Shown: piece after piece, positions 1 to 64,000 of the stretch | Position numbering within the stretch: the first letter of the stretch is position 1 | Layout of the letters: the number at the start of each line of letters is the position of its first letter | Source of the DNA: Nanobdellota archaeon | GTDB taxonomy: Archaea; Nanobdellota; Nanobdellia; Pacearchaeales; GW2011-AR1 | Direction of reading: 5' to 3' | DNA length: 64,000 nucleotides | Assembly: GCA_024654505.1 (NCBI GenBank) | Contig: JANLHN010000003.1 | Coordinates: 132,314 to 196,313, forward strand | Notes under the pieces: generated by a model | The model's database searches: none | What the model was told of the DNA's origin: nothing | What the model saw: only the letters and a program-made list of their open reading frames with translations | Position numbers and translations under genes: made by a program

Positions 1-108
1 ATTTGACTTGTATGGATAATATGATGGGTATTGTTAGAATAAAACTGAATTCGGTTACGGGTGAAGAGATTTCTTTTGATAAAGGTAGTTTGATGGATTT
101 TATGGGTA

Positions 109-741
109 TTAAGAAAGGGTAGGTTTCCTAACTATAAGATTAATGTTCCTATCTTCCCATGATTTGATTATTTCAAATCCAATTTTTTTTAAGAGTTTTT
201 CTAATTCTTCTTTTTTGTAGATGTAGGTATATCTTTTTAATTTCTTGTCATATATCGTCCATGGGACAAAAGTCTTTCCTGTTCTTCCATTAATTCTTGG
301 GGCGTTCGGTCCCCAGGTGCTAATAAATGCCTTCTTCCCCGGCTTTAAAACTCTTAAAATTTCTTTTAGTGCCTCTTCTTTTCCCTTCTTAGAATCTATA
401 CAATGGAGGACGGCATGGAGTAGTACTGCATCAAAATAATTATTTTTGAATCCTGTTTTGTGTGCCTCTGCTTTTTTTAGTTTAACTTTTATTCCTAATT
501 TTTTTGCTTTTTTTATAGCATATCCCAACATCTCTTTGGAAAAATCTACACCATAAATTTGAATTTCTTTCCTTTTACTGAAGTTTCTCCCACTTCCACA
601 TCCAAGATCTAATACTTTCCCGTTTGAATCTTTAAGAAATTTCTTTACGTATGGGGAGGCTTTATTTCTAAATAGTCTCCAATGGTCTGCAAGTAAATCC
701 CACACTGCTTCTTGATTCATAGTTATTAAGAGAAACAACAA
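109..741 (-). CDS. Class I SAM-dependent methyltransferase
   Basis: The protein carries the glycine-rich SAM-binding motif DLGCGSG and has the expected Rossmann-fold length. The ORF runs 210 aa. Confidence 0.6.
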   Translation of the reverse strand: MLFLLITMNQEAVWDLLADHWRLFRNKASPYVKKFLKDSNGKVLDLGCGSGRNFSKRKEIQIYGVDFSKEMLGYAIKKAKKLGIKVKLKKAEAHKTGFKNNYFDAVLLHAVLHCIDSKKGKEEALKEILRVLKPGKKAFISTWGPNAPRINGRTGKTFVPWTIYDKKLKRYTYIYKKEELEKLLKKIGFEIIKSWEDRNINLIVRKPTLS

Positions 742-772
742 ATATATAAATAGCTTTGTAGTTTTACTTTTA

Positions 773-2734
773 ATGAAATTCGGAGGGGTAATCTTATTGT
801 TCTTAGGAGTTGTATTATTCAGTAGTTTAGTTTCTGCAGTTGGAAGTTGTGTAGATAGTGATACTATCTTTAAACTTTATGATGCAAGTTATAGTTCTCA
901 TGCAGGAACTTACCTATCCCCTTATAATTATGATGTTTGTTATTCTGATTTTTTTGGAGCCTATACTGGGAACACGACGGCAGTCCATAATTGTTATGGG
1001 AAGGATAATATTGTTTGGTTGAGTGGGACTACCAATGCTCATGCTTCCAATTCTTCTTCAAGCGTTTATAACACAAGTGTTTGTTATGGCAATTTAGACT
1101 GTGTTGTAGATACTACTTCTAGTCTAACATGTTATGATACTTCTAGGACTGTTATTGCTAGGATGAGTTCTAATCCTGGAACTTTAGGGGCAAGCAATCT
1201 AAGTTATAGTAATAAAATTTGTTGTAAGAAGACTTATGATGGAGACCAGTATCGTTGGGAAGGTTCTAGTGGAACAACTATAACTCAGGCAAGAGTCGGG
1301 GATACAGTTTATGCTTCTGCACAAGATTATGATGGAACCGCAGACTCTACATTTGATATTTATGAATATGATCCAACTATTTTTGATGTTGATGAAACTA
1401 TATTTTCAAATGCACAGGGAAGCGCATTTGGAACTAAATGGAGATATAATTGGACTATTCTAAAATCAGATATAATTGATAGTGGAACTGATGATTATGA
1501 TGATTTTAGATTTTGGATTAATCAAGAAGAGAGTAAGGATTTGAACATTACATTTTGTGGAGATGGTATGGAACAGCCTGCATTTGGAGAAGAATGTGAT
1601 ATCCCTAACGATGTTTGTACTTCCGGTTATGGTCAGTCTTGTAGTTTTTGTAATTCAACCTGTCAAGAAGATTATGTTGATACAACCTATTGCGGTGATG
1701 GTCAAGTATATGATGGGATAGAGGAATGTGATTTAGGGGCGAATAATTCTAACACCTGTACTCCAGAAACTGGGGGAATCTGTGATTATTGTATAAAAGA
1801 TGGGGCGAATAATTGTACTTGGGGAACTATTAATGATAATGATCCTTATTGGACAGATTTGTCTGGAGAACCAATTGCTACATCAAGTATTGGGTCGTTA
1901 GTGATGTTATGGTATAATAATGGTGGTGGACGGGGGTTTACCTCTTTTGATGTCTTTGAAGAAGATCCACTTTTTGATGATAGTGTAACTACTATACTTG
2001 GAGAGGATGGGACTGGAGATTATGATGGAGATTTCATAGGATTTTGGTTAATTACCCAGGGAGATGTTGATAAGGGTGGTGAGGAGGAAAATTATGCATT
2101 TAAATTTAGTATAGATGGTAAAGATTCTGCTAACTCTTTAGACATTGTTCCGGGAGGTGTTGACCAACCAATTGATTTGAAGATTATTAGTCCTGATTGT
2201 GGAGAGATATTTTATATGGGAGATGAGGTTACAATTGAATTTGAAGTTAATGATCCAGATGATTTGGTTAATGTGATTTTGACTATTAATGAAAATCCAG
2301 TTACTGAAATCCCTGATGAAACAAACGCTTTGGGAGGAACTCGTCGTTATAATTATACTTTCTCTGAGAGTGGAACTATACCTATTAGGGTTGTTGCCTC
2401 TAATGATGATGAAATGGCTTCGGTGGTATCAAATGTGATAGTGGTCAATCCAGCTATTAGTGCTGATTATGTTGCCGCGTGTATTAGTGAACCAAAGAAT
2501 TTTGAACGTATAAATAGTGATTTTGCTTCTTTTGATGCATCAAATTCTATAGCCATCTCTTATGATGGTTCTTCAATTACCACCCATAGCTTATCAGACA
2601 TGAGTTTTAACTGGGTGTTTAGTGATGGAAGGGCAAATCCTTATTCTTCAGGTGGTAACCCTTTAGCCTATAAATTTCAAAAATATTTCCAGAGTTCTGG
2701 AGATAATTGGGCTAAGTTGGATATTGGATTATAA
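773..2734 (+). CDS. Secreted Cys-rich repeat surface protein (CGDG...EECD repeats)
   Basis: There is an N-terminal signal peptide. Three or more repeats of the form CGDG-x(n)-EECD resemble the Myxococcus-type cysteine-rich repeat. The protein is Asp-, Thr- and Asn-rich and has Ig-like C-terminal segments. Confidence 0.5.
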   Translation: MKFGGVILLFLGVVLFSSLVSAVGSCVDSDTIFKLYDASYSSHAGTYLSPYNYDVCYSDFFGAYTGNTTAVHNCYGKDNIVWLSGTTNAHASNSSSSVYNTSVCYGNLDCVVDTTSSLTCYDTSRTVIARMSSNPGTLGASNLSYSNKICCKKTYDGDQYRWEGSSGTTITQARVGDTVYASAQDYDGTADSTFDIYEYDPTIFDVDETIFSNAQGSAFGTKWRYNWTILKSDIIDSGTDDYDDFRFWINQEESKDLNITFCGDGMEQPAFGEECDIPNDVCTSGYGQSCSFCNSTCQEDYVDTTYCGDGQVYDGIEECDLGANNSNTCTPETGGICDYCIKDGANNCTWGTINDNDPYWTDLSGEPIATSSIGSLVMLWYNNGGGRGFTSFDVFEEDPLFDDSVTTILGEDGTGDYDGDFIGFWLITQGDVDKGGEEENYAFKFSIDGKDSANSLDIVPGGVDQPIDLKIISPDCGEIFYMGDEVTIEFEVNDPDDLVNVILTINENPVTEIPDETNALGGTRRYNYTFSESGTIPIRVVASNDDEMASVVSNVIVVNPAISADYVAACISEPKNFERINSDFASFDASNSIAISYDGSSITTHSLSDMSFNWVFSDGRANPYSSGGNPLAYKFQKYFQSSGDNWAKLDIGL

Positions 2735-2770
2735 ACTAAAACATTTAAACCTATAATTTCTGTTTAATTC

Positions 2771-4135
2771 ATGAAATTCAGAAAGCCTACAAAGACTCTA
2801 TCTGGTGTTGCGCCCGTGGCGGTTATGCTTCCTCCTAGAAGGTGTGACCATGGGGCATGTACTTACTGTCCTACCTTAAAGGCTCCACAATCATATACTC
2901 CGGAGAGTCCGGCTGTTCTTAGAGCAAGGGCGTGTGGATATGCGCCTTTTGAGCAAGTTAAAGTTAGATTGGAAACCCTTAGTGTAATGGGACATCCAAC
3001 AGATAAGATTGAATTGATTATAATGGGTGGAACCTTTCTTTCTTATAAAAAAGATTTTCAATTTGATTTTATCAAGAAATGTTATGATGCCCTTAATGAA
3101 AAAGTTTCTAGGTCTCTTGATGAGGCAAAAAAATTAAATGAGACTGCGAAACACAGGTGTACTGCCCTTTGTATTGAAACAAGACCAGATGTCTGTACGG
3201 ATAAAGATGTTGCCAATATGTTAATGTGGGGGGCGACAAGAGTTGAGTTGGGTGTTCAAGCAATTGATGATGATATTTATAAAAAGGTTAATAGATGCCA
3301 TGACGTTCAGGCAGTTGTCGATGCTACTAAACGGTTAAAAAAGGCCGGATTTAAAATTGGTTACCATATCATGCCAGGGCTTCCCGGGAGTAATCCAAAG
3401 AAGGACATTAAAATGTTCAAAGAACTTTTTTCTTCTGAAAAGTTCAAACCAGACCAAATAAAGATTTACCCTTGTCAGGTCTTAAAAGGTGCTTTCCTTG
3501 AAGAGATTTATTATGGTGGAGAGTATTTGCCTTATTCGAAAGAACAAACAAAAGAGATTATTATTAAGATGCTTAAGTTGACCCCAAGGTATTGTAGGAT
3601 TATGAGGATTATGAGGGAAATTCCATTAGATTACTTGGTTGCAGGTATAAAGAATATTGATATGAGGCAAGACATAGAATCGGAGATTCGGCCAGGAAAA
3701 GTTAAAATTAATGAGATTCGTTTTCGAGAAATTGGTTTTGCATTAAGAGATGGTAGAAGAGTCAATACAGATATTAAAATAAAAACAACAAGTTACCCTG
3801 CCTCTTCAGGAAAAGAGTTTTTTATTGAAGCAGTTAACAAAGATGATGTTCTTTTTGGTCTTTTAAGGCTCAGACTTGAGAAAGATAAAAAAACCCCTGC
3901 GATGGTTCGTGAGCTTCACGTTTATGGACCTACACTTAAGATTGGAGAAAAATCTATAGAAAAATGGCAACATAAGGGCCTTGGGAAGAGACTAATGATC
4001 GAAGCCGAAAAGATAGCCAAGAAGAACGGTTATAAAGAGATTAGAGTAATATCTGGTATTGGTGTCAGAGAGTATTATAAAAATTTGGACTATGTTTTAG
4101 ATAGTAATGGAATTTATGTTAAGAAGGATTTATGA
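2771..4135 (+). CDS. elp3: Elp3 tRNA uridine(34) modification enzyme (radical SAM + GNAT)
   Basis: The radical-SAM Cys cluster (CDHGACTYCP) and the IIMGGTFLS motif are present. A C-terminal GNAT acetyltransferase region follows. Length (454 aa) and domain order match archaeal Elp3. Confidence 0.85.
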   Translation: MKFRKPTKTLSGVAPVAVMLPPRRCDHGACTYCPTLKAPQSYTPESPAVLRARACGYAPFEQVKVRLETLSVMGHPTDKIELIIMGGTFLSYKKDFQFDFIKKCYDALNEKVSRSLDEAKKLNETAKHRCTALCIETRPDVCTDKDVANMLMWGATRVELGVQAIDDDIYKKVNRCHDVQAVVDATKRLKKAGFKIGYHIMPGLPGSNPKKDIKMFKELFSSEKFKPDQIKIYPCQVLKGAFLEEIYYGGEYLPYSKEQTKEIIIKMLKLTPRYCRIMRIMREIPLDYLVAGIKNIDMRQDIESEIRPGKVKINEIRFREIGFALRDGRRVNTDIKIKTTSYPASSGKEFFIEAVNKDDVLFGLLRLRLEKDKKTPAMVRELHVYGPTLKIGEKSIEKWQHKGLGKRLMIEAEKIAKKNGYKEIRVISGIGVREYYKNLDYVLDSNGIYVKKDL

Positions 4136-4393
4136 TTAATTCTTTTTTCTAAGTAGCATATAAACTAGAAGAATTACTACTAAAATAGCTAAAACAATTA
4201 AGACTGTTACTCCAGTTCTCCCCATATTTCCTACCGATGCGCCAGTGATTGTTGAAGTGAATTTTTCGGGGGTCCCTTGAGGGTCCTCATAGCCTATTGG
4301 TTTAAGCACAGTTCTTTCCTCAGCGAAAACTAATGGGGCAATTGTTAGACTAATTATTAATATTACAAACAGAAAAGCTATCTCTTTTTTCAT
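4136..4393 (-). CDS. Small secreted/membrane-anchored protein
   Basis: An 85-aa ORF with an N-terminal signal-like hydrophobic segment and a C-terminal TM helix followed by an RKKN tail. Confidence 0.35.
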   Translation of the reverse strand: MKKEIAFLFVILIISLTIAPLVFAEERTVLKPIGYEDPQGTPEKFTSTITGASVGNMGRTGVTVLIVLAILVVILLVYMLLRKKN

Positions 4394-4544
4394 TTAAGTG
4401 TATGGATTTTTTTATTTATAGATTTATCCCTTCTTTATTTGTTCTTTTTCTCCCAATTTATTACTACTCATTTTTGATGAAGGATTTTATAAAATAGGGA
4501 TTAATCACAATAATACTTATATTCTTGGGATTTTATGATTCTGA

Positions 4545-5045
4545 ATGAAAGAAGATCTTAGGGTAACCCTTAAAAGAAAAATAAATGAATTTGATGGAAG
4601 AATTCGGAACTCTTTTGTTTTGATTAGGGAAGACATTAATGAATTGACAAAAACTGTTGATTTGATGAGAAGTTTTTTGAAGGAAAGAGAAAGAAAATTT
4701 GAAAATGCTTGGATTGATGAGGATAAACTTCGAAAGAAGTTAAAAAATAATGTGGATGAATTTAATCAGAATATTCTTCAGTTGAAGATTGCTTTGGCTT
4801 CTGTAAGGAAGATACAAAAAGACCTTGTATTGACTGGAGACCTTGCTAATATTGAGGAGGGAATTAAAATTTCTTTTAAGAATGAAATATTGGGTTACAG
4901 GGAGGAGCTAAAGTCCCTTAGGGAAATAGTGAAGGAAAGCGATAGAAAGATTGGTGTTCTAGAGAAGGGTGTGATTAAGAATGGAAATGGGGAAAAGAAT
5001 GGCTCTAAGAGAAAATGGTCTTTTTGGAGTAATCAACCAAGATAA
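4545..5045 (+). CDS. Coiled-coil hypothetical protein
   Basis: A 166-aa ORF with charged, heptad-like sequence. No recognisable catalytic motif. Confidence 0.4.
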   Translation: MKEDLRVTLKRKINEFDGRIRNSFVLIREDINELTKTVDLMRSFLKERERKFENAWIDEDKLRKKLKNNVDEFNQNILQLKIALASVRKIQKDLVLTGDLANIEEGIKISFKNEILGYREELKSLREIVKESDRKIGVLEKGVIKNGNGEKNGSKRKWSFWSNQPR

Positions 5046-5057
5046 TTTAGAGGTTAG

Positions 5058-5639
5058 TTATCTCATGGGAATAATCTTTCCTATATTATTATAATGTTTT
5101 TTTCCTTTTATTATTAATCCAAAATTCCTAATCTTTCCCCTATCCTGAACCAAATCATGCCATCTCTTTTCCAATTCTTTATAATCCAAATAGGTCCTGT
5201 TTGAAGACATGGGGTCCTCAAAAATTACTTTTTCTTTATCATACCCTATGGCAATAACATAATGTCCGGAATTCCAGGATTTTTTCCAATCTTTTATTGG
5301 TTTATTGGAGTATGCTTGAAGAAGAACAATAACAGGATTCCCCTTATCAATTTGTTTCTTTAAATCATTAATTGTTAAATTTTCTTTATCTATACATCTT
5401 AATCCTTTTTTCTTTAAAAAAGATATTATCCCACAGGTAGGTGTTCCTGTCTTATTTGTTTTTACGCCTATCATTATTTTTTCCTCTTTCATCTCAATCC
5501 CATAATAAGATAAAACTGATTGTGTTGTTTTTGCTCCACAATCATAACCATGTGTTTGTTTATACGACGGCAATTTTAAATGTTTCATGATGTTAACAGG
5601 ATTTTGTGTATTATAAACTTTGTTAAAAAACCACAACAA
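5058..5639 (-). CDS. Papain-like cysteine peptidase, C39-like family
   Basis: A Q...CG motif (QTHGYDCGA) supplies the catalytic Cys. GHYVIAIGYD supplies the His and FEDP the Asp. The arrangement matches C39 / BtrH-like peptidases. Confidence 0.55.
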   Translation of the reverse strand: MLWFFNKVYNTQNPVNIMKHLKLPSYKQTHGYDCGAKTTQSVLSYYGIEMKEEKIMIGVKTNKTGTPTCGIISFLKKKGLRCIDKENLTINDLKKQIDKGNPVIVLLQAYSNKPIKDWKKSWNSGHYVIAIGYDKEKVIFEDPMSSNRTYLDYKELEKRWHDLVQDRGKIRNFGLIIKGKKHYNNIGKIIPMR

Positions 5640-5682
5640 TATTTATAAGGTGGTCGTTCGATTCTTTTTGACGAGGCGAATT

Positions 5683-7572
5683 ATGTGGTCATTATTTGAA
5701 AAAAAAGAGAGTGATTATGGTATAGGGGCTGGTTTATTTGATTATACTGGAAAGAAACTTGAGCCACTTGTTTTTTCTAATGGAAAAACTCAGACAGATA
5801 TAGTCAAGGAGGTCTTAGATTCTATTAATGATGGAAATAAAGTTATTTTTATTCATGGTGTTTGTGGAACGGGTAAATCTGCTATTGCTCTAAACCTTGC
5901 TAGGCATTTTAAAAAAACTTCTATTGTTGTTCCAATTAAATCATTACAAGACCAATATGAGAATGATTATACTAAAAAGAAGTTTCTTTTGAAGAAAGAT
6001 GGAAACCCTTTAAAAATTGCGGTGATAAAGGGTAGAGGAAATTTTCCCTGTAATTTTGGGGGTGATAGGGCAAATGACCCTGAGATTCCCTGTATAATCG
6101 AAATTAAAGAAAGGAATAATGATTTACTTTTAAAATATATTGAGAAAAATCCTGCGACGGATAGAGAAGATTTTTCTTCTGCTTCAGATGTTCGAAGAAT
6201 GAATGTTGCTCCGGCTTGTCCTTACTGGGCCCCAATTATGCCATCCAATATTGAACCCCGGGGTTTGGGTGATTTTACAAGAAAAAAATATATGGCTGTT
6301 TGTGGGAAGGAATATGCATTATTTCAAAGAAAGAAGGGTTGTCCTTATTACGATCAATATGAGGCTTATGTGGATGCAGATGTTTTAATTTTCAATAGTA
6401 TGAAGTATAATTTAGAAATGTTAATGGGTAGAAAACCCAAAAGTGATTTAGATATTATCGATGAATGTGATGAGTTTATGGATAATTTTGCAAATGAAAG
6501 AAGAATTAATTTGAGCCGTTTGCACTCGTCTATTTCTAATTTAGTTTTAATTGATAGAGATAAACTTTTGAAGGCTAAGGAAATTTTGAAGTTGATTAAT
6601 GATTTATTATTTAATCCTGAAGAGTTGGATGTTATGAAAATTGATGGCTCTCCAGTTTACAATTTAGTTATGAAAATCTTGGAGAGCCAGGATTTGGCTG
6701 AGGAAGAAGAAGTTAGTTATTATAATAATGTTGTTGAGATTGTCAGGACTTTTGAGAACCTTTTGGAAGAAACTTACATTTCTATGGAGAAAGTTAAGAA
6801 AGATAGTGAACAGAAAGGGATTTTTGAAAAGAATTTTTCTTCTGAGGATAATGTTTTTGTAAATTTGGTCTCTATTAATTTAGCACAGAAATTTAGGGAG
6901 TTGGTTGACGCAAATAATGTTTTAGTTTTGATGTCTGGGACATTACATTCTGAGGAAGTCCTGAGAGATGTTTTTGGACTTGAAAATTTTAAGATTATTG
7001 AAGCAGAAACTAAAAACCCTGGGGAGACCCGAAAATGTAGAACTGGGCTTGAGAGGAATTGCAGTTTTGCCAATTTTAAGAATGGAACAGTTACTCGAGA
7101 GAGATATTTGAAAATGTTAGATGTTTGTATGGCAAATGCAGAACCACCTACACTAGTTCATATTAGTGCTTTTAAGGATTTGCCGACTGAAGAAGAGAAT
7201 AAAAAATATAAATTTGATAATCTTATCACTAAAGAAAGACTTCATGAATTACAAAGGTTTGGGAATTCCTCGGTTGATGAGTTTACTTCTGGAGAGACAA
7301 AGGTTTTGTTTACTACTAAATGTTCTCGTGGTGTTGATTTTCCTGGAGAGAAATGTAATTCTGTTGTAATTACTCGTTTTCCTTATCCTAATATTCAGGG
7401 TTTATTTTGGAGAATATTAAAAAAAGAACAGCCAGAGAAGTTTATGGAGTTCTATATGGACAAGGCCAGAAGAGACCTGGTTCAGAAGGTTGCTAGAGGT
7501 GTGAGGTTTAAGGGTGATAAAGTTGATTTGTGGAGTCCAGATGTCCGAGTTTTGAATAATGATTTTGGGTGA
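5683..7572 (+). CDS. XPD/Rad3-family Fe-S DNA helicase
   Basis: Walker A is GVCGTGKS. Four Cys lie between the helicase motifs (CNFGG...C...ACPYW...CPYY), forming an Fe-S domain. The DEAH-like box is IIDECDEF and a C-terminal helicase-C_2 region follows. The start was moved to the internal ATG at 5683 to avoid overlap with the divergent neighbour. Confidence 0.7.
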   Translation: MWSLFEKKESDYGIGAGLFDYTGKKLEPLVFSNGKTQTDIVKEVLDSINDGNKVIFIHGVCGTGKSAIALNLARHFKKTSIVVPIKSLQDQYENDYTKKKFLLKKDGNPLKIAVIKGRGNFPCNFGGDRANDPEIPCIIEIKERNNDLLLKYIEKNPATDREDFSSASDVRRMNVAPACPYWAPIMPSNIEPRGLGDFTRKKYMAVCGKEYALFQRKKGCPYYDQYEAYVDADVLIFNSMKYNLEMLMGRKPKSDLDIIDECDEFMDNFANERRINLSRLHSSISNLVLIDRDKLLKAKEILKLINDLLFNPEELDVMKIDGSPVYNLVMKILESQDLAEEEEVSYYNNVVEIVRTFENLLEETYISMEKVKKDSEQKGIFEKNFSSEDNVFVNLVSINLAQKFRELVDANNVLVLMSGTLHSEEVLRDVFGLENFKIIEAETKNPGETRKCRTGLERNCSFANFKNGTVTRERYLKMLDVCMANAEPPTLVHISAFKDLPTEEENKKYKFDNLITKERLHELQRFGNSSVDEFTSGETKVLFTTKCSRGVDFPGEKCNSVVITRFPYPNIQGLFWRILKKEQPEKFMEFYMDKARRDLVQKVARGVRFKGDKVDLWSPDVRVLNNDFG

Positions 7573-7645
7573 CTCCATAAGATTTATAAAGGATGTTAAC
7601 TATAGTGAACTACTTAAAACTAAACTCTCTGAAAGGAGGTCTACT

Positions 7646-8008
7646 ATGAAAAAAAATACGGCTATGTACTCAGTTACTACAAACAGAATCCTTTTGGGAT
7701 TATTAATGTTAATCCCTGGTTTATCAAAGTTATTCATAATGGGTGCCGATGCAGTTTCTGGAATGTTATCAGGATTTGGTTTTCCAGCTCCTCTGTTCTT
7801 TGCGTGGGTGTTAATTATTGCTGAAATCGCTACAGGTATTGCAATTATTGCTAATTTCAAGATTCGTTTGTCAGTAATCCCACCAATAATTATTATGGTT
7901 ATTGCAGGAATATTAACATTTAGTCCAGAAAGAATTCCTAGCCTAATCATGCATATAGTAATTGCATCAAATTATTGGGTCTTTGGAGCTTACGGAGATA
8001 ATAAATAA
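7646..8008 (+). CDS. DoxX-like small membrane protein
   Basis: Three to four TM helices in a DoxX-like pattern. The start was set at MKKNT, preceded by GGAGGT 6-13 nt upstream. The longer ORF beginning at 7559 overlaps the helicase. Confidence 0.45.
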   Translation: MKKNTAMYSVTTNRILLGLLMLIPGLSKLFIMGADAVSGMLSGFGFPAPLFFAWVLIIAEIATGIAIIANFKIRLSVIPPIIIMVIAGILTFSPERIPSLIMHIVIASNYWVFGAYGDNK

Positions 8009-8028
8009 TCTCGTAATTAAAGAAGAAC

Positions 8029-8613
8029 ATGAAAAAGAAAGTTTTAATTATAGTTGGTCATCCCAAGAGGAATAGTCTGTCTTCATCTATTTCTAAATCC
8101 TATTATGAGGGGGCTGTTTCCTCAGGGAACCTTGTTAAAGAACTTCATTTAAGAGATTTGAAATTTGATCCAATCCTTTGGGATGGATATTCTAATGATA
8201 CCCACCTAGAGTCAGATATAAAAAAGTCTCAGAAATTAATCAAATGGGCTGACCATCTAGTCTTTATTTATCCTGTTTGGTGGCATACAATGCCTGCCCT
8301 TATGAAGGGCTGGATGGATAAAGTTTTTCTTCCAAGTTTTGGATTTAAATATGAGAAGGGGATGAGAAAACCAACTAGACTCTTAACTGGGAAGACTGCA
8401 GAGATAATTAAGACCTCTGGTGGTCCTTGGTGGCTTCATGGATTGCCCGGTCCAACAGATAACCTTTTATGGAAGTTTGGAACTTTTGGGTTTATGGGAA
8501 TCAAGATGAAGCTTTTTGGGGTAACTCATTTTTCAAAGATAAGGATAGGAATGTCAAATGAAAGATTTGAAAAAATTATGAAGAAGGCTAGAAAGTTGGG
8601 TGAGAGAGTTTGA
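8029..8613 (+). CDS. Flavodoxin-like fold NAD(P)H oxidoreductase (Flavodoxin_2 family)
   Basis: The N-terminus MKKKVLIIVGHPKRNS...S matches the NQO1/MdaB-type FMN reductase pattern. The ORF runs 194 aa. Confidence 0.55.
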   Translation: MKKKVLIIVGHPKRNSLSSSISKSYYEGAVSSGNLVKELHLRDLKFDPILWDGYSNDTHLESDIKKSQKLIKWADHLVFIYPVWWHTMPALMKGWMDKVFLPSFGFKYEKGMRKPTRLLTGKTAEIIKTSGGPWWLHGLPGPTDNLLWKFGTFGFMGIKMKLFGVTHFSKIRIGMSNERFEKIMKKARKLGERV

Positions 8614-9075
8614 TTAAAGCCTTCTGCCAGTAAACTTTTCCAAAAAATATCTATAAATATTTATTATAGTTCCAAACAAAAGGAATGCCAAAAGCTGTGC
8701 TATTAATATAGATTCCCAAACCCCATGCCCTGTCTCTAAAAGGTGGCTAGATATCATAAATAAAGTTGGTTGATAAACCATAAATGCTGTGAAAGAAGCC
8801 ACAGGAGTGTAATATAACATATCTTTTGCTATTTTACCTGTTGAGAAACATCCACGTTTTTTATGATTTCTAACTCTTGTAACTAACCAAAAAACTGCGC
8901 AGCCAATAATAGAACCTAGTACAGCAAAAAAAGAAATAAAGTCTGGAGTAGGTTTTAGATGAAAGGCAATATATCCAAATATGGGAGAAGCAATCAGACC
9001 GCCAATTTCGGCAAAAAGAAGTTCATTATTAAAATGGATGGTGTCTTGTTCTATTTCTGGGAGGGAAATGTCCAT
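8614..9075 (-). CDS. Membrane protein, hypothetical
   Basis: A 153-aa ORF with four predicted TM helices. Confidence 0.4.
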   Translation of the reverse strand: MDISLPEIEQDTIHFNNELLFAEIGGLIASPIFGYIAFHLKPTPDFISFFAVLGSIIGCAVFWLVTRVRNHKKRGCFSTGKIAKDMLYYTPVASFTAFMVYQPTLFMISSHLLETGHGVWESILIAQLLAFLLFGTIINIYRYFLEKFTGRRL

Positions 9076-9165
9076 GATTAATAGATAAGTGAGGGTGTTT
9101 TTAAGGCTTTTTAGGGTATCCTCTTTTTTAGAAATTTTTAAATAACTGGAAACCCCTGTTAATCT

Positions 9166-9930
9166 ATGGATAGTAAGGAATGGGACGGTATTTCTAAAGA
9201 TTATTACACAGAGATACTCAGTCCTATAAGGGACAGCCAGAATAGTCCTTTGCTTAATGATTTAAAAATTATTAATCACAAAGAGAAACTATCTGTTGCT
9301 GACTTAGGTTGTGGACTTGGAGAGCTGTCACCTTTTTTGTCTAAATATTTTAATAGGGTTTTTTGTATGGACTTTTCACCCAAAATGATAGAAAGGGCAA
9401 AAAAGAGTAATAAAGACCTTTCTAATGTGGAATTTATTGTTCAAGATATATCTGACCTTAGAGAGTTCTATAATTCTTTTGATGTTATAACTTCCATTAA
9501 TTCAATACTTACACCAGACCTTCATAAAGTAGATAAGATATTTTTAGAGATATATAACTCTTTGAAACAAAAAGGGAAGTTTTTTTGCGTGTTACCTTCT
9601 ATGGAGGTTTTTTCTTATGAATCACTTCTTTTAGCACATGAGGAGATTGATAAAAAACATGAGAAAAAAATAGAAGACGTAAGAAAAATAGTGAGAAGTT
9701 TTATTAAAAGGAAGGAACATGATTTTTTACTTGGAATAACAAATTTTGAGGGAAAACAAAAAGCATATTATCGTTTTGAGATATTATGGCGACTAAATAA
9801 GGCTGGATTTAAAAATATAATAATCAAAAAGATTTTTTATCCTTGGGAAGAATTTGAGAAGGCTGGACAAAAAGCATTCCCTGATGAAGAAATGCTTCCT
9901 TGGGATTGGTATGTGATTGCGGATAAGTGA
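9166..9930 (+). CDS. Class I SAM-dependent methyltransferase
   Basis: The SAM-binding motif is VADLGCGLGELS. The stop codon TGA at 9928-9930 lies inside a tRNA 3'-end-mimic repeat. Confidence 0.6.
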   Translation: MDSKEWDGISKDYYTEILSPIRDSQNSPLLNDLKIINHKEKLSVADLGCGLGELSPFLSKYFNRVFCMDFSPKMIERAKKSNKDLSNVEFIVQDISDLREFYNSFDVITSINSILTPDLHKVDKIFLEIYNSLKQKGKFFCVLPSMEVFSYESLLLAHEEIDKKHEKKIEDVRKIVRSFIKRKEHDFLLGITNFEGKQKAYYRFEILWRLNKAGFKNIIIKKIFYPWEEFEKAGQKAFPDEEMLPWDWYVIADK

Positions 9931-9972
9931 TACGCCCACACCCTGCTCAAAGATACGCCCACACCAGGAATC
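9929..9972. repeat. Direct repeats mimicking a tRNA 3' end (GATACGCCCACACC...)
   Basis: The plus strand reads gatacgcccacaccctgctcaaa + gatacgcccacaccaggaatc. Each copy is the reverse complement of a ...GGGTGTGGGCG tRNA 3' acceptor end. Confidence 0.6.
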
Positions 9973-10058
9973 TGTTCGCATTTCACTCTTCTCTCAAAAT
10001 ATTTGTAGTAGTTCGAGAAGAGCAAAGATGCTCAAACCTGGACCCAGGTTCGAAGATA

Positions 10059-10139
10059 CGCCCATACCAGGAATCGAACCTGGGTACCCCGAAGGGTCAA
10101 GATTTCCAATCTTGTGCAATACCATTATGCGATGTGGGC
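10059..10139 (-). tRNA. tRNA-Ser (anticodon GGA)
   Basis: An 81-nt cloverleaf with acceptor GCCCACA/TATGGGC (one C-A mismatch). The anticodon stem is CAAGA/TCTTG with loop TTGGAAA. A long variable arm ACCCTTCGGGGTAC is present and the T arm is CCAGG-TTCGATT-CCTGG. Discriminator is G and no CCA is encoded. Confidence 0.7.
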
Positions 10140-10175
10140 TTATTATTACAGAATAAAATTAGTTTTTAAGGTTTT

Positions 10176-10435
10176 ACGCCCACACCCTGCTCAAAGATAC
10201 GCCCACACCCTGCTCAAAGATACGCCCACACCCTGCTCGCCTTTAGGTCTGCAATAATCTTTTCATTTGTTCAGACCTAAAAGCTCGGCACCCATTTGGT
10301 GTACCTCTGTTGAGGCAAATCGAAGGTTCGATGTCCGGGAAAACGCCCACACCCTGCTCGCCTTTAGGTCTGCAATAATCTTTTCATTTGTTCAGACCTA
10401 AAAGCTCGGAATCGAAGGTTCGATGTCCGGGAAAA
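10176..10435. repeat. Array of tRNA 3'-end mimics: 23-nt tandem units plus two 92/122-nt hairpin-containing units
   Basis: The 23-nt unit acgcccacaccctgctcaaagat is repeated 2.7 times (10176-10238). Two longer units follow, each starting acgcccacaccctgctcgcc and containing the inverted repeat TAGGTCTG...CAGACCTA. The proximal unit (10222-10342) carries a 30-nt insertion. Confidence 0.65.
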
Positions 10436-10516
10436 CGCCCACACCCGGAATCGAACCGGGATGCCAGTGAAGGCCCGGTTTTCTAGACCGGTGCAATACC
10501 ATTATACGATGTGGGC
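10436..10516 (-). tRNA. Class II tRNA (long variable arm), nominal anticodon AGA (Ser-like; atypical A34)
   Basis: An 81-nt cloverleaf with acceptor GCCCACA/TGTGGGC. The anticodon stem is CCGGT/ACCGG with loop CTAGAAA. The variable arm has a GCC..GGC stem and the T arm is CCCGG-TTCGATT-CCGGG. The first 25 nt are near-identical to tRNA-Ser(GGA). Confidence 0.5.
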
Positions 10517-10559
10517 TTTGCTTATAATTGATGAAGAAAATATGTTTTTAAAAGTTGGC

Positions 10560-11333
10560 TTAGGACAATTCTAACAAAACGGGGCAATGGTCGCTTCCGT
10601 GAACATCATTGAGAATATCTGTTTTCTTTATCTTCTTTCGAAGCTCGGGACTTATTCCAAAATAATCTAGACGCCAGCCGACATTTCTTGCTCTTGCATT
10701 CATTCTATAGGACCACCAAGAGTATTTTACTTTGTCTGGATGGCTGTGTCGGAAGGTGTCTATGAAACCTATGTCAAGAAGGTCTTGGAATCTTTCTCTT
10801 TCCTTATCTGTGAATCCTGGGCTTCCGGGGTTTGTTGCTGTAGTTTTATTTGAGTCTGGTCTTGCAATGTCTATTTCATGGTGAGCGACGTTTAAGTCTC
10901 CACAAAAGATTACAGGTTTATCTTTTTCTAATTTTTTTAGATGTTTTTTGAATGCAATGTCCCATTCATTGTATCTAAAATTTAATCTTGACAAATCTCC
11001 TTTTGAGTTTGGAGTATAAACATTTACTAAATAAAAACTTTCGAATTCGAGGGTTTGTACTCTGCCTTCCTCGTCGAGGATTCCTATTCCATTTTGGATA
11101 CTGATAGGTTTTATCTTTGAGAATGTTGCGGTCCCTGCATATCCTTTTCTTTCAGCAGGGTTCCAGAAATGGTGTGCGAAATCATCTGCCAATTCCATAT
11201 CAACTTGTTCGGGGTGTGCCTTTATTTCCTGTAAGCATAGGATGTCTGGGTCTTCTTTTTCAACAAATTTTACGAATCCTTTTTTAATCACCGCGCGAAT
11301 CCCATTTACATTCCAAGATATTAATTTCACCAT
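10560..11333 (-). CDS. xth: Exodeoxyribonuclease III / AP endonuclease (Xth family)
   Basis: The N-terminus MVKLISWNVNGIRA and the length (257 aa) fit the ExoIII/EEP fold. Confidence 0.8.
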   Translation of the reverse strand: MVKLISWNVNGIRAVIKKGFVKFVEKEDPDILCLQEIKAHPEQVDMELADDFAHHFWNPAERKGYAGTATFSKIKPISIQNGIGILDEEGRVQTLEFESFYLVNVYTPNSKGDLSRLNFRYNEWDIAFKKHLKKLEKDKPVIFCGDLNVAHHEIDIARPDSNKTTATNPGSPGFTDKERERFQDLLDIGFIDTFRHSHPDKVKYSWWSYRMNARARNVGWRLDYFGISPELRKKIKKTDILNDVHGSDHCPVLLELS

Positions 11334-11370
11334 TAAAGTATATTGGGAGAAGTGTTTATAAGATTAAGGA

Positions 11371-11733
11371 TTAAAGTTTAAACATTTTATTTAGGTCTTC
11401 TACACTTGGGATTGTGGGGTCTGTTCTTTCTTCCAAAGCCCTCATGTCTTGTGTTTCTAATGGCTCAAGACCTCTAAGAGAGTCACATTCGTCTTCATCT
11501 GAATATCTAGGTGCCCAATTTATTAATTGGTCTCCTCTTTTTCTTACCTTTCCTACTTCCCCACAGAATCTATCAAAATCGGGATGATTGTAAGAATCCG
11601 CCCTAACATCTTCTTCTTTTTCTCCAACATCTAAAGCAATATATTGAAAATGGCCTCCAGGATGCCTTGCGACATAAATTTTCTTTGACATGTTGTGTTC
11701 AGAGAAAGAGGTGTTTAAAAAACTAATCCCCAC
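11371..11733 (-). CDS. Hypothetical protein (downstream of rps10)
   Basis: ORF only. The start may be the internal MSKKIY at 11691. No motif was recognised. Confidence 0.35.
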   Translation of the reverse strand: MGISFLNTSFSEHNMSKKIYVARHPGGHFQYIALDVGEKEEDVRADSYNHPDFDRFCGEVGKVRKRGDQLINWAPRYSDEDECDSLRGLEPLETQDMRALEERTDPTIPSVEDLNKMFKL

Positions 11734-11784
11734 AGGACTGATAAAAGTTGTATTGTTATAAATGTCATGTTTTTAGGGGTGTAT

Positions 11785-12099
11785 TTAGTCTACCATCTCT
11801 ATTTTGATCTTGACTGTTCTTGGAATACTCACCCTCATTATACTGTGAAGAATTTTATCATTTGCTGGGAGGTCAATGATTCTCTTATGGATTCTCATTT
11901 CGAATCGATCAAAAGTTGCTGTACCATTTCCACAAGGAGATTTTCTTGTTGTTACTTTTAACTTTTTTGTTGGAAGAGGAATTGGGCCAGAAATGGGCAT
12001 GCCGGCGCTGCTAGCAATAAATTTTATCCGATCAATAACTTCGTTTAACTTATCGATCTCTACACTTTGCAGCTTTATCCGAACTGAACTCATATTCAT
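11785..12099 (-). CDS. rps10: 30S ribosomal protein S10 (uS10)
   Basis: The sequence IRIKL...GPIPLPTKKLKVTTRKSP...FDRFEMRIHKRIIDL is a near-canonical archaeal uS10. Confidence 0.85.
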   Translation of the reverse strand: MNMSSVRIKLQSVEIDKLNEVIDRIKFIASSAGMPISGPIPLPTKKLKVTTRKSPCGNGTATFDRFEMRIHKRIIDLPANDKILHSIMRVSIPRTVKIKIEMVD

Positions 12100-12140
12100 T
12101 TGACAAAAATTACACTTTTAAACCTTCCTGTCTATATTTC

Positions 12141-12851
12141 TTGATGGAGAGGAAGACTTACATTTTAGTCATTTTAGTAATTGTAACAGGAGTTCTTTAT
12201 TATATGGCGACAGAAGAAGTTGTAGTCCAAAAATCTGTTAAAATTGTTAGGGTTATCGACGGAGACACCGTTGAAACTAGTGGTGGTGAGAAGATTAGGT
12301 TAAAGGGAATAAATACTCCTGAAAAGGGAATGTCTTATTATCTCGAAGCTAAGAATCATTTAGAAAATTTGGTTTTGAATAAATCTGTGGAGCTTGAGGA
12401 TTATGGTTTGGACCAATATGGTCGAATTCTTGGTCATATCTATTTTGGAGAGGTTTATGTTAATGGGGAACTTGTCAAAAATGGGCTTGCTTTTTCTTAT
12501 TACTATGGAGAGGATAAACATTCTGAAGAGCTTTTGGATTTGGAAGATGTTGCTAGGGAGAAGGAGACAGGATTATGGAAAAAATCTCCTGATTTTGGTT
12601 GTTTAGAATTGATAGAACTAAGATATAAAGAGCCTGGTGAAAGATGTACTAATGGAGAGTTGTTGAGAATAAGAAATTCTTGTGATAAGAGCTTTAATTT
12701 TACTATAAAAGATGATGCAACACATATTTATAAAGAATTTATAGAAAAAAAAGGTTTTTTTGAAAAGACTTTCTCGTGTATATTTAATGATGATGGAGAT
12801 TCTTTATATGTTATAGATGATAAAGGTTTATTAATATTTTATCGTTACTGA
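12141..12851 (+). CDS. Membrane-anchored thermonuclease (SNase-like) with Cys-rich C-terminal extension
   Basis: An N-terminal TM helix anchors the protein. The staphylococcal-nuclease signature is VIDGDTVE...IRLKGINTPE. A roughly 80-aa tail carries four Cys. Confidence 0.65.
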   Translation: MMERKTYILVILVIVTGVLYYMATEEVVVQKSVKIVRVIDGDTVETSGGEKIRLKGINTPEKGMSYYLEAKNHLENLVLNKSVELEDYGLDQYGRILGHIYFGEVYVNGELVKNGLAFSYYYGEDKHSEELLDLEDVAREKETGLWKKSPDFGCLELIELRYKEPGERCTNGELLRIRNSCDKSFNFTIKDDATHIYKEFIEKKGFFEKTFSCIFNDDGDSLYVIDDKGLLIFYRY

Positions 12852-12858
12852 TTTTAAG

Positions 12859-13251
12859 ATGACTATTTTGAGTACTTATGTAGTTGATAAATTGAAAAGC
12901 ATCCTTTATCAGGAGTATTGGCTTAGAAACCAGCACAAATATGGTGGTCAGACTTCAGTGGAATATTGGCGTGATTGTGATAGGGCAATATCAGAGCCTT
13001 ATAGGAAGAAATTGGAGGCATTGGGGCGAGGAGAGTCAGTTAGGGAACTTGAAGATGGCTACGTTGAGGGGGTAAGGGCTGAGGTTAAAAGAGAAGGAGC
13101 TAGAAGATCTAAGTTAGAAGAAGAAGTTGAAGAAAGGAAAATTAGAAGTCATATTGAGCCGGAAAAACCGAGGCTTGAAGGGGGTTCTCGAGGTGGGCTG
13201 AGAAAGGTGTGGAACCTAATAACAAAGAAGAAGAAACAACCTCTCTATTAA
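12859..13251 (+). CDS. Hypothetical charged (Arg/Glu-rich) protein
   Basis: ORF only (130 aa). Confidence 0.35.
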   Translation: MTILSTYVVDKLKSILYQEYWLRNQHKYGGQTSVEYWRDCDRAISEPYRKKLEALGRGESVRELEDGYVEGVRAEVKREGARRSKLEEEVEERKIRSHIEPEKPRLEGGSRGGLRKVWNLITKKKKQPLY

Positions 13252-13294
13252 ATAAAAAGGGTAGGTTTTAATATATCTTTTTGGTGAGTATTAT

Positions 13295-13765
13295 ATGATA
13301 AACTTATTTAATTTTTCAGTTTTTGTGGGGATAATTTTTGAACCATTAGCTATGGTAATAATTGGTCTAGCGATTGCACTTTATTTGTTTGTGAGAAAAA
13401 TGAATAGAAGAGGATATTTCTTTGCTTCTATTTTAATTATTGCAGGAATTTTGATAAAGTTGTTTAAAGAATTTATTCAGAAGGCTAGACCATTGGATAT
13501 GCTTATTCAAGAGACAGGTTATGCTTTTCCAAGTGGACATGCAACAATTTCTGTTGTTTTCTTTGGCTCTCTTGCTTACCTAATATCTAGGAATAAATCT
13601 CAGAAGATTAAAGTTTTGTCTTCGGTGATTGCAGGAATTCTTGTTTTAATTACGGGATTTACAAGATTATATCTTGGAGTCCATGATGTCTATGATGTTC
13701 TCGGAGGATTTGTCCTTGGAGGGATAGTCTTAGTTATAGGGATTTTGTGGTTTGGGAAGGAGTAA
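13295..13765 (+). CDS. PAP2-family phosphatase (membrane)
   Basis: Three PAP2 motifs are present: KARPLD, PSGH, and LYLGVHDVYD. The protein has multiple TM helices. Confidence 0.65.
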   Translation: MINLFNFSVFVGIIFEPLAMVIIGLAIALYLFVRKMNRRGYFFASILIIAGILIKLFKEFIQKARPLDMLIQETGYAFPSGHATISVVFFGSLAYLISRNKSQKIKVLSSVIAGILVLITGFTRLYLGVHDVYDVLGGFVLGGIVLVIGILWFGKE

Positions 13766-14498
13766 GAAATTTTTCTAATTTTTTAAGATATCTTTCTAGC
13801 TTCTGGATATATGCCCTTTTCTCTTCTAGGCTTTTATGTGGTGTTTTGAAGTATAGCTTAAAAGTATCATGAACTATGTGGTCTTTATCTTTGATTGATT
13901 TGGTTAGTTTTTTCCAGCTATGTGGTGGATTTTTGCCCAAGACTTTTTGTTCATTTTCTATAAGCCAGAATATTTGTTTTAAAATTTCATGAATGTGGAA
14001 CTTGCCTTTTTTATAATCTGGTAAGAACCATGAGTTGAAGATCCCTATCATGTTTTTTAGTCTTTTTTCATGGCTTCCTTTAGGTAATGATTCAACGTTC
14101 AATGGTTCTCCGTAGATTAATTTGTAATTTTTCAAATGTTCAATCACTCTACTTGGAGCAGTTCCGGTATTTTTTCTTATCTTTAATCTTTTATTATTCT
14201 TTAACTCCCATAAAGAAAGACTGCCTAATTGAATCGGGGGTGAAAATTTCTTTCTATACTCTTTTTCTAGTTTCTTAATCTTCCCCACATATTTAGACCT
14301 TTTTAGCATGGTTGTCAAATCCACATCGCTATATTTGTTCATTTCACGACGAACAAAACTTCCTTTTAGGTAGATGGCAATAATTTCTTCTTGAGGGATA
14401 TTTTTGAGAATAATCTTTCTTGCAGATTTAACAGACTTTATTGCTTGTTTTTCTAGTTTTGTAACTCTCTTCCAGTCCTTCCAAAACCCAAAGTCCAT
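13734..14498 (-). CDS. Pol-beta-superfamily nucleotidyltransferase domain protein
   Basis: The motif GSFVRREMNKYSDVDL has the GS-x(n)-D-x-D pattern of minimal nucleotidyltransferases. Confidence 0.45.
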   Translation of the reverse strand: MDFGFWKDWKRVTKLEKQAIKSVKSARKIILKNIPQEEIIAIYLKGSFVRREMNKYSDVDLTTMLKRSKYVGKIKKLEKEYRKKFSPPIQLGSLSLWELKNNKRLKIRKNTGTAPSRVIEHLKNYKLIYGEPLNVESLPKGSHEKRLKNMIGIFNSWFLPDYKKGKFHIHEILKQIFWLIENEQKVLGKNPPHSWKKLTKSIKDKDHIVHDTFKLYFKTPHKSLEEKRAYIQKLERYLKKLEKFLTPSQTTKSL

Positions 14499-14590
14499 AC
14501 ATCAAAAATGTGAAAATAATATATAAAGTTAATCTATGTCAAAAATCGACGGTAAAGCTTTATAAAGAATAAATGCTATTATTATATTAG

Positions 14591-14800
14591 ATGGGAGTAG
14601 AGGGAGTGATTTGGTATTTGTTCTTGATAGATAGTTTATTCGCGAATGCGGGGGCATGGTTTTTTCCGAAATGGTATAAGAAGAAGTTTAGGGGATTGTG
14701 GAAACATTTGCCTTTAACTCGGGCATGGGCTTGTGTTTATTTAATCTTGATTATTTGGATTGGGTGTGCTCTTTTTAGACTTGGGGTTTTGTGGAGTTAA
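14591..14800 (+). CDS. Small membrane protein, hypothetical
   Basis: A 69-aa ORF with two hydrophobic helices. Confidence 0.3.
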   Translation: MGVEGVIWYLFLIDSLFANAGAWFFPKWYKKKFRGLWKHLPLTRAWACVYLILIIWIGCALFRLGVLWS

Positions 14801-15061
14801 TATTATAATATTATAAGAGGGCCGGCACACGCCGCGTGTGGTCGGCCCAATCATTGCAGCCTAAGCGCAATGACTATGATGTTTTTGGAAATTATTTTGA
14901 GTTAATAAATCAATCGCTCTGCTCACTATTCACTCTTGTGATTTAATTAATAGTCAAGAGCAAATTAGGAAGTTTAGTAATGTTGCAAACTCTTTGGAGG
15001 GGTTGGTTAGATTATTTATGCGCGAAGCGCTCTTTAGGAATATTTGTTGTGAAGCAACCTA

Positions 15062-15616
15062 TTATGCCGAAGGCAATATATTAAATTCAAGTTGTTTCAA
15101 GTCATAAGCTTGGCCGTCTTTGGTGATTACAAAATTATATTTTGCTGTGCAGGTTGGGGCATCAGTAGGGAATTCAAAAAAGACCGTTGCATGGTCAATC
15201 CACCCTTCTGGAATTTTGCCAAAACTATTTTTTCCCATTTTAATCCAAGATTCATTTGCGCAGGTATTTTTATCTGCTGTGAACTCATAAACAAAATAAT
15301 TTTCTCCAGAGGGATTTGGATTGTTTAAAGCGAAGGCTACACCAAAATATTGTCCTTTTGAAACGTTGATGTATCTTGTCGGAGGTAAATAGAATGCCAC
15401 CCCTTGATTCCTAATTTGACTACTGAGTATTCTTTGTATATTCTCATTGATGAATTGGAAATTATAGTTTTGATAATTAATTGTGGAGATGTTATCTTGA
15501 GTTACTTTAACCTCTTCTTGTTCTCCTTCCTGGTTTATGAATAATATAATTATCCCTATTGTTATAATAAATATTGTAAGAATTATCACAAAAATTATTT
15601 TTGTGTCTTTTATCAT
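15062..15616 (-). CDS. Membrane-anchored extracellular hypothetical protein
   Basis: An N-terminal TM helix followed by a hydrophilic domain. Confidence 0.4.
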   Translation of the reverse strand: MIKDTKIIFVIILTIFIITIGIIILFINQEGEQEEVKVTQDNISTINYQNYNFQFINENIQRILSSQIRNQGVAFYLPPTRYINVSKGQYFGVAFALNNPNPSGENYFVYEFTADKNTCANESWIKMGKNSFGKIPEGWIDHATVFFEFPTDAPTCTAKYNFVITKDGQAYDLKQLEFNILPSA

Positions 15617-16131
15617 TTGAGTTTTTTATAACCAAAGAAAACTAATGTAAAGAGTGCAATTCCTAAAAAGATGGTTCTTAGAACATCAGAGAGTTCGCTC
15701 CAATATCTTATTGTCCCATAAATCATTAGTATGGCTCCCCCGCCCATAAATCCTGTAGAGATTGCTTCCACAGATAAAAAGAACGCAAGAATAAGAATTA
15801 TTAGTCCTAAAAAGAGATTGATTATGAAGACATGAAACTCATAGGGTTCTTTTGCTGAGTTATATTCTTCATTACACATTGTATAAAAATCACAATATCC
15901 TTCTCTCCCGTCAGGGACTTTTTCAGCATAAGGTATCCAAGTTCCCTCTAACTCTAGACATTGTACTTCGTTGGTTATTTCAATAGGTCTATCAAATTTT
16001 CCACAATAATCCTCATATTTTGGAGAAGGATAAAATGACTGGATTGCGTAGGCAATAAAGAAGACGGCAATTAAAGCGATGGCTATAGCGAGTATAGTTT
16101 GTTTTGTCTTAGAATGTTTCCCTTTTACCAT
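15613..16131 (-). CDS. Membrane protein, hypothetical
   Basis: Two or three TM helices with a Cys-containing loop. The start overlaps the stop of the downstream gene by 4 nt, suggesting an operon. Confidence 0.4.
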   Translation of the reverse strand: MVKGKHSKTKQTILAIAIALIAVFFIAYAIQSFYPSPKYEDYCGKFDRPIEITNEVQCLELEGTWIPYAEKVPDGREGYCDFYTMCNEEYNSAKEPYEFHVFIINLFLGLIILILAFFLSVEAISTGFMGGGAILMIYGTIRYWSELSDVLRTIFLGIALFTLVFFGYKKLK

Positions 16132-16173
16132 GATAGATGTAGTCTAAATTAGTTTATAATCGTTTTGATAGTT

Positions 16174-16956
16174 TCAACTTCCTTCTATTACTTTGACGAG
16201 GCCTTTGTATCTTTTCTTTGCCTCCTTGCCTCTTTGTGGTTCGCCTGCAAGTGCTGCTTCTAAAGATTCTTGTTTCACTTGTTTAGACACATCTCTTGGA
16301 ACAACTAAATAAAAATGGTCTATCCTTTCTAAGGCCCCTCCACATGCAGGATAACAAACTTCAATAAGGGCATTATCCTCTGGTTTTTTATCATCTAATA
16401 ATCTGAAAGTTGCGTCGGCCAATTCTCTTTTTGTATATGTTTTTCCTCTAAATTCAAACTGACCATTCTTATTATTTACTCCAACTCCTTCTGGAAGATA
16501 TACCATCATAGGAATTCCTGTAGCTAAAATTTCTGGAGCTCTTTCTAGAATAGGTCTATGGTCTTCAAAAAAAGTAGGGTCTGAAAAAACCAGGCCATTG
16601 TTATCCATTTTAGGGAGATATTTATTAACATCTTTCGTCCAGTCAGAGCCAACAGTTAATGAAGGCCATCCATCGGTGTTTTTAACTAATTCTGCCCTGG
16701 GATTTTTTTTAATTTCGTGAAGAACCATTTCAGGGTCCAATGATGTAACTCTTTTGAGGATATCTCTTGCTTGAAAGGCAGAACCATCATAAAAACATCC
16801 TAGAGATTTTTCATATCTTCCTTCTCCTGAATGACATTCAAAGTAAAAGAAGGGGACTCCTTGTTTTGAGATGTTTGATAAAACTGCTTTAAGAACTCCA
16901 GATTTTACTACATCTGCACGATTATTAGGAGTATATCCTACTTTGATTTTTGCCAT
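16174..16956 (-). CDS. RlmJ-like (DUF519) rRNA adenine-N6 methyltransferase family protein
   Basis: NRADVVKSGVL...PFFYFECHSGEGRY aligns with E. coli RlmJ (NHADVLKHTV...PFLYLDTHAGAGRY). The motif-IV-like segment GLVFSDPTFF corresponds to RlmJ GLILIDPPYE. Confidence 0.55.
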   Translation of the reverse strand: MAKIKVGYTPNNRADVVKSGVLKAVLSNISKQGVPFFYFECHSGEGRYEKSLGCFYDGSAFQARDILKRVTSLDPEMVLHEIKKNPRAELVKNTDGWPSLTVGSDWTKDVNKYLPKMDNNGLVFSDPTFFEDHRPILERAPEILATGIPMMVYLPEGVGVNNKNGQFEFRGKTYTKRELADATFRLLDDKKPEDNALIEVCYPACGGALERIDHFYLVVPRDVSKQVKQESLEAALAGEPQRGKEAKKRYKGLVKVIEGS

Positions 16957-17060
16957 TCTCTTCGATAAATTTTTTTGTTTAAATACCTTCCCACGACTGT
17001 CTTAATTATATAGTTACAACTATCCCAAAGTTTTATAAATGGCAAATTCATCTATTTTTC

Positions 17061-17642
17061 ATGGAAAAGTCTGCTAATCAGATTGAAAAAAATGTTTCTG
17101 CAAGTTTTGGATATGTTAAGAAAGACATGCTTATGTTGAATGATGCGTTCTCAGATTTACATGATAAGATGCAGCACCTTAGTATGAATCATGCCGGTCT
17201 TTTGGAAGAAATTGGGAGATTAAGGGCAAAGATTGCTTCTCTCGAGGGAAAAAGGGCACCATCAAAGAAAATTGTGAAGAAAATTGTTGTGAAAAAGAGC
17301 CCTAATAAAAAAGAAGATTTAACAAAAGTAGAGGGTATTGGTCCTGCAATTAAGAATCTTTTATGGAAAAACAAGATTGACACTTATAAAATATTGGGTG
17401 ACAAGACTCCTGAGGAATTGAGGGCAATTCTTGATAGGGCTGGTCCAAAGTTCCAAATGCATAATCCATCAACTTGGCCAAGACAGGCAAGAATGGCAGC
17501 TGCTGGGGAATGGAAGGAATTGAAGGAACTTCAAGATAAGTTGAAGGGTGGATTGTTTGAAAAGAAAGTTGTGAAGAAAAAGGCTCCTGCTAATAAGAAA
17601 GAAGTGAAAAAGGTTGTTAAAGAAACAACCACTTATGGCTAA
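17061..17642 (+). CDS. Lys-rich helix-hairpin-helix protein
   Basis: The HhH motif is LTKVEGIGPAIKNLL. N-terminal coiled-coil and Lys-rich linkers are present. Confidence 0.45.
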   Translation: MEKSANQIEKNVSASFGYVKKDMLMLNDAFSDLHDKMQHLSMNHAGLLEEIGRLRAKIASLEGKRAPSKKIVKKIVVKKSPNKKEDLTKVEGIGPAIKNLLWKNKIDTYKILGDKTPEELRAILDRAGPKFQMHNPSTWPRQARMAAAGEWKELKELQDKLKGGLFEKKVVKKKAPANKKEVKKVVKETTTYG

Positions 17643-17681
17643 GCCCAATAGCATCTTCGCTAGGCCTTGATTTAATATTTA

Positions 17682-18254
17682 TTATACTAACCTCTTACCA
17701 ATATCCCCACTATTTGCCCATAAGAAAAAACCATCTGGTTTTACAATTCCTTCAAGGTTTTGAGAAAGTCTTCTAACTAAATCTGATTCAGAGCCAACAA
17801 CTTTATACATTACCTCTGGGCAATCTACAAGTCCTCTTGAATGGGCAGCATCGACAATAATTTTTCCAGAAGGGTCAATGACTAATTTATCTTGTTCAAA
17901 AAGTCTCGCTTGTATAAATCTAAAGTTCTCATCACTTGAACCCACATCTAAACCAATAGGGACAGCCCCCATATAATCTAAAACACGACAAAGCCAAGGT
18001 TCATAAATCCCATTGGTGTTACCTCTGGAATTGCTTGAACCAGAACCCAAATCTAAAATTGTTTTTCCTTTTAAGTTTGGAGTTTCAAAAGCCGCCATTA
18101 GATGAGCAAGACTAATCTGAGTAATTCCTGCTGCAGAAAGAGAGAACCTTTGGTTTTCAGCACTAAAAGAATTTACAACTTCTCCTGCAGGATGGTAATA
18201 ATTAATCCATGCATTTCCAATATCTTTATAATTTAAAATCTTCATCTTTAACAA
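17682..18254 (-). CDS. SAM-dependent methyltransferase-like protein
   Basis: ILDLGSGSS is a glycine-rich motif I. The remainder is divergent. Confidence 0.4.
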   Translation of the reverse strand: MLKMKILNYKDIGNAWINYYHPAGEVVNSFSAENQRFSLSAAGITQISLAHLMAAFETPNLKGKTILDLGSGSSNSRGNTNGIYEPWLCRVLDYMGAVPIGLDVGSSDENFRFIQARLFEQDKLVIDPSGKIIVDAAHSRGLVDCPEVMYKVVGSESDLVRRLSQNLEGIVKPDGFFLWANSGDIGKRLV

Positions 18255-18420
18255 AATTTAAGGCCCTTTAAAAAGCTTGTGTTTGTTGTTATTATTGAGT
18301 GATTAAATCTTCTTAAATAATCAAAGGAGTTAAACTTAAAAACTAAATCTCCAAAGAATATTTATGCCTCAATAGTATAAAGTAACATCCTAGATGTTGT
18401 ATGAATACAATTGAAGCAAA

Positions 18421-18492
18421 GCCTCAATAGTATAGTGGTTAGTACGTGGCCCTGTCGCGGCCAAGATCCGGGTTCAATCCCCGGTTGGGGCG
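18421..18492 (+). tRNA. tRNA-Asp (anticodon GUC)
   Basis: A 72-nt cloverleaf with acceptor GCCTCAA/TTGGGGC. The anticodon stem is TGGCC/GGCCA with loop CTGTCGC. The T arm is CCGGG-TTCAATC-CCCGG and the discriminator is G. Confidence 0.8.
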
Positions 18493-19038
18493 TAATACCT
18501 TTTTGACGGAATCAGGGGTTGTGTTTTCATTTAGCCTGATTCTTATCTTATTTTTTAATTGTCTTTTTTTATCTTCTTCTTTAAGAAATAGCTTACCTGC
18601 ATTAGTTAATACGATTTCTTTTTTTAAGAATCCAGAAATATGTTCTAAATAGAATAAGTTATTCATTTTTCCTCTGCCGTCAGGATCATTTATTATGGGT
18701 TTTGTTTTACTGAATATTTTATGGTATTCGTTGTTATTAACTCTGCCACCATCATTTCTTATCTTATCTAAAACAGAATATACTATGTCATCTCCCTTGG
18801 AATTTATTGTCATTGAAACCAATACTGGCACTCCCTTCCTGCTTTCTTTCGGAGAAGGATTAAGATTGACCAATCCTTTCTCATATAGACCTCTGCAATA
18901 TCTCCAAGCATTTTTAAAATCCATCTTTAGTTCTTGAGATATCTCTGAAATTGTTTTTGGTTTTTCCCAAAGTAAATTGATAATGTCTGCTTCTTTTATA
19001 GTTACTTTCTCTCCTAAGGGGTTAGTTATGTCATTCAT
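18439..19038 (-). CDS. Winged-HTH protein (putative transcriptional regulator); 3' end runs antisense through tRNA-Asp
   Basis: The N-terminal wHTH is ISEISQELKMDFKNAWRYCRGLYEKGLV. The ORF stop lies inside the tRNA gene on the other strand, so the C-terminus (…RGLNPDLGRDRATY) is uncertain. Confidence 0.4.
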   Translation of the reverse strand: MNDITNPLGEKVTIKEADIINLLWEKPKTISEISQELKMDFKNAWRYCRGLYEKGLVNLNPSPKESRKGVPVLVSMTINSKGDDIVYSVLDKIRNDGGRVNNNEYHKIFSKTKPIINDPDGRGKMNNLFYLEHISGFLKKEIVLTNAGKLFLKEEDKKRQLKNKIRIRLNENTTPDSVKKVLRPNRGLNPDLGRDRATY

Positions 19039-19111
19039 TTCGTATTTATTATGTTATTTTGAATATTTGATGACGAAGTTATTTATAAACTTATGTCAAA
19101 ATGATATCTTT

Positions 19112-19276
19112 ATGAAATCAACATTATTGCTACGAATTGACCTCAACCTAAAAGAGAAATTAAGACGCTTATCTAGAATTGAAAAGAGAAGTATGTGTGC
19201 AACTATCGGTAAGTTGGTAGAAGATTATGTTAAAGATTCTCAATTAAATATCAGGAAATCAAAAAATGCAAGATAG
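19112..19276 (+). CDS. Ribbon-helix-helix (CopG/antitoxin-like) small protein
   Basis: MKSTLLLRIDLNLKEKLRRLSRIEKRSM...IGKLVEDYV fits a beta-strand plus two helices pattern. The start is an internal ATG of ORF 18977..19276. Confidence 0.4.
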   Translation: MKSTLLLRIDLNLKEKLRRLSRIEKRSMCATIGKLVEDYVKDSQLNIRKSKNAR

Positions 19277-19674
19277 AGAAGCAAATCCTGTAATGAAAGC
19301 AATAATTGCACTATTGAGTTAAAAGAAGTTGGAAGTGGAGATCAGACTGTAGTTGGATATGATATTCAGATAGAAAGACATTCAAGAATCCTTGGTATTT
19401 TCGAGAAGAAAATGCAAGTAAGTGCAGAAGTTAATGCCGAAACAGGAGAGGTTATAAGTGAACACAAACCTTGGTGGGCATTTATAGCTACAGAACCGGC
19501 AGAATAAAACTAGTTTTTTACGAACCACTCATAATCTGGAAGTTAATACCTAACCCTTTTTAATTAACTGAAAAATAAATTGTTCACTCAGAAACGGCGG
19601 TTGGGACGTTCTACTTTAAAAGATAAATATACTGCCTTAGAAAGATTTAAATCCTTGATGACTTTTTTAGGTTT

Positions 19675-20097
19675 ATGGGATTTAAAATGAGAAATACTTC
19701 TGGCGAGTCTATTCGCCCACTTAATGATAGGATGGAAGAATCGGTTATGATGATAATGGAACATATAAATAAGACTCTAATGAAAAAAATGTTGGATGGA
19801 GTAAAATTTGGACAAATATCTTCAAAAGAAGAGCAGACTAAAATGCAGGGAATAGTAACTAGATTCATAGAAAACGTTCAATTTGTATCTAAAAGAATAA
19901 CATATCCAGAAGAAATTGCTAAAGCACTAATCAATAACGACAACAAAAATTTAGAGTACATAATGAATTTTTGGGTAGATAAAAAAGGAATAATCCTAAA
20001 AAAGTTAGATGGACCAATAGTTAAAGGTGGAGTAAATCAAGATGCAGAAGACTTTAAATTTGGCCTAAAAGGATTCTTAGACTCTATTAATAAGTAA
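19675..20097 (+). CDS. Hypothetical protein
   Basis: ORF only (140 aa). Confidence 0.4.
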   Translation: MGFKMRNTSGESIRPLNDRMEESVMMIMEHINKTLMKKMLDGVKFGQISSKEEQTKMQGIVTRFIENVQFVSKRITYPEEIAKALINNDNKNLEYIMNFWVDKKGIILKKLDGPIVKGGVNQDAEDFKFGLKGFLDSINK

Positions 20098-20224
20098 GAC
20101 ACAATAAAATATCTAAGAGAATTCTTTCCCTTAAAATGTCCTTAGGTTGTTGCGGTTGGAGTGTTGAACAATCGTAAGGTACATAAGTCTATATACTCCT
20201 TTATCCTTTAGATATTGGAGATAA

Positions 20225-20428
20225 ATGGTTATTAATAATATCAACAAGAAAGGTGTTGGCGGGTGGCTAGTTTGGGCAATTTTGTTCTTGATAATTTCAA
20301 TAATTGCTGGAATTTTTGGATTTGGATTCGTCTCAGGAGTTTCTTATACTTTAGCTAAGTGGTTGGCAATAATCTTCATAATTTTGTTTATAATCACAAT
20401 AATATCTCGTACAATAAAAAGAGCTTGA
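20225..20428 (+). CDS. Small membrane protein
   Basis: A 67-aa ORF with two TM helices. Confidence 0.35.
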   Translation: MVINNINKKGVGGWLVWAILFLIISIIAGIFGFGFVSGVSYTLAKWLAIIFIILFIITIISRTIKRA

Positions 20429-20527
20429 ATTTGATTAAATTATTCTAGGTCTATTATTTTGGTTGGTGACGTTCGGAATCTCTAATGACCAGTAACATTT
20501 AAAAGAAAGTATTTCTTAAATAATAAT

Positions 20528-20962
20528 ATGGGAAAGGGGTTGATTATTGGAGTGGTTGTTGTTTTAGTTTTGGCGGCATCAATCTTTTATGGAATAAGTT
20601 CTGGGGGAGATGATGAGGTCCCCTCTTCGGAGGACAAGGAAATTCCTTCCTTATGTTCAGAATTTAAAGAGGATGTCTGTGGATTGTTTGATTGTATGGT
20701 TAATTCTTGTTGGTGTGATGAAGGTGGTCCAGAGGCGGCCATTCTTTATGAACAATCTGGTGTCTCTTTGAGCACAGCAGGGGAGGCGGTGGATTATATT
20801 AAAAGATATGTTTCAACAAATGGTCTAGGTTATAATGTTAAGAACGCGGTTAAACTTAACAACATATTCTATAATGTCTTTTCCGAAGATAGTAATGGTG
20901 ATGAAATAGTTTACACATTATCTGTTGATGGAACAATCATCAAGACTATTTGTGGTGTTTAA
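20528..20962 (+). CDS. Secreted Cys-rich small protein
   Basis: A signal/TM segment at the N-terminus. The C/W-rich core is CSEFKEDVCGLFDCMVNSCWCDEGG. Confidence 0.4.
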   Translation: MGKGLIIGVVVVLVLAASIFYGISSGGDDEVPSSEDKEIPSLCSEFKEDVCGLFDCMVNSCWCDEGGPEAAILYEQSGVSLSTAGEAVDYIKRYVSTNGLGYNVKNAVKLNNIFYNVFSEDSNGDEIVYTLSVDGTIIKTICGV

Positions 20963-21236
20963 AATAGGTTTGTTTAATTAATAAAAATAAAAGATTTATT
21001 TTGTTTGATGGGAAGAAGCTTCGGAGGAGGTCATTGCTGTTAGAGTGTGTTATAAAACTGGATGGTTCAAGATAATTATCTGCAAGGGCCGGTTGGAAAG
21101 CTGACTACATAATAAGCCAAGATAAAGATTTGCTAAATTTAAAAGAATTTAGAGGTATGCCTATAATCAGACCAGAAGAGTTTTTAGAAATAATAAAAAA
21201 TAAAAGTATATAATATCTCTTATTTATTGACCTAAT

Positions 21237-22091
21237 ATGGAATTGGAGTATCTCCCAATGTTAGTTGAGGGAAAAGATATAACTCAGAATGAGATTCTCT
21301 TTATTTCCGACATAGAACATTTTGATCAGAAGATTAATACTTATTTATTAGATAGGATAAAAAAGGAGAGTTATAAGGCAGTTGTTTTAGTAGGAGATAT
21401 TTTATCGGGACTTGGAACATTCCATCCAGCATATAAAATCTTCCAAGAAAGCAATACGGCCTTTAATCTATTTTTTGATGTTAAGAAGCTAATGAAGAAA
21501 TATCTAAAGAAAGGTATTGAAGTGTATGATGTGGAAAGGTTTTGTGTTGGGAGTGTTGTATCTGATAACTTTTCAGAAAGCTACTCTAAAGAATTAAAAA
21601 ATTTCAAAAAATTTATAAAAAGATGTCATAAGGAGAAGATTCCAGTGGTCTTTTTTTCAGGAAATCATGATTCTCTCTTATCTCCGGGAAACGCTTATGA
21701 AACGAGGTTTATACCATTAATAGAAGAAATTCGTTCATTAAAGGGATTAATCATCCCAGGAGATTTAGAACTCATAAAGCTAGGAAAGGACCTTTACCTT
21801 ATGGGTGTTCATACTGAAGATGATGATATTAAAGAGCATGAATTCCATAAGATTAAGAACATCTTGAAAGAAATTGAAGCCATAAAAAACCCGGAAAATA
21901 TTATCTTTGTCTCTCATATTCCTGGAATTAAAAAATTTAGTAAGCTTGGGTCTCATGATATTACAAATCTAAAAAAAAGATATAAATTCAAGTATCATTA
22001 TCATGGCCATTGTAAAAATTACTATGGAGAATATGACGAGGAGGGAGTTCCAACAAAGTCAATCCATATAGAAGATGGTTTAGTTAGTTAA
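21237..22091 (+). CDS. Calcineurin-like metallophosphoesterase
   Basis: The motifs VVLVGDILSG (GD), FFSGNHD (GNHD/E), VSHIPG and GHCKNYY fit the MPP motif series. Confidence 0.55.
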   Translation: MELEYLPMLVEGKDITQNEILFISDIEHFDQKINTYLLDRIKKESYKAVVLVGDILSGLGTFHPAYKIFQESNTAFNLFFDVKKLMKKYLKKGIEVYDVERFCVGSVVSDNFSESYSKELKNFKKFIKRCHKEKIPVVFFSGNHDSLLSPGNAYETRFIPLIEEIRSLKGLIIPGDLELIKLGKDLYLMGVHTEDDDIKEHEFHKIKNILKEIEAIKNPENIIFVSHIPGIKKFSKLGSHDITNLKKRYKFKYHYHGHCKNYYGEYDEEGVPTKSIHIEDGLVS

Positions 22092-22097
22092 CTTAAA

Positions 22098-25000
22098 TTA
22101 TAATAGTTTCTTTATCTCTCGATCTAGTCTTTTTACTTCAGAATCTTCATTTTTCCACCAGTCCCTACTCCAAACTCGAAGAATGTTCCATCCGGAATTT
22201 TCCAAAATTTCTTGTCTATAAATGTCTCTTTCCTTTGCACTTTTTGATGAGTGGTACATTGCACCATCGCACTCTATCCCAACAATAAATTTTCCTTTTT
22301 GCTTTGGATGAACAACTGCAAGGTCAATCTTATATCCTTTACATCCAACTTGAGTTTTTATTTTATAGCCAATTTTAGACAGGGCATCCCTAACCTCTCC
22401 CTCAAAATCACTATCGTATGATTCAAATTCTGGCGATTCGGCATCTATTTTAAGTTCATTTAGAGAATCTAACTTTTCATCAGCCCTCTTGTAGTCTCCT
22501 TCAGAGATATACTTAGAATAGCTGAGGTAATCTCGCAAGAGTTTTGGCCCATCGAACGAACCACTATATTTCAATTCACTTGGGTCAAACGAGTTAAATA
22601 TTATTATTTTCTCTCTAGCTCTGCTTATTGCAACGTTAAGCCTATTAGGTCCATAAGGGCCGTTAAGAGGACCAAACATATATCTAAATTTCTTTGTTTT
22701 ATCGAAACCATAACTTATTGAAAAGATAATGATATCTCTTTCATCTCCCTGAACATTCTCAATATTTTTAACAAATATACCCGTATATTCATCTTGATTA
22801 TATCTTTCTCTTTCAGAATCGAGTAATTTTGCAAATAAGGGGTCCTTTGCAGCTTCTTCATCTAAAAGTTCTTCAATCAAGTCTTTTTGTTTAACATTAA
22901 AGGTTATAACTCCAAGAGTTGGCTGTTCTTTAGTTTTGAGTAACTCTTTTATCTTTTTTACAACTTCTTCAGCCTCTCGAAGGTTTATGCCCGAGTCCCA
23001 AATTCCCCTAACATTTTTGTATTCTATTGCCGTATCTTTCTTAACTTTATTTTTTGGAATAACCCTTAACGACTTATCATAGAAAGCATAGTTTGAAAAA
23101 TTAATTAATTCTTCATGGTTTGACCTATAATGGTATATAAGACGTTTTCCAGGAAGTGTTGTTTTTGCTCTTTCAAGTAAAGACTCGTTTTCTAGTAGCT
23201 GTTGTTCATCATAGTCTTCAAATTTTTCATCTTCAAATTCTTCTTGGGAAGCCATAAAAAATCTGCTTGGAGGCAACTGTTTTTCATCGCCAGCAACGAT
23301 TAAACTTTTTCCACGATTTATAGAAGGGATTGCCTTTTCAAGTCTTGTTTGTGAAGCTTCATCAAAAATAACTACATCAAAAAGATCTTTCTTTAAGGGG
23401 AATATAGATGATACTGTTTCTGGTGAACACATCCAACAAGGAAATAACTCTAAAAGACCTTCCCTATAGAATACATTGAAAAGTTCTCTAAACGTTAGTC
23501 TCTTTCTCTGTTTATTTAATTCATGAACCAGCCCTCTTAAATTATTATAATTTTTTCTTCTCCCATCATAATCATAATTTTTCCACTTTAGTTCGCTATA
23601 TTTATTCATAAAAGACTCATAGATGACTTCCGGTATAACTTCAATTTTTTTATTTATTAATTCAACTAATTTATTTTTGATTGATTGATAAGTTTCATCA
23701 GAAAAACTTCGAATTATAGGGTCATTAGATTCTGATTCATTAATCCAATGAATGAAGAAGCTATTTTCTATTGTTTTCCTCCAGATAGGGGTCATGTCAT
23801 CTCCCAAGTTTTGGCGAATACTACTATAGCATAAATTGGCAATCTTATACTCTAAGTTAGTCAACTTCTCAAGATTAGAATCAAAAAGAACAATCTCATC
23901 TAACTCCCCAAACAACTCTTTTATTTTAACAAAAATGATTGAATTCTTTTCAAAATTGATGAAGTTTTTTTCAATAGACTCTAAAAACTCTTCTTTAAAT
24001 AATAGGCGAATAAAGCTTAAAGAATCTTTTAGACTCTTAAGGGGTTTTTCCAATAAGTTCCATCTTTCAATTAGTTTTTCAAAGTCTTCAGGCGAACGAA
24101 TTTTAGAGTATTTTGATTTTAAACTCCACCATTTAGAGTCGAATATTCTCGAGAACCTATTCTTCTCTTTATCTTTTAAAAACTTAAGTTCTTCAGAGAT
24201 GTTGAATAGTTCCTCAATATTTAATTTTCTCTTAAAATTAATTAATTTTAAATCACTTTTAAATTCTTTATTATAAAAAGTCTTTTCAAGATTTTCAAAA
24301 ACTTTTATTGTATTTGCTACCTTCTCTTTAAATTCTAGCTCGTCAAATTTAGTGCTAAATCTTTTTCTAAGATAAATCGGTGAATCACTTTTTTCATATT
24401 TATAAAATTGGTTTGCAATCTTAGATATGCTCTCACTATAGGTCTTTAAATCATTAAAACTAACTTTTTCAAATAATTCACCTTTGATGTCCAAGATTGG
24501 TTTTTGTTCCTTATTAGAATGTCGGTAGAGTGAGTATAGGCTTATACCATGTTTACCTTTATCATGTATTAAACTAATTAATTTTTTTAATTCTAAAAGA
24601 CCCATATCAAAAGATTTAGCTTTTTCAAGCATCTTCTTCATATTTGGCTCTCCAGAAAAGCCATCTACCCCATCATCCTTTAGGTCGTATGCATTTAATG
24701 TAGAGGCCATCTGCTTAAAAATTTGATTTCTATCATTTTGGGAATCGTGGATGAGCAGACAGTGTTTGCTTATGCCCTTAGAAGCTAGTCTATTCTTCAC
24801 AACATCAAGTGCAGCTCTTTTTTCACAGACCAATAATATCTTTTTATCTCTTAGTAAGTTATCTGCAATAAGATTAGTAATTACTTGAGATTTTCCCGTT
24901 CCAGGAGGACCATGGATTACTAATCCTTTACCAGTTCTAGATTTGATTAAAACTTGCTCTTGACTTATATCTGGCTTAGTTATAAAATAATTATCTGCCT

Positions 25001-25856
25001 CTGGGGAATCAATTAATTTTTCATCATCAAATCTTTCTTCAAGGTCTCTTTCAGTATTTTCTCCAAGTATCAACTTAGAAGAATCAGATAAACTTTTGTC
25101 TTTTATTAGTTCATCATAATCATTATTCATTGCACTATTAAGTTGACTAAATTCTCCCAAGATAGCATAGGGTAGAAATTCTATTTTCCCAGAAAGATTT
25201 TTAGGATGCTCATCTTTAATAAGTGGTTTTAATGAATCAATCTTTGTTTTTTTAAATGTGTTAATATTTGTTTCCATGTTCAATCCCTCAAACAATTGTA
25301 CTGACCATTCAATCAACTCTTCAGACTTCAAATCCTCAATTTTTTTTAAATCTTCTAAATTTAAATTTTTATAACCCTTATTATATTTATTAAAAGCAAT
25401 AAAGAATGTCTTGTTTATTTGAACTGAAGAATCTGGAAGAGGTTTTATAGTAACTTTTCTAGTCGCCCTGTTAAAGTCTATTTGAATTGGGACAAGAAAT
25501 AAAGGTGCTCTAAAAAAAGAACCTTCAGAAAAGTTTCCCTGTATAAATGGGTAACCTAAGAAGCATTCATGATAACCTTTCTCTTTAAGTATAAACTCTA
25601 CATCTCTCTTAAGATATAGAATGTCTTTTAGAATTCTCTCTTCCTCTTTATTTTTAACGTTAATATCAATGAGGTTAGCAGATTTATTTTCAAAAAAAAG
25701 CTTGTTAACTACTTGGATTGGCTGATCACTTTCTATGTTAGATAAATCAGAAATATCAAAGGTTTTCTTTTTTATAATTCTGGAAAGTCTAATTGCTCTA
25801 TTTCTTCGACTAATATCATTTAATCTCTCCTGATACTTCTTGAGAACTTTCTCCAT
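22098..25856 (-). CDS. DUF4011 – Upf1-like SF1B helicase – DUF559 (Vsr-like endonuclease) fusion protein
   Basis: Walker A is IHGPPGTGKS and the Walker B region is VIFDEASQT...VAGDEKQLPP. Motifs YRSNHEELINFSNYAFY, GVITFNVKQ and NVQGDERDIIIFS match the Upf1/DNA2 series. The C-terminus DLAVVHPKQKGKFIVGIECDGAMYH...ILRVW matches the DUF559 nuclease fold. The roughly 300-aa N-terminal domain resembles DUF4011. Confidence 0.75.
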   Translation of the reverse strand: MEKVLKKYQERLNDISRRNRAIRLSRIIKKKTFDISDLSNIESDQPIQVVNKLFFENKSANLIDINVKNKEEERILKDILYLKRDVEFILKEKGYHECFLGYPFIQGNFSEGSFFRAPLFLVPIQIDFNRATRKVTIKPLPDSSVQINKTFFIAFNKYNKGYKNLNLEDLKKIEDLKSEELIEWSVQLFEGLNMETNINTFKKTKIDSLKPLIKDEHPKNLSGKIEFLPYAILGEFSQLNSAMNNDYDELIKDKSLSDSSKLILGENTERDLEERFDDEKLIDSPEADNYFITKPDISQEQVLIKSRTGKGLVIHGPPGTGKSQVITNLIADNLLRDKKILLVCEKRAALDVVKNRLASKGISKHCLLIHDSQNDRNQIFKQMASTLNAYDLKDDGVDGFSGEPNMKKMLEKAKSFDMGLLELKKLISLIHDKGKHGISLYSLYRHSNKEQKPILDIKGELFEKVSFNDLKTYSESISKIANQFYKYEKSDSPIYLRKRFSTKFDELEFKEKVANTIKVFENLEKTFYNKEFKSDLKLINFKRKLNIEELFNISEELKFLKDKEKNRFSRIFDSKWWSLKSKYSKIRSPEDFEKLIERWNLLEKPLKSLKDSLSFIRLLFKEEFLESIEKNFINFEKNSIIFVKIKELFGELDEIVLFDSNLEKLTNLEYKIANLCYSSIRQNLGDDMTPIWRKTIENSFFIHWINESESNDPIIRSFSDETYQSIKNKLVELINKKIEVIPEVIYESFMNKYSELKWKNYDYDGRRKNYNNLRGLVHELNKQRKRLTFRELFNVFYREGLLELFPCWMCSPETVSSIFPLKKDLFDVVIFDEASQTRLEKAIPSINRGKSLIVAGDEKQLPPSRFFMASQEEFEDEKFEDYDEQQLLENESLLERAKTTLPGKRLIYHYRSNHEELINFSNYAFYDKSLRVIPKNKVKKDTAIEYKNVRGIWDSGINLREAEEVVKKIKELLKTKEQPTLGVITFNVKQKDLIEELLDEEAAKDPLFAKLLDSERERYNQDEYTGIFVKNIENVQGDERDIIIFSISYGFDKTKKFRYMFGPLNGPYGPNRLNVAISRAREKIIIFNSFDPSELKYSGSFDGPKLLRDYLSYSKYISEGDYKRADEKLDSLNELKIDAESPEFESYDSDFEGEVRDALSKIGYKIKTQVGCKGYKIDLAVVHPKQKGKFIVGIECDGAMYHSSKSAKERDIYRQEILENSGWNILRVWSRDWWKNEDSEVKRLDREIKKLL

Positions 25857-26243
25857 TTTAATGGGAATAACCCTTTGTTTAATAAGGTTTTCTTTAGGTA
25901 TCTTAAGAAGATTAAACTAGATTACTTAACTTTGAAAATCTTAATCCCATGAAAAGGCACTATCTCAATAACACTTTTGTCTTTCAAATGATACAAAAGC
26001 TCCCAGCATTCTTTTTTTGTTATGGAAAAACCACTACATAGTCGATGAAACACAAGCGAGAAGGGAATAATGTCTTTTTTTGTTTCACTCCTTATTCTTT
26101 CTAACTTTTTGTAAACAAATACTTGTGCCCTACTTATTGTGGGTTAGTTTTGCTGGAGTTCTGAACTGGTTGAGCATATAATAAATTATGACTTCTACTT
26201 GCTCTTTAGTTAAACTTTTATACTCTTTTGTGTATTATTTATT

Positions 26244-26897
26244 ATGGATGCAAGAAATACTTTCAGGCAACATTTGATTGTGGGTATTTTTTCTTTGGGG
26301 TTGGTTTGTTTTTTTCACTATTTTCTTGATGTTTCCTGGACCGTTTCGTTTGCCAGAGTCTCTTTTATTCTTTTATTTTTAGTTTTAATTATTGGCCCAA
26401 TAATGAGATTGAAAAAACCAACGGAAAGCTCTACTCCATTTCTTACTCCGTGGAGTTGGAGGGGAGAATTAGGTATTTGGTTTACTTTAATGGCTTTGGT
26501 TCATTTTATTATTTTACTTACGGGAAGATCTCTTTCAAGTATGATAAAGTTGGGTGGAGAAGGTTATGGACTTACTAATTTACTTGGTTTGATTGCTTTA
26601 TTTTGGGCATTAATACTCACAGCCACATCTTTTGGGAAGGTGATTGTATTCTTGGGTATAGATTTATGGAAATGGCTCCATAGCTTAACTCATGTGGTAT
26701 TTTATTTAGTCTCTGGACATTTCATATATTTCCAGTTCTTCTCTACGTATGGGGGAAGGAGTCCTGATTGGTTTGGATATCTTGCTGTAGCAATGGTAAT
26801 CATAGTAGTGGTCTTGCAATTAATTGCCCTTTTATTGATGATTACAAAACATAGAGAAGAAGTTGTTCACCCAGATAAAAAATTGTTGAAGCGTTAA
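26244..26897 (+). CDS. Polytopic membrane protein, hypothetical
   Basis: A 217-aa ORF with about six TM helices. Confidence 0.45.
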   Translation: MDARNTFRQHLIVGIFSLGLVCFFHYFLDVSWTVSFARVSFILLFLVLIIGPIMRLKKPTESSTPFLTPWSWRGELGIWFTLMALVHFIILLTGRSLSSMIKLGGEGYGLTNLLGLIALFWALILTATSFGKVIVFLGIDLWKWLHSLTHVVFYLVSGHFIYFQFFSTYGGRSPDWFGYLAVAMVIIVVVLQLIALLLMITKHREEVVHPDKKLLKR

Positions 26898-26931
26898 GAT
26901 AGTTATATTTTTTGGTTTTGATTTTTAGTGC

Positions 26932-29469
26932 TTATTTCTTTTTAGAAGATTTCTTTTCTTTTAAGATTCTTCTTATAATCAAAATAGCAAAAACTAAGAA
27001 AATTATAATAATAAAACCCATTGTATATGACGTGCTGTTATTGCCAAAACCGGTAGTTGCAAATCCAGTGATTATACTTGAATCATAAATAACTGAATCT
27101 TCTAAAAGTGGTTTTTCCCCACCCTCATTTATTACAGATATCTTTAGCACGCCAGAGGGGTTATTGTCTCCAAGTTCTATAGTGATTTCATGTTCTGTTT
27201 TTTTGTCTTTTGTTAGTTCTACTTCTTGTGTTTGTTCTTTTATGAGGTCTTTGCCAGAGTAAATAGAAAATCTTAGGTTTGTGGTTTGGTCAGAATCAGA
27301 TTCAACAGAATATTTAATATAAATCTTGTTTTCCTTTTCTAGTACAATATTAGTAAATTCTATATTTAGGCTTGGTTTTATCATAATTAGTTTAATTGGA
27401 ACTTCTTTTTCTCCCTCCAAACATTCTATAAATATTTCTGGTTGTCCTGCATTGGATGGAGGTGTTAGTGTGAAGGCAAAATCCATTATCTCCCCCGCCC
27501 CTATATTCTCTACATCTGTGGAAGAAAACCAAGACCTTTGTTCTTCAGAGATTTTAAGTTGGCATTTATTTACTGTTTTAAGTGCATTGTTTTTAACAAC
27601 AACCTCAAGAGTTTTTTCTTCTCCAGGATATGCTATTATTTCTATAGATTCTATTTCCAAGTTTATTCCAGCTACATATGGTGTGTATGGACCACCACCA
27701 GAGCCACCTCCACCAGAGCTACTTTCTCCTCCACCGGCACCTCCACCGCTAGAGGTGTCTACCGAAAAACTTGAATTTGTACGATTACTGTTTCCTGCAG
27801 AATCATTAACATAAAAATTGAAAATGAAGTTAGCATCTACAGTAACTCCGAAGCTCGTAGATTGAGTACTGCAATTTACAGAAGTATTTGATATCTCTAA
27901 GCTTTCTCCTCTATAAACATTGTATAAACAACTTACCGGACTTGCATCGGAAACAGACCATGTTGCAGAAAGGGTTCTACTTGTCTTTGCACCAGTGGGT
28001 TCACTAACACTAACGCTTGGAGCAATAGTGTCTATATAGAAAGTTTTGTTTCCATTAGTGACAGAATTTCCAACAGAATCATTACATCCCACGTTCCATA
28101 AATATTCTCCATCAAGCAAATTTGAAGAGAATATATTTTCAATCCCATTTGTGGGGGAATTATCTGTTTGATTTATTTCAAATCCATTACCAAAATCTCC
28201 TAACAACCAACAAGAGTTTAAATCTAGGTCTGTTGGGGTATATCTAAATGTCACACTCTGAGAATTTGAATAAGAAGAATCTGTTGGAGAATTTAAAATA
28301 ATTGATGGGGCCCCAAGTTGTGTGGAAAATGTCACACTATCGCTTGCCAATTCCCCATTTGTATCATTCATATAAATATTTAATGTGTAATCTCTATCAT
28401 TCGGAATATCAAAAGTAGTATTTGTACAGCTTGCTAAACTTATGTTAGACTCTCCATTGAGGTTATACCAGCAAGAGTCTATGTTGTCATTAACATCAGA
28501 AGCAGAGAAATCAAGGGGCAGACTTTCATTGTAGCCATATGTTGCGCCTTCTTGTGGGGAAATAAGAGTTATTGTTGGTGCCTGATTTATTAAATCATAA
28601 CCAACATCTACACTTTCTAAACTTGAAGTTATGGATGAATCTGGACTTGTGAAGATGACTTTATATTGAAAATATTGGCCAACTAAATTGAAACTAGTTA
28701 AGTTGACATCTTGCCAGCTTCCATCACCACAATTAGATTGAGTACAATTTCTTACTTGAAAGGAAAGAGTTGTTGATTTTGTTTCACTCGAGAGGTCGTA
28801 TTGGTTAGCACTATCCTTGTCTGTAAAAGGTTGTTTCATTAAAACCCAATTTGCTCCTGAATCTGTGGATTTGTAGATCTCCTCATCCCTTGTAACAACA
28901 TAAAGATTTTCATTATTATCTTTAGTTAAACCCCTTGGCTCTCCAGATATTCCAGAGCCATTTACAACAATCCATGTTGCTCCTGAATCTGTGGATTTAT
29001 GAACTACTTTGTCTTTTGTTAAGATAAATAATCCTAAAGAAGTGGAGACACTTCCATAAATATCTTGGGAGAAATAAGAGTTATTTATTTCTGTCCAACT
29101 AGAACCATCATCGTTAGATCTCCAAACATCTTTGTCATTGTCGAAAGCGTAAAGGTAGCCGATATCAAGAGTAGAACTTGTTTCTGTCAAATTCGTCCAA
29201 GTTGCATCGGCACCGGCATCAAAAACCTTACTAGTGTATGTTCCTGAAACATTTCCGGAAGAGAGTATAACGGCGCTTCCATTATATCTAGTATTATTAT
29301 GGGTTCCCGAATCAAACTCTGACTGGTTTCCTTGACTAAATATAGCATATCCTGTTAGGTTTTTGAAGTTAAGAATTCCAGAGAGAAGAAGGATATTTAA
29401 GACGACCAGACCAAAAAGCACTAAGAATAACGTTCTTTCTATTTCTTTTCCTCTTTTCATAATAACCAT
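26932..29469 (-). CDS. Large surface protein with BNR/Asp-box repeats and C-terminal TM anchor
   Basis: A signal/TM segment at the N-terminus. Repeated SxDxGxxW motifs (SNDDGSSW, STDSGATW, STDSGANW). A Gly/Ser-rich linker (GGGAGGGESSSGGGGSGGG). The C-terminus has a TM helix plus a KEKKSSKKK tail. Confidence 0.55.
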   Translation of the reverse strand: MVIMKRGKEIERTLFLVLFGLVVLNILLLSGILNFKNLTGYAIFSQGNQSEFDSGTHNNTRYNGSAVILSSGNVSGTYTSKVFDAGADATWTNLTETSSTLDIGYLYAFDNDKDVWRSNDDGSSWTEINNSYFSQDIYGSVSTSLGLFILTKDKVVHKSTDSGATWIVVNGSGISGEPRGLTKDNNENLYVVTRDEEIYKSTDSGANWVLMKQPFTDKDSANQYDLSSETKSTTLSFQVRNCTQSNCGDGSWQDVNLTSFNLVGQYFQYKVIFTSPDSSITSSLESVDVGYDLINQAPTITLISPQEGATYGYNESLPLDFSASDVNDNIDSCWYNLNGESNISLASCTNTTFDIPNDRDYTLNIYMNDTNGELASDSVTFSTQLGAPSIILNSPTDSSYSNSQSVTFRYTPTDLDLNSCWLLGDFGNGFEINQTDNSPTNGIENIFSSNLLDGEYLWNVGCNDSVGNSVTNGNKTFYIDTIAPSVSVSEPTGAKTSRTLSATWSVSDASPVSCLYNVYRGESLEISNTSVNCSTQSTSFGVTVDANFIFNFYVNDSAGNSNRTNSSFSVDTSSGGGAGGGESSSGGGGSGGGPYTPYVAGINLEIESIEIIAYPGEEKTLEVVVKNNALKTVNKCQLKISEEQRSWFSSTDVENIGAGEIMDFAFTLTPPSNAGQPEIFIECLEGEKEVPIKLIMIKPSLNIEFTNIVLEKENKIYIKYSVESDSDQTTNLRFSIYSGKDLIKEQTQEVELTKDKKTEHEITIELGDNNPSGVLKISVINEGGEKPLLEDSVIYDSSIITGFATTGFGNNSTSYTMGFIIIIFLVFAILIIRRILKEKKSSKKK

Positions 29470-29551
29470 TGACTATATTACTATTTAAGTTTTATTCTAG
29501 TCTAATCTATTGATGAAGTTACAAAAAGTTTAAATACAATCTACCCCCTTC

Positions 29552-30340
29552 ATGAATATGAAAAATAGATTGGTTTTAGGTCTGTCTTGTCTTGTCTTGT
29601 TTTTATTGATTTCTTTGGTTTCTGCTGATTATTCTATAGATGTTTCTGGATTAAAGGAGTCCTACTCTATTGGCGAGAAAATTAGTTATAAAGTATTGTT
29701 GTTAGAAGATGGAAACCCAATTCAACAGAGTGTAGAAGTTATTTTTTCAAGTGATTTTGGCGATGAGGAGATAATTAAGAATGTAGTGTCTAATGAAAAG
29801 AATATTCTATTGGTTGAAGAAACTTTTTCTAGTCTTGGATGGCATATTAAAGCAAGTTATGGAGGCAAGGTTGTTGAACGGCCTTTTTTGATTCAGGAAA
29901 ACTCTGAAGTAGAATTTGTCATAGAAGGAAACAGTTTAATTATTAGAAATCGGGGGAATGTTAGATATACTCGAGATGTTCAAATCAAAATTGGAGATAT
30001 CACAGAGTCCTACACCCAAAATATTCCTGTTGGGGGAGAAAAGGTATGGAAATTGGTTGCTCCGGAAGGGAGTTATAATATAGAAATTACTGATGGTGTA
30101 AATAAGTTTTCTAAGAGTAATGTCCCCTTAACTAGTATAGGTACTGGTAATGCTATTGGAATGGTGAGCGAGGATTTTAGATTGACTGGACTCTTAGGAG
30201 GCCCAACAGACCCAGATAGTCTTGGAAGCTCGTTTACTCCCTTAAGAAACTATGTTGTTGTTCTAACTTTTGTTGGTGCTGTGTTTATTTTAGGAGTTTT
30301 GTTTCTTGTTGAGAAGAAATTAAAGAAGAAGAAAAAGTAA
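29552..30340 (+). CDS. Secreted protein with C-terminal TM anchor + poly-Lys tail
   Basis: A signal peptide at the N-terminus. The C-terminus ends LTFVGAVFILGVLFLVEKKLKKKKK. Confidence 0.45.
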   Translation: MNMKNRLVLGLSCLVLFLLISLVSADYSIDVSGLKESYSIGEKISYKVLLLEDGNPIQQSVEVIFSSDFGDEEIIKNVVSNEKNILLVEETFSSLGWHIKASYGGKVVERPFLIQENSEVEFVIEGNSLIIRNRGNVRYTRDVQIKIGDITESYTQNIPVGGEKVWKLVAPEGSYNIEITDGVNKFSKSNVPLTSIGTGNAIGMVSEDFRLTGLLGGPTDPDSLGSSFTPLRNYVVVLTFVGAVFILGVLFLVEKKLKKKKK

Positions 30341-30391
30341 ATTATAGTTTCTTACTAAAAGTTTATATTAGTAAAGATTATTCTAAGAATA

Positions 30392-30871
30392 ATGATAAAA
30401 AGATTTAAGAATAAAATAAAGAAACATTTTGAAGAAGTTCTTAGAATAAAGACCACTCCTAAAGAGATTGCCTTAGGTTTTGCTGTTGGAACATTCTTTG
30501 CTAATTTTCCTACATTTGGTCTCGAGTTTGTATTATTATTCCTCCTTGTTGCTATTTATAAAAAGATAAGTAAGATTTCTTTATTATTGGCTTATGTCGT
30601 TTGGAATCCTTTAATCACTTATCCATTGATTGCTATAAGTTATATAATTGGAAATGCGATTCTGGGAAATGCTCCAATGGTTTTAGTAAAATTGACGATC
30701 TTCCAAGAAGTTATTCGGTTTACTTTAAGGTATATAATTGGGAGTTTTATATTAGCAATGTTCTTTGCAATAATAAGTTATTTTGTGGTGTATTACCTCT
30801 CGAAGAAATATCAAAAAAGAGAAACCCCTATTTTACAAGTGCCCCTCCCAGATGATTTGTTTAACATTTAG
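30392..30871 (+). CDS. DUF2062-like membrane protein
   Basis: A basic N-terminus followed by three TM helices, resembling DUF2062 topology. Weak. Confidence 0.35.
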   Translation: MIKRFKNKIKKHFEEVLRIKTTPKEIALGFAVGTFFANFPTFGLEFVLLFLLVAIYKKISKISLLLAYVVWNPLITYPLIAISYIIGNAILGNAPMVLVKLTIFQEVIRFTLRYIIGSFILAMFFAIISYFVVYYLSKKYQKRETPILQVPLPDDLFNI

Positions 30872-30879
30872 AGTTGTTT

Positions 30880-32286
30880 TCAAAATGGTCTTTTTCCACC
30901 GATACAAAAATAACAAAGTTTTTCTCTGGAGATACCTAGTTTCTCAAAACCCTTCAACATTCCTTCAACAGAAAGAAATTTTACTTCTGCCCCTATTTCT
31001 TCACTAATTTCTTCATCTGTTTTCTTCCTTGATATGAAGTTGTCTGTTGGAGGCATATCTACTCCATACGAACACCCTCGAGGAACTCCATCTGAAGGGA
31101 CAATCCCTATTTTGGGAGTATAGTTAATAAAATAAATCTTCTTCACATCAACTTCTTTTTTTAAGAGTTCTATCGCTTTTTTTGAATTGTTTCCCCTAAC
31201 CGTGCTGTCATCTACTATAGCTATTGTTTTTCCTCTTAAGGATTCTTTAATATTTCTCCCATTAATCCCTGGTAGGAGAAATAAATTACTTGAGATTGAT
31301 TCCTTTCTTTCTTCAGTTGTTGAACCTAAAAAAGACCTTTCACTCCTTGTTTTGTAAAAAATGTCTATAAACTCTGCCTTTATTTCCTCTGCATATTTTC
31401 TTGCAGCAACTTCAGGACATCTAGGCAAGAAGGTTACAAAATCTACCTCTAAGGGGAATTCTTTTGCTAATTGTTCTCCCAATACTTCCCGGACCCTCCT
31501 AACACTAACCCCCTCTAGGATTGATCCCACATCTGCGATGTAATTCCATTCAAAGAAGCAATGCTTTGTTTTGTTTTCTATTATTTTTTTCTTTGAATAG
31601 TTCCCTTGTGGATGGAGGTAATAAGAATATCCAGGCTTCAAGTCATCAATGAATAATCCACCATTTTTTTTAAAGGCCACATCCTCTGAGGCTACAATGT
31701 ATTTTCCGTCTTTCCACCCCAGCGCTCCAGGTTTTATTCCCGATTGGTCTCTTAGAACTACTACTCCTTCTCCTTTTCTTGCTACGGCCAAGGTATATGC
31801 TCCAGGAATTGAAGAAAGAAGTCCTTTTTCTCCCATTTTGTTATATTTATGTAATAACCTTTCTGTGTCACAGTCTGTAGTCAATATTTCTTTGTTTATA
31901 TCACTTAGATATTCTTCTTCTACTTGACCATTGTGAACCATTACCGCATCACAATTAGTAATTATTACATGTTTTCCTCTATCTTCCAAGGTCCCCCCGA
32001 TTACTTGAGGATGTGCGTCTTGTAATATCTTGTCTTTCCTCCCCCTAGTCGCATACCTCACATGGGCCATATAGGTGTGGTAATCCTCACTTGGAAACAA
32101 GGTATAGAGGTCTTTAATGTCAAAGCGACCTACTTCCCCAGACCATTTAATCACATCAATCCTTTTGTCTCCAATGAAGGCTATGCCTGTAGCCTCTCTT
32201 CCTCTGTGCTGTAAGGACTTTATGAAAGAATAAACATCGTGGAGTGTATGGGCCACACAAAAACCACAGTTATGCCTCATCACCAT
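30880..32286 (-). CDS. purF: Amidophosphoribosyltransferase-like protein (class II glutamine amidotransferase + PRTase)
   Basis: An N-terminal Ntn-type Cys (…HNCGFCVAH). The C-terminal PRPP-binding loop is IAIVDDSTVRGNNSKK. Length 468 aa. Confidence 0.55.
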   Translation of the reverse strand: MVMRHNCGFCVAHTLHDVYSFIKSLQHRGREATGIAFIGDKRIDVIKWSGEVGRFDIKDLYTLFPSEDYHTYMAHVRYATRGRKDKILQDAHPQVIGGTLEDRGKHVIITNCDAVMVHNGQVEEEYLSDINKEILTTDCDTERLLHKYNKMGEKGLLSSIPGAYTLAVARKGEGVVVLRDQSGIKPGALGWKDGKYIVASEDVAFKKNGGLFIDDLKPGYSYYLHPQGNYSKKKIIENKTKHCFFEWNYIADVGSILEGVSVRRVREVLGEQLAKEFPLEVDFVTFLPRCPEVAARKYAEEIKAEFIDIFYKTRSERSFLGSTTEERKESISSNLFLLPGINGRNIKESLRGKTIAIVDDSTVRGNNSKKAIELLKKEVDVKKIYFINYTPKIGIVPSDGVPRGCSYGVDMPPTDNFISRKKTDEEISEEIGAEVKFLSVEGMLKGFEKLGISREKLCYFCIGGKRPF

Positions 32287-32413
32287 GGTTGGAAAAACTA
32301 ATCCCTCTTTTTAAGGATTATTGTGAAGATTTATACAATCCTCGGGTTCTTAGTCATAAAAATAAAGACTAAAATAAAAAAAATTATCTTTGGGGAGAGT
32401 TCTTAGACCTTAA

Positions 32414-32635
32414 TTATCTTCGGAAATTGTTTGGTCTAGGATTGTTCTTTTTGAAGCAATCCGTACAGAAAACATCTCTTCCTTCAGTTGGCTTGAATGG
32501 TACTTCGCATTCTTGTTTACATGAAGAACATACTGCTTTATGTTTTTCTGCAGGTCTTCTATCGAAGTCATTTCTATTATTGAAATTGCTCCTACCGCCA
32601 AAATTGCCTCTGCCTTCGGATTTTCTTTGTTCCAT
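32414..32635 (-). CDS. Small RG/N-rich zinc-ribbon protein
   Basis: CSSCKQEC...FCTDC gives a CxxC-x(n)-CxxC ribbon after an RGG/N-rich N-terminus. Confidence 0.35.
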   Translation of the reverse strand: MEQRKSEGRGNFGGRSNFNNRNDFDRRPAEKHKAVCSSCKQECEVPFKPTEGRDVFCTDCFKKNNPRPNNFRR

Positions 32636-32771
32636 ATTATACTTTTTCTCCTTTCATCTTATAGCTATCCTAGTTAGGGAAGATTTTGTTAGTTTAAAAA
32701 GGTATGTTATGGGTCTTAATTGTTTGAAAATTTTTGGGTTCTTGAAGTATTCTAAATTTCTTATTCTGTTT

Positions 32772-33590
32772 TTATAACCCTTCTGAGTCAAGATCATATA
32801 ATGTACCTGTGCACTCATAATTTGTCTCATCTTCGGTTGAAGAGTGAGCTGTTTTGTTTTCTAAATATTCTGTTTGAACAACCCAGTAGTCTAAATTGTA
32901 TTTACATGCCCCTTCTTTTCCCCCTAGATAACTGTTTTTCTCTGCAAAGTCTTTCTTGGCCTGTTCAATATCTATGTCAGTTTCCCCAGAGTCTTTGAGT
33001 TGTTGAATTAACTCGTCTGAAAAGGAAACTGTGACGTTAATAATTGTTTTATAAACTACACATCTGTCGCCATCCATCCCTTTAATTTCTTCATTAGTTT
33101 CTTGAGTTACAAACATCCCCGTTCCAAACATATCAAGGGGGACCGCACGGAAGATTCTTGCCTTTTTACATTCCTTTGATGCAAATGCGTAGCAATCATT
33201 GATTAGCTCGTCCGTGACTATTCCACAATCAACAACCCCTCCGGTCCTCTGTAGTTCAGGCGTTAATTCTGATGTATTGAGTCCTATAACTACAATAGCG
33301 TTAGACCCCTTTTCCCCTGTCATTAAAAAAAGTGCAACAATGATTCCGGCAACTACTATTGTTGCAATAATTATCCATAGCCACATTTTAGACTTATTTG
33401 AAGTTGGAGAAGACTCTTCCCTTTGTGGTGGCATTGGCTTAGATATTGAAAAGGAGATAGTTTGGCTTAATGCCCTATTTGCATCTTCAGGAGTATATCC
33501 ATTGTTTATTAACGCCTCCCTAATTTGATCAGTTGAAAATCCTTCTGTCCTTTGTTTATTTATCCAGAGCTTTAAATCGTCACTTACCAT
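32772..33590 (-). CDS. Single-pass membrane protein with extracellular Cys-rich domain
   Basis: A cytoplasmic N-terminal domain, one TM helix (WLWIIIATIVVAGIIVALFLM), and an ectodomain with six Cys. Confidence 0.4.
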   Translation of the reverse strand: MVSDDLKLWINKQRTEGFSTDQIREALINNGYTPEDANRALSQTISFSISKPMPPQREESSPTSNKSKMWLWIIIATIVVAGIIVALFLMTGEKGSNAIVVIGLNTSELTPELQRTGGVVDCGIVTDELINDCYAFASKECKKARIFRAVPLDMFGTGMFVTQETNEEIKGMDGDRCVVYKTIINVTVSFSDELIQQLKDSGETDIDIEQAKKDFAEKNSYLGGKEGACKYNLDYWVVQTEYLENKTAHSSTEDETNYECTGTLYDLDSEGL

Positions 33591-33692
33591 ATCACTCTCA
33601 AATTATACATCTTGGTGATTTAAGTTATTGTTTATATTTAAAGTTTATGGGAAATATAAAGAGTTATATAACTCATTTATCTTTGTATTTTT

Positions 33693-34868
33693 ATGGGAAT
33701 TTTTGATTTTTTGAAAAAGAAAAAGATTGAAAATACGGAACCTATTATAGAAGAAGTTTCTTTTGGAGAGATTACTGGCTGGCTTGATGGGAAAGAAAAG
33801 AGAATTAAGGAGAAAGAAGAAGATAGATTTAATTCCATAGGGGAGCAAATGAATGTCTTTTTTGAAGAAATTGATAAAAAAATAGTTATTTTGGCAAATT
33901 TTGATCTTGCTGCAAAGAAAGTTACTGAAAGAGAAAGAATAATTGTTAAGCAAGGATTTGATAATTATTTAAATCAGGTTAATGTATTTATTAAGGATAT
34001 TAAAGAAGTAAAAAGAGAAAATCTAGAGGATTTTATTAAAGATATAAATAAAATTTTTTCTATTTTTCATAAGCAGTCAAATATCTTTTACCATAGGGCA
34101 AATTATCTTATTGGAGATGAATTATTGGCAGTAAAACAAACGATTCAGGGCCTTTCAAAAGATTTTGTAGAAATTTTTAAAGGAGCTCATGCCGTGTTAA
34201 GTTCCCATAAAAATCTTGATTTGATTAGAGAGAAATTGAATGAGATTGAGTCTGTAGACAGAAATATTAAGGAGACCAAATCAGAGACTAACAAGATATC
34301 GGAAAAGATTTATGGATTAAAAGAACAGGAAGGAAAAATTTTAAGGGAGATTGGAAAAATTAAAATGAGCGATGATTATATAGAAAACCTCCAAAAAGGA
34401 GAAGTTGTGAGGAGTATTAATAAAAAATTGGAGGAATCTATTTGGAAATTAAAAGAATTGATTGATTTTAAGGCCCTAAGTAATGTATTTCATTCAGATA
34501 CTAAAACCATGGAAATAATTAAGAGATACAAAGAAAATTTTAAATCTATTTTTCAAAAAACTAAGGGGAATGATTTAATATCTTTGTTAAAAGAAGCAAA
34601 GATTGATAGCAAGCAAGTAATCATGCAAATTAAAGAGATTGGTTGTCTAAAAGAAGAAATTGTAAAAATTGGAGGGGGTCTTGTGAGAGATATTGTTGAA
34701 GACTTAATGATTGAAATTAGGTTATTAAAATCCGAAGTTGAAGATTTAGAAGGAGAAAAGGAAAAGACAAGGGGGCGTTTGGTAAAAATAGAAGAAACCA
34801 GAGATGATTTGTTAAAAGAGATTGGTGAAATGGTAAAAAATCTTGAGGGGAAGATTAAATGGGAATAA
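33693..34868 (+). CDS. Coiled-coil protein, hypothetical
   Basis: A 391-aa ORF rich in K/E heptads. Confidence 0.45.
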   Translation: MGIFDFLKKKKIENTEPIIEEVSFGEITGWLDGKEKRIKEKEEDRFNSIGEQMNVFFEEIDKKIVILANFDLAAKKVTERERIIVKQGFDNYLNQVNVFIKDIKEVKRENLEDFIKDINKIFSIFHKQSNIFYHRANYLIGDELLAVKQTIQGLSKDFVEIFKGAHAVLSSHKNLDLIREKLNEIESVDRNIKETKSETNKISEKIYGLKEQEGKILREIGKIKMSDDYIENLQKGEVVRSINKKLEESIWKLKELIDFKALSNVFHSDTKTMEIIKRYKENFKSIFQKTKGNDLISLLKEAKIDSKQVIMQIKEIGCLKEEIVKIGGGLVRDIVEDLMIEIRLLKSEVEDLEGEKEKTRGRLVKIEETRDDLLKEIGEMVKNLEGKIKWE

Positions 34869-35328
34869 TTCTTTCTGGCCAAATCTCGGTTAACTCTTGA
34901 CCGTTTAGTTCAAAAGTATTTAGTTTTCCAAAGACTTCCACTTTTCTTCCAACGTAACTACTAAGGTCTAAATTTCCTAAATAAACTTTTGTTCCATCAA
35001 TATCATAAGGTAGACATCTCATCAAGGTGGAATAAGATTTATTAGATAGTTCACAAGAGTTGTAATTTAAGATTCCTTTGAAAGATTCTTCTACTAAGAG
35101 AAGAGTTTCATATGAATTTCTATAACCCTCATCTAGAGAGGTTATATAGAGCCATTCATAAATAATGCCTGTGTAATTTGAACTATTTATTTGGGGAGGA
35201 ATTGTTTTTAGAATTTTTTCGTCCGTTCCATTATTATTTTTCTCTTTTGTTAAACTTCCCAAAGATATAATCAAAGTTATTAGGAGGATTATAGATATTA
35301 AGAGAATATAGTTATCTTTATTTTTCAT
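34855..35328 (-). CDS. Membrane-anchored secreted hypothetical protein
   Basis: An N-terminal TM helix followed by a hydrophilic domain. Confidence 0.4.
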   Translation of the reverse strand: MKNKDNYILLISIILLITLIISLGSLTKEKNNNGTDEKILKTIPPQINSSNYTGIIYEWLYITSLDEGYRNSYETLLLVEESFKGILNYNSCELSNKSYSTLMRCLPYDIDGTKVYLGNLDLSSYVGRKVEVFGKLNTFELNGQELTEIWPERIIPI

Positions 35329-35396
35329 AGTTACTTTTTCAAAAGGAAATATTTAAACTTTAGGGTTTTTTGTTAGTTTATTCTCCCTAATTGTTC

Positions 35397-35618
35397 TTAT
35401 TGGAAAATCCTCCGAACCATATTCTCTAGTCTTTTGGGTGGTCTTTTTTTACTTTCTCTTGTAGGTGGTCTTTCTAATTCTCCTAAAACCTTATTAGCCC
35501 TACAAATTAGGTAAGTAGATGCCTCGGAAGGGCTATAGCCAATTCTCCTCCTCTCATGATACAACTTCACATATTCTCTTACTCCAAAAACCATTAGAGG
35601 GTTGGCTCTTCCTTCCAT
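35397..35618 (-). CDS. Small basic ORF immediately downstream of the Cas4-like gene
   Basis: A 73-aa ORF that starts 2 nt after the upstream stop, in another frame. It may be a separate small gene or a frameshifted tail. Confidence 0.25.
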   Translation of the reverse strand: MEGRANPLMVFGVREYVKLYHERRRIGYSPSEASTYLICRANKVLGELERPPTRESKKRPPKRLENMVRRIFQ

Positions 35619-35619
35619 T

Positions 35620-36393
35620 TTATCTGTTTCCTTTAACTTTTTGAAAATAGGGACAGATGTTTTGATAGCCGCAGTAATTACATAGTTGGCTAATGCATGC
35701 AGGAAATTCTGTTGCGTTCTCTATTCTCGCGATTTTAATCATAACTTCTTCTTGCAATTTGTGGAGCTTTTCTTCCGTTGGTTCAGCAATCACTTGTTGG
35801 TTGTGAGCCAGCATATTCCAAACGAGTTTTATAGAATTGGCTTCTGGAAAATTATTCCTTGCCCAGATAGAATACATTGCAAGTTGTTTGTCATTTTCAA
35901 TTTCCCATTGTTCTTTCATTTGGGAACTTGTTTTATGATCTATAATATAATAATTACCTTCAGAATCTTTAGCAAAAAGATCAATCCGAACATGCCATTC
36001 ATTGCCATCTGGAAGAGTCATCATGTCTCTAGTCTCTAGTCCAATAATTTTTAACTTGTCAAATGGTGTGTGTTTGTCATAATAATCTAATAAGAATTTT
36101 TCTCCTTTTTTTCTATAATCGTCTGGAGTCATATATTCTTTTACAATTAAAATGTCGTCGTTGTATTCATTATCCCATAAGTTATTGTAAAATCTTATAG
36201 TTTCTTCTTTAGATAGTTTAAATAAAGTTTCAATGGTTTTGTAGAGTTTTTCTAGTGTTTGATGAACTAAATTTCCCATAAATCCTTCAATTGTTGTAGG
36301 GAAATCTGGTTTTAGCCAGTCTATATACTTCAACTTATATTGATATGGGCACTGTTCAAAAGTGCTTATTTTAGAATGGGAATATCTCGCCAT
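35620..36393 (-). CDS. Cas4/RecB-like PD-(D/E)xK nuclease with Fe-S cluster
   Basis: An N-terminal Cys (QCPYQY) plus the C-terminal CISQLCNYCGYQNIC give the four-Cys cluster typical of Cas4/AddB. The catalytic core is RIDLF...IIDHKTS (D...D-x-K). Confidence 0.6.
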   Translation of the reverse strand: MARYSHSKISTFEQCPYQYKLKYIDWLKPDFPTTIEGFMGNLVHQTLEKLYKTIETLFKLSKEETIRFYNNLWDNEYNDDILIVKEYMTPDDYRKKGEKFLLDYYDKHTPFDKLKIIGLETRDMMTLPDGNEWHVRIDLFAKDSEGNYYIIDHKTSSQMKEQWEIENDKQLAMYSIWARNNFPEANSIKLVWNMLAHNQQVIAEPTEEKLHKLQEEVMIKIARIENATEFPACISQLCNYCGYQNICPYFQKVKGNR

Positions 36394-36475
36394 GATTGTG
36401 AAAAAATCTAACCAGTATAAAAAGGTTTAGTGACCTATTTATAAAAAATAAAAAAATAAAAAAATAAAATTTTGT

Positions 36476-36712
36476 TTAGTTATGAGCTGTGCAGCATCCG
36501 TACCCTCTGTGCTTGCTCATCCTTCCGAAACCGAACAATAGTAGACCAATCAAATAGTACAATAATGCACCCCAGTTCCAAAAAAGGACCATACTTGCTA
36601 ACTGGACTTGAAAACCTGCTACTAAAAAGTAGATTCCAGCTGTCATAAGGATTATCCCCAATAATCCGGCACCGTGGTTACATGAACATTCTTCTTTTTT
36701 TGCCATCTTCAC
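36476..36712 (-). CDS. Small membrane protein with Cys pairs
   Basis: A 78-aa ORF with two TM helices, carrying CSC near the N-terminus and CC near the C-terminus. Confidence 0.35.
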   Translation of the reverse strand: MKMAKKEECSCNHGAGLLGIILMTAGIYFLVAGFQVQLASMVLFWNWGALLYYLIGLLLFGFGRMSKHRGYGCCTAHN

Positions 36713-36769
36713 CTCCTGATAAAATTAGAATAATTAACTTTATATATATTCTGATTTGATAAGATTCAT

Positions 36770-36887
36770 GCGTGGGTAGTATAAAGTAACAAACAAGTTG
36801 CTTCGAGAATACAACCCACAAATAAATCGCGTGGGTAGTATAAAGTAACGGCATAGCCGTTTCGAGAATACAACCCCCAAATAAATC
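36770..36887 (+). repeat. Two 59-nt-periodic pseudo-5'-end copies of tRNA-Gly (GCGTGGGTAGTATAAAGTAAC + spacer)
   Basis: Copies start at 36770 and 36829, and the real tRNA starts at 36888. In each copy the first 14 nt equal the tRNA 5' end, followed by AAAGTAAC instead of the D-loop. Confidence 0.7.
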
Positions 36888-36959
36888 GCGTGGGTAGTAT
36901 AGTGGTTATTATTCGACGTTGCCAACGTTGGGGCCCGGGTTCGATTCCCGGCCCGCGCA
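36888..36959 (+). tRNA. tRNA-Gly (anticodon GCC)
   Basis: A 72-nt cloverleaf with acceptor GCGTGGG/CCCGCGC. The anticodon stem is CGACG/CGTTG with loop TTGCCAA. The T arm is CCCGG-GTTCGATT-CCCGG and the discriminator is A. Confidence 0.8.
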
Positions 36960-37032
36960 TATTGGGGAATCGAACCCTGTGAGAGATTGGCCTCTGAGAG
37001 GTCTGCAACTTGTTGCCGAGGCCCGCGCATAT
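36960..37032 (+). repeat. 58-nt element plus duplicated tRNA-Gly 3' end (ggcccgcgcatat)
   Basis: The 13-nt direct repeat lies at 36950-36962 and 37020-37032. The intervening segment begins GGGGAATCGAACCC, the reverse complement of a T-arm, and contains the palindrome CCTCTGAGAGG. Confidence 0.6.
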
Positions 37033-37086
37033 CTATTTTTTATATGAAATCATTACATTTTTAAAGTTCTTTTATTTAGTTATTCA

Positions 37087-37812
37087 ATGAAAGGTGATGT
37101 TTTTTCAAAGAATAGTATTTTTTTATTAATGTTTATTCTTTTTGCTGCTGGTTATGTCATCGGAGGCCAAGTAGTTATAACAAAAGTTCCTGTTACTACT
37201 AATACACCTTTTCATAATTTAGTTAGTATCGCTGATTCTAGTGGTTTTTCTGTAGATAGTAATGCTGATAATAAAATTGATGCGGCGAATAATGCCGATT
37301 GGGCTACCAACGCTAGTAATGCTGAGAGTCTCGGTGGTGTAGTTGCTGCCAAATATGTTCGACGTGATTGTGTTTACTTAAAAGATAATACTGGAGGTAA
37401 TGCTGGCACCAATATATACAATTCAGGTAATGCCCATATTGTACCTGTCAATATTCCCTCAGGTGTTTGTGGAAATGGTTATGGTGCTCCGACCAAGTGT
37501 ACTATTGTTATGCTTACATCTAATTATGGTGGGAGTTCTGATACTGCCGTAGCAGAGTATTTCCAAAATGATGGTCTCGGTACGTGGGGAGCTATTGTGG
37601 GTGGTACGATTCGTGGTAGTGTTGCAGCTACAGGCAATTCAGGTAATAATGGCGATGGGATCAGAGATGTTATTATGAGAGATTCTCAATCTACAAAGAA
37701 GATTTTCTTGTATGATGACGATTCTTCTGAGACGAGCACCAATACCCAATGGGTTTTATCTGATAGTGATGATAACTGGGCTGTGAGTTGGGTTATGTTA
37801 TGTAACTATTAG
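37087..37812 (+). CDS. Secreted Gly/Asn/Ser-rich protein
   Basis: A signal/TM segment at the N-terminus. Low-complexity composition typical of surface proteins. Confidence 0.4.
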   Translation: MKGDVFSKNSIFLLMFILFAAGYVIGGQVVITKVPVTTNTPFHNLVSIADSSGFSVDSNADNKIDAANNADWATNASNAESLGGVVAAKYVRRDCVYLKDNTGGNAGTNIYNSGNAHIVPVNIPSGVCGNGYGAPTKCTIVMLTSNYGGSSDTAVAEYFQNDGLGTWGAIVGGTIRGSVAATGNSGNNGDGIRDVIMRDSQSTKKIFLYDDDSSETSTNTQWVLSDSDDNWAVSWVMLCNY

Positions 37813-37887
37813 TTGGGGCAGCCTTGTCTAAATGGCTTTGAAATTTACCACAATAATCCTTAATAACCTCTTATTTTTGTCTATTTT

Positions 37888-38553
37888 ATGATAGATGCTT
37901 TGATTCTCGCTGGAGAAAGAGCCATGTTCAGGCGGGCCCAGGTTCCAAAAGCCTTGATGAGAGTTAATGGAAAAGAACTAATTGCTCATCAAATTGATTA
38001 TTTAAAAGACAAGGTTTCTAGGATAATTGTTTCAACAGGTATTGGAGATTCTGCTAAGGAAATTGAAGATTTTGTTTATGAGTCTTATCCCGAATTAGCT
38101 ATTATTTGTGTCCCGGAAAATCAGCCTTTGGGGACTGCCGGAGCAATAAAAAACTGTGTGGGTGTAGTAGAAACTGATAGAGTCTTAGTTGTGAACTGTG
38201 ATGATATTTGTGATATTGATTTGGTTGAACTTGACAAACTTTTTGGAGATATTATATGTGTCCGTTCACCCCAATTACAATTTGGAATTATTAAACAAAA
38301 CTTCCCTGATGAAGAAAAGGTTCTTGGGAGATACTCTTTTGTGGAAAAGCCCATTCTTAAGGGATTATGGACTAGTTGTGGTTGGTATCTTTTGAAGAAA
38401 AAGACTATCAGGCAATTTCCAGTTAAGGGGAGTATAGAGTATAATGTATTTCCCAAACTTAATTTTAATGTTTACAAACACTTGGGAAAGTGGCACACAT
38501 TTAATACGCAGAAAGATGTTGAGGTTTTTGAAATGAATGGTGGGAAGATTTAA
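37888..38553 (+). CDS. Sugar-phosphate nucleotidyltransferase (NTP_transferase family)
   Basis: The N-terminus [16 protein letters not shown] resembles the LAGGxGxR motif of G1P nucleotidyltransferases. Confidence 0.55.
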
Positions 38554-40139
38554 TCATACCCAGACATATTGCTGAGGGTGCCAGGTCTTCCTTGAGATTT
38601 TCTTGCTGCAATAACATCATCGATTCGGAGAATCATTATTGCGACTTCGCTTGCAGAAGCTATTGCTTGTGTTTTGACTTTTAACGGCTCGATGATTCCT
38701 TTCATCATAGTATCTTCAATCTTCCCTGTGAAGAGGTTTAATCCTGCATTTCGATTATTTGCGTCATGACTTGCCCTTAGTTCTGTTAAAACGTCAATAG
38801 GGTCCATTCCTGCGTTTTCTGCAAGGGTTCTTGGGATAAACTCCATAGCCGAAGCAAATTCTTCAACAGCCAATCTTTCTCTTCCCCTGAGGGTATTTGC
38901 AAATTCTTTTAGTCTTTTACATAATTCTATTTCAACCGCCCCCCCACCAGCAACAACTTTTGAATCTTCCATTGTAGATGCAACATCTCCCAAGGCATCA
39001 CGAATGGCTCTTTCTACTTCGTCAATAACGTGGTCTGTTCCCCCACGGATTAGAATTGTTAGTGCTTTTGGATTTTTACAACCCATAATATATGTCATTC
39101 CCTCTCCACCCTCTTTTCTTTCCTCAACATATGCGGCAAACCCTAAATCTTCCTCCCTTAGTTCAGTTAATTTAGAAACCACTCTAGCTCCTGTGGCTTT
39201 TGAAAGGCTTTGCATATCTTTTTTTGAAACCCTTCTAACTACATAAATTCCTGCCCTTGCTAGATAAAATTGAACCAGCTCATCAATCCCTTTTTGAACA
39301 ATTAGAACGTTTGCTCCAGAATTTTTTATTTTTTCTACTTTAGATTTAAGGAGGGAGTCTTCTTGATTCATGAAACTTTGTAATTGTTCTGGTGTGGAAA
39401 TTGAGAGTCTTGTCTCTGTCTCGAGCCCTTTTATTTCTAGGGCCTCTTCTACAAGAGCAATTTTGGCATTTTCAACCCTTTTTGGCATTTCGAGATTAAC
39501 TCTCTCGTTATCTAGAACAATTCCTTTTATTAATTCGGTATCTTCTAGAGATTTCCCTTTTTGTTTCTCAATCCTTATATCTTCTAAATCTACTTTCCCC
39601 TTTTCAGAGACCATCTTTACTGCTTCAACGATTATCTCGCTGAATTTTTCTCTTAAATACTCTGCCCCCTTTCCTGTCATTGCAGTTTGGGCGATTTTCA
39701 TTAGTTCTTCTTCAGAATCTATCTCAACAGACAGCTCTTTTAGGATTATTTGTGCCTTTTCTTCAGCCCACCTATAGCCTCTAGTGATTATTGTAGGATG
39801 TATTCCTTGGTCAAGCAATTTTTCTGCATTCTCAAGGAACTTTCCTGCTAACATTACAGCGGTTGTTGTTCCATCCCCCACCTCTAAATCTTGGGTCTTT
39901 GCAATATCTACAATCATTTTTGCTGCAGGATGTTCAATATCCATCTCTTTGAGAATAGTTACCCCATCATTTGTGATTATAATGTTTCCCACCTTGTCAA
40001 CCAACATTTTATCCATTCCTTTTGGACCCAAAGTTGTTTTTACTGTTTCAGCGACGACTCTTGCAGCCAGAATATTGTTCCTTTGTGCATCTCTGCCTAG
40101 TATCCGACTACCTTCATTAGAAGTTATGTTCTCGACCAT
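38550..40139 (-). CDS. ths: Thermosome subunit (group II chaperonin)
   Basis: [35 protein letters not shown] and GGGAVE are all present. The start was set at MVENITS (40139). The longer ORF would run into the divergent promoter. Confidence 0.9.
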
Positions 40140-40160
40140 ATTTGAGGGAGAGTTGGTTTG

Positions 40161-40168
40161 TTTATAAG
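40161..40168 (-). promoter_or_regulatory. Candidate TATA box for thermosome gene
   Basis: TTATAAA on the minus strand lies about 22-29 nt upstream of the thermosome ATG. Spacing fits archaeal leaderless promoters. Confidence 0.3.
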
Positions 40169-40350
40169 AATTATTGTGGTGGGATTGGAGATTGGTTTGG
40201 GTAATTCTTTCCTTTGGAACTACATGCCGGAGGCATGAGTTAAGCACGTTCTCGCTATGCTCGCTTTCGCACTTAAAGAATTATTGTGGTGGGATTTGTC
40301 ACATTTGTGCAGTAAAAAAGATATTTAAAGATGTTTTACCTTGTTTAAAT

Positions 40351-40908
40351 ATGGAATCTGGTGTTAAAGTGGGAGATATTATGACTCGAAATTTTGTTCA
40401 TGTTACTCCTGAGACTGACCTCTTGAGTTGTGCAAGAACCATGATTAAAAAGAGGGTTGGAAGCTTAATCATCAAAGAAGGAGATAAATTAAAAGGAATT
40501 TTGACTGAAAAGGATATTATCTGGGCAATTGTTAAAAAGTCTAAGAGTGATTTAAAAGGGATTTTTGCAAAAGATTTAATGAAGAGGAAGGTGGTGACCA
40601 TAAAACCTTCTGCTGATTTGGCCGAGGCAATGAGACGTCTTAGAAAGAAGAAAGTTCGAAGATTGCCAGTCGTTGAAAATGGATTGGTTATTGGGATGTT
40701 AACATATAAAGACATTCTTAGAATTGATCCAGGGCTATATGACTTGATTTCTCAGAATTTTAGCATACGTGAGGAAGCTAAAAAACTAAAGAGGAGGTTT
40801 ATGGCAATTTCTCGAGGCCATGGTACCTGTGAAGAATGTGGAGAGCATGGGGTTCTATTTAAAACAGATATGCAAAGCTTATGTGAAAGTTGTTATAATA
40901 ACCGGTAA
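40351..40908 (+). CDS. CBS-domain pair protein with C-terminal zinc ribbon
   Basis: Two CBS motifs (VGDIMTRNFVHV...; DLMKRKVVTI...RRLPVV). The C-terminal ribbon is CEECGEHG...CESC. The start was set at MESGVKV with TATTTAAA about 25 nt upstream. Confidence 0.6.
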   Translation: MESGVKVGDIMTRNFVHVTPETDLLSCARTMIKKRVGSLIIKEGDKLKGILTEKDIIWAIVKKSKSDLKGIFAKDLMKRKVVTIKPSADLAEAMRRLRKKKVRRLPVVENGLVIGMLTYKDILRIDPGLYDLISQNFSIREEAKKLKRRFMAISRGHGTCEECGEHGVLFKTDMQSLCESCYNNR

Positions 40909-40960
40909 TCTTGCTCTCCAAAAACATTTATATACGCTTTTGTTCTTTTAAAAGACGAAG

Positions 40961-41455
40961 ATGGTACAGATAAAGAATGTATTGAAGCAAAATGTTAAAC
41001 AGAAGGGTCATTGGAATTTTGTTGATTTGTATAATCTTGGTTTTGAATGGTTTAAGGATAATAGTTACCATTTAATGGAGAAAGAATACACAGAGAAAAT
41101 ATCTGCTCTTGGGAAGGAGATTGTGCTTATATGGGAAGCTGAAAAAAAGGTAACTGACTATTTTAAATATAAAATTAGTATAAAATGGCATATTCTTGGG
41201 ATGAAGGATGTGGAAGCTGAAAAAGATGGACAGAAAATTGAGACTAATAAGGGAGATGTCAAAATGATATTTACGGCAGACCTTATTAAGGATTATGAGA
41301 AAAGGTGGGAAGATAAGCCCCTTTGGAAGTTCCTGAGAGGAACGTATGACCAGTATATTATTCGGACAACAGCCGAACAACATGAAAAGAAGCTAGAAGA
41401 GGATGCTCTAGAGCTCATATCCCAGGTAAAGGCGTTTTTGATGATGGGAAAATAG
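40961..41455 (+). CDS. Hypothetical protein
   Basis: ORF only (164 aa). Confidence 0.4.
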   Translation: MVQIKNVLKQNVKQKGHWNFVDLYNLGFEWFKDNSYHLMEKEYTEKISALGKEIVLIWEAEKKVTDYFKYKISIKWHILGMKDVEAEKDGQKIETNKGDVKMIFTADLIKDYEKRWEDKPLWKFLRGTYDQYIIRTTAEQHEKKLEEDALELISQVKAFLMMGK

Positions 41456-41464
41456 AAACAGGCG

Positions 41465-42868
41465 TTGAATCACAATAATCTTTATAAAATAATCTTGGCG
41501 TGTTTTCCTATGAGTAAATTGATGTTTTTAGTTGTGATGATGTTTTGTTTGGGAACTGTTTCTGCATTGGAAATTTCAGCTACTTCTGACACAAATGTAA
41601 TAGTTAAGGATGTTGGAAGTGTAATAAAATTAACTCTTAAAATAAGTAACGCTACAAATGGGAGTTATAATGTATACACCCTCTCAGATATCGCATTGAC
41701 TCCTTCAGAAGTTTTTGAAATTCCAGAAGGGTTTATTACCAAAGAGTTTATTTTGACTCCTTTAGACAATCTTGATGTAGAGGGGCCTTATACTTTTACC
41801 TATACTTTAAATCATCGTGATGTTGAAAAAATTGATAAAAAATTTACGGCCAATCTATTAAATCTTGAGGATGTAATTGAAATTGGTAGCGAGGAAATTA
41901 ATTCTAGTTCTAATGAAATTTCTTTTTATGTAAAAAATAAAGAAGATGTGTATCTAAAAGGTTTATCTGCGAAATTTAGTTCTCTTCTCTTTGATGTTGA
42001 GAAAACATTTGATTTAGAGCCATTCGAGAAAAAGATTATTAAAGTTGTTGTTGATGGTTTTAAATTGAAAAAAACAAAGGCAGGAGTATATATTATCTCG
42101 GGGGTATTTGATACTAACAAGGGTGGGAAAGAAATCAAAGGGAACCTTTATTTGGGAGAGAAAAAAGGTATTGTGGTTACGGAGGATTCTTCCGGTTTTT
42201 TAATTAAGACTTATACCATTAGTAAAATAAATACTGGAAATGTTTTTGAATCTGTGGAGATTGATATAGAAAAGAATATTATCTCGAGGCTATTTACTAA
42301 TTTTAATATAGAACCAACTTTCACTGAAAGATCTGGGTTTATTGTAAAATATGTTTGGACAAGGGATAGGCTTGGACCAACAGAGGTTTTGACAGTGAAA
42401 TCTGAGACAAATTATATCCTCCCATTATTCTTTATTATTGTTCTCTTAATTGTAATCTTTGGTTTTAAGAGGTTCAGAGAATCAAAATTGGTCTTAAATA
42501 AATCTGTGAAATATGTTAAAACTAAAGGAGGAGAATTTGCATTGAAAGTTACATTGTCATTAAAAGCTTCTAAGGCTATAAGTAATGTAACTTTAATTGA
42601 TAAGATTCCAATTGCTGTTAAGGTTTATGAAAAGTTTGGGATGGTTAAACCTGACAAAATTGATCCAGAAAGTAGAAGATTACACTGGCATATTGGGAAT
42701 TTAAATGCTGGAGAAGAAAGAATATTTAACTATATTGTCTATTCAAAAGTAGGTTTTGTTGGGAAGTTTGCTCTTCCAGAAGCCGTTGCCGTCTTTGAGA
42801 AAGAGGACAAAATCCATGAAGTTAATTCTAATCAGGTTTTCTTTATGAGTGACCAGGTTTCTGAATGA
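41465..42868 (+). CDS. Surface protein with signal peptide and TM segment near residue 320
   Basis: A signal peptide at the N-terminus. The TM helix is LPLFFIIVLLIVIFGF and a roughly 130-aa C-terminal domain follows. Confidence 0.45.
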   Translation: MNHNNLYKIILACFPMSKLMFLVVMMFCLGTVSALEISATSDTNVIVKDVGSVIKLTLKISNATNGSYNVYTLSDIALTPSEVFEIPEGFITKEFILTPLDNLDVEGPYTFTYTLNHRDVEKIDKKFTANLLNLEDVIEIGSEEINSSSNEISFYVKNKEDVYLKGLSAKFSSLLFDVEKTFDLEPFEKKIIKVVVDGFKLKKTKAGVYIISGVFDTNKGGKEIKGNLYLGEKKGIVVTEDSSGFLIKTYTISKINTGNVFESVEIDIEKNIISRLFTNFNIEPTFTERSGFIVKYVWTRDRLGPTEVLTVKSETNYILPLFFIIVLLIVIFGFKRFRESKLVLNKSVKYVKTKGGEFALKVTLSLKASKAISNVTLIDKIPIAVKVYEKFGMVKPDKIDPESRRLHWHIGNLNAGEERIFNYIVYSKVGFVGKFALPEAVAVFEKEDKIHEVNSNQVFFMSDQVSE

Positions 42869-42905
42869 TTGTAATGTTTTTATACCCTATACATATCGAT
42901 TTACT

Positions 42906-44063
42906 ATGGAAGAGAAGATTCATGGAAAGCTGAAGTATCGGGTTGGAGATTTCATCGTTGAAGAAATTGGAGACAACTGGGTTTGTAAAGTAGGGGGAGA
43001 ATCTAATTTAGTAGATAATTTAGAGGAAGAAAGAGATTTTCTTTGGTGTGAAATGGAAAAAGAGGATATAGATTTTTTTCAAGCAATTAAAGAACTTTCG
43101 CAAAAAATTGGTAAAGATATAAGGGATATTGGCTATGCTGGGACTAAAGATAAAAGAGCTTTGACTTCTCAAAGAATTTCAATATTTAAACCAGACTTAG
43201 AAAAAATCAAAAACTTTAAACATCCGAATATCACTTTGAAAAATTTTCGATGGAATAAGAGGAAAATTAAACTGGGTTATCTTGAAGGAAACCATTTTAA
43301 GATTGTTATTCGGGATGTGGATAAAAAAGATGCAATGGTTGTTGGGAAGAAAATAAAGGGAATGGGTTGGTTTCCAAATTATTTTGGAGCACAGAGATTC
43401 GGTTCTCTTCGTGGAAATAATGTCCATATTGGAAAGTTAATATTAAAAAGAGATTTTGAGAAAGCTGTTTGGGCTATTTTAACAGATATTTCTGAAAATG
43501 AGAGGTCTGAAAGTAGATTTGCTCGAGAAAAATTGAAGAAAGAGAAGGATTTTTATTCTGCCGCAAGATATTTCCCACATCATTTGAGATTGGAAAAACA
43601 AATTTTGTTTTGTTTGTCTAAAAATCCTGATGATTTTGTTGGAGCAATAAAAAGGGCAGATAGAAAAAATATGTTAATGTTTGTCAATGCTGTTCAAAGT
43701 AAGGTTTTTAATGAAATTTTAGAGAGAGCTTTAGAGAGAGGACTTGATTTTACTCAAAAAGGTCAGCAAAGTTGTCTTTTGCCAGGGTATAAAACAAGAT
43801 TTTATGAGGGCCCACTTGGGGAAATTGAAAAAGAAGTCTTGGCAGAGAATAATTTGGAGTTAAGTGATTTTGATGTTAGAGAGATTCCTTATTTAAGAAT
43901 TAAAGGTTCTTTTAGGAAGGCGATTACAGAGATTAAAGATTTAGTTGTTTCCGTCGAAGATGATAAGGATTTTCCAGGTTCAAAAAAGATTCTATTAGAG
44001 TTTAGCTTACCTTCAGGAGTTTATGCTACAACTTTCTTAGATAATTTTTTTAAATTTGATTAA
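42906..44063 (+). CDS. truD: tRNA pseudouridine synthase TruD/Pus7 family
   Basis: The catalytic motif IGYAGTKDKRALTSQRIS matches the TruD AG-x-KD...T-Q signature. Length is about 385 aa from MEEKIHG. Confidence 0.7.
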   Translation: MEEKIHGKLKYRVGDFIVEEIGDNWVCKVGGESNLVDNLEEERDFLWCEMEKEDIDFFQAIKELSQKIGKDIRDIGYAGTKDKRALTSQRISIFKPDLEKIKNFKHPNITLKNFRWNKRKIKLGYLEGNHFKIVIRDVDKKDAMVVGKKIKGMGWFPNYFGAQRFGSLRGNNVHIGKLILKRDFEKAVWAILTDISENERSESRFAREKLKKEKDFYSAARYFPHHLRLEKQILFCLSKNPDDFVGAIKRADRKNMLMFVNAVQSKVFNEILERALERGLDFTQKGQQSCLLPGYKTRFYEGPLGEIEKEVLAENNLELSDFDVREIPYLRIKGSFRKAITEIKDLVVSVEDDKDFPGSKKILLEFSLPSGVYATTFLDNFFKFD

Positions 44064-44093
44064 TTTTATAAACTATGATTCCTTTTTTAGTTC

Positions 44094-44570
44094 ATGAAAG
44101 ATTCTGTAAAGGTGGGACTAGGCTTTGGTTTGACCTCAGGTATTATTACAACACTTGGTGTGATGATTGGTCTTGATGTTGGGACTGGACTCAAACTAGC
44201 TGTTATTGGGGGTATTCTGACCGTCGCTATTGCGGATGCTTTCTCGGATGCTTTGGGGATTCATATCTCTGAAGAATCCAATAAGAAAAATAGTCACAAG
44301 GCAATTTGGGAATCTACTATTGCCACATTTTTTACGAAGTTAATTGTTGCTTTGACGTTTGTTATTCCAATCCTTTTCTTTAATTTGAAAAGTGCGATAG
44401 TTATTAATCTTGTTTGGGGATCTCTTCTTTTGATTGTTTTTAATTATTTTCTTGCTAAACAGCGAGGAGAAAGCCCTATGAAGATTATTATTTCTCATTT
44501 AGGAATTGCGATAGTAGTAATAATTTCAACGTATTTTGTGGGTAGATTGATTGCAACATATTTTGGATGA
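44094..44570 (+). CDS. Polytopic membrane protein, hypothetical
   Basis: A 158-aa ORF with 4-5 TM helices and Gly-rich helices (GIITTLGVMIGLDVGTG). Confidence 0.45.
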   Translation: MKDSVKVGLGFGLTSGIITTLGVMIGLDVGTGLKLAVIGGILTVAIADAFSDALGIHISEESNKKNSHKAIWESTIATFFTKLIVALTFVIPILFFNLKSAIVINLVWGSLLLIVFNYFLAKQRGESPMKIIISHLGIAIVVIISTYFVGRLIATYFG

Positions 44571-44590
44571 TATTATAAAAAGGGATCGAA

Positions 44591-44608
44591 CCGCGTCCGA
44601 AGACGCGG
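44591..44608. terminator. GC hairpin with UUCG tetraloop (minus-strand sense) followed by T5
   Basis: The plus strand reads ccgcgtc-cgaa-gacgcgg. The minus strand reads CCGCGUC-UUCG-GACGCGG followed by ...CCCTTTTT. Confidence 0.3.
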
Positions 44609-44732
44609 CCTGATACTCTTAAAAAATATAATGTGTTTTTAAACCTTGTGTTGAGAAAGATTAACCTAAAGATGTGAGGTGACGCACAAAAATAAAACGC
44701 CCCTCTAAAAGTTAAAATAATTTAAAGAAAAT

Positions 44733-44795
44733 TTACTTCTTTTTCTTCTTCACTACTTTTTTCTTTTTTACTGCTTTTTTCTTTTTTGCTGCCAT
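44733..44795 (-). CDS. Tiny poly-Lys peptide ORF (MAAKKKKAVKKKKVVKKKKK) with strong SD
   Basis: GGAGGTT sits 6 nt upstream of the ATG. The ORF is 20 codons and a candidate terminator hairpin lies downstream. It falls below the ORF-track cutoff. Confidence 0.25.
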   Translation of the reverse strand: MAAKKKKAVKKKKVVKKKKK

Positions 44796-44977
44796 TTTTC
44801 AACCTCCTTTTGTTTTAATTATTAGAATAATTATCACTTGTAATCAATGTATCTTTAATTTATAAACTTTGTTAAAAAAATAATTTAGAAAATATTTTAT
44901 AAATAATGCAAAAAATTAATCTCCGTCGGTGAATTCTTAATTATCAAATTTGCCTAAATTATACACTAAATATTTTT

Positions 44978-45136
44978 TTATTTTTTTATTTTTCCTCTCC
45001 AAATTAAAAAAATTGTTGCAATTAAAAAAATTCCTGATCTAATAAACCAGAGAGAATTTGTTGTTAAAAATCCTATAACGGCAAAGATTAGTGAAATAAT
45101 CATAAAGGCAATTGAAAGTCCCATTTCTCTTTCCAT
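44978..45136 (-). CDS. Small membrane peptide (52 aa)
   Basis: The product MEREMGLSIAFMIISLIFAVIGFLTTNSLWFIRSGIFLIATIFLIWRGKIKK has two hydrophobic helices. It falls below the ORF-track cutoff. Confidence 0.25.
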   Translation of the reverse strand: MEREMGLSIAFMIISLIFAVIGFLTTNSLWFIRSGIFLIATIFLIWRGKIKK

Positions 45137-45257
45137 ATTTTTCTTAATGTGATTGATTATAAAAATTTAATGTTTTTAGATTAAATTGTGGAGAAGCGAT
45201 AATAAATAAAAAATAAATGGTTCAAGGATGAGCTTGATAAGGTGGTAACAAGAGAGA

Positions 45258-45296
45258 TTACTTCTTCTTTTTCTTGGCCTTCTTTTTTGCTGGCAT
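45258..45296 (-). CDS. Tiny poly-Lys peptide ORF (MPAKKKAKKKKK) with strong SD
   Basis: GGAGGTG sits 6 nt upstream of the ATG. It is a paralogue of the peptide at 44733-44795. Confidence 0.2.
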   Translation of the reverse strand: MPAKKKAKKKKK

Positions 45297-45429
45297 TTTA
45301 AACACCTCCAAAGTTTTTAAATAGGGTCGCAAAACCTTTATCATTTTAAGTATTAAAAGATTATAAATGTATGTTTTATTTTGGTGTTTGGAAAATTTGG
45401 ATTGGTTTGGGTTATTACATACATTTCAA

Positions 45430-45539
45430 GACAGCGACGGAGAATTTGTTTTTTTGTTTTTTGGATAAATCCCCGGCCGGCTCACAATTGGTGTACTTCT
45501 GCTGAAGCAAATCGAAAGTTCGATTCCGATATATTAGAA
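45430..45539. repeat. tRNA-Tyr downstream element with duplicated 3' end and conserved stem-loop module
   Basis: aatccccggcc (45468-45479) duplicates the tRNA 3' end at 45537-45550. The module TTGGTGTACTTCTGCTGAAGCAAATCGAAAGTTCGAT (45488-45529) matches 10296-10337 with compensatory stem changes. Confidence 0.55.
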
Positions 45540-45610
45540 TCCCCCCGGCCAGAATCGAACTGGCACATATCGGGCTACAGCCGAATGTTCTACCATTGAA
45601 CTACGGAGGG
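45540..45610 (-). tRNA. tRNA-Tyr (anticodon GUA)
   Basis: A 71-nt cloverleaf with acceptor CCCTCCG/CGGGGGG and the archaeal C1-G72 pair. The anticodon loop is CTGTAGC and the T arm is GCCAG-TTCGATT-CTGGC. Discriminator is A. Confidence 0.75.
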
Positions 45611-45668
45611 TTTGTCACCTACGGAATTCTCATGAAACGGCTATGCCGTTACTTTGAACTACGAAGGG
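45611..45668 (-). repeat. Pseudo-5'-end copy of tRNA-Tyr (CCCTTCGTAGTTCAAAGTAAC + spacer)
   Basis: The copy lies 58 nt upstream of the tRNA 5' end and contains GGCATAGCCGTTTC, also found upstream of tRNA-Gly. Confidence 0.6.
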
Positions 45669-45744
45669 TTATAATTTAACCTAGAATAGGGGATTTTTAA
45701 GGGTTGTGGGTTAGATTATTAAACCTACTTCTTCTTTCCTAATT

Positions 45745-46587
45745 ATGGTAAGAGTACGTTATAGCTTCGGTTCGAGACACACCGGACATATGGAGAATAT
45801 TCAGAAGCAGAGGGTAAAATATCCTCGAGTGATGAAAGAAGTTATTGACATCTCGGAGATTGTTCTAGAGATTCTTGATGCACGTTATATAGATGAGACT
45901 AGGAATATTGATATTGAAGAAGATTTGATTAAAAAGGGAAAGAAAATTATTTTTGTTTTAAATAAAGCAGATTTAGTTGATGTAAAAAAAATTGAAGCAG
46001 AACTTCCAAAAGATTTGAAGCCATATGTTTTTGTTTCGGCTAAGACTAAACAAGGTTCTAGAGATTTAAGGGAGAGAATTAGAATTGAAGCTAAACGTGT
46101 TGAGTTGCCCGAGAACATGAAAAGGGTTCATGTAGGGATTATAGGCTACCCAAATGCTGGAAAGAGTTCTATAATTAACTTAGTTACTCGAAGGAGTGTT
46201 ACTGGAATCTCTAAACAGGCGGGATATACTAGAGGGATGCAAAAGGTTAGGATGACAGATAAGATATTAATATTAGACACTCCAGGAGTTATTCCGGACT
46301 CAAAATATTCTTCCTCGGCAAAGGCTGCTTCTTCTCAAGATGCAAAGGTTGGAGCAAGAACCTATAGTCATGTTAAAGATCCTGAAGATGTTATTAATTA
46401 CTTAATGAAAGATTATAGCAAGACAATTGAAAAATTTTATAAAATTGATGCTGAGGGTGATGTCGAGATTTTAATTGAAAAGTTGGGAAAGAAAATGAAT
46501 TATCTAAAGAAAGGCGGACAGATTGATTCGGATAGAACTGCTAGATTAATTTTGAAGGATTGGCAGGAAGGCAAAATAAGAATTTAG
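45745..46587 (+). CDS. Circularly permuted GTPase (YlqF/YawG family)
   Basis: The motif order is G4 (VLNKADL), G1 (GYPNAGKSS), then G3 (DTPG). The true start may be an internal Met near MENIQ or MKEVID. Confidence 0.6.
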   Translation: MVRVRYSFGSRHTGHMENIQKQRVKYPRVMKEVIDISEIVLEILDARYIDETRNIDIEEDLIKKGKKIIFVLNKADLVDVKKIEAELPKDLKPYVFVSAKTKQGSRDLRERIRIEAKRVELPENMKRVHVGIIGYPNAGKSSIINLVTRRSVTGISKQAGYTRGMQKVRMTDKILILDTPGVIPDSKYSSSAKAASSQDAKVGARTYSHVKDPEDVINYLMKDYSKTIEKFYKIDAEGDVEILIEKLGKKMNYLKKGGQIDSDRTARLILKDWQEGKIRI

Positions 46588-46625
46588 TGGGCCTTCCTAA
46601 TTGACCTCTAAGAAGTTGTTTTAAA

Positions 46626-46769
46626 TCATCTCCTAGCAATCCAACCCCCACCATGAGCTTCCCAATCGGCTCCACCCATAACAGCATCTACCGCCCTTAC
46701 TACTTCATCTCCGGTTCGTCTCCCCGAAGTGCTCATGTCGTCATATAACACCTCTATTTTTACTATCAT
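46626..46769 (-). CDS. Small ORF (47 aa) with SD
   Basis: GGAGGTAAAA lies upstream of the ATG. The product is MIVKIEVLYDDMSTSGRRTGDEVVRAVDAVMGGADWEAHGGGWIARR. It falls below the ORF-track cutoff. Confidence 0.25.
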   Translation of the reverse strand: MIVKIEVLYDDMSTSGRRTGDEVVRAVDAVMGGADWEAHGGGWIARR

Positions 46770-46916
46770 TTTTACCTCCTTAACGATGGGAAGTCTTTTT
46801 TCTTTATATAGAATCGTAGATTTGAAAGTATATTTGAGAGGATAATTTCCTTTATATAGCGATTTACTTTCAAGGAGTACAGAGTTATTTGAAAGTGGTA
46901 AATGGATTATTTGGAC

Positions 46917-47729
46917 TTATTTGAAGCTCTTGCTTATCCCTTCTTTCCAGAAACTTGGGAGAGGATTAGAAATAAATCCCCTGAATTCTCCCGAATAAAT
47001 GTAGGCAAGACCCCTGTCGGGGTTATATTTTTCAAACTTTTCTTGAGCATCTGAGTACATTTTCTGTATAATCTTCCTCTCAAACTCTTTTTGGAGAAGG
47101 GATGACTTCTTTAGCACTAAAAAATCTGCTTGTCTTAAGATATTAACTTCTAAATTTGAAGAATTTTGGGAAATAAAGAGAATGTTGAGATTTTTATGTC
47201 GAGATATTAAGATAAGTTGGCTGAGCATTTTGTTCGCATTACTCATTGAACTTCTTGAATTAAAGGTTATTCCCCCCTCATCAATAAGTACCCAAGAATC
47301 ATTTTCTAGTTCTGAAATGTCTGAAACTATTTTTATCCAGGATGGAAATTCTTCTGATTTAAATCCCAGAGCAAAACACTTTTTTTTAGATTTTGTGTAG
47401 ATATTTTCTAAAAACTTTACTCCAATTGCTGTTTTTCCAGAGCCCCTGGCCCCCAAGATAAGTCCTATTTGGCTATCTGATTTTGTAATTTTATCAAAGA
47501 AAGTTTTGTAATCCCCATCAATAGTTTCAATAATCTTGAAGGGAGAATATTTATATCCTATAGAATCTCTTTTTCTTTTTATCTCCTTCTCTTGAGAATC
47601 TTTTGATTCTTTTTCAATTTGTCTTATTTTTCCTTTAATAGCATAATAAGGGAGTTTTATAGTAAATAAGGCTCCTTTTCCTAAGTATTTCCAGAATATT
47701 GAATGTTTTTTCTTTTTTCTTTTTTCCAT
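46917..47729 (-). CDS. P-loop NTPase, Zot/packaging-ATPase-like
   Basis: Walker A is GARGSGKT and Walker B is WVLIDEGG. ISRHKNLNILFISQ is the sensor region. A basic roughly 90-aa N-terminal extension is present. Confidence 0.5.
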   Translation of the reverse strand: MEKRKKKKHSIFWKYLGKGALFTIKLPYYAIKGKIRQIEKESKDSQEKEIKRKRDSIGYKYSPFKIIETIDGDYKTFFDKITKSDSQIGLILGARGSGKTAIGVKFLENIYTKSKKKCFALGFKSEEFPSWIKIVSDISELENDSWVLIDEGGITFNSRSSMSNANKMLSQLILISRHKNLNILFISQNSSNLEVNILRQADFLVLKKSSLLQKEFERKIIQKMYSDAQEKFEKYNPDRGLAYIYSGEFRGFISNPLPSFWKEGISKSFK

Positions 47730-47751
47730 GGTTTTGGTAGAAGATTATTTG

Positions 47752-48678
47752 CTAGGATTTATTCTGAATATATTGGTAGGCAAAGTAAGATGCGGTGACA
47801 CCTTCGGCTACGCCAGTTATTGCTTGTTTGAATTCTGTGTCTATAACATCTCCGGCGGCGAAGAATCCAAGAATATTTGTTTCAGAGTTTCTATTAACTT
47901 TAACCTCTCCTTTCTCGTTTAAGTTTACCTTGAGTTGTTTTGCCAAATCACTAAGGGGGATGTGACCAATTTCAATGAAAACCCCATCAAGCTTAAACTC
48001 TTTACTTCCATTATAGGGTTTATCCAGAACAACATGGTCGAGTTTTCCCTCTCCAACTATTTTTACAATGTTGGTGTTGTTTATAATTTTAATATTTTTA
48101 GATTCCTTAATTTTCTTTCCATTTACTGGTTCTGGTCGAATTGATTCTCCTCGATAGATTATATAGACTTTTTCTGCATGTCTTGAGAGAAGGAGTGCCT
48201 CTTTTGCTGCGCTGTCACTTCCCCCAACAACACCGAGGATTTTATTTTTATAGAAAGGAGCATCACAAAGAGCACAAGTATGGACTCCCCTCCCCATCAA
48301 TTCTTTTTCTCCTGGAACTCCAAGTTCTTTTGCCTTTGTTCCTGTTGTGAGGATAACTGTTTTTGCTTCAAAGATAGATGTTGATGATTCTGCTTTGAAA
48401 ACCTCTCCTTCTTTAGAGATTCTATCAATAAATTCTCCTAAAATTGTTATGTCATACTCCATGGCGTGTTCTTTGATTTTGTTTGCCAATTCCGTCCCAG
48501 TTAGATTCTTGAATCCAGGATAGTTTGAGACCTCATCTGTTTGAGTTATTGTTCCTCCCTCTAAATCACCGACGACAATTGTCTTTAGATTGAATCTTGC
48601 AGAATACATCGCTGTTGCTAATCCCGTCACCCCAGTCCCAATGATTAAGACATCACAGGAATAATTTTTCTTTGCCAT
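47752..48678 (-). CDS. trxB: Thioredoxin-disulfide reductase
   Basis: FAD motif DVLIIGTGVTG. Redox centre HTCALCDAPF (CxxC). NADPH motif GVVGGGDSAAKEA. Confidence 0.85.
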   Translation of the reverse strand: MAKKNYSCDVLIIGTGVTGLATAMYSARFNLKTIVVGDLEGGTITQTDEVSNYPGFKNLTGTELANKIKEHAMEYDITILGEFIDRISKEGEVFKAESSTSIFEAKTVILTTGTKAKELGVPGEKELMGRGVHTCALCDAPFYKNKILGVVGGSDSAAKEALLLSRHAEKVYIIYRGESIRPEPVNGKKIKESKNIKIINNTNIVKIVGEGKLDHVVLDKPYNGSKEFKLDGVFIEIGHIPLSDLAKQLKVNLNEKGEVKVNRNSETNILGFFAAGDVIDTEFKQAITGVAEGVTASYFAYQYIQNKS

Positions 48679-48737
48679 TTTTTCTTTGAAGTTAGGTAAT
48701 TCGCTAGATTTATAAGTTTTAGTGTATCTTGTGAACT

Positions 48738-49493
48738 ATGGGATTTTGGCCAGTTGTTCTAAATGTTCTTAGGAACTCAGATGTTGTGCTTTTATTAGTG
48801 GATGCTAGGATGCCAGAGCTAACAAGGAATTCTGAGATAATCAAGAAGGTTGAAGCGATGAAGGGAAAACGATTGGTTTTGGTTTTTAATAAGTGTGATT
48901 TGGCTAGTAAAAAAGATTTAGATAAATTGAGGGAAGATTATCATGGGGCCTTTTTTATTTCTTGTACTAAGAAGAAAAATGTAAAAGAATTAGGGGATTA
49001 TTTAAGGAATTTGGCAGATAACTGGAATAGTTTAAGTCTTCGTGTTGGTCTTGTTGGTTATCCCAATGTTGGGAAGTCCGCTTTGATAAATATCTTGGCC
49101 CCTATGGCAAAAGCAAAGGTTTCTCCTGTTTCTGGAACGACAAAGAAGACACAATGGGCTCGAAATGGAAACATTAGGATAATGGATTCTCCGGGAGTTA
49201 TTCCCTTTGGAGATAGGAAGGTTCAAGTTGGAATGTCCTCGGCGAAGGACCCTCATAGAATTAGAAACCCTGAAAAAGTTGCATTGAGAGTGGTTGAGTT
49301 TTTAGACGAAAGAAATGACGGAACCCTTGGGAGATTTTATGGCGTTGATAAAAAGTTAAAAGGTTATGATTTATTTTTGGCTATTGGAAAGAAGATGGGG
49401 TACTTGGTTAAGGGTGGAGAAATTGATGAACATCGAACAGCTATTAAGATTTTGATTGACTGGCAACAAGGGAAGATTAGTTTGAGGGGTTAG
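48738..49493 (+). CDS. Circularly permuted GTPase (YlqF/YawG family), paralogue of 45745..46587
   Basis: G4 FNKCDL, G1 GYPNVGKSA and G3 DSPG. It aligns along its length with the other copy. Confidence 0.6.
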   Translation: MGFWPVVLNVLRNSDVVLLLVDARMPELTRNSEIIKKVEAMKGKRLVLVFNKCDLASKKDLDKLREDYHGAFFISCTKKKNVKELGDYLRNLADNWNSLSLRVGLVGYPNVGKSALINILAPMAKAKVSPVSGTTKKTQWARNGNIRIMDSPGVIPFGDRKVQVGMSSAKDPHRIRNPEKVALRVVEFLDERNDGTLGRFYGVDKKLKGYDLFLAIGKKMGYLVKGGEIDEHRTAIKILIDWQQGKISLRG

Positions 49494-49537
49494 TTTACTA
49501 TATAAATAGATTTAAACCCTTTTTATTTTTAGATTTT

Positions 49538-50314
49538 ATGAATTTTAGTCTAATAGATTTGTCCCATATTCCTGGAAGGGAAGATTCCTTAAAAAGTATT
49601 CAGAGATATATGCACCACATCACCCCTGTGATGTATTATAGGACCAATCTTCTAACCCACTCAAGGAGGGTTTCTGGACATCTTGAGGAGGCAGTAGAGG
49701 ATATCCTTTCTGTCCATCCAGGATTTGATGTGGAACTTGCTAGAACTTTGGCCCTTGTTCATGATGATGCAGAAATAATAACGGGAGATGTTCAACTTAT
49801 TGATAAGGAGGGAATGACTAAAGAACAAAAAAGAGAACTCTGGGTGGCAGAAGAAGCGGCGGCGGCAGAATTGGTTAAAAGATATGGTCCTAAGATAAAT
49901 GGGTTAGATTATGCTAAATTATTAGAGTTGGTTGGAACTAAAGAAGTTATAGAAGCTCAATTCGTTTCTTTTTTTGATAAATTCGATGGTGGGGGAGAGG
50001 CGTGGCATGAAGTTTGGGCTGGAAATGAAAGGTTCTTGCTTCCCGCCGGAGGACATCATGGGAGAAGTGGAGGATACGTCAGAAGATTAAACGCTTTTTT
50101 AGAGACATATCCGGCGATGAGAGCTTTTTTTAAAGAATTTCCAGGGTATCTCCCCGAACCTTTTGATTTTAAGTCTGCCGCAAAAACTGGGAAGCCACAC
50201 ACAGTTGATTCTTTAAAAGAAGATAGTGGTTTTCCTCCTTATGAAAGATGGAAGAAAAGTGTTATCAAAAAAGAAGGAACTTCGAATCTTACAACCCGAG
50301 TAGAGTTTCCTTAA
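49538..50314 (+). CDS. HD-domain phosphohydrolase (YfbR-like)
   Basis: H...LALVHDDAEIITGDV fits the HD motif with a downstream Asp. Confidence 0.55.
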   Translation: MNFSLIDLSHIPGREDSLKSIQRYMHHITPVMYYRTNLLTHSRRVSGHLEEAVEDILSVHPGFDVELARTLALVHDDAEIITGDVQLIDKEGMTKEQKRELWVAEEAAAAELVKRYGPKINGLDYAKLLELVGTKEVIEAQFVSFFDKFDGGGEAWHEVWAGNERFLLPAGGHHGRSGGYVRRLNAFLETYPAMRAFFKEFPGYLPEPFDFKSAAKTGKPHTVDSLKEDSGFPPYERWKKSVIKKEGTSNLTTRVEFP

Positions 50315-51690
50315 CGTCTTCCTCTTCTGTTAGAAGTGTTTCTTCCACCACCCCTGAATCCTGTTCTTGGTTTTGAATCTCTATTTCTATTATGACTTGG
50401 TCTTCGATTATCCGAGTCTGAGCTTCTTCTTGGAGGACCTCTTGGTCCTCTGCCATCTTGTGTAGGTCTTCTTGGGGGGCCTCTACTTCCTCCAGATCTT
50501 GGTGGTCCTCGAGATCCGCCCCTTCCACCCCTCATAGGTCTTCCCCTTTCTCTTGGGGCTTCCCATTTGACAAAGATTCTTGGAAATTGTGGAGTCATTT
50601 CTCTCTTGATTATAACTTCTGGATTATGTCTTTGAAAATTTGCAAAGTTATCATAGTCTCTACTAGTAATTATGTTAATAGCTATCCCTTCTTTTCCTGC
50701 CCTTGCTGTCCTACCTATTCTGTGGATATAATCTTTTGAGTCTGATGGAATGTCATAATTATATATATGTGAAACTCCTTCAATATCTAAACCTCTTGCG
50801 GCAACATCTGTACAAACCAAAATATTTACTTTAGAACTATCAAATCCTTTCATAACCCTATTCCTTTTTGATTGTTCCATCCCTCCATGAATTACTTGTG
50901 CACTTATTCCATTATCGTTGAGATTCTTTGCAACAAAATCCGCATTTCTCCTAGTGTTACAGAAAATCATAACTAGGTGTGCTTTTTCATGGTTTAGTAA
51001 ATGAACTAAAAGAGAGAATTTTTCGTTGTCTCGAGCATCATAATAAATTTGTTTTAATTTTGTTGCATCAACATAATGTTTTACTGCTACTTCTGTGGGA
51101 GATTTCATATATTTTGAGGAGAAATCTGCTAACTCTGAAGATATAGTCGCTGAAAAAAGCATTGTTTGTCTTTTTACTGGGCAGGCCTTTACTATTTTCC
51201 CCACATCATCTTTGAAACCCATATCCCACATCCTATCTGCCTCATCCAAAACAAGGAAATCTACGTGGCTGAGGTCAATTGACTTCTGACTCATATGGTC
51301 TAAAAGTCTTCCTGGTGTGGCCACAACGACTTCGGCAGTAGTCAACCGTTTTATTTGATGGTTTATTGAAACTCCACCATACACTGGAAGAACTTCTAAT
51401 CCCTTATGGTAAGCAAATTCTTCAATTGCCTGAGCTACTTGTTCTGCTAATTCTCTTGTAGGTGTTAAAATTAATGCTTGGACTCCTTTTCCTTTCTGAA
51501 CGTTTTTGATTATTCCAACAGCGAAAGCAAGAGTTTTTCCAGAACCCGTTGCCGAACCGGCTATAATATCTTTTCCCTCTAAAATTATTGGAATTGCTCT
51601 CTCTTGAATCTCGCTTGGCTTCTCAAATTTCTTCGCAGAGATTACTCTAATAATATCTTCGCTTATTCCTAACTTCTTGAAACTTTCCAT
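50311..51690 (-). CDS. DEAD-box ATP-dependent RNA helicase with RGG-rich C-terminal tail
   Basis: The Q motif, GSGKTLAF, PTRELA, DEADRM, SAT and HRIGRTAR are all present. The tail is GGRGGSRGPPRSGG... Confidence 0.85.
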   Translation of the reverse strand: MESFKKLGISEDIIRVISAKKFEKPSEIQERAIPIILEGKDIIAGSATGSGKTLAFAVGIIKNVQKGKGVQALILTPTRELAEQVAQAIEEFAYHKGLEVLPVYGGVSINHQIKRLTTAEVVVATPGRLLDHMSQKSIDLSHVDFLVLDEADRMWDMGFKDDVGKIVKACPVKRQTMLFSATISSELADFSSKYMKSPTEVAVKHYVDATKLKQIYYDARDNEKFSLLVHLLNHEKAHLVMIFCNTRRNADFVAKNLNDNGISAQVIHGGMEQSKRNRVMKGFDSSKVNILVCTDVAARGLDIEGVSHIYNYDIPSDSKDYIHRIGRTARAGKEGIAINIITSRDYDNFANFQRHNPEVIIKREMTPQFPRIFVKWEAPRERGRPMRGGRGGSRGPPRSGGSRGPPRRPTQDGRGPRGPPRRSSDSDNRRPSHNRNRDSKPRTGFRGGGRNTSNRRGRR

Positions 51691-51803
51691 TTTATTATTC
51701 TAGAAAAATCTTGAACGCGAATCCTCACGACTTACGTCCAAGGACTCTGACCGATTTATCTATCTGTATATAATTCATCCTAGAAGTGGCTTTATAAAAC
51801 CTC

Positions 51804-52799
51804 CTAATCTTCTTTTAGAGATTCTGATTCGTCTTCTTTTTTATCTTCTGCTTGTTCCTTTAGAAATTTAAGTTCTTCTTCTTTTTTATCTAATTTTGCT
51901 TTTGCTTCTTCATGATTCTCTACACTCTTTAGGGCTTTTAGTTCTTTTTCTTCCTCGGCTAATTTTGCTTTTGCTTTTCTTACTTCTTCTTCTTGTTTAT
52001 CGTCTCCCCTTAGAGTTCTTAGTTCTTTTTCTTCCTCGGCTAATTTTGCTTTTGCTTTTCTTACTTCTTCTATTTGTTTCTTCCCTTCTTTTATAATCTT
52101 TATTTCAAGTTCTTTTTTTCTTATTTGTTCTTGAATCTTTTTTAATTCTCTGTTGCTTGCAGGAGTTGCTACATCTATAACACTTGAACCTTTGTAAAAC
52201 ATCTTTACTAAAAGGAAAACAAAAACAAGTGCAAAGATTATGCCTATAAACCAGATATATCCCTTTAGTGAACCATCATTATTTGTAAAAATTGCTTTGC
52301 CAGTTATTGGGAGAATCTCTTCTTCAACTACATCTGCTGGAACATCAGTGGTATTTTCTACAACAGATTCTTCCTCGGTTATGTTCTCTGGAACCTCGGT
52401 GACCTCTTCGACAATTGGTTTTTCCGCCACTTTTTTTGCTAACTCTTCCATTGCTATAGCATCAATATTCATAATACACTCTCCATTGGAAACACACTCA
52501 AAGAGTAATGGATTGGCAGTGCTTCCCTCAAGGCTTGCATCATTTACCTTACTGGTTCCCTTCCAGATTCTTATTTTATACTTGACATCTGGTTCATTCA
52601 AGGAAAAGAATGTTTTTGATATACGCCCCTCTCCATCTGCAGTGCCCCTTAACTCATTTAAATAGGTCCCTCCATCAGAAGAGAATATTTCAAAGACAAC
52701 ATAATTGCTTGGTTCTGTTATTATGGTTATTGGACCATTCATGGCAAAGACGCTGCTAAAAAACATTAGGAAGAGGAATGCTATCAACAGCTTTTTCAT
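51804..52799 (-). CDS. Secreted/membrane protein with cytoplasmic K/E-rich tandem repeats
   Basis: A signal peptide, a TM helix (IWFIGIIFALVFVFLLV), and 27-aa repeats EEVRKAKAKLAEEEKEL. Confidence 0.45.
   Translation of the reverse strand: MKKLLIAFLFLMFFSSVFAMNGPITIITEPSNYVVFEIFSSDGGTYLNELRGTADGEGRISKTFFSLNEPDVKYKIRIWKGTSKVNDASLEGSTANPLLFECVSNGECIMNIDAIAMEELAKKVAEKPIVEEVTEVPENITEEESVVENTTDVPADVVEEEILPITGKAIFTNNDGSLKGYIWFIGIIFALVFVFLLVKMFYKGSSVIDVATPASNRELKKIQEQIRKKELEIKIIKEGKKQIEEVRKAKAKLAEEEKELRTLRGDDKQEEEVRKAKAKLAEEEKELKALKSVENHEEAKAKLDKKEEELKFLKEQAEDKKEDESESLKED
51939..52070. repeat. 81-bp tandem direct repeat (x1.6) inside CDS
   Basis: tagttctttttcttcctcggctaattttgcttttgcttttcttacttcttc appears at 51939 and 52020. 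Confidence 0.6.
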
Positions 52800-52875
52800 G
52801 TTTGGGAGAGGCTTTTGTTATTTAAAAAGATTTCGTGAGTGGAAAGTATAAAAAGAAGGCTAGATTTGATGAAAA

Positions 52876-53013
52876 ATGAAAAAATGTCCAGTGTGTAATT
52901 CATCTCGATATGAGGTTGTTGAAGGTAATCATTGTTGTGCGAGGTGTGGTTATGTTAATAAGTCTGTGAAGAATGTTAATAAGGAACTTAAAGAAAAAGA
53001 TTATCCATCCTGA
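52876..53013 (+). CDS. Small zinc-ribbon protein (45 aa)
   Basis: The product is MKKCPVCNSSRYEVVEGNHCCARCGYVNKS... with a CPxC...CxRC ribbon. It falls below the ORF-track cutoff. Confidence 0.3.
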   Translation: MKKCPVCNSSRYEVVEGNHCCARCGYVNKSVKNVNKELKEKDYPS

Positions 53014-53630
53014 AGGTTAAATAGGGCCTCGTGGGCCCGCACTAAATCTATTTTATTTATATAGACTACAAACTCTGGAGGAGATACTACGATTTCCTCG
53101 ATGTTCACATCACAAAGACTTATTTCCCCAGAGATTCTTGCGAGAACACCTTTTGTTTTTATGGCTTTTGGATCAAGAATTAAACTTATTTCTGAAAGCC
53201 CATCCCTAAAGGAAATAATGTGTTTTTTACTAAAGAAATTCTTGGCCAAGTCTATTAGAGAATTATATAAAATAATCTTTGTGGAATTCTCCCCTGTAAT
53301 GACTTTTAGCTCGTGTGTCTTAACTTCTGGAAGAGAATACCATTCAAAGAGCGGAGCAGATTTTTTTAGAACAATACAGGCAATATTACTTCTTGTCTTT
53401 ATCATCCCTGCTTTAAAAATTTCCCTTAGGTTTTTCTCTTTTAGAGATTTTTCAGATTCAGAGTCGTACCTTCTTATGGCGCTGAGAACAGAATCAAGGG
53501 ATGTCTTAAGATTGTATTTTTTTATTAAATATACGGCGAGAGCTCTTGAATTGAGAACCCCCCTCAAGATATTTTTTTGTATGCTTAAGTCTTTGTCTAT
53601 AATATTTTGAACTAGTTGATTCATATTCAT
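53001..53630 (-). CDS. Hypothetical protein
   Basis: ORF only (209 aa). Confidence 0.4.
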   Translation of the reverse strand: MNMNQLVQNIIDKDLSIQKNILRGVLNSRALAVYLIKKYNLKTSLDSVLSAIRRYDSESEKSLKEKNLREIFKAGMIKTRSNIACIVLKKSAPLFEWYSLPEVKTHELKVITGENSTKIILYNSLIDLAKNFFSKKHIISFRDGLSEISLILDPKAIKTKGVLARISGEISLCDVNIEEIVVSPPEFVVYINKIDLVRAHEALFNLQDG

Positions 53631-53766
53631 AGTTAATTAAAGTAGAAGAACTATATAAATCTTCTGAAATATGTCAAGATTATAGTTTTTTGGTCAAAAT
53701 AGGTATTTTTTTGTTATTTAGGTCAATAAGTATTTAATACTCTTTGTATTAATATTATAGAATAAC

Positions 53767-54138
53767 ATGGAAGAAACAACAGACTTAAGGGTTGCGGGGC
53801 CCCAACTTACTCGGGAGAGTGTTCCCCTTAGAAAACTTGAGGGTTTAGCAGGTTCTGATGATGACGGAGCTCTTGATAAATTTGCAAGAAGAATAGTTAA
53901 TGATGGAGGGATTCATTGTGATGGTTGTGGAGGGCGTACGAGGAAGGTAGATATGACAATGGTCTACGCTGGAATAGTTGTTGTTGCCTTTGAAGATTGT
54001 GTACATATTAGAGAATATGTTGTTCCTGGTTCAGAAGTTAGAAATAATGTTCATTTTGTCCGAGTCCCGGGAGGGTTTAGAGCCGTTTATGGAGAGAAAC
54101 CTAAAGAAAAGTTACCCCCTTATATGACTCGGGGATGA
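53767..54138 (+). CDS. Hypothetical protein with HCDGCGG motif
   Basis: ORF only (123 aa). A possible Zn site. Confidence 0.35.
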   Translation: MEETTDLRVAGPQLTRESVPLRKLEGLAGSDDDGALDKFARRIVNDGGIHCDGCGGRTRKVDMTMVYAGIVVVAFEDCVHIREYVVPGSEVRNNVHFVRVPGGFRAVYGEKPKEKLPPYMTRG

Positions 54139-54154
54139 TTATTTTATTTGGATA

Positions 54155-54262
54155 GAGAATGGCCCCACCAAGAATCTTCTCACAAAATGCATTTCACAAT
54201 TAATATTTTTCTGTTTGATTGTTCAAAGCGTTTTGTTCGCCTTGGGCACCCAAGTTCGAGAA
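54155..54262. repeat. tRNA-Val downstream element + duplicated 3' end (gagaatggccccaccaagaatc)
   Basis: The 22-nt direct repeat lies at 54155-54176 and 54258-54279. The element contains the palindrome CTTGGGTGCCCAAG, built from the tRNA T-stem sequence. Confidence 0.6.
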
Positions 54263-54333
54263 TGGCCCCACCAAGAATCGAACTTGGGCATTCTCGGTGT
54301 AAACGAGATGTTCTGCCATTAGACTATGGGGCC
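54263..54333 (-). tRNA. tRNA-Val (anticodon UAC)
   Basis: A 71-nt cloverleaf with acceptor GGCCCCA/TGGGGCC. The anticodon stem is TCTCG/CGAGA with loop TTTACAC. The T arm is CCAAG-TTCGATT-CTTGG and the discriminator is A. Confidence 0.8.
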
Positions 54334-54387
54334 ATAGCTCCGTTGTCTTCATGAAACATCTATGATGTTCCTTTAGACTATGGGGCC
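54334..54387 (-). repeat. Pseudo-5'-end copy of tRNA-Val (GGCCCCATAGTCTAAAGGAAC + spacer)
   Basis: The copy lies 54 nt upstream of the tRNA 5' end. AAAGGAAC replaces the D-loop. Confidence 0.6.
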
Positions 54388-54457
54388 GTTTAGAGGAGAA
54401 CAAATTCTTTGCTTTTAAAACTTATGATTGGGGAATAGTGATAACATTTAAATAAGA

Positions 54458-56338
54458 TTGATTCAAAATATAGATATGGACAAAAGCCATAAGAAATTAT
54501 CTGAGAGTGGTTCTGTAGAGCAAAATTTGGCTAAAGATTATGTTCCCAAATCTAAACTTGGAAGTCTTCCAATGTCTGAGAGTATTGATGAAACATTAAA
54601 AAAGAAAATGGATGCTACCCAGAAAGGAATTATAAAATTTAAGGATGAGCTCACAAAAAAATACAAATTTATTGAAGTGGTTGGAATAATTCCTGCTCAG
54701 GCTGCTCAAAAGATAGAAGAGGAGTATGAAATTTCTGAAGCAGATACTAAAAGGGGCCTTATCCACTTATTGATTGTAATCCCTGAAAAACATTTTAAGA
54801 ACATTGGGAAAATTCGGCTTGATGCTATTGATATGGCTAAGAAGATTAACGATAAGTTTTGGGCCCATATAATGACCCCTGTTGATATTTGGAATTTAGG
54901 TCTTGACTCTAAATTTGATGTTATGGAAGCTATTTCTATGTCTTATCCTGTTTTAGATAAGAATGGATTACTTGGTTCACTTAGAGTTACACAAATCCAT
55001 AAATCTTTGGTATTAAGGAAATTTGAAAAGTATGTAACAAGTTATGTTATTGGGGGTTCAATTGTCCGTGGAGAAACTACAAAAACTTCGGATGTGGATG
55101 TGTTTGTTATAATTGATGACACGGATGTTAAACGAATGCCTCGACTCGAATTAAAAGAGAAGCTTAGGGGGATAATTTATTCTTATATCCAAGAAGCAGA
55201 AACAATGTCTGGGGTGAAAAATAAACTGTCTCCTCAAATTTATTTGATGACTGATTTTTGGGATGCTGTAAAAGATGCTCACCCAGTTATGTTTACTTTT
55301 ATCAGGGACGGGATTCCATTATATGACCGGGGGGCATTTTTGCCTTGGAAATCTCTCCTTAGAATGGGAAAGATTAGACCTTCTCCCGAAGCAATGGATA
55401 TGTTTATGTCCTCAGGAGATAAGTTAAAAGAAACTGTTGAACGAAGAGTCTTTGATATTGCAACATTAGATTTATTCTATGGAATTTTTACACCAACCCA
55501 AGGCCTTTTGATGCTTTATGGACAAGCACCCAAAAACCATAGAGAAACTGTTAAGGCATTTAGAGAAACTTTTGTAGATAAAGAAAAAATGATAGAGAAG
55601 CGATATGCAGATATTCTTGAAGAAATTGTAATTGAGTATTTTAAGGGAATGGAACATGGAAAGTTAAAACCGGGAGATGTTAGTGGAGCAAAGTTAGATG
55701 AATTGACAAAAAATTCTTTGGATTATATAAAAAGACTTAAGGAACTCAGAGAACAAATTGAGAAGAGGGTCCAGGAAAAATCTATTGAGCAAGTCTATGA
55801 CGATGTTTTTGGAATGCTTGGTGCGCTTTTAAAGAAGAGTGGAGAGGCTGCAATAATAAAAGCTTTTGATGAAAAACTAGTCAAGGAAGGAAAATTCCCT
55901 CCAAAATTCTTGAATAGTTTAAGGTTGATTTCCCAAACAAAAAAGACAGTGGTTAAAACCTGTGGAGAAACTGGAAAAAAGAAGGATCGTAGTTTAACTG
56001 CTAAGCAGAGTCGACATGTAGATAATGCAAGAAAGTTAGGATTAGAAATTACAAATGCTTTGGTAGAATATACTCAAAGAAAGGAGATTGCATCTTTTAA
56101 TAAAGTCCGATTTTTACTGAAAGGAAGAAATTCTGATGCAGAAATTCTCTTTTTAAAAGAGACTTTTATTACCCAGGGTGGGAAAATTCAAAAGATTTCT
56201 AATGGAAATGTGGTTGATTCTACTCCAGAAGAGCTTGAAGAACAGATTGATTCTCAAAAGGGAACGGGAGTCAAGATTGATTTTAAGGCAATGGACGTCT
56301 TAAAGAAGATGTTTGGGGAATTTGAGTTGATTCAATAA
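54458..56338 (+). CDS. Large Pol-beta-superfamily nucleotidyltransferase domain protein
   Basis: The motif GGSIVRGETTKTSDVDVFVIIDD (GS...D-x-D) sits around residue 205 of 626. The flanking domains are unassigned. Confidence 0.5.
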   Translation: MIQNIDMDKSHKKLSESGSVEQNLAKDYVPKSKLGSLPMSESIDETLKKKMDATQKGIIKFKDELTKKYKFIEVVGIIPAQAAQKIEEEYEISEADTKRGLIHLLIVIPEKHFKNIGKIRLDAIDMAKKINDKFWAHIMTPVDIWNLGLDSKFDVMEAISMSYPVLDKNGLLGSLRVTQIHKSLVLRKFEKYVTSYVIGGSIVRGETTKTSDVDVFVIIDDTDVKRMPRLELKEKLRGIIYSYIQEAETMSGVKNKLSPQIYLMTDFWDAVKDAHPVMFTFIRDGIPLYDRGAFLPWKSLLRMGKIRPSPEAMDMFMSSGDKLKETVERRVFDIATLDLFYGIFTPTQGLLMLYGQAPKNHRETVKAFRETFVDKEKMIEKRYADILEEIVIEYFKGMEHGKLKPGDVSGAKLDELTKNSLDYIKRLKELREQIEKRVQEKSIEQVYDDVFGMLGALLKKSGEAAIIKAFDEKLVKEGKFPPKFLNSLRLISQTKKTVVKTCGETGKKKDRSLTAKQSRHVDNARKLGLEITNALVEYTQRKEIASFNKVRFLLKGRNSDAEILFLKETFITQGGKIQKISNGNVVDSTPEELEEQIDSQKGTGVKIDFKAMDVLKKMFGEFELIQ

Positions 56339-56368
56339 GTTTTTAAATGAATTTCTCACATAATAAAC

Positions 56369-56635
56369 ATGGTCACTGGACGAGTTATACAATTTAGGCG
56401 AGGAAGAAAAAATTATACTCCTAGACATTTCCTCATAGAAGTTGAGGGAACAGATACTCGGGAGAAGGCGGCAAAGTTCGTCGGAAAATCTGTTTCTTGG
56501 AAGAGTCCGGGAAAAGAACCAAAAGTGATTAATGGGAAGGTTTCTTCAGCTCATGGAGGGAATGGGGTTATTCGTGCAATTTTTGAAAGAGGTTTACCTG
56601 GTCAAGCAATTGGAACGGAGGTTGTGATTAATTAA
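56369..56635 (+). CDS. rpl35ae: 50S ribosomal protein L35Ae (eL33)
   Basis: GRVIQFRRG...VSWKSPGK...GKVSSAHGGNGVIRAIFERGLPGQAIG matches archaeal L35Ae. Confidence 0.75.
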   Translation: MVTGRVIQFRRGRKNYTPRHFLIEVEGTDTREKAAKFVGKSVSWKSPGKEPKVINGKVSSAHGGNGVIRAIFERGLPGQAIGTEVVIN

Positions 56636-56636
56636 T

Positions 56637-57176
56637 ATGGCATTAAGAAAGGCTTCTGCTTATAGTAAAAATTATGCTTTGCCTTATACTCGTAAGTCTA
56701 AAACAAAGTCGAAATCATATATTAAGACTATCCCAAACTCTAAGATTGTGAGATTTAAAATGGGAGATATAATTGGTTTTGATGGGGGGAAGTATTCTAC
56801 CATAATTAAGATTAAATCTAAAGAGAGATGCCAGATTAGAGATAATTCAATTGAGGCTGTTCGACAGTATTTGAATAGATTTCTCCAAACAAAGATGGGT
56901 AAGGACTTTTATTTAGAAGTAAAAATTTATCCACACCATGTTTTAAGGGAAAATAAAATGATTACTGGTGCAGGTGCTGACCGTATGCAGACAGGTATGG
57001 CTCGTTCTTTTGGTAAGACTGTAGGGAGAGCTGCTTTAGTTGTTCCCGAACAAGTATTATTTATTGTTGGAGTGAAGCTCCTAAAGCATGAAATTGAAGC
57101 AAGAAAACTCATTAGTGCAATCAAAGCCCGATTGCCTTGTAAAGTTGGAACTGAGACTTTTCGAGCTAAACCTTAA
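56637..57176 (+). CDS. rpl10e: 50S ribosomal protein L10e (uL16)
   Basis: MALRKASAYSK...RFKMGD and a conserved core. The start overlaps the stop of the upstream gene, suggesting an operon. Confidence 0.8.
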   Translation: MALRKASAYSKNYALPYTRKSKTKSKSYIKTIPNSKIVRFKMGDIIGFDGGKYSTIIKIKSKERCQIRDNSIEAVRQYLNRFLQTKMGKDFYLEVKIYPHHVLRENKMITGAGADRMQTGMARSFGKTVGRAALVVPEQVLFIVGVKLLKHEIEARKLISAIKARLPCKVGTETFRAKP

Positions 57177-57200
57177 AAACTTCTAATCTTAGTTATTTTT

Positions 57201-58280
57201 ATGAAAAAATTCTTTGTTTTGGGTCGTAATCCTACACTCTCGCGTTTGGAAGTTTTATCTTTTTTGGAAGCTAGGAAGAGGGAGTATAAAGAAATTTTAT
57301 TCGATGAGAATCTTTTGGTCTTGGAATTTCCTGGTGAGGAGAAGGTGAATGTTCAGGAGTTTGGAGGTGTTTTAAAAATTGGAGATATATTATTTGAGGG
57401 TGAAGAGAAAGATTTTAGAAATTATTTAGATGGTGAAGAGATTATACCTTCAGATAAATTTTCTTATTCTATTTTTGGGAATGGAGACGAAGATTTAATT
57501 AAACAGAAGTTTAAATCTGAAAAGAAAAAGGCTGTATTAAGGCGTGGCCGTAATCGTATGAAAATGCAAGAGGGTTCTTTTTTGAATGTGGGAAATGCTG
57601 ATTTTTCTTTGTTTTACTATAAAAAAAATGATATGGTCCTATTTGGTTTAGTTAATCAAGACTATAATTACGAGCCCGTTAAGGACCGTGATATGAACAA
57701 ACCCGTTCGAAGAGAGGAATTGGCTATTTCCCCAAGATTGGCTAAAATTCTAATTAATCTTGCAGGTTCTAAACCAGGTTCTTTGCTTTTAGACCCCTTT
57801 TGTGGGATTGGAGGGATATTGCAGGAATCTTTAGTTAAGGGCATTAAGTGTTATGGTATAGACCACAATCAGGAGGCAATAAAGGATGCCGAGAAGAATC
57901 TTAAATGGTTATGTGGAAAGTATAATATTAGGGGAGATTACCGGCTAGAAAATATTGATTCTCGTAAGGCCCCCGATCTACAGTTTGGTTCTATTGCAAC
58001 AGAGACCCCCTTAGGGGTTGTTTTACGTAAGAAACCTAATGATAACCATGCCAAGAAGATAATCCTTGATTTTGAGGCTTTAATGATACCTATCCTTTTG
58101 AGACTTAAGAAAGTTAAGAAGCCGGGTGCTAAAATATCAATTACTTTTCCTGTGGTTAGGGGTTTCCATGTTAATGCCGGGAAGGTTGCCGGGAAGGTTG
58201 GATTAAGGATACTTAACGGACCTATTTTAGAATCTCGTGAGGACCAGTTCATTTCTAGAGATATTGTAGTTTTTGTTTAG
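57201..58280 (+). CDS. THUMP-domain SAM-dependent tRNA/rRNA methyltransferase (Trm11/Trm14-like)
   Basis: The N-terminal ferredoxin-like/THUMP region is followed by the MTase motif I LLDPFCGIGGIL and a class I fold. Confidence 0.55.
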   Translation: MKKFFVLGRNPTLSRLEVLSFLEARKREYKEILFDENLLVLEFPGEEKVNVQEFGGVLKIGDILFEGEEKDFRNYLDGEEIIPSDKFSYSIFGNGDEDLIKQKFKSEKKKAVLRRGRNRMKMQEGSFLNVGNADFSLFYYKKNDMVLFGLVNQDYNYEPVKDRDMNKPVRREELAISPRLAKILINLAGSKPGSLLLDPFCGIGGILQESLVKGIKCYGIDHNQEAIKDAEKNLKWLCGKYNIRGDYRLENIDSRKAPDLQFGSIATETPLGVVLRKKPNDNHAKKIILDFEALMIPILLRLKKVKKPGAKISITFPVVRGFHVNAGKVAGKVGLRILNGPILESREDQFISRDIVVFV

Positions 58281-58327
58281 ATTATTAAAAGCGAAACCTT
58301 TATATACTTATTTCTCCAAGGTATTTC

Positions 58328-58744
58328 ATGGAAAAAACACCTATTTCACAAGGAAATACCTGGAATACCTCAGGAGATATTGAAGCTATGGGGACTGGAG
58401 GAGTAGACTCTCTTAAAGAAGCTATTGAGGAGGTAGATGAGTTAATTAGAAAGAGAGAAATTCTAAGTCAGAGGTTTCTTGCTGAGGGAGAAAAAATGAA
58501 GACAAAGATTAATAATTTCTTGTCTGAAAGTGCTCCTAAGGGAGATGATGATTCTGAATTTGCTCGTGAACGGGCAGAGCTTAGAAAAAAACAGATTGAA
58601 ATTTCTGAGATGCAATTGAATGAAACTGTTGGTGCCTGGAGAGATATCGCCCTTTTGAAAAAGGAATTAAGAGATAGAACCAAGGAATTACATGAAAAAA
58701 CTAGTAGGGCTGAAGCTCTTGGAAGGATTATGGAGGGAGAATGA
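58328..58744 (+). CDS. Coiled-coil protein, translationally coupled to downstream ATPase
   Basis: A 138-aa ORF. Its stop overlaps the start of 58741 (ATGA). Confidence 0.4.
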   Translation: MEKTPISQGNTWNTSGDIEAMGTGGVDSLKEAIEEVDELIRKREILSQRFLAEGEKMKTKINNFLSESAPKGDDDSEFARERAELRKKQIEISEMQLNETVGAWRDIALLKKELRDRTKELHEKTSRAEALGRIMEGE

Positions 58745-60648
58745 CATTTCAACACCCATTAACTGTTGAAGAAATTTGTAATAAACTTCGTCCTGTTTAT
58801 GGAGATAAAGTAGATAAGATTTATTTTCAGTATACCGTAGCAGAAAGTAAAGAAGAAAAGGAAGAAATATTCCATTTTTTGAATGCATTATATCAAAAGA
58901 ACCTAAGTAAACTTCTTGACACTGGTGTTTTGTTAGAACCTCCTAGAGAAGAGATGATTGATGGAACTTATGAACTAGGGACGGTAAGTTATGCTAATAG
59001 GAGACTTTTTCCATTTAAATTGAGGGAAAAAGATTGGCCTAGGCATGTTTGTATTACTGGGATGTCGGGTTCTGGAAAAACGACTTTGGCTTTTAGTATT
59101 GTAGATGCTCTAAAGAAAAATGGTAAGCCTTTTTTGATTTTTGACTGGAAAAAATCTTTTAGGCCGTTGTTAAAAGAAGACCATTCTTTATTATGTTTTA
59201 CTGTTGGAAATGATTTAGTTAGTAACTTGTTTAAAACAAATATAAATCAGCCACCAAGAGGGGTTGCTCCAAAAGAGTGGATTAATGTTTTGGCGGATTT
59301 ATTGACTGAATGTTTCTACGCATCTTTTGGTGTTCATAAAGTTATTTTGGAAACTCTTGATGAGGCATTTAAGGAATGGGGAATTTATAATGGATCTCTT
59401 AATTATCCTACCTGGAATCATATTAAGTGGAGGTTAGAAGAAAAACTAAAGAAACAGACGGGTAGAGAAGGTGGTTGGTTAGAGTCTGCCCTAAGAATTG
59501 CTACAGTACTAACTTTCGGAGAATTTGGAAAGACGGTTAATTATAAGGGAGAGAATAGTGTTTCCGTAGAGGACCTATTGAACCAAAGAGTAATTTTAGA
59601 ACTTAATTCGTTAGGGAATATTGAAAAAACTTTCTTTTGTGATTTTGTTTTAATGTATATTTACAAATTGAAAAAAGTTACACAAACAGAAGTTAATCAC
59701 AGTTTTGATCATGCAATTATTGTTGATGAGGCCCATAATATCTTTCTTAAAAGAGAGACTAATTTTGCTAATGAATCTGTAACTGATATGATTTATAGGG
59801 AAATGAGAGAGTATGGGACAAGTCTTATTTGTTTAGACCAACATATTTCTAAAATATCGGATACAGTTAAGGGAAATAGTGCTTGCCATATGGCTTTTCA
59901 ACAGCAATTACCTGCAGATGTTTCAGACATTAGTGATTTGATGCAACTTTGGGAGAAAAAACATTACTTCTCTCAGCTACCTGTTGGAAGTGCGATTGTA
60001 AAACTTTCTGAAAGATATACAAAACCCTTCTTAGTAGAGGTTCCATTGGCAAATGTTAGGAATTTTGATGTAAATGATGTAGAAGTAAGGAGTAGAATGA
60101 ATGCAATGAGTTTGACTAAAGATTTCGAGAAGAATATCGACGAGGAATTTAATGAAGAAATAATTCAACCAAGGCCTGTCTTTGAAGAATCTGAAAAAGT
60201 TATTAGTGATGAAGAAACAAAACCAAGAAATATTGGAGATATTTTATATAATTTTGTTATTGGTTACTTAAATAAAGGTGTTGAACTCCATGAAGTTGAG
60301 AAGATTTTAGAAGAAAGTAAGTCTCAAGGTGGGTATACTTCTGAAGATATAATTAAGGTCATCAATCGTGTCTTTGAGGAACAAGGAAAAGTAAAGTTTA
60401 AAAAAGAGGAGTCCCCTAATAATCTTGGCGATGGATTAAATCAAAATCCCGATAGGCAAGAATTCCTTGAATTTTTGCAAAAGAACCCGAACCATAATTT
60501 TAGTACAGTTGAACTGTACAAACAAATTGGTCTTTCCCCTAGGAAAGGCACTAAAATAAAAAAGGAGCTCGAAGCCGAAGAGCTCATTCGGGTTGAAGAA
60601 GAAAAGAATGAGAAAGGTTGGAAGAAATATATCCGCCTCGCTCGTTAA
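58741..60648 (+). CDS. HerA/DUF87-family P-loop ATPase with C-terminal winged helix
   Basis: Walker A is ITGMSGSGKTT. PFLIFDWKKSF resembles the HerA L-I-F-D-x-x-G-E-Y region. Walker B is IIVDEAHNIF. The C-terminal wHTH is FSTVELYKQIGLSPRKGTKIKKELEAEEL. Confidence 0.6.
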   Translation: MTFQHPLTVEEICNKLRPVYGDKVDKIYFQYTVAESKEEKEEIFHFLNALYQKNLSKLLDTGVLLEPPREEMIDGTYELGTVSYANRRLFPFKLREKDWPRHVCITGMSGSGKTTLAFSIVDALKKNGKPFLIFDWKKSFRPLLKEDHSLLCFTVGNDLVSNLFKTNINQPPRGVAPKEWINVLADLLTECFYASFGVHKVILETLDEAFKEWGIYNGSLNYPTWNHIKWRLEEKLKKQTGREGGWLESALRIATVLTFGEFGKTVNYKGENSVSVEDLLNQRVILELNSLGNIEKTFFCDFVLMYIYKLKKVTQTEVNHSFDHAIIVDEAHNIFLKRETNFANESVTDMIYREMREYGTSLICLDQHISKISDTVKGNSACHMAFQQQLPADVSDISDLMQLWEKKHYFSQLPVGSAIVKLSERYTKPFLVEVPLANVRNFDVNDVEVRSRMNAMSLTKDFEKNIDEEFNEEIIQPRPVFEESEKVISDEETKPRNIGDILYNFVIGYLNKGVELHEVEKILEESKSQGGYTSEDIIKVINRVFEEQGKVKFKKEESPNNLGDGLNQNPDRQEFLEFLQKNPNHNFSTVELYKQIGLSPRKGTKIKKELEAEELIRVEEEKNEKGWKKYIRLAR

Positions 60649-61026
60649 TCATACTTTCACACATCACGACATCCACACACAAAACCAGTAACGACATGAG
60701 CTTTACCGCCCATCTCAACACTCCAGAAACTCGTGGATAAGCAAGATACTTTCAAATGGAAACTTTTGAGAGAATCTATGTGCTAGTCGTGACTGTGTTT
60801 CTGAAACAAATGCGTCGGAATATCTTAGAAATAAGTGTCTGACGTATGCTCTGATGGTGAAATACGTGTCTTAAGTCACTTAGCTTATACAAAGCGCTGG
60901 ATGTCTCCTTGAGGGAGGGCTTCCAGAGAAACGGGGTGTTCCTGTAGTGGCTGTTTTTTGTCGCCCTGATGGTCGGGGTGATTCTTTTTATCGGCTGAGA
61001 CGAAGGCGTCTCGGGAAGGAGTTCGC

Positions 61027-61272
61027 GTGATTAGGATGGGCAACGGACATAGGAGTTCGGAGAAGAAGGAGGGGAAGGTGAAGATAGTGAGGACACCTGC
61101 TCCCCCTTCTGATGAGGCACTGCTTCAGGAGCGGCTGCGCCAGATGGATGTGGCTTCCGGGAAGCTGCCCAGGATGGGGCGGAAGAAGGGGAACAACGGC
61201 TTCAACGGGGAGTCGAACGGCCAGCAGCTAGATGACCCGCTCCGTTCGATGATCCTCCCCAACCACCTCTAG
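61027..61272 (+). CDS. Small basic ORF in GC island
   Basis: GTG start with AAGGAG upstream. 81 aa. Confidence 0.3.
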   Translation: MIRMGNGHRSSEKKEGKVKIVRTPAPPSDEALLQERLRQMDVASGKLPRMGRKKGNNGFNGESNGQQLDDPLRSMILPNHL

Positions 61273-61281
61273 AAGGGAGGG

Positions 61282-61557
61282 GTGATGGGACGGAAGAAGC
61301 AGTGCTATGGGAGAGAGGGAGTCTGTTTGACTCCTAATTGTCCCTACGCCCTGGGTTGTATCCAGATCTGGGGCAGAGACCGACTCCTTAAGAAGAGGGG
61401 AGTTGGGGTAGAACAAAGCGTGCCGAGGGGCTCGGTGCGTTCCAAGGGCCCGCAGGGCAAAGTGTCCCGGGAAAGAAGAATTGGAGGGAGGATAGTAAGT
61501 GAGCAGACCGATTTTCTCAACACCATCTCAGATGATGGTGGGACTCCCAGAAGTTAG
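61282..61557 (+). CDS. Small Cys-containing ORF in GC island
   Basis: CYGREGVCLTPNCPYALGC in the N-terminus. 91 aa. Confidence 0.3.
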   Translation: MMGRKKQCYGREGVCLTPNCPYALGCIQIWGRDRLLKKRGVGVEQSVPRGSVRSKGPQGKVSRERRIGGRIVSEQTDFLNTISDDGGTPRS

Positions 61558-61843
61558 TGGGGGGAGGAAGGTCTCGGTGGACCGCGCCCTGGAAGTCCTG
61601 GGGTTGACGGCATCCACCTTCAGAGACAAGATACAGAGGGAGGAAGGTTTCGACATGGATAACCTCGTTGCTGGGGGGAAGAAGTTCTCTGCGAAGGGGG
61701 CGCCTCTGGCTGGGGGGGAATTCCTCCTCCGGGTCTTCATCGGAGGAAACATCGAGGCCAGAGTTCTCCTGGACCCTGAACGACAGAGGGTACTCTCAAC
61801 TCAGGAAGTCCAGATGACTAGAGAGGGGGTAGTGGCCCTGTAA
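61499..61843 (+). CDS. Excisionase/AlpA-like HTH protein (in GC island)
   Basis: VSVDRALEVLGLTASTFRDKIQREEGF fits the Xis/HTH_17 pattern L-s-x-x-E-a-a-x-l-L-G-v-S-x-s-T-x-y-R. Confidence 0.35.
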   Translation: MSRPIFSTPSQMMVGLPEVSGGRKVSVDRALEVLGLTASTFRDKIQREEGFDMDNLVAGGKKFSAKGAPLAGGEFLLRVFIGGNIEARVLLDPERQRVLSTQEVQMTREGVVAL

Positions 61844-61872
61844 GAGGTCATGGGCTCCTAGACGGGACGATG

Positions 61873-61931
61873 CTGGGGGTGTGGGCTAGGGAGGAAGTTC
61901 TGCCTACACCCCCAGACAGGCTGATTTTTTT
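61873..61931 (+). terminator. GC-rich hairpin (10-bp stem) followed by T7
   Basis: CTGGGGGTGT...ACACCCCCAG then ...ctgattttttt. The stem includes GGGTGTGGGC, identical to the tRNA-Ser 3'-end core. Confidence 0.35.
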
Positions 61932-62169
61932 AGTAATAGGGTCAAGAAAGAAAGGAGAATCTCATGAGTAACAATCTTTGGACCACGTTTGTTTTTTTGT
62001 TTTTTTGTTTTTTTTTGCCTTTATCTATATACTTTAATATATATGTTGAAGAATATAGGTTGAAAATTGTTTTTTGTTTGAGTTTTTGGGGCTGGCCGCC
62101 CCGAATAAAGAATTTGAAGTTTGTTGGAACCACAACAAACTTTATATAATCCTTGAGATAATCTTTGTT

Positions 62170-64000
62170 ATGGGTGATAAATATGTTCGGTGGTTGTCTT
62201 CTCTTTCTAAAAAAGACTTAAACCTTGCTGGAGGAAAGGGTGCAAACTTGGGAGAGATGTATAATAATAAATTTCCTGTTCCACAAGCATTTGTTGTGAC
62301 GACTGATGCCTTTTTTTATTTTCTTAAGGAAACAAAAATCAAGGATGAAATAAGGGCGTTGTTAAACCGAATTGATGTAGATGATTCGGATAAATTGGCA
62401 AAGATAGCTGAAGAAATTCGAGAAACTATCACTAATGCTAAAATGCCAGAAGTTTTAGAAAGAGAAATTATTGAAGCATATGACCATTTTAATGTTGATT
62501 TGGATGGTTTAAAGAGTTCTCCAGGGGCGCTTTCTATTTTGAGGTCTTCGAGAGAACCTGTTTTTGTTTCTGTGAGGTCTTCGGCAACAGCAGAGGATTT
62601 GGAGGGAGCAAGTTTTGCAGGACAGCAAGAGAGTTTTATTAATGTTCGAGGAAATAAAGAATTAATTGAAAAGGTAAAACGTTGTCTCGCATCTATATTT
62701 ACTGCTCGGTCTCTATTTTATCGTAAGAAGAAGGGCTTTGAAGATTTTGTAGGGATTGCAGCTGTCGTTCAGCGAATGGTTAACTCTGAAAAATCTGGTG
62801 TTATGTTTTCTAGACATCCTGTAAAAAATAATGACGAAATTTTAATTGAGGCTGTTTTTGGTCAGGGAGAGGGAATTGTTTCTGGACAAATTAAACCAGA
62901 CCAACACACAGTTAGTAGGGATTTTAAGATTCTTGATGAAAAAATATCTGATAAAAAAATTGAAATTATCCGAACCTCTGGAGGACAAACAAAAACTAAA
63001 GAGTTAGGACCAGAGAAATCTAAGGGCCGTGTTTTGAAAACTTATGAGATTAAACAATTAGCAGAGTTTGCAATTAAACTTGAGAACCATTATAAGAAGC
63101 CGCAAGATATTGAGTTTGCTATTGAAAATGGAGAAATATATATTTTACAAACTCGCCCAATGACTGCACTGAAAAAAGATTATAAGGAAATGGAAGAACT
63201 TGAAGGTCATCTTTTAACGAGTGGTTTGGCTGCATCTCCAGGGGTTGCTTCTGGTCCTGTGAGAATTGTTAATTCTATGGAGGATTTGGGAAAGGTTCGT
63301 GATGGAGATATTCTAGTTACTACAATGACTAATCCTGATATGGTTGTTACTATGCAAAAGGCTGCTGCGATTGTAACTAGTGAGGGAGGTGTTACTGCCC
63401 ACGCCGCGATTGTGTCAAGAGAAATGGGAATTCCTGCCGTCGTCGGAACAAGTGATGCGATGGATGTTTTGACTGATGGAATGGAAGTAACAGTTGATGG
63501 TTTTAATGGAAGAGTTTTTGCTGGAAAAGCTGAAAATAAAAGTGTGAAGATTCTTCCAATAGTGCATACAAAAACCAAAATTAAAGTTTTGGTCGATTTA
63601 CCTCAATTTGCAGAGAGGGCAGCAAAGACCGAAGCTGATGGTGTTGGTTTGGTGAGGCTTGAAGGCTTAATTGCTAGCTCAGGTAAACATCCCTTGGCCT
63701 ATGAAGGAGAAAACAAATTAGAAGAATATCAGGAAATGTTGAAAAAAGGGCTTCTTAAAATTGCAGAGGTCTTTATCGGAAAACCTATTTGGGTTAGAAC
63801 ATCAGATATACGAAGTGATGAGTACTCAAATCTTGAAGGAGCACCTAAAGAAATTGAAAAAAATCCTATGCTTGGAGATCATGGAATTCATTTTTCGTTG
63901 AAACATCCAGAAATTTTAAAAGCCGAACTTAAGGCAATTAATGAACTTACGAAAAAAGGACATAAATTTGGTGTAATGTTTCCTCAGATAATCTCTGTCG
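62170..64000 (+). CDS. ppsA: Phosphoenolpyruvate synthase (PEP-utilising enzyme), 3'-truncated by window end
   Basis: The N-terminus is MGDKYVRWLSSLSKKDLNLAGGKGANLGEM. The phospho-His motif is GGVTAHAAIVSREMGIP. The ORF is absent from the ORF track because no stop occurs before the window end. Confidence 0.85.
   Translation, partial: MGDKYVRWLSSLSKKDLNLAGGKGANLGEMYNNKFPVPQAFVVTTDAFFYFLKETKIKDEIRALLNRIDVDDSDKLAKIAEEIRETITNAKMPEVLEREIIEAYDHFNVDLDGLKSSPGALSILRSSREPVFVSVRSSATAEDLEGASFAGQQESFINVRGNKELIEKVKRCLASIFTARSLFYRKKKGFEDFVGIAAVVQRMVNSEKSGVMFSRHPVKNNDEILIEAVFGQGEGIVSGQIKPDQHTVSRDFKILDEKISDKKIEIIRTSGGQTKTKELGPEKSKGRVLKTYEIKQLAEFAIKLENHYKKPQDIEFAIENGEIYILQTRPMTALKKDYKEMEELEGHLLTSGLAASPGVASGPVRIVNSMEDLGKVRDGDILVTTMTNPDMVVTMQKAAAIVTSEGGVTAHAAIVSREMGIPAVVGTSDAMDVLTDGMEVTVDGFNGRVFAGKAENKSVKILPIVHTKTKIKVLVDLPQFAERAAKTEADGVGLVRLEGLIASSGKHPLAYEGENKLEEYQEMLKKGLLKIAEVFIGKPIWVRTSDIRSDEYSNLEGAPKEIEKNPMLGDHGIHFSLKHPEILKAELKAINELTKKGHKFGVMFPQIISV

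Follow-up and report, generated by a model that had tools for sequence, protein, structure and literature searches.

Hairpin cassettes bracketed by copies of tRNA ends in a DPANN-type archaeal lineage, with a tRNA-Ser array as the most elaborate case

Results

The tRNA-Ser array

Two intact tRNA-Ser genes lie on the minus strand of the window (the whole 64-kb stretch of DNA analysed here) and each of them is followed by additional units, all of them terminating in a copied T-stem/acceptor 3' strand. Read in the minus sense, units of 92, 121, 23 and 23 nt come after tRNA-Ser(AGA), and units of 103 and 23 nt after tRNA-Ser(GGA):

10436..10516, minus strand: tRNA-Ser(AGA), intact (ARAGORN; Rfam, 51.2 bits)
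10435 to 10344, minus strand: 3' unit A, 92 nt (unit boundaries)
10343 to 10223, minus strand: 3' unit B, 121 nt (repeat families D3 and D4, 100% identical)
10289..10317, minus strand: type-2 module TGCCTCAACAGAGGTACACCAAATGGGTG, two small hairpins, 29 nt, inside unit B
10222 to 10200 and 10199 to 10177, minus strand: two 23-nt minimal units, each TATCTTTGAGCAG + GGTGTGGGCG (Tandem Repeats Finder)
10140..10176, minus strand: spacer with the TTAAAAA promoter box of tRNA-Ser(GGA)
10059..10139, minus strand: tRNA-Ser(GGA), intact (ARAGORN; Rfam)
10058 to 9956, minus strand: 3' unit of tRNA-Ser(GGA), 103 nt (type-1 model R1, 57.8 bits)
9955 to 9933, minus strand: 23-nt minimal unit, the same as the units at 10177-10222 (repeat family D1, 100%)

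The repeat found downstream of tRNA-Ser(AGA) corresponds to the last 12 nt of this gene, GGGTGTGGGCG followed by T. Its exact core CGCCCACACCCTGCTC occurs five times (plus-strand starts 9933, 10177, 10200, 10223 and 10344), against 0.06 copies expected from shuffled sequences, none of 100 shuffles reaching five. Eight acceptor-3' strands of the form T[GA]TGGGCG are present within 9926-10530, two belonging to the tRNAs themselves and six being extra, and the repetition of tRNA-Ser 3' ends described in an earlier note on this DNA is thus real. Tandem Repeats Finder also recovered the tandem 23-nt units of that note (10175-10238, period 23, 2.8 copies, 100% identity), together with a 121-nt period at 10222-10461, and the copies that it had placed after tRNA-Ser(GGA) close the 103-nt unit and the 23-mer listed above. 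Several of its measurements had to be revised: of the units given as 92 and 122 nt, the first is exact and the second is 121 nt long; the supposed 30-nt insertion measures 29 nt; the hairpin arms TAGGTCTG and CAGACCTA are about 20 nt apart instead of 18; and the methyltransferase stop codon (9928-9930), thought to lie inside a copy, overlaps only the 4-nt TATC after the last one.

Unit A consists of TTTT, CCCGG, a T-loop palindrome (ATCGAACC/TTCGATT), a hairpin with a GAGC/GCGAG base and the two arms just mentioned at its apex, and lastly the copied T-stem 3'/acceptor 3' strand. Its RNA fold has a z-score of -3.4 and it matches the type-1 module model weakly (25 bits). Unit B (fold z = -4.3) differs from unit A by its 29-nt insertion and by nothing else. 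The 103-nt unit starts with TATCT, followed by an inverted variable-loop/T-stem 5'/T-loop copy TCGAACCTGGGT (10042-10053; inverted repeat I3, 12/12), a direct copy CCAGGTTTGA, the type-1 module hairpin (9972-10035), and ATT + CCTGG + TGTGGGCG. The motif UGAUGAG, found in the Ser units only, is a by-product of the antisense copy. As for tRNA-Ser(GGA) itself, the TTAAAAA box ends 23 nt ahead of +1, and its own acceptor 3' strand, TATGGGC, leaves a C6-A67 mismatch, while the displaced copy downstream, TGTGGGC, pairs perfectly.

Other tRNA genes in the window

End duplication was found at all six tRNAs of the window and is therefore neither locus- nor serine-specific. The units at the other four genes are as follows:

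54160..54262, minus strand: 3' unit of tRNA-Val (tRNA at 54263-54333; type-1 model, 71.8 bits)
54334..54387, minus strand: 5' unit of tRNA-Val
36770-36828 and 36829-36887, plus strand: two tandem 5' units of tRNA-Gly (fold z = -3.5)
36960..37029, plus strand: 3' unit of tRNA-Gly (tRNA at 36888-36959)
45611..45668, minus strand: 5' unit of tRNA-Tyr
45470..45539, minus strand: 3' unit of tRNA-Tyr (tRNA at 45540-45610)
18366..18420, plus strand: 5' unit of tRNA-Asp (tRNA at 18421-18492; fold z = -4.5)

The 3' unit of tRNA-Val, whose direct repeat is 22 nt long, comprises TTC, an inverted T-arm copy TCGAACTTGGG, CCCAAG, a type-1 module (54176-54240) and ATT CTTGG TGGGGCCA. Its 5' counterpart is made of a copy of nt 1-15, a hairpin AAGGAACATCATAGATGTTTCATGA, an imperfect reverse complement of nt 13-1 and TAT. 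The two tandem 5' units of tRNA-Gly have a common frame with different apical hairpins, the hairpin of the second, AAGTAACGGCATAGCCGTTTC, being identical to that of the tRNA-Tyr 5' unit. At the 3' end, the unit of tRNA-Gly combines two hairpins with an inverted copy of the T-arm, GGGGAATCGAACCC, and a copy of GGCCCGCGCA; in that of tRNA-Tyr, a type-2 module is accompanied by a T-loop palindrome and by the truncated copy GGCCGGGGA. Unlike its 5' end, the 3' end of tRNA-Asp has no unit.

Recurrence across the lineage

The comparison was extended to 116 related metagenome loci. In about one quarter of their tRNAs a copy of the 3' end lies 23-230 nt downstream, and in about one quarter a copy of nt 1-14/15 lies 53-75 nt upstream. 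When 11-mers (at most one mismatch, within 400 nt) were counted around non-redundant tRNAs, the last 11 nt were copied downstream in 33 of 137 tRNAs and upstream in 2, and the first 11 nt upstream in 32 of 132 and downstream in 2; middle 11-mers were copied at none of the tRNAs of this set, and the chance expectation for an end copy is about 0.003 per tRNA. End copies were found at tRNAs for Ser, Gly, Met, Lys, Trp, Val and Tyr. The Ser array is the most elaborate case of a lineage-wide pattern, in which short hairpin cassettes adjoin tRNA genes on the 5' and 3' sides, every one of them with a flanking copy of the terminal 12-23 nt of that tRNA.

The 5' repeat starts at +1 and is 14-15 nt long in 28 of 33 cases. 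The 3' repeat starts at C56/G57 (n = 8) or, in most cases, at 61-64 inside the T-stem 3' strand, and ends 0-6 nt beyond the discriminator; its length is not constant, being mostly 12-14 or 19-23 nt (some 16-23). Without exception, direct and inverted copies agree with the tRNA that hosts them, down to variation in the T-loop, for example GGATTTGAACC at tRNA-Met. Hairpin cassettes of 11-200 nt separate the repeats, the longest stretch between copies is about 230 nt, and none of the 116 loci has a larger insert or a copy more than 400 nt from its tRNA. Tandem arrays occur in the window (four units at Ser(AGA), two at the Gly 5' end) and in loci L121, L145, L158 and L166. Outer copies decay, for instance at tRNA-Tyr and in L125, L102, L170 and L181, and in L099/L183 the T-arm is interrupted without a proximal copy. 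The GGA-AGA tandem of the window recurs in loci L143 and L164, where it has no units.

The best relatives found by synteny through the flanking ExoIII gene are Woesearchaeota MAGs, 63-65% identical, with no tRNAs nearby, and an exact-protein look-up with both flanking genes returned no record. A full-text literature search found no paper on this pattern, which does not prove absence.

The earlier note had regarded the locus as a candidate insertion hot spot, and to this extent it stands, since direct repeats bracket inserted DNA, stack in arrays and decay on the outside. Its att reading, a footprint of integrases that target tRNA genes and leave att sites, is largely refuted; that the copies are debris of such elements, proviruses or plasmids once integrated and since lost, we consider very unlikely. 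As in tyrosine-integrase elements with their attL/attR, some direct repeats run from the T-loop or T-stem to the end of the tRNA and leave the gene intact, T-loop-class att sites being reportedly of this kind, and the proximal and displaced 3' ends of tRNA-Ser(GGA) differ. Excision by recombinases is nevertheless precise and leaves no footprint. Neither a kb-scale element nor a distant copy was found in the 116 loci, only 23-230 nt separating the copies, and a 5' version that leaves the promoter outside is equally frequent. Moreover, the same modules are found with different tRNA-specific repeats (Ser, Val, Lys, Gly, Tyr); because the repeat matches the local tRNA, it is derived from the target and not borne by an attP. 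The 26 window ORFs scanned against Pfam gave no Phage_integrase or transposase match. No viral, phage or plasmid counterpart was found either: blastn against phages and plasmids returned only a phage tRNA-Ser 35-mer or nothing, and viral contigs gave no match to the type-2 module and one chance match, in a coding region, to the type-1 module patterns. The 32 matches of the 16-nt core in viral contigs were discarded as chance hits in high-GC phages. Elsewhere in archaea, tRNA fragments stemming from integrated elements are known (PMC9897764, PMC3293823).

The note's other suggestion, relics of split or permuted tRNA genes, fares no better. If the copies were exons of split, permuted or multi-intron genes, as in Nanoarchaeum, Caldivirga and the Thermoproteales, the outer copies would be the real tRNA ends. 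The hosts are likewise archaeal and DPANN-related, with interruptions in the D- and T-loops; the outer 5' copy lies at the promoter's preferred start distance, the outer Ser(GGA) 3' copy pairs better with the 5' strand, and the interrupted T-arms of L099/L183 would also fit. However, the genes here are complete (51-64 bits), the distal copies are often truncated or mutated, and a single gene may have as many as five 3' copies, so that we hold this explanation to be extremely improbable. No BHB that would restore a tRNA was found, and the strict hBHBh' motif is absent from the 5' and 3' units, a weak piece of negative evidence given the low sensitivity of the detector, which caught one of eight canonical control introns. 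The BHB matches obtained were rejected, as their pairing joined a repeat to its own duplicate by way of palindromic 4-mers, CTGG, GGCC and TCGA among them.

Hairpin modules and their conservation

The hairpin modules between the copies are common to different tRNAs and genomes. The type-1 module, an imperfect palindrome with GARCA...GAGNA borders, was found after Ser, Val and Lys tRNAs. Seventeen of its 19 copies are at tRNA termini and two are away from tRNAs; in L123 it lies within a 350-nt non-tRNA repeat, and no further copy exists elsewhere in the 64-kb window. The type-2 module is present in unit B, in the tRNA-Tyr unit and in L080, L128, L159 and L191, and stands alone in an intergenic region of L165. 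No terminal inverted repeats common to the cassettes were seen by inspection, the only ones at cassette ends being TTCTC/GAGAA at tRNA-Val. Searching Rfam 15 at permissive thresholds gave nothing beyond the tRNAs (best match SNORD56, 17.8 bits vs. a cut-off of 36). Readings as C/D-box, K-turn or hammerhead elements were rejected by eye (no conserved boxes, wrong bulge geometry), as was a primer-binding site (CCA complement absent).

In the following, S denotes a copy of nt 1-14/15 and L the variable-loop/T-stem 5'/T-loop segment, S' and L' being their inverted copies. The main rival to insertion is that the units are functional pre-tRNA leader or trailer domains, in which a protein-binding hairpin, perhaps with a G-A or AGUA/GAA-type motif, sits between sense and antisense tRNA copies; driven by the tRNA promoter, they might control folding or maturation, or RNase P and RNase Z might set them free as small RNAs. 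This is a serious possibility, though on balance not a probable one. Strong covariation speaks for it: the type-1 module is 93.7% paired, with double changes in 11 of 15 pairs, and the 5' unit 94.8% paired, with 10 of 13 (0/500 shuffles in both cases). Furthermore, the G3 A4 / G A positions of the hairpins are invariant, the orthologues L084 and L181 have compensated substitutions in the hairpin despite decay of the tRNA-end copy, S' follows the local tRNA but always keeps an A opposite nt 9, and 12 of 15 type-1 modules are in the sense of the tRNA. Fold z-scores are significant for units A and B and for the Gly and Asp 5' units. Finally, the promoter lies at a fixed distance from the distal 5' copy, so that the 5' unit would have to be transcribed; this distance implies a start at tRNA +1, and the structured leaders would be 55-60 nt long.

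Against leader/trailer domains, the units are sporadic among orthologous tRNAs, as in L143 and L164, several unrelated module types occupy one common frame, and 3 of 15 type-1 modules are inverted. Arrays reach four units, including hairpin-free 23-nt ones, the tRNA-end copies decay, C-A mismatches are conserved in the tRNA sense, the 3' units of Val, Gly and Tyr have no energy signal in their fold z-scores, and no Rfam family matches. Dicistronic tRNA-sRNA transcripts similarly couple a structured RNA module to the tRNA promoter and end-processing, but the present modules have no C/D or H/ACA boxes and are flanked by tRNA-end and antisense copies. The earlier note had held that conservation of the arrangement in distant relatives, with covariation consistent with one functional RNA, would argue for a structured RNA and not for att debris; conservation with covariation was found in the hairpin modules but not in the tRNA-end copies themselves.

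Discussion

The explanation that we favour, and to which we give about an even chance, is that small non-autonomous hairpin cassettes insert beside the D- or T-loop with a duplication derived from the target, in a casposon-like manner, and are amplified by unequal recombination. Cassettes would enter the 3' ends of tRNA genes of a Woesearchaeota-like (DPANN) archaeon after the T-loop or within the T-stem 3' strand, and a mirror class would enter the 5' ends in the D-loop, after nt 14/15. On either side of the insert there would be a direct duplicate of target sequence, 14-15 nt long in the 5' class and in the 3' class mostly 12-14 or 19-23 nt; the copy beside the tRNA body would keep the gene intact, and the outer one would be a displaced remnant, free to decay. 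The A/B pair and the 23-nt units may go back to several rounds of insertion and to later unequal recombination or deletion between repeats, the 23-mers resembling deletion derivatives joined at GAGCA motifs. The clean 29-nt indel by which units A and B differ counts in favour of cassettes, as do their sporadic presence (L143 and L164 lack them), the precise repeats derived from the target, the reappearance of one module at several tRNAs, its inverted orientation in 3 of 15 loci, the decay of outer copies and the lack of any copy more than 400 nt away. Lying between promoter and tRNA, or right after the tRNA, they would be co-transcribed with it as leader or trailer and removed by the end-processing enzymes.

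The staggered cuts could be made by a casposase-like integrase, probably encoded elsewhere in the genome, for which the D-/T-loop side would be the "leader" and the terminal segment the duplicated target. The casposase of A. boonei requires a 15-bp duplicated target and the adjacent 18 bp, which cover the tRNA T-loop, and it accepts mini-substrates, tandem arrays with target duplications in between having been predicted (PMC5137440, PMC6614799). The likeness to casposons and CRISPR would extend to a ~14-15 bp duplication adjoining a "leader" that covers the T-loop, to new insertions on the leader side, which give tandem arrays split by the duplicated segment, and, for casposons, to the acceptance of short artificial substrates (PMC5137440, PMC6614799). 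The differences are that no Cas1 or PolB gene was found in the window, that the units are hairpin cassettes of 11-200 nt without evident terminal inverted repeats, located at both the 5' (D-loop) and 3' (T-loop) sides of many tRNAs, and that the 3' repeat varies in length and inverted target copies lie inside the cassettes. It also counts against this mechanism that no casposase, integrase or transposase was found among the 26 window ORFs that were scanned against Pfam. REP/BIME elements and MITEs are likewise short imperfect palindromes with compensatory changes, intergenic, in both orientations, nested and clustered, but the present units are strictly at tRNA termini (17 of the 19 type-1 copies) and are bracketed by long tRNA-derived duplications and not by short fixed ones.

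Besides the direct copies, each cassette contains the adjoining tRNA segment in inverted form, and a simple staggered-cut model leaves S' (nt 13-1, 5' end) and L' (T-arm, 3' end) unexplained. Since the repeat boundaries coincide with the transcript ends (+1 and discriminator), an RNA-mediated process would be more natural. The mismatch in tRNA-Ser(GGA) is on the proximal and not the distal copy, as would be expected of an imported 3' end more than of a target duplication. Another possible origin is errors of replication or repair, with fold-back and template switching at the D-/T-arm palindromes, perhaps through an RNA/reverse-transcriptase intermediate. The order direct-inverted-direct (S-hairpin-S'-S at the 5' end, L...L'-L at the 3' end), the start of L' at the self-complementary TCGA of the T-loop, the end of S' at the complement of +1 with A-rich nucleotides next, and the repeat boundaries at transcript ends all agree with such errors. 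Random errors would not, however, yield conserved modules that recur at different tRNAs and metagenomes, and the internal loops beside the hairpins are asymmetric and nonetheless conserved; we judge this origin unlikely.

A further argument against the favoured explanation is that hairpin pairing kept through double substitutions even in orthologous loci (L084/L181), together with the invariant G-A, suggests that the cassettes are selected in place, unlike a dead footprint. A doubtful but conceivable compromise is that a Cas1/casposase-like (or RNA-templated) system writes the cassettes into both tRNA gene ends beside D-/T-loop "leaders", as a record in the manner of a CRISPR array, and that the resulting leader/trailer RNAs, each pairing an antisense tRNA-end copy with a protein-binding hairpin, are expressed and gate tRNA folding or maturation. 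A promoter spacing that places the transcription start at tRNA +1 is known from Nanoarchaeum, which is free of RNase P. As the promoters of the present lineage otherwise start at tRNA +1, this compromise would imply a novel route of 5'-end maturation.

For genome annotation, many tRNA-end mimics and mini tRNA-like hairpins await the tRNA finders in DPANN genomes. If the insertion of target-duplicating cassettes is correct, tiny structured elements that copy their target would routinely remodel tRNA genes at the two ends in an archaeal lineage that is large and uncultivated, as a natural miniature counterpart of casposon/CRISPR-type integration, and the interrupted and fragmented tRNA genes known from archaea could in part have arisen in this way.

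Organisation of the tRNA-Ser array

The array is built around two class-II tRNA-Ser genes, both recovered by ARAGORN and by Rfam (the pair scoring 51 and 57 bits):

10436-10516, minus strand, tRNA-Ser(AGA), class-II
10163-10169, TTAAAAA box upstream of tRNA-Ser(GGA)
10059-10139, minus strand, tRNA-Ser(GGA), class-II
9166-9930, SAM-methyltransferase gene (Pfam), its stop codon abutted by the last 23-nt unit of tRNA-Ser(GGA)

In the tRNA sense, four units come after tRNA-Ser(AGA), namely unit A of 92 nt, unit B of 121 nt and a pair of 23 nt each; a 37-nt spacer within which lies the promoter box of tRNA-Ser(GGA) separates them from that gene, behind which stand one unit of 103 nt and a single further 23-nt unit. 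The T-stem 3' strand, the acceptor 3' strand and the discriminator are copied at the end of every Ser unit (…GGGTGTGGGCG), and a 16-nt core has five exact occurrences, against 0.06 expected. Apart from a 29-nt insertion (10289-10317) in unit B, the two long Ser(AGA) units match at 100%, and the 23-nt and 121-nt periods were recovered by Tandem Repeats Finder and a repeat finder. The earlier description of this locus as an array of tRNA-Ser 3'-end copies is therefore correct, small numerical details aside. As for the 23-nt units, they open as the Ser(GGA) unit does (TATCTT) and continue with TGAGCAG and the repeat; they resemble products of deletion, with the junction at the GAGCA motifs bordering the type-1 hairpin module.

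Two origins had been put forward in the earlier note. Relics of split or permuted tRNA genes, and likewise multi-intron genes, are not supported, since intact genes are present and the distal copies are often damaged (the tRNA-Tyr copy has lost two G; substitutions occur in the related metagenome loci L125, L102, L170 and L181). The search for a bulge-helix-bulge motif restoring the tRNA gave only palindromic-tetranucleotide self-pairings, and none was found in the 5' units, with a detector that recovered 1 of 8 canonical introns; this test is therefore weak when taken alone. Att debris left by integrases, as for a classical prophage, is largely unsupported as well: no large element and no distant copy occurs in the related loci, no integrase or transposase was found among 26 ORFs of the window scanned against Pfam, and each repeat derives from the tRNA beside it, whereas the cassette is common to different tRNAs. 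IMG/VR, phage and plasmid collections gave no matches. A known RNA family was also rejected, the Rfam matches being tRNAs only.

Host and genomic context

The archaeal-type S10 gene, an ExoIII gene whose best relatives are Woesearchaeota MAGs (63-65% identity), a class-I tRNA-Tyr of 71 nt (ARAGORN) and a G+C content of 31-38% point to an AT-rich DPANN-type archaeon. No synteny with the window was found around the ExoIII relatives in the genome collection. Positions 60001-62000 have a G+C of 0.47, vs. about 0.34 elsewhere, and no Rfam match. On the minus strand are also found a 1252-aa superfamily-1 helicase fused to a REase_MTES_1575 nuclease domain (22098-25856), a Cas4-like PD-(D/E)XK nuclease 500 nt from tRNA-Gly (35620-36393) and a weak match to a Zot-like ATPase (46917-47729).

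Concerning the tRNA-Ser genes of the lineage, anticodon AGA (A34), which is unusual in archaea, is present in the window (10436-10516), L087, L109, L121, L143, L164 and other loci, the gene often forming a tandem with tRNA-Ser(GGA). The 24-nt 5' half is the same in all five Ser isoacceptors, whose D-arm is short and whose variable arm measures 13-14 nt. Anticodon-loop introns of 10 to ca. 137 nt occur in L105, L151, L177, L181, L184, L187, L137 and L091, some of them consisting of repeated CCTTCGGG hairpins; most were missed by the simple bulge-helix-bulge detector.

Units at tRNA 3' ends

Metagenome contigs were scanned with the 24-nt 5' half common to both tRNA-Ser genes of the window, which provided 116 loci; about 30 of these, irrespective of the Ser anticodon, show the acceptor-3' strand once more, 60-230 nt downstream. 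ARAGORN was then run over all loci and the window, and a near-exact copy of each tRNA's own last 11 nt was sought up to 400 nt downstream: it was present for 29 of 130 tRNA-Ser genes and for 7 of 24 others (Gly, Met, Lys, Trp, Val). In the window, 3' units also follow tRNA-Val, tRNA-Gly and, with its copy truncated, tRNA-Tyr, and none was found at tRNA-Asp. The 3'-end duplication spans the lineage and is not confined to serine tRNAs. In every locus, tRNA-end copies stay within 400 nt of their own gene. L143 and L164 possess the same GGA-AGA tandem, yet without units.

The order of a 3' unit is tRNA[…L R], short spacer, L', direct L copy, at least one hairpin module and R copy, where L is the variable-loop/T-stem 5'/T-loop segment, L' its inverted copy, and R the remaining T-loop, T-stem 3' strand, acceptor 3' strand, discriminator and a few nt. 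L' opens with TCGAAC or GAATCGAAC and is exactly complementary to the L of its host tRNA (12/12 in tRNA-Ser(GGA), 11 nt in Val, 12 nt in Gly); at a tRNA-Met whose T-loop is TTCAAAT, it reads GGATTTGAACC. R starts at C56/G57 or within the T-stem 3' strand, and ends 0-6 nt past the discriminator.

Hairpin modules

Different metagenomes yielded the type-1 module (consensus GCGAACAATTCGCyTTGAAC…TGTGAAATGCrAATTGyGAGyAG) downstream of tRNAs for Ser, Val and Lys. Over 13 aligned copies, 93.7% of the cells of its long hairpin are paired and 11 of 15 pairs have changed on both sides, which none of 500 shuffles matched; the G-A positions at the hairpin base are invariant. In 707 kb, a covariance model detected 17 distinct strong copies beside tRNA 3' ends; near tRNAs, 12 copies are in the tRNA sense and 3 inverted. 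It also detected two further copies away from tRNAs, inside a repeat of L123. This intergenic repeat of about 350 nt (1587-1936 and 5419-5766, 80% identical, no adjoining tRNA) has the module at its centre, flanked by long inverted repeats.

The type-2 module is the 29-nt piece that sets unit B apart from unit A; it folds into two small hairpins with a few compensatory changes, and recurs in the tRNA-Tyr unit and at four other loci, besides a solitary intergenic copy. L170 and L099/L183 have a third, two-hairpin type. In L099/L183, some 60-220 nt upstream of an intact tRNA-Ser(AGA), a two-hairpin insert breaks the T-arm of a tRNA-Ser copy; this copy lacks a proximal 3' end and its acceptor strands are mismatched (GCCCACA with TACGGGC). 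The L121 unit has the same flanks and hairpin base as units A and B but another apex.

Units at tRNA 5' ends and promoters

As a control for duplication of other tRNA parts, the 3' end, a middle 11-mer and the 5' end were compared. The 3' end recurs downstream in 33 of 137 tRNAs and upstream in 2, the 5' end upstream in 32 of 132 and downstream in 2, and the middle 11-mer does not recur at all; 34 of 36 upstream 5'-end copies are distinct from neighbouring tRNA genes. Outside the window, 5' units occur at 34 places in loci L083-L185. Those of the window are:

18366-18420, tRNA-Asp
36770-36887, tRNA-Gly, two units
45611-45668, tRNA-Tyr
54334-54387, tRNA-Val

Counting 5' and 3' units, all six tRNAs of the window have an end duplication. 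Joint occurrence of the two kinds at one tRNA is only slightly above chance.

A 5' unit reads S, AAGU, 6-bp hairpin, UUCAUGA, S', about AAA and tRNA, where S repeats tRNA nt 1-14/15 upstream and S' is the same segment inverted, as an imperfect reverse complement of local nt 13-1. S lies 53-75 nt before the tRNA; the repeat starts at +1 and measures 14-15 nt in 28 of 33 cases. The hairpin covaries around a conserved AAGU/UCAUGA loop: across 12 aligned units (Ser, Asp, Gly, Tyr, Val), pairing reaches 94.8% and 10 of 13 pairs have changed on both sides (0/500 shuffles). In sequence, S' tracks the local 5' end, as its reverse complement, rather than that tRNA's own D-stem 3' strand, and always has an A opposite nt 9. 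The apical hairpin is identical in the second tRNA-Gly unit and the tRNA-Tyr unit of the window, despite their different repeats.

Among tRNAs without a 5' unit, 70 of 102 have a TATA-like hexamer starting at -32 to -30 from +1, a spacing that implies leaderless transcripts, as reportedly described for the RNase-P-free Nanoarchaeum. The 28 tRNAs with a 5' unit show the same peak when positions are counted from the distal copy, not from the tRNA; transcription therefore very probably starts at or beside +1, with the 5' unit transcribed as a structured leader.

Origin of the units

The best-supported of the readings weighed, to which we give about an even chance, is that small hairpin cassettes were inserted with target-derived duplication beside the D-loop and beside the T-loop. 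A cassette would enter the tRNA gene at one of these two preferred places and duplicate the target segment, giving tRNA-derived direct repeats; unequal recombination between them would then account for units A and B and for the recurring 23-mers. Casposon integration is the closest documented reaction: the A. boonei casposase requires a 15-bp segment that ends up as the target duplication, together with the 18 neighbouring bp over the tRNA T-loop, and accepts short substrates, and the model predicts tandem arrays with the duplicated segment between elements (PMC5137440, PMC6614799). The 14-15-nt 5' repeats, the 12-14-nt class of 3' repeats, the unit arrays, the sporadic distribution (L143 and L164 empty), the decay of outer copies, the nested 29-nt indel and the two orientations of the type-1 module are consistent with casposon logic.

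Such insertion leaves unexplained the inverted copies of the target (S' and L'), the varying 3' repeat length, units without terminal inverted repeats or a candidate enzyme, repeat boundaries that coincide with transcript ends, and the orthologous L084/L181 units, where hairpin pairing is kept by double substitutions while the tRNA-end copy decays. These points keep the main rival in play, a less probable explanation in which the cassettes, whether or not they move, would function as RNA within the leader and trailer of the pre-tRNA; it and cassette insertion are not mutually exclusive. A fold-back or template-switch origin, possibly RNA-templated, is less likely still.

A full-text literature search returned tRNA fragments from integrated elements, split, permuted and intron-rich tRNAs, and casposons, and no account of DPANN archaea whose tRNA genes have, at both ends, short hairpin cassettes set between duplicated tRNA ends. 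We classify the finding with target-duplicating insertion at tRNA genes, which is already known as a kind, with a modest chance that the phenomenon is more unusual than that.

Follow-up and report, generated by a model that had tools for sequence, protein, structure and literature searches.

The 64-kb stretch of DNA analysed here (the window), from a DPANN archaeon, carries a tRNA-Asp(GTC) gene that is adjoined directly at its 3' end by a block beginning at 18493 (Table 1). The block can be read as containing a wHTH/RHH regulator pair, a metallophosphoesterase, a helicase-nuclease, two or three remnants of genes and three small genes whose products are membrane proteins or of unknown function. 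All the genes named in the original prediction, which saw a putative accessory island next to the tRNA, exist there after small corrections; gene anatomy, homology, motif conservation and the genomic contexts of relatives are direct observations.

Table 1. Features at the tRNA-Asp locus, in window coordinates.
Feature	Position	Strand	Basis or remark
Archaeal TATA-like box CTTAAAAAC	18335..18343	+	read from sequence
Structured pre-tRNA leader, 55 nt	18366..18420	+	repeat, covariation, covariance model
tRNA-Asp (GTC), no encoded CCA	18421..18492	+	ARAGORN; Rfam tRNA 63.5 bits
wHTH regulator, 199 aa	18439..19038	-	Pfam HTH_5 E=3.8e-4 (weak), AF2, Foldseek
Putative divergent promoter/operator region, 73 nt, between wHTH and RHH genes	19039..19111	.	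conserved spacer
Ribbon-helix-helix (RHH)-like protein, 54 aa	19112..19276	+	PHROG Arc-like repressor E=4.9e-4
Probable pseudogene	19266..19507	+	six-frame translation
Weak candidate degenerate att site GGCGGTTGGGACGT	19596..19609	+	11/14 match to tRNA-Asp 3' end
140-aa protein	19675..20097	+	PHROG matches weak, best E=0.0026
DUF1328 small membrane protein, 67 aa	20225..20428	+	Pfam PF07043 4e-10; NCBIfam PRK13682 models
Cys-rich protein, 144 aa, N-terminal hydrophobic helix	20528..20962	+	read from translation
Gene remnant, C-terminal ~65 codons of broken ORF (ending in ADYIISQDKDLLNLKEFRGMPIIRPEEFLEIIKNKSI and a stop), internal stop	21001..21213	+	six-frame translation
Calcineurin-like metallophosphoesterase, 284 aa	21237..22091	+	Pfam 2e-8
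DUF4011 / SF1 helicase (AAA_11/AAA_12) / MTES_1575 (Vsr/DUF559-like) nuclease, 1252 aa	22098..25856	-	Pfam, PADLOC, NCBIfam
73-codon open frame without ATG; GTG-start 43-aa ORF 25922-26053	25922..26140	-	between helicase start and right flank
Right flank: ferric-reductase-like membrane protein	26244..26897	+	Pfam; right edge of patch

The wHTH regulator belongs to a rare family, with 23 homologues among 1.84 billion representatives, the best of them 55% identical and 184 aa long. Its AF2 model (pLDDT 77.8) consists of a wHTH and a helical C-terminal domain and matches MarR-type regulators and PyrSV gp04 in Foldseek. The ORF had been described as reading antisense through the tRNA; it does overlap the tRNA in antisense, over 54 of 72 nt, and it ends inside the tRNA gene rather than passing through it. 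The homologues (171-186 aa) align to residues 1-173 only (18520-19038), and residues 177-199 are predicted to be disordered in the AF2 model (pLDDT below 50), which together indicate that the overlapping part, about the last 18 codons, is an unconserved run-on tail. A small gene lies 3' of the tRNA as predicted, and its product is putatively RHH-like by its matches to PHROG Arc-like repressor families, the two further ones at E=0.017 and 0.04; Pfam and NCBIfam gave no match, and an N-terminal beta-strand and two-helix pattern can be read from the sequence alone. RHH homologues of 50-52 aa occupy the same divergent position at three other loci (L041, L042 and L043), and across the four loci the spacer between the two genes measures 71-73 nt and has a mean DNA column identity of 77%, compared with 39-55% identity for the proteins. 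In the window it contains a TATA-like TTTATAAAT and two GACATAA/AACATAA motifs, and it may serve as an operator. Elsewhere the pair is found beside HsdR, ParE/VapB, M78/DUF4411 and IS240 transposase genes. It resembles the repressor switches of plasmids and viruses, and its two proteins would act as repressors. As in the RHH (Arc/CopG/MetJ) and wHTH pairs of plasmids, viruses and toxin-antitoxin (TA) systems, two small putative DNA-binding proteins are encoded divergently around a short, conserved, repeat-bearing spacer in variable contexts rich in mobile genetic elements. Unlike in those systems, no toxin or target gene is conserved beside the pair, and the wHTH family of the window bears an extra helical C-terminal domain.

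Between the regulator pair and the metallophosphoesterase lie broken ORFs and small intact genes. The possible frameshifted gene at 19266-19506 is indeed broken over two frames, an 18-codon ATG ORF (19266-19322) followed by a start-less 76-codon frame (19277-19507), whose sole match, to PepSY, is very weak (Pfam E=0.1); pseudogene status is plausible for it. The remnant at 21001-21213 matches the C-terminal end of the phrog_14427 profile (E=7e-5) and nothing in Pfam, and it may resemble the C-terminus of a PIN-family toxin. Together, the broken PepSY-like ORF and this truncated one point to decay. The open frame at 25922-26140, which has no family match in Pfam, PHROG or NCBIfam, may be a further remnant. 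The small membrane and secreted proteins of the original prediction are represented by the DUF1328 protein and by the Cys-rich protein, which is probably secreted or membrane-anchored, judging from its hydrophobic helix, and has no family match in the same three collections. The 140-aa protein has no significant Pfam, PADLOC or NCBIfam match and no viral relatives.

The largest gene of the block encodes the predicted helicase-nuclease fusion, which is intact. Pfam places DUF4011 at residues 14-150, AAA_11 in two stretches (the best at 298-380), AAA_12 at 891-1087 and MTES_1575/DUF559 at 1151-1248. In 28 sequences the Walker A motif (G316-S323), DEASQ (832-836) and QGDERD (1036-1041) are invariant, and the nuclease residues D1178, E1195, D1197 and K1208 are invariant or nearly so. 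Among the DPANN orthologues (47-62% identity), the neighbouring genes change from one context to the next in all five that were read: restriction-modification (R-M) or other helicase/nuclease genes accompany them in three of the five, namely type I R-M genes at L001 and L039 and DEAD/MZB helicase, Fic and NOV_C genes at L003, and at L037 and L040 the gene is flanked directly by tRNA genes in a housekeeping context.

For the metallophosphoesterase, which is present as predicted, 27 homologues were found, and contexts were read at L048-L053. Its catalytic motifs DIEH, GD, GNHD and GH look intact when the translation is read by eye. In all three independent contexts (3/3; L048, L050 and L052) the homologue, 61-66% identical, belongs to an integrase-bearing, tRNA-adjacent element whose integrase gene directly adjoins a tRNA gene or is close to one. 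The elements L048 and L050 combine Int, Rep_1, MTase and ResIII with the phosphoesterase; L052 combines it with Int, a resolvase and HNH. The closest parallel is the 12.3-kb L048 element, whose ends are marked by exact 14-nt repeats matching the 3' end of tRNA-Asp and which also contains DUF6602 and RusA genes: like it, the block lies immediately 3' of tRNA-Asp(GTC) and has the metallophosphoesterase (66% identity). Unlike it, the window lacks genes for an integrase, Rep, MTase, ResIII and DUF6602 as well as a 14-nt att repeat, and its phosphoesterase is oppositely oriented relative to the tRNA. The phosphoesterase is the sole gene common to the window and the related elements in tblastn and tblastx comparisons, and it is all that tblastx of the window against L052 returned.

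Signs of mobility were sought within the block itself. From 10.5 to 38.5 kb, none of the ORFs of 90 aa or more was found to encode an integrase or transposase, no ORF of the block belongs to a recombinase family (Pfam, PHROG, NCBIfam), and the L048 and L050 integrases have no counterpart in the whole window (tblastn, E>0.3). A second att-like copy of the tRNA-Asp 3' end, for which the original prediction suggested a search near 26 kb, did not emerge: 28-nt and 19-nt segments have no copies at up to 3 mismatches. The degenerate candidate at 19596-19609, which together with the tRNA would bracket a 1.1-kb segment holding the wHTH, the RHH gene and the pseudogene, is not significant on its own, since 0.75 matches of 11/14 are expected per window by chance. 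The block genes show no compositional anomaly (z-scores -1.1 to +0.3 for GC and -0.6 to +0.1 for GC3, within about 1 SD of the window mean), and four of them have no relatives in 2.9 million viral contigs. Composition cannot show a shift of gene content at the tRNA, another part of the prediction, and the left flank likewise consists mostly of hypothetical proteins and nucleases. At the right edge, the membrane-protein gene is widely conserved (33 metagenomic loci, 56-79% identity), which makes it core-like, and no block gene lies near its homologues; these 33 relatives share neither block nor flank genes and so cannot discriminate. For the left-flank gene, GTDB representatives yielded no relative.

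Several of these results would also fit an ordinary stretch of a fast-rearranging DPANN chromosome that is no island and lies beside tRNA-Asp by coincidence. With six tRNA genes in 64 kb (ARAGORN), or one per ~11 kb, tRNA adjacency alone is weak evidence and could be due to chance. Even the best relatives, at 79% identity of the right-flank protein, share no neighbours on either side within 10 kb, and conservation is poor for the left-flank genes too, so that the patch may be no more than part of a generally fluid genome. Two of the five helicase orthologues sit among housekeeping genes, and composition shift, att repeat and integrase were all not found. Against this stand the gene remnants clustered in the block, the kinship of the helicase family to validated defence proteins, and cargo shared with mobile elements: the phosphoesterase family, found in one case at tRNA-Asp itself, and the wHTH/RHH pair, which elsewhere adjoins R-M, TA and transposase genes. 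We consider such a coincidence unlikely, though a reading to be kept in view.

In both structure and sequence, the helicase-nuclease is closely related to antiphage proteins that have been validated as single-gene systems. Hhe is reportedly a single-gene antiphage system. The PADLOC scan called for by the original prediction returned PDC-S37 (2.2e-196; 653.5 bits in 3 stretches, for which the tool gives no curated cut-off) and Hhe (9.6e-112; 372.5 bits over residues 764-1249); the PDC systems of PADLOC are candidates and not validated systems. The protein scores far below the equivalog cut-offs of Hhe (NF042953; 525.8 vs 2000 bits, best stretch residues 748-1251 only) and ProA (NF058533; 683.2 vs 1500 bits in 3 stretches, the best aligning residues 693-1251 to profile positions 1180-1706 of 1903). 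Like Hhe, ProA and PDC-S37, it unites an N-terminal DUF4011, an SF1 helicase and a C-terminal Vsr/DUF559/MTES_1575 nuclease in a single large polypeptide with conserved catalytic motifs, and like them it is often found among other defence genes. It is shorter, at 1252 aa, than PDC-S37 (~1550 model positions) and than Hhe and ProA (1800-1900), and its best-aligned stretch against these models is the C-terminal ~500-660 residues only; unlike the bacterial Hhe, it has an archaeal host. We describe it as an Hhe/ProA/PDC-S37-like stand-alone candidate defence protein. In E. coli Hhe the active-site nuclease glutamate E1731 is essential (10.1101/2022.06.16.496414), and the system is triggered by phage DNA-metabolism genes, whose expression is toxic to cells carrying Hhe (PMC11482910). 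By analogy, the SF1 helicase domain would respond to the state of DNA metabolism in an invading virus; DNA cleavage by the Vsr-like PD-(D/E)xK nuclease at the C-terminus would follow and end viral replication at the expense of the cell.

A housekeeping function of this protein, as a DNA-repair or RNA-quality-control helicase-nuclease with an Upf1/IGHMBP2-like core and a Vsr-like nuclease, has also to be weighed. The Upf1-like core of the SF1 helicase has a match to the IGHMBP2 family (TIGR00376), full-length homologues of ~35% identity occur in many Bacillales species, and the contexts of the L037 and L040 orthologues are compatible with such a role. It is also made possible by the presence of a DUF4011 gene in the conserved gene core of P. 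aeruginosa (PMC10250203). The antiphage models ProA, Hhe and PDC-S37 are nevertheless the best profile matches of the protein, the R-M and nuclease neighbours at three of the five archaeal loci speak against housekeeping, and the location of the gene differs in every genome examined, as is typical of accessory genes. We regard a housekeeping role as rather improbable and the helicase-nuclease as probably the single defence gene of the patch.

We take the ~7.6 kb that follow tRNA-Asp to be a genomic island of a common type, made of mobile-element gene leftovers and one intact helicase-nuclease. Our favoured reading, held with moderate confidence, is that the region from 18493 to about 26140 is a decayed and reshuffled accessory patch that is no longer a mobile unit. 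The patch would have accumulated at a site, the tRNA-Asp 3' side, that is used by integrase-bearing elements in related DPANN archaea, and may have originated by integration there; the helicase-nuclease is its sole part with a likely current function. The likeness to defence or mobile islands put forward in the original prediction is supported by the defence-protein kinship and the mobile-element relatives of the cargo, and receives no support from an integrase, a convincing att repeat, a composition shift or viral relatives, none of which emerged. That the block is an intact, still-mobile integrative element or provirus in tRNA-Asp is contradicted by the evidence and hardly credible: its position at the tRNA 3' end, the repressor-like pair and a wHTH ORF running into the tRNA, which recalls att sites inside ORFs, would suit it, but integrase, replication and structural genes (Pfam, PHROGs, NCBIfam) and a second att site were not found, the ORF tail within the tRNA is unconserved and predicted to be disordered, the viral contigs hold no relatives of the four genes, and the block contains broken genes.

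A second finding concerns the 5' side of the tRNA and is unrelated to the island hypothesis. The tRNA had been placed at 18366; it actually starts at 18421, and 18366 opens a structured leader. The leader opens with an exact 14-nt copy of the tRNA-Asp 5' end (0.02 expected by chance); after it come the conserved AAAGTAAC core, a hairpin of 7 bp, the segment UYRWGA and finally a strand complementary to this copy. The leader explains a 14-nt repeat that might otherwise be mistaken for an att scar. The TATA-like box ends 23 nt before 18366, so transcription should begin on or close to the leader's first base, in the copy, and not at the tRNA; an identical box with identical spacing lies directly 5' of two leader-less tRNA-Ser genes. 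Related leaders precede four tRNAs of the window (Asp, Gly with two tandem copies, Tyr and Val) and Gly, Tyr, Arg (two copies) and Gln tRNA genes of four other MAGs. Each opens with an exact copy of nucleotides 1-14 of its own tRNA, with one mismatch at tRNA-Tyr, followed by the conserved AAAGUAAC / hairpin / UYRWGA core and the strand complementary to the copy. Both helices contain compensatory changes, 80-83% of cells are paired, and none of 500 shuffles reaches the observed covariation score; with a covariance model, 18366-18420 scores 69.6 bits. No Rfam family matches the leader, and a full-text literature search found no published description of such leaders.

We tentatively propose that 18366-18420 is a member of an apparently undescribed family of structured pre-tRNA leaders in Woesearchaeota-like DPANN archaea, an assignment for which we claim somewhat less than even confidence. 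The leader could be a new cis-acting device for the 5' processing or folding of pre-tRNA, in which a leader hairpin and an 'intron-like' alternative fold have nearly equal energy; alternatively, it could be a mobile, intron-like insertion that copies its target. The promoter lies where transcripts would open with tRNA 5' sequence, as in the leaderless tRNA transcription known from Nanoarchaeum equitans and other archaea. The split tRNAs of N. equitans are reportedly joined through trans-splicing helices, which the tRNA-specific complementary segment of the leader resembles. Unlike in split or intron-containing tRNA genes, the tRNA body 3' of the leader is complete and only nucleotides 1-14 are duplicated, and neither inspection nor predicted folds identified a bulge-helix-bulge motif in the leader.

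For the biology of these archaea, the patch provides DPANN mobile elements with two markers that would escape annotation pipelines, the metallophosphoesterase family of tRNA-integrating elements and the conserved wHTH/RHH divergent pair. With the helicase-nuclease, the candidate single-gene defences gain, modestly, an archaeal (DPANN) branch made up of short Hhe/ProA-like proteins of 1250 aa; within such reduced genomes, these genes travel singly as cassettes and often settle next to tRNA genes or R-M systems. The tRNA-specific structured leaders could outweigh this main finding in importance: if real and functional, they bear on tRNA 5' end maturation in DPANN archaea and would affect how tRNA genes are annotated and att sites are called in these genomes.

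The window has a GC content of 33-36% and carries six tRNA genes, none with an encoded CCA. The closest relatives of its 1252-aa helicase-nuclease come from Woesearchaeota-like DPANN MAGs, and the surroundings of the block directly 3' of tRNA-Asp(GTC), with numerous hypothetical proteins, several nucleases and ribosomal protein S10, are typical for such genomes. It is proposed, with moderate confidence, that the block is an accessory patch in decay, located at a tRNA prone to integration. The patch is best described as holding a probably functional defence gene, a regulator pair, a former element cargo gene, small genes and debris, all of kinds already known. Every gene listed in the original prediction was found, with three corrections, of which the one on the wHTH ORF is given further below. 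Position 18366, taken as the start of the block, is the beginning of a 14-nt upstream copy of the tRNA-Asp 5' end and not of the tRNA itself. The supposed frameshifted small gene resolves into an 18-codon ORF plus a start-less frame of 76 codons, the latter with a very weak PepSY similarity (E=0.1). A PIN_3 identity for the truncated ORF at 21001-21213 was unconfirmed by Pfam and NCBIfam. A scan of the DNA for sigma-70 promoters and terminators was uninformative, the host being an archaeon.

Features of the block, pre-tRNA elements of the window and related elements in other loci (window coordinates unless a locus is named)
Feature	Location	Strand	Remark
tRNA-Asp(GTC)	18421-18492		
wHTH ORF, 199 aa	18439-19038	-	weak wHTH profile matches
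wHTH/RHH intergenic DNA	19039-19111		
RHH-like ORF, 54 aa	19112-19276		PHROG Arc-like repressor, 4.9e-4
Membrane protein			DUF1328
Cys-rich protein			N-terminal hydrophobic helix
Truncated ORF	21001-21213		phrog_14427, 7e-5, C-terminal part of profile only
Phosphoesterase, 284 aa	21237-22091	+	calcineurin-like
Helicase-nuclease fusion, 1252 aa	22098-25856	-	DUF4011/AAA_11/AAA_12/MTES_1575
Start-less 73-codon frame	25922-26140		
wHTH/RHH intergenic DNA, L041	1151-1222		
wHTH/RHH intergenic DNA, L042	9928-10000		
wHTH/RHH intergenic DNA, L043	59-129		
Leader copy, Asp	18366-18420	+	
Leader copy, Gly	36770-36828	+	
Leader copy, Gly	36829-36887	+	
Leader copy, Tyr	45611-45668	-	
Leader copy, Val	54335-54387	-	
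Leader copy, L044	5558-5612	-	
Leader copy, L045	7842-7896		
Leader copies, L046	3937-3988, 4159-4212		
Leader copy, L047	2154-2208		
Trailer, Gly	36965-36980		
Trailer, Tyr	45510-45525		
Trailer, Val	54240-54258		
Trailers, Ser	10035-10052, 10405-10430		

No recombinase was found among the block ORFs or the ORFs of at least 90 aa across 10.5-38.5 kb, and neither sliding GC nor per-gene GC/GC3 reveals a composition anomaly in the block. The phosphoesterase, the 140-aa protein, the 144-aa protein and the helicase-nuclease have no relatives in IMG/VR. The second att-like copy of the tRNA-Asp 3' end that an island might have left was not found anywhere in the window, either with 28-, 25-, 19- and 14-nt tRNA-Asp pieces (up to 3 mismatches) or by blastn-short with tRNA-Asp and its flanks (18341-18560); the top 14-nt candidate (19596-19609, 11/14) lies within chance expectation. 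Additional copies of a tRNA-Ser 3' end occur at 9955-9968(-) and 10140-10230, the latter between two tRNA-Ser genes; one copy lies ~90 nt downstream of tRNA-Ser(GGA) and three upstream, in tandem 23-nt repeats (GAGCAGGGTGTGGGCGTATCTTT). They resemble integration or att scars more closely than does any sequence beside tRNA-Asp. Clearly foreign composition is confined, within the window, to a ~1-kb segment at ~60890-61940 (56% GC vs 34% for the genome) with three small ORFs (81-114 aa, GC3 0.59-0.78, z-scores +3 to +5) and no Rfam match at E<=1, which could be a tiny inserted element, a structured RNA or an assembly chimera.

For synteny, an exact-match look-up of the helicase-nuclease protein returned no contig. 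Relatives of the left-flank protein are absent among GTDB representatives, and those of the right-flank protein occur at 33 metagenomic loci (56-79% identity), with differing adjoining tRNAs. Block genes are absent from all 33, as are other window genes except for a homologue of the 33693 gene at one locus, L008; since the relatives share neither, the synteny comparison is uninformative on presence or absence of the block. At L008 the ferric-reductase-like gene (2-598) and the homologue of the 391-aa protein (1411-2574) are 0.8 kb apart, and their counterparts in the window (26244-26897 and 33693-34868) are separated by 6.8 kb that includes genes for an 845-aa surface protein, a DUF2062 protein and a GATase, which again points to rearrangement or insertion locally, on the right side of the block. 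The main rival explanation, rated as less likely, is that the genome is simply fluid and the block lies next to a tRNA by chance. tRNA genes occur at one per ~11 kb, which makes proximity to one, taken by itself, weak evidence for an island.

The best link between the block and mobile elements is the phosphoesterase. It has 27 homologues, and the three independent contexts examined are, without exception, elements that encode an integrase and adjoin tRNA genes. The first (L048/L049, 66% identity) is an array of tRNA-Asp(GTC), tyrosine integrase, RusA, DUF6602, two small ORFs and the phosphoesterase, followed by a TnsA_N-like protein, a ResIII helicase, an N6/N4 methyltransferase and Rep_1. Its ends in L048 are an exact 14-nt direct repeat (CTCGGCGCGGGCGT), 12.3 kb apart and identical to the tRNA-Asp 3' end. 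L048 1992-14278 (JGI Ga0373628_0000432) is a complete 12.3-kb integrative element of a related DPANN genome, one moderately close to that of the window (S10 72% identical), and the L050 element is related to it. The second context (L050/L051, 61%) has a similar array of integrase, Rep_1, methyltransferase, ResIII, phosphoesterase and DUF6602 adjoining tRNA-Ser and tRNA-Met; the third (L052/L053, 62%) is a different element with a resolvase, an HNH protein and many small ORFs, whose integrase abuts tRNA-Arg. By tblastn and tblastx, the phosphoesterase is the sole gene common to the window and any of these elements.

As to the defence content foreseen for the block, a PADLOC profile scan was run, in which the helicase-nuclease matches PDC-S37, a candidate single-gene system (2.2e-196), and the antiphage helicase-nuclease Hhe (9.6e-112). 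In NCBIfam it scores 683 bits against "anti-phage protein ProA" (cut-off 1500) and 526 bits against "Hhe" (cut-off 2000), both under the cut-offs, indicating a relative of these families and not an equivalog; the Hhe and ProA models are also ~550-650 residues longer. Homologues below 1e-10 number 2654, including ~20 full-length ones from DPANN (42-70% identity) and many from Bacillales (~35%). A 28-sequence alignment shows no or almost no variation in Walker A (G316-S323), DEASQ (832-836) and QGDERD (1036-1041) or at nuclease residues D1178, E1195, D1197 and K1208, and judged from these motifs the protein looks like an active enzyme. In E. coli, Hhe is encoded by one helicase-nuclease gene and cannot do without its nuclease glutamate (10.1101/2022.06.16.496414); phage genes of DNA metabolism act as its triggers, and expressing a trigger is toxic to Hhe cells (PMC11482910). 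We found nothing specific in the literature on PDC-S37, ProA or MTES_1575.

The orthologue is a solo cassette in all five contexts read, with different neighbours each time. In L001 it has a Csa3/CARF-HTH protein, DUF2130 and a UvrD-PDDEXK helicase-nuclease to one side and hsdM-hsdS-hsdR to the other; in L039 it lies beside hsdR, hsdS, hsdM, PIN, NYN, DUF2779 and a HepT/MNT pair, and in L003 beside a 1291-aa DEAD/MZB helicase, Fic and NOV_C. The remaining two are solitary amid housekeeping genes, yet tRNA genes directly adjoin them (tRNA-Cys in L037; tRNA-Trp on one side and tRNA-Met and tRNA-Ser on the other in L040). Such changing neighbours are what an accessory defence gene looks like, with the caution that a large DUF4011 gene in P. 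aeruginosa belongs to the conserved core and borders a defence hotspot (PMC10250203). In L037 the solo Hhe-like gene (10001-13750) next to tRNA-Cys lies between the two copies of a 20-nt direct repeat (19/20 identical; 9823-9842 and 13814-13833), which could be a cassette boundary or a chance occurrence in T-rich DNA. A single system formed by helicase-nuclease and phosphoesterase is rejected, the genes being convergent and never co-occurring in the 5 + 3 homologue contexts.

The wHTH and RHH genes are a conserved module. A word-indexed search returned no wHTH homologue, vs 23 from an exhaustive HMMER search; the nearest of these, at 171-186 aa, cover just residues 1-173 in the alignment. The AlphaFold model (pLDDT 77.8) places the wHTH at residues 14-75 and a helical domain at 85-171, leaving 177-199 as a disordered tail, and its Foldseek matches are MarR-type regulators and an archaeal-virus wHTH protein. 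The ORF does not read through tRNA-Asp, as had been claimed; it terminates within it with an overlap of 54 nt, which the alignment limit and the disordered tail mark as an unconserved run-on. An SSV-type split integrase is dismissed, the homologues being complete wHTH proteins that end before the overlap and the fold being MarR-like. In L041, L042 and L043 an RHH homologue of 50-52 aa is divergent from and upstream of the wHTH homologue, with a spacer of 71-73 nt vs 73 nt in the window. This intergenic DNA, at 77% mean column identity, exceeds the flanking proteins in identity and contains a TATA-like box and two GACATAA-type repeats, from which operators are predicted as probable. Neighbours across the loci are an HsdR C-terminal fragment (identified by eye from the translation of a cut ORF), ParE/VapB with M78/DUF4411, and an IS240 DDE transposase with PDDEXK and SMC-like genes. 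We infer that the two putatively form an autoregulated repressor pair such as plasmids and viruses carry.

The 14-nt copy at 18366 was considered as an att scar and rejected; it belongs to a leader motif common to other tRNAs, which accounts for the repeat and has no bearing on the island question. Alignment of the upstream regions of the window's six tRNAs revealed a 53-59-nt element before Asp, Gly (two tandem copies), Tyr and Val. Its 5' part repeats nt 1-14 of its own tRNA (exact in Asp, Gly and Val, one mismatch in Tyr) and is followed by AAAG(U/G)AAC, a 6-7-bp hairpin with a 3-nt loop and UYRWGA, the core being a conserved AAAGUAAC/hairpin/UYRWGA segment. Then come the complement of the copied nt 1-13, an A/U-rich stretch of 3-9 nt and the tRNA. 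A TATA-like box lies ~23 nt upstream of the copy, with equal spacing before two tRNA-Ser genes that lack the element. The proposed two-helix structure pairs 80-83% of cells vs 33-45% when slid; both helices covary, with 10-11 pairs showing compensatory double changes, and none of 500 shuffles matches the observed covariation score. A degenerate-pattern search found the architecture in four other DPANN MAGs, before Gly, Tyr, Arg and Gln tRNA genes, and in every case the acceptor copy fits the downstream tRNA, which the pattern did not demand. A covariance model from nine copies retrieved an untrained tenth, before the second tRNA-Arg in L046. The leader matches no Rfam family and no viral contig, is absent at the relatives' tRNAs in the other loci examined, and no description of structured DPANN tRNA leaders was found in the literature. 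A stand-alone PD-(D/E)xK/Cas4-like nuclease (35620-36393(-); PDDEXK_1 3e-31, Cas_Cas4 2e-6) is encoded just upstream of the leader-bearing tRNA-Gly.

Two folds are nearly isoenergetic: the leader hairpin, and one in which the upstream copy makes the acceptor stem. A bulge-helix-bulge intron is rejected, with no such motif in free or constrained folds. In L044, tRNA-Leu begins 5 nt past the leader-bearing tRNA-Gly, so an endonuclease generating tRNA 5' ends must exist there, which favours a processed leader over an RNase-P-free scheme. By eye, all tRNA genes but tRNA-Asp (five of six) carry in their 3' trailer, 5-15 nt downstream of the gene, a 10-13-nt reverse complement of their own T-arm (GGAATCGAACC-like) that could pair with it as a pre-tRNA hairpin. 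Together, the trailers and leaders suggest unusual pre-tRNA processing structures in the source genome.

Follow-up and report, generated by a model that had tools for sequence, protein, structure and literature searches.

The window analysed here, a 64,000-nucleotide stretch of DNA from a Nanobdellota archaeon, carries on its minus strand a large gene that joins a helicase to a nuclease and lies tail to tail with a phosphoesterase gene. We asked whether the encoded protein belongs to a known kind, whether it acts in defence against foreign DNA, and whether it would do so alone or together with its neighbour. The archaeal origin proposed in a preliminary description is borne out by other genes of the window, namely those for a thermosome-type chaperonin (609 bits), for TruD and for an XPD-type helicase; the genome belongs to the Nanoarchaeota (DPANN).

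Domain organisation and conserved motifs

The gene is an intact open reading frame with an ATG start, encoding 1252 amino acids. Pfam and the sequence motifs bear out the three-domain architecture described earlier, in which DUF4011 is followed by a Upf1-like SF1B helicase and a Vsr/DUF559 nuclease. The features are as follows.

22098..25856, minus strand: whole gene, a compact Hhe-like fusion of DUF4011, SF1B helicase and Vsr-type nuclease (ORF translation, Pfam, PADLOC, NCBIfam)
25062..25856, minus strand: N-terminal alpha/beta domain (aa 1-265) with DUF4011, presumed sensor or regulatory module
24672..24971, minus strand: first half of RecA1 (aa ~296-395) with Walker A GPPGTGKS (K322) and motif Ia (invariant motifs, secondary structure of the model, 46% identity to Hhe)
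23457..24671, minus strand: all-helical RecA1 insertion of ~400 aa (aa ~396-800; helices of the AF2 model, conserved Trp)
23247..23456, minus strand: second half of RecA1 (aa ~801-870) with motif II DEASQ (D832, E833) and motif III GDEKQLPP (invariant motifs, second AAA_11 stretch)
22572..23219, minus strand: RecA2 (aa ~880-1095) with motifs IV-VI YHYRS, VQGDERD and NRLNVAISRA, including R1072 and R1079 (AAA_12, invariant motifs)
22113..22406, minus strand: C-terminal Vsr-type PD-(D/E)xK nuclease, MTES_1575/DUF559 (aa 1151-1248), with D1178, E1195, D1197, H1202 and K1208 (Pfam E 5.6e-35, conserved residues)

The protein exceeds the cut-offs of all four Pfam families: DUF4011 at aa 14-150 (E 3e-7, 31 bits versus a cut-off of 22.2), AAA_11 at aa 298-380 and in a second stretch, AAA_12 at aa 891-1087 (E 7e-18), and the restriction-endonuclease fold MTES_1575 at aa 1151-1248 (E 5.6e-35), where DUF559 is matched as well (E 5e-6). 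The SF1 motifs are complete and invariant in 32-80 archaeal and bacterial homologues, comprising GPPGTGKS (316-323), DEASQ (832-836), GDEKQLPP (856-863), YHYRS (908-912), VQGDERD (1035-1041) and NRLNVAISRA (1071-1080), with the Walker A/B residues K322, D832 and E833 likewise invariant. The nuclease core (D1178, E1195-C-D1197, H1202, K1208, R1210 and D1211) is invariant or nearly so, which disposes of the concern, raised at the outset, that these residues might not be conserved. Judged from sequence, the reading frame is intact and the catalytic motifs of the motor and the active site of the nuclease are complete.

The AlphaFold model of the 1252-aa protein has a pLDDT of 85.7, and its best solved matches in Foldseek are SETX/Sen1, Aquarius, UPF1, IGHMBP2, Dna2 and ZNFX1, with E values from 1e-13 to 1e-8, so that the modelled motor is best described as a Upf1-like SF1B helicase. 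The fold is shared with these enzymes at a sequence identity of just 10-25%; the window protein differs from them in lacking a CH domain and an Fe-S nuclease, and no Upf1-type 1B/1C barrel was identified. Sequence matches to IGHMBP2 and Sen1 were also obtained, but the NCBIfam model of IGHMBP2 gives 73 bits where 349 are required, and that of RecD also remains far under its cut-off. Dna2 couples the same type of motor to a PD-(D/E)xK nuclease, which is N-terminal and contains an Fe-S cluster, whereas the window protein carries a Vsr/MTES_1575-type nuclease at its C-terminus. On these grounds a Dna2-type nuclease-helicase was rejected, the more so as the alignment shows no conserved acidic/lysine catalytic set in the N-terminal domain; the structure search gave no match for this domain. 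The RecA1 insertion consists of helices H404-H799, mostly modelled with pLDDT >80, and the homologue alignment shows conserved tryptophans at W576, W577, W599, W692 and W704.

Relationship to Hhe, ProA and PDC-S37

The family had been called largely uncharacterised, a view that cannot be maintained. In PADLOC the protein matches PDC-S37 (PDLC05009) in three stretches (E 2.2e-196, 653 bits) and Hhe (PDLC02194) at 9.6e-112; in NCBIfam it reaches 683 bits (9e-205) on ProA NF058533 and 526 bits (2.6e-157) on Hhe NF042953, below the respective equivalog cut-offs of 1500 and 2000. The Hhe match lies mainly at profile positions 1205-1683 of 1797, and the best stretches on ProA and PDC-S37 cover positions 1180-1706 of 1903 and 714-1340 of 1550. 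A true Hhe scores 2735 bits on NF042953, and a true ProA of 1963 aa from a Raoultella plasmid scores 2224 bits end to end and also spans PDC-S37, from position 9 to 1531. Because Hhe itself scores 1267 bits on PDC-S37, that model has to be regarded as broad. The helicase-nuclease is of a known kind: it shares its domain order with Hhe and ProA, both validated anti-phage proteins that act as single genes, and with the PADLOC candidate PDC-S37.

Hhe is reportedly one of the single-gene systems of Gao et al. 2020, and hhe is present in 302 of 5426 complete E. coli genomes. Defence by E. coli Hhe has been validated experimentally, the nuclease mutation E1731A abolishing protection (bioRxiv 10.1101/2022.06.16.496414), and Hhe is toxic together with a phage trigger gene, T7 DNA-metabolism genes being among the triggers (bioRxiv 10.1101/2024.10.10.617714). 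The window protein and a PGAP-annotated Hhe agree in the arrangement of their domains: DUF4011 comes first, next an SF1 helicase whose RecA1 is interrupted by a large insertion, and last an MTES_1575/Vsr-type nuclease. Their sequences are 36% identical across RecA2 and the nuclease taken together and 46% identical around Walker A, and E1195 of the window protein aligns with the glutamate of the Hhe motif IECDG, which is the published E1731. The differences are those of size and host: the archaeal protein has 1252 aa as opposed to 1911 aa, a shorter DUF4011 region (31 versus 129 bits in Pfam), an insertion of about 400 aa rather than about 800 aa (~520-1320 in Hhe), and it lacks the ~130-aa C-terminal tail. 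ProA and the candidate PDC-S37 provide the best-scoring named models and share the helicase-nuclease core, but they represent a long form with a DUF3320 tail, whereas the window protein stops at the nuclease.

Being ~650 aa shorter than Hhe and far below both NCBIfam equivalog cut-offs, the protein belongs by sequence comparison to a third, unnamed and very widespread compact branch (~1250 aa), inside a DPANN-type clade. In the neighbour-joining tree this clade comprises about 20 sequences, and the window protein sits on a long branch apart from Hhe. Gut Methanomassiliicoccales copies are interleaved with those of gut Firmicutes and Bifidobacteriaceae, indicating frequent horizontal transfer. 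MTES_1575 is present in 119 of the 120 best homologues listed, the exception being a Woesearchaeota protein (P0025), so the best relatives are not the nuclease-less housekeeping Upf1-like helicases that the preliminary description had considered as a possible outcome. Compact single-gene candidates are reportedly enriched in DPANN archaea (PMC12988326). In P. aeruginosa a gene for a DUF4011 protein belongs to the core genome (PMC10250203), and not all members of the superfamily are therefore accessory.

Other defence systems are more distant. Nhi joins a nuclease and an SF1 helicase in one polypeptide and restricts phage DNA. The comparison with Nhi made in the preliminary description stands as an analogy of logic, not as family-level homology: domain order and nuclease type differ, and none of the Nhi profiles in PADLOC reached E<=0.01 with the protein. 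Mokosh has a related Upf1-like SF1 core (PADLOC MkoA 6e-33, MkoC 1.7e-28) but a different effector, without DUF4011 or a Vsr-type nuclease, and it scores lower than PDC-S37 and Hhe by an order of magnitude. Hachiman HamAB may offer a mechanistic parallel, since its DNA-integrity-surveying helicase is described as releasing or activating a nuclease on damaged or foreign DNA (PMC12278908); it divides these tasks between an SF2-type helicase and a separate, unrelated nuclease, and is likened here by logic, with no claim of homology.

Genomic context of the gene and its relatives

Near the gene, Pfam, PADLOC and repeat searches of the window revealed neither an integrase nor an att site, and no neighbour recognisable as a defence gene. 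The surroundings of the DPANN-clade relatives are different in every case, without synteny. In three of them (L001, L006 and L092) the gene directly adjoins a Type I R-M system, and the L001 island contains an integrase homologue; a fourth (L093) lies beside Shedu and an MTase/ResIII pair, one (L003) has a DEAD/MZB helicase alongside, and one (L004) is found among the housekeeping genes DnaK/DnaJ/ScpA. PDCs were recognised by their position within BREX, DISARM or Type I R-M loci (bioRxiv 10.1101/2024.01.29.577857); L001, L006 and L092 adjoin Type I R-M accordingly, the window locus does not. Among the sampled bacterial loci, Type I R-M occurs within 10 kb in 1 of about 80, and the immediate neighbours are mostly ordinary genes. 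No gene family occurs in more than 5 of the 105 immediate neighbours at 53 helicase loci, that is, there is no conserved partner. The distribution is patchy and accessory, with about 20 DPANN-type clusters. Acquisition by horizontal transfer, suggested earlier, finds no support as a recent event, given the DPANN-type clade of about 20 members and a GC and GC3 inside the local range (z -1.4 and -0.9).

The convergent metallophosphoesterase

Two further features of the window bear on the question of a partner.

21237..22091, plus strand: convergent metallophosphoesterase (MPP) of 284 aa, of the type carried by mobile elements and an unlikely functional partner (Pfam Metallophos E 2e-8)
18421..18492, plus strand: tRNA-Asp(GTC), 2.7 kb from the MPP gene, a possible former integration site

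The coordinates and the Pfam match confirm the convergent arrangement noted earlier, with the two stop codons 6 nt apart, tail to tail. A conserved partnership, also proposed there, was not recovered: MPP is absent among the 105 immediate neighbours at 53 helicase loci, gives no tblastn match in 86 loci, and is lacking in five of the seven other DPANN-clade loci with readable flanks. Only 27 MPP homologues were found. The single recurrence beside the helicase is in the closest relative (L091, 70% identity), where an MPP homologue starts 12 nt past the helicase stop codon. The window MPP shares 43% identity with that of L091, versus 55-61% with element-borne copies over the same 103 aa, and the two are oppositely oriented, which suggests two independent juxtapositions. 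Elsewhere, MPP relatives always lie on mobile elements with an integrase, Rep_1, resolvase or ParA, next to tRNA genes. In L088, MPP directly follows a co-directional SF2 ResIII helicase paired with a DNA MTase; in L089, an element integrated at tRNA-Asp, a small TnsA-like gene separates it from a co-directional upstream ResIII helicase, also paired with a DNA MTase. Homologues without an adjacent helicase lie beside a resolvase and an HNH gene (L090) or with a MazE-like and a NERD protein (L098). The slot upstream of MPP is variable: L091 has the DUF4011 helicase there, L088 and L089 have MTase-ResIII. Hence MPP is not a general partner, and shared mobile-element cargo fits the L091 recurrence better than a two-gene system.

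Taken further, this would make MPP a marker of a DPANN/CPR integrative-element backbone whose variable slot is occupied by the helicase-nuclease, there excluding competitors or stabilising the element, and the window locus a decayed remnant. Such an origin is in line with the element-borne MPP relatives near tRNA genes, the different restriction-type genes upstream of MPP in L088, L089 and L091, the window tRNA-Asp and the L089 element at the same tRNA, and the integrase homologue in the L001 island. We nevertheless consider it unlikely, as MPP alone is common to the window and the elements, the window contains no integrase, Rep, att repeat or second copy of the tRNA-Asp 3' half, and the composition of the gene is host-like. 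From stand-alone defence it would differ in the beneficiary, the mechanism being the same.

A functional unit of MPP and helicase-nuclease in a DPANN sub-lineage, with MPP processing, for example, DNA ends or a nucleotide signal, appears improbable. It could account for the close spacing in the window and the apparently independent one in L091, for the position of MPP in L088 and L089, where it lies downstream of a helicase read in the same direction, and for the weak PADLOC match of MPP to the candidate PDC-S10 (2.5e-5). The rarity of MPP at helicase loci, its divergent and inverted copy in L091 and its element-borne occurrence elsewhere make a two-gene system unlikely; moreover, L090 and L098 do without an adjacent helicase, the convergent arrangement in the window excludes co-transcription, and validated Hhe needs no second gene. 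We attach still less weight to a variant in which DPANN/CPR mobile elements carry MPP as an accessory gene, hitherto not recognised as such, that is repeatedly paired with helicase-based restriction modules, be it the SF1 DUF4011 helicase-nuclease or an SF2 ResIII enzyme plus methyltransferase, the window then holding a two-component Hhe-like system with MPP modulating it or acting downstream.

Housekeeping or RNA-directed roles

A repair or replication nuclease-helicase, Dna2- or AddAB-like and kept despite the genome reduction of this DPANN archaeon to resect ends or process flaps, would explain the structural likeness of the motor to Dna2 and other Upf1-like SF1B enzymes, the lack of defence neighbours at the window locus, the housekeeping surroundings of L004 and the core status of the P. 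aeruginosa gene. It is very unlikely in view of the small number of DPANN-type clusters without synteny, the horizontal transfer indicated by the Methanomassiliicoccales copies, the direct adjacency of several relatives to R-M or Shedu, and the best matches, which are to anti-phage models, with IGHMBP2 and RecD far below their cut-offs. The Vsr/DUF559 nuclease class acts on DNA. An RNA helicase coupled to an RNA-cleaving nuclease that attacks viral or aberrant transcripts, as might be read from the best solved matches (the RNA helicases SETX/Sen1, UPF1, IGHMBP2 and Aquarius), a weak Pfam RAP-domain match (5e-4) and the Mokosh-related core, is hardly credible with a restriction-endonuclease type of nuclease, with Upf1-like motors such as Dna2 that also work on DNA, and with DNA-metabolism genes as the reported Hhe triggers.

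A probable stand-alone nuclease-helicase of DPANN archaea

The reading we favour, with a probability of roughly 60%, is that the gene product acts alone, as a single-polypeptide nuclease-helicase of the Hhe/ProA type directed against viruses and plasmids, and represents a compact version circulating among DPANN archaea; the earlier suggestion of a single-protein system against mobile elements thus holds, as a candidate. In the mechanism we propose, the DUF4011 domain and the helical RecA1 insertion would form the sensing or autoinhibitory part, and the SF1B motor would load on single-stranded or branched DNA arising from replication or recombination of foreign DNA. ATP-driven translocation, presumably 5'->3', would follow, and the C-terminal Vsr-type PD-(D/E)xK domain would then cut the DNA, such that the invader is stopped or the infection aborted. 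The literature searched contained no experimentally tested member of the compact ~1250-aa branch, and its function may differ from that of Hhe because ~650 aa of Hhe are missing. As a shortened relative of the bacterial anti-phage protein Hhe, the archaeal enzyme most likely represents ordinary single-gene antiviral defence, not a new kind of system.

A compact helicase–nuclease fusion with intact catalytic motifs

All features listed in the preliminary description of this region are present, whereas its interpretation held in part only. The predicted fusion of a DUF4011 domain, an Upf1-like motor and a Vsr/DUF559 nuclease is encoded by a single ORF, tail-to-tail with a calcineurin-like phosphoesterase gene as described, and the four Pfam families singled out for searching (DUF4011, AAA_11, AAA_12 and DUF559) all match the protein, AAA_11 in two stretches and DUF559 as a weaker match to the same C-terminal region as MTES_1575. 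The genes, domains and motifs are as follows.

22098-25856, minus strand: helicase–nuclease gene, one unbroken ORF of 1252 aa
21237-22091, plus strand: metallophosphoesterase (MPP) gene, 284-aa calcineurin-like phosphoesterase, stop codon 6 nt from the helicase–nuclease stop
aa 14-150: DUF4011 (Pfam E 3e-7, over its cut-off)
aa 891-1087: AAA_12 (Pfam)
aa 1151-1248: MTES_1575 restriction-endonuclease fold (Pfam E 5.6e-35)
residues 316-323: Walker A, GPPGTGKS
residues 832-836: motif II, DEASQ
residues 856-863: GDEKQLPP
residues 908-912: YHYRS
residues 1035-1041: VQGDERD
residues 1071-1080: NRLNVAISRA

In alignments of 32 and 80 archaeal and bacterial homologues, all SF1 motifs are invariant, and the nuclease core, whose conservation had been put forward as a check, is invariant or nearly so (D1178, E1195-C-D1197, H1202, K1208, R1210 and D1211). 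The AlphaFold model of residues 1-1140 is confident (pLDDT 85.7, pTM 0.71) and consists of an alpha/beta domain at the N terminus (aa 1-265), followed by a short disordered linker, a RecA1 domain interrupted by an all-helical insertion of ~400 aa (aa ~396-800), and RecA2. A Foldseek search with the motor retrieved Upf1-like SF1B helicases (SETX/Sen1, Aquarius, UPF1, IGHMBP2, Dna2, ZNFX1 and nsp13), and a sequence search of the PDB yielded weak matches to IGHMBP2 and Sen1 alone. The protein combines, in one polypeptide, a Upf1-like SF1B motor and a Vsr-type nuclease that are both catalytically complete. The archaeal host is borne out by an identical protein recorded from a Nanoarchaeota MAG and by the thermosome, TruD and XPD-type helicase genes in the window.

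Relation to Hhe, ProA and PDC-S37

Among PADLOC profiles, the protein matched PDC-S37 (2.2e-196) and Hhe (9.6e-112). PADLOC PDCs are candidates defined by embedding in BREX, DISARM or Type I R-M loci (bioRxiv 10.1101/2024.01.29.577857), and our literature search returned no paper that deals with ProA or PDC-S37 as such. With the NCBIfam models, the protein scored 683 bits on 'anti-phage protein ProA' (curated equivalog cut-off 1500) and 526 bits on 'DUF4011 domain-containing anti-phage protein Hhe' (cut-off 2000). As controls, a PGAP-annotated Hhe from a Klebsiella plasmid, whose DNA is 99.8-100% identical to E. coli hhe, scored 2735 on the Hhe model, and a DUF3320-tailed plasmid protein scored 2224 on ProA and covered PDC-S37 end to end; the compact relatives P0023 (Bacillales) and P0003 (DPANN) gave scores resembling those of the window protein. 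In a head-to-head comparison, Hhe (1911 aa) has the same domain order, with 36% identity over RecA2 and the nuclease and 46% around Walker A, but in the window protein the DUF4011 region is shorter, the RecA1 insertion is about half the size and the C-terminal tail is absent; yet its 1252 aa retain every catalytic motif of Hhe. Considering the sub-cut-off scores, the behaviour of the controls and this comparison, we assign the protein to the DUF4011/SF1B/Vsr-type nuclease superfamily, where it is not an equivalog of Hhe or ProA, with which it nevertheless has architecture and catalytic residues in common, and falls instead in a compact (~1250 aa) third branch without a name of its own. The superfamily comprises 7,897 clusters at 50% identity (E<=1e-30), and its lengths range continuously from ~1,170 to ~2,300 aa.

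In E. coli, Hhe works as a single gene against lambda, T3, T7 and PhiV-1, and its activity is lost upon the nuclease mutation E1731A (bioRxiv 10.1101/2022.06.16.496414). The annotated 1911-aa Hhe has a single glutamate near position 1731, namely E1727 in the IECDG motif; an in-frame ATG four codons upstream explains the offset, and in the alignment the window protein has its invariant E1195 at this site. According to a preprint, a Bas63 gene is toxic solely when hhe is present, and the triggers also include several T7 class II DNA-metabolism genes (bioRxiv 10.1101/2024.10.10.617714), which suggests that what activates Hhe is a process and not a single protein.

Genomic surroundings of the relatives

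Nanoarchaeota/Woesearchaeota-type MAGs or unlabelled metagenomes are the source of about 20 homologues (42-70% identity); next in similarity are very many ~1250-aa proteins of Bacillales, Clostridia and Cytophagales, with ~35% identity over the full length.

Surroundings of DPANN-type homologues (protein, locus, identity to the window protein)
P0003, L001, 62%: flanked by a UvrD/PD-(D/E)xK protein and a complete Type I R-M system
P0004, L092, 61%: overlaps the end of an HsdM gene
P0007, L003, 58%: follows a 1291-aa DEAD/MZB helicase gene
P0006, L093, 57%: Shedu, a NucS-like gene and an MTase/ResIII pair come next
P0011, L006, 56%: adjoins Type I R-M; PIN, NYN and HEPN-MNT genes present
P0013, L004, 55%: housekeeping genes around

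The Type I R-M and defence-island signal is strong among DPANN-clade loci and weak among the bacterial loci sampled. Enrichment of Type I R-M over all 86 helicase loci surveyed was rejected, as a system lies within 10 kb at only 3 independent loci (L001/L002, L006 and L012) of ~84. In the wider family (53 loci), no Pfam family accounts for more than 5 of the 105 immediate neighbours, indicating that there is no conserved partner. Separately, a UvrD-helicase/PD-(D/E)xK fusion lies just upstream of the compact gene at L001 (7284-10001) and L093 (1-1005), co-directional and overlapping or 1 nt apart; the two fusions are 47% identical, and a sub-lineage pairing of two nuclease–helicases is possible.

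In the window, nothing near the helicase–nuclease gene has a convincing defence score, and integrase, Rep and att repeat are all absent. An island bounded by tRNA-Asp was rejected, since without a tRNA direct repeat, integrase or Rep no intact element can be defined. Within the 18421-19038 region, a 199-aa HTH-domain ORF (18439-19038, minus strand) shares, as called, 54 nt with the 3' half of tRNA-Asp(GTC), which means either that the true 3' end of the ORF differs or that this is an integration scar. Further away, neighbouring DNA methyltransferase-like (UPF0020/N6_N4_Mtase) and HerA/DUF87-like ATPase genes (57201-60648) match MADS mad2 (1.6e-12) and mad8 (2.7e-13) weakly in PADLOC and could be a fragment or distant relative of a modification-based defence. 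Two minimal nucleotidyltransferase (Polbeta/NTP_transf_2) domain proteins (13734-14498 and 54458-56338) match the PADLOC candidates PDC-S09 and PDC-M05A weakly, PDC-M05 being an MNT-HEPN-type candidate enriched in archaea. A ~0.9-kb patch (61000-61900) of ~58% GC, compared to ~34% for the genome, gave no hit in Rfam at a threshold as loose as E<=0.01 and contains small ORFs alone (81, 91 and 114 aa); inserted foreign DNA, an unknown element and a chimeric assembly are all possible explanations.

Origin and transfer

In a neighbour-joining tree without support values, the protein falls within one DPANN-type clade, separate from those of Bacillales, Cytophagales and Clostridia, and Hhe forms a long branch. 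Relatives have the gene at different genomic positions, which shows it to be mobile within DPANN. Acquisition by horizontal transfer had been raised as a possibility, but a recent import from bacteria is not supported by composition, as GC (0.307, z -1.4) and GC3 (0.247, z -0.9) lie inside the range of neighbouring genes. In this tree, genes of gut Methanomassiliicoccales and Thermoplasmata (L038-L043, L081 and nearby tips) sit on very short branches among Lachnospiraceae and Bifidobacteriaceae; this mixing of archaeal sequences among gut Firmicutes and Bifidobacteriaceae is a sign of recent archaea–bacteria transfer of the compact gene in gut communities.

Proposed mechanism and the metallophosphoesterase neighbour

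Homology and architecture are common to the window protein and validated single-gene defences, and there is no partner gene. We propose that the protein would load onto single-stranded or branched DNA arising from virus or plasmid replication or recombination, that the motor would translocate 5'->3' and the C-terminal nuclease would cleave the DNA, and that DUF4011 and the helical insertion may provide substrate sensing or autoinhibition. We give a Hhe/ProA-type defence working in this way a probability of roughly 0.6.

The alternatives depend partly on the MPP. Its family is small (27 homologues), and members with usable flanks reside in mobile elements, the two helicase-linked cases apart. 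At L088, L089 and L090, a tyrosine integrase lies beside a tRNA (Ser, Asp and Arg, respectively), and the three loci jointly contain Rep_1, an N6_N4 MTase and ResIII pair, a TnsA-like gene, DUF6602, RusA, resolvase and HNH genes. The MPP directly follows the MTase–ResIII pair at L088, and a small TnsA-like gene intervenes at L089. At L098, the MPP occurs with integrases, a resolvase, and MazE-like and NERD proteins, and a second contig with this MPP has ParA in addition. The MPP is the sole gene common to the window and these elements. Scanning for MPP loci gave four in metagenomes, one identical to L090, and none in viruses.

Co-occurrence of the MPP across helicase homologues, suggested earlier as a check, was found by tblastn at 0 of 86 loci, with Metallophos in 0 of 105 immediate neighbours (Pfam), so that a conserved partner was rejected for the family as a whole. 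This is softened by L091, the locus of the closest helicase relative (P0002, 70% identity), where an MPP homologue, co-directional and cut by the contig end, starts 12 nt past the helicase stop. When the copies are aligned over a common stretch of 103 residues, no two MPPs are further apart than those of the window and L091 (43%); either one is 55-61% identical to the element-borne copies. The opposite orientation and discordant divergence argue for two separate juxtapositions. On the simplest reading, the MPP may belong to the backbone of an integrative element of DPANN/CPR, next to a variable slot for restriction-type defence cargo: MTase–ResIII at L088 and L089, and the helicase–nuclease at L091 and in the window.

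That the helicase–nuclease serves such an element, with an unchanged mechanism and a different beneficiary, is an unlikely alternative, though the best placed. Slightly less probable is a two-gene system of helicase–nuclease and MPP: the adjacency recurs in the window and L091, but the window genes are convergent, most helicase relatives lack the MPP and Hhe is active alone, making a functional link possible as a minority reading. A housekeeping repair enzyme is improbable, and an RNA-targeting enzyme still more so.

Significance

The protein would be a compact DPANN-clade addition to the known single-protein helicase–nuclease defence type; if so, a DPANN archaeal clade joins the holders of Hhe/ProA-type defences. 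It is not a new category of system, and an expected pattern is confirmed and none overturned. The addition of a DPANN clade fits a 2026 survey in which DPANN archaea have few R-M and CRISPR systems and many compact single-gene candidates, reduced-genome symbionts favouring such systems (PMC12988326). The recurrent MPP adjacency is a minor thread. In practical terms, the compact form matters most: with 1252 aa, all catalytic motifs of Hhe and a confident structural model, the protein could be more tractable for studies of foreign-DNA sensing and cleavage by Hhe-type proteins.
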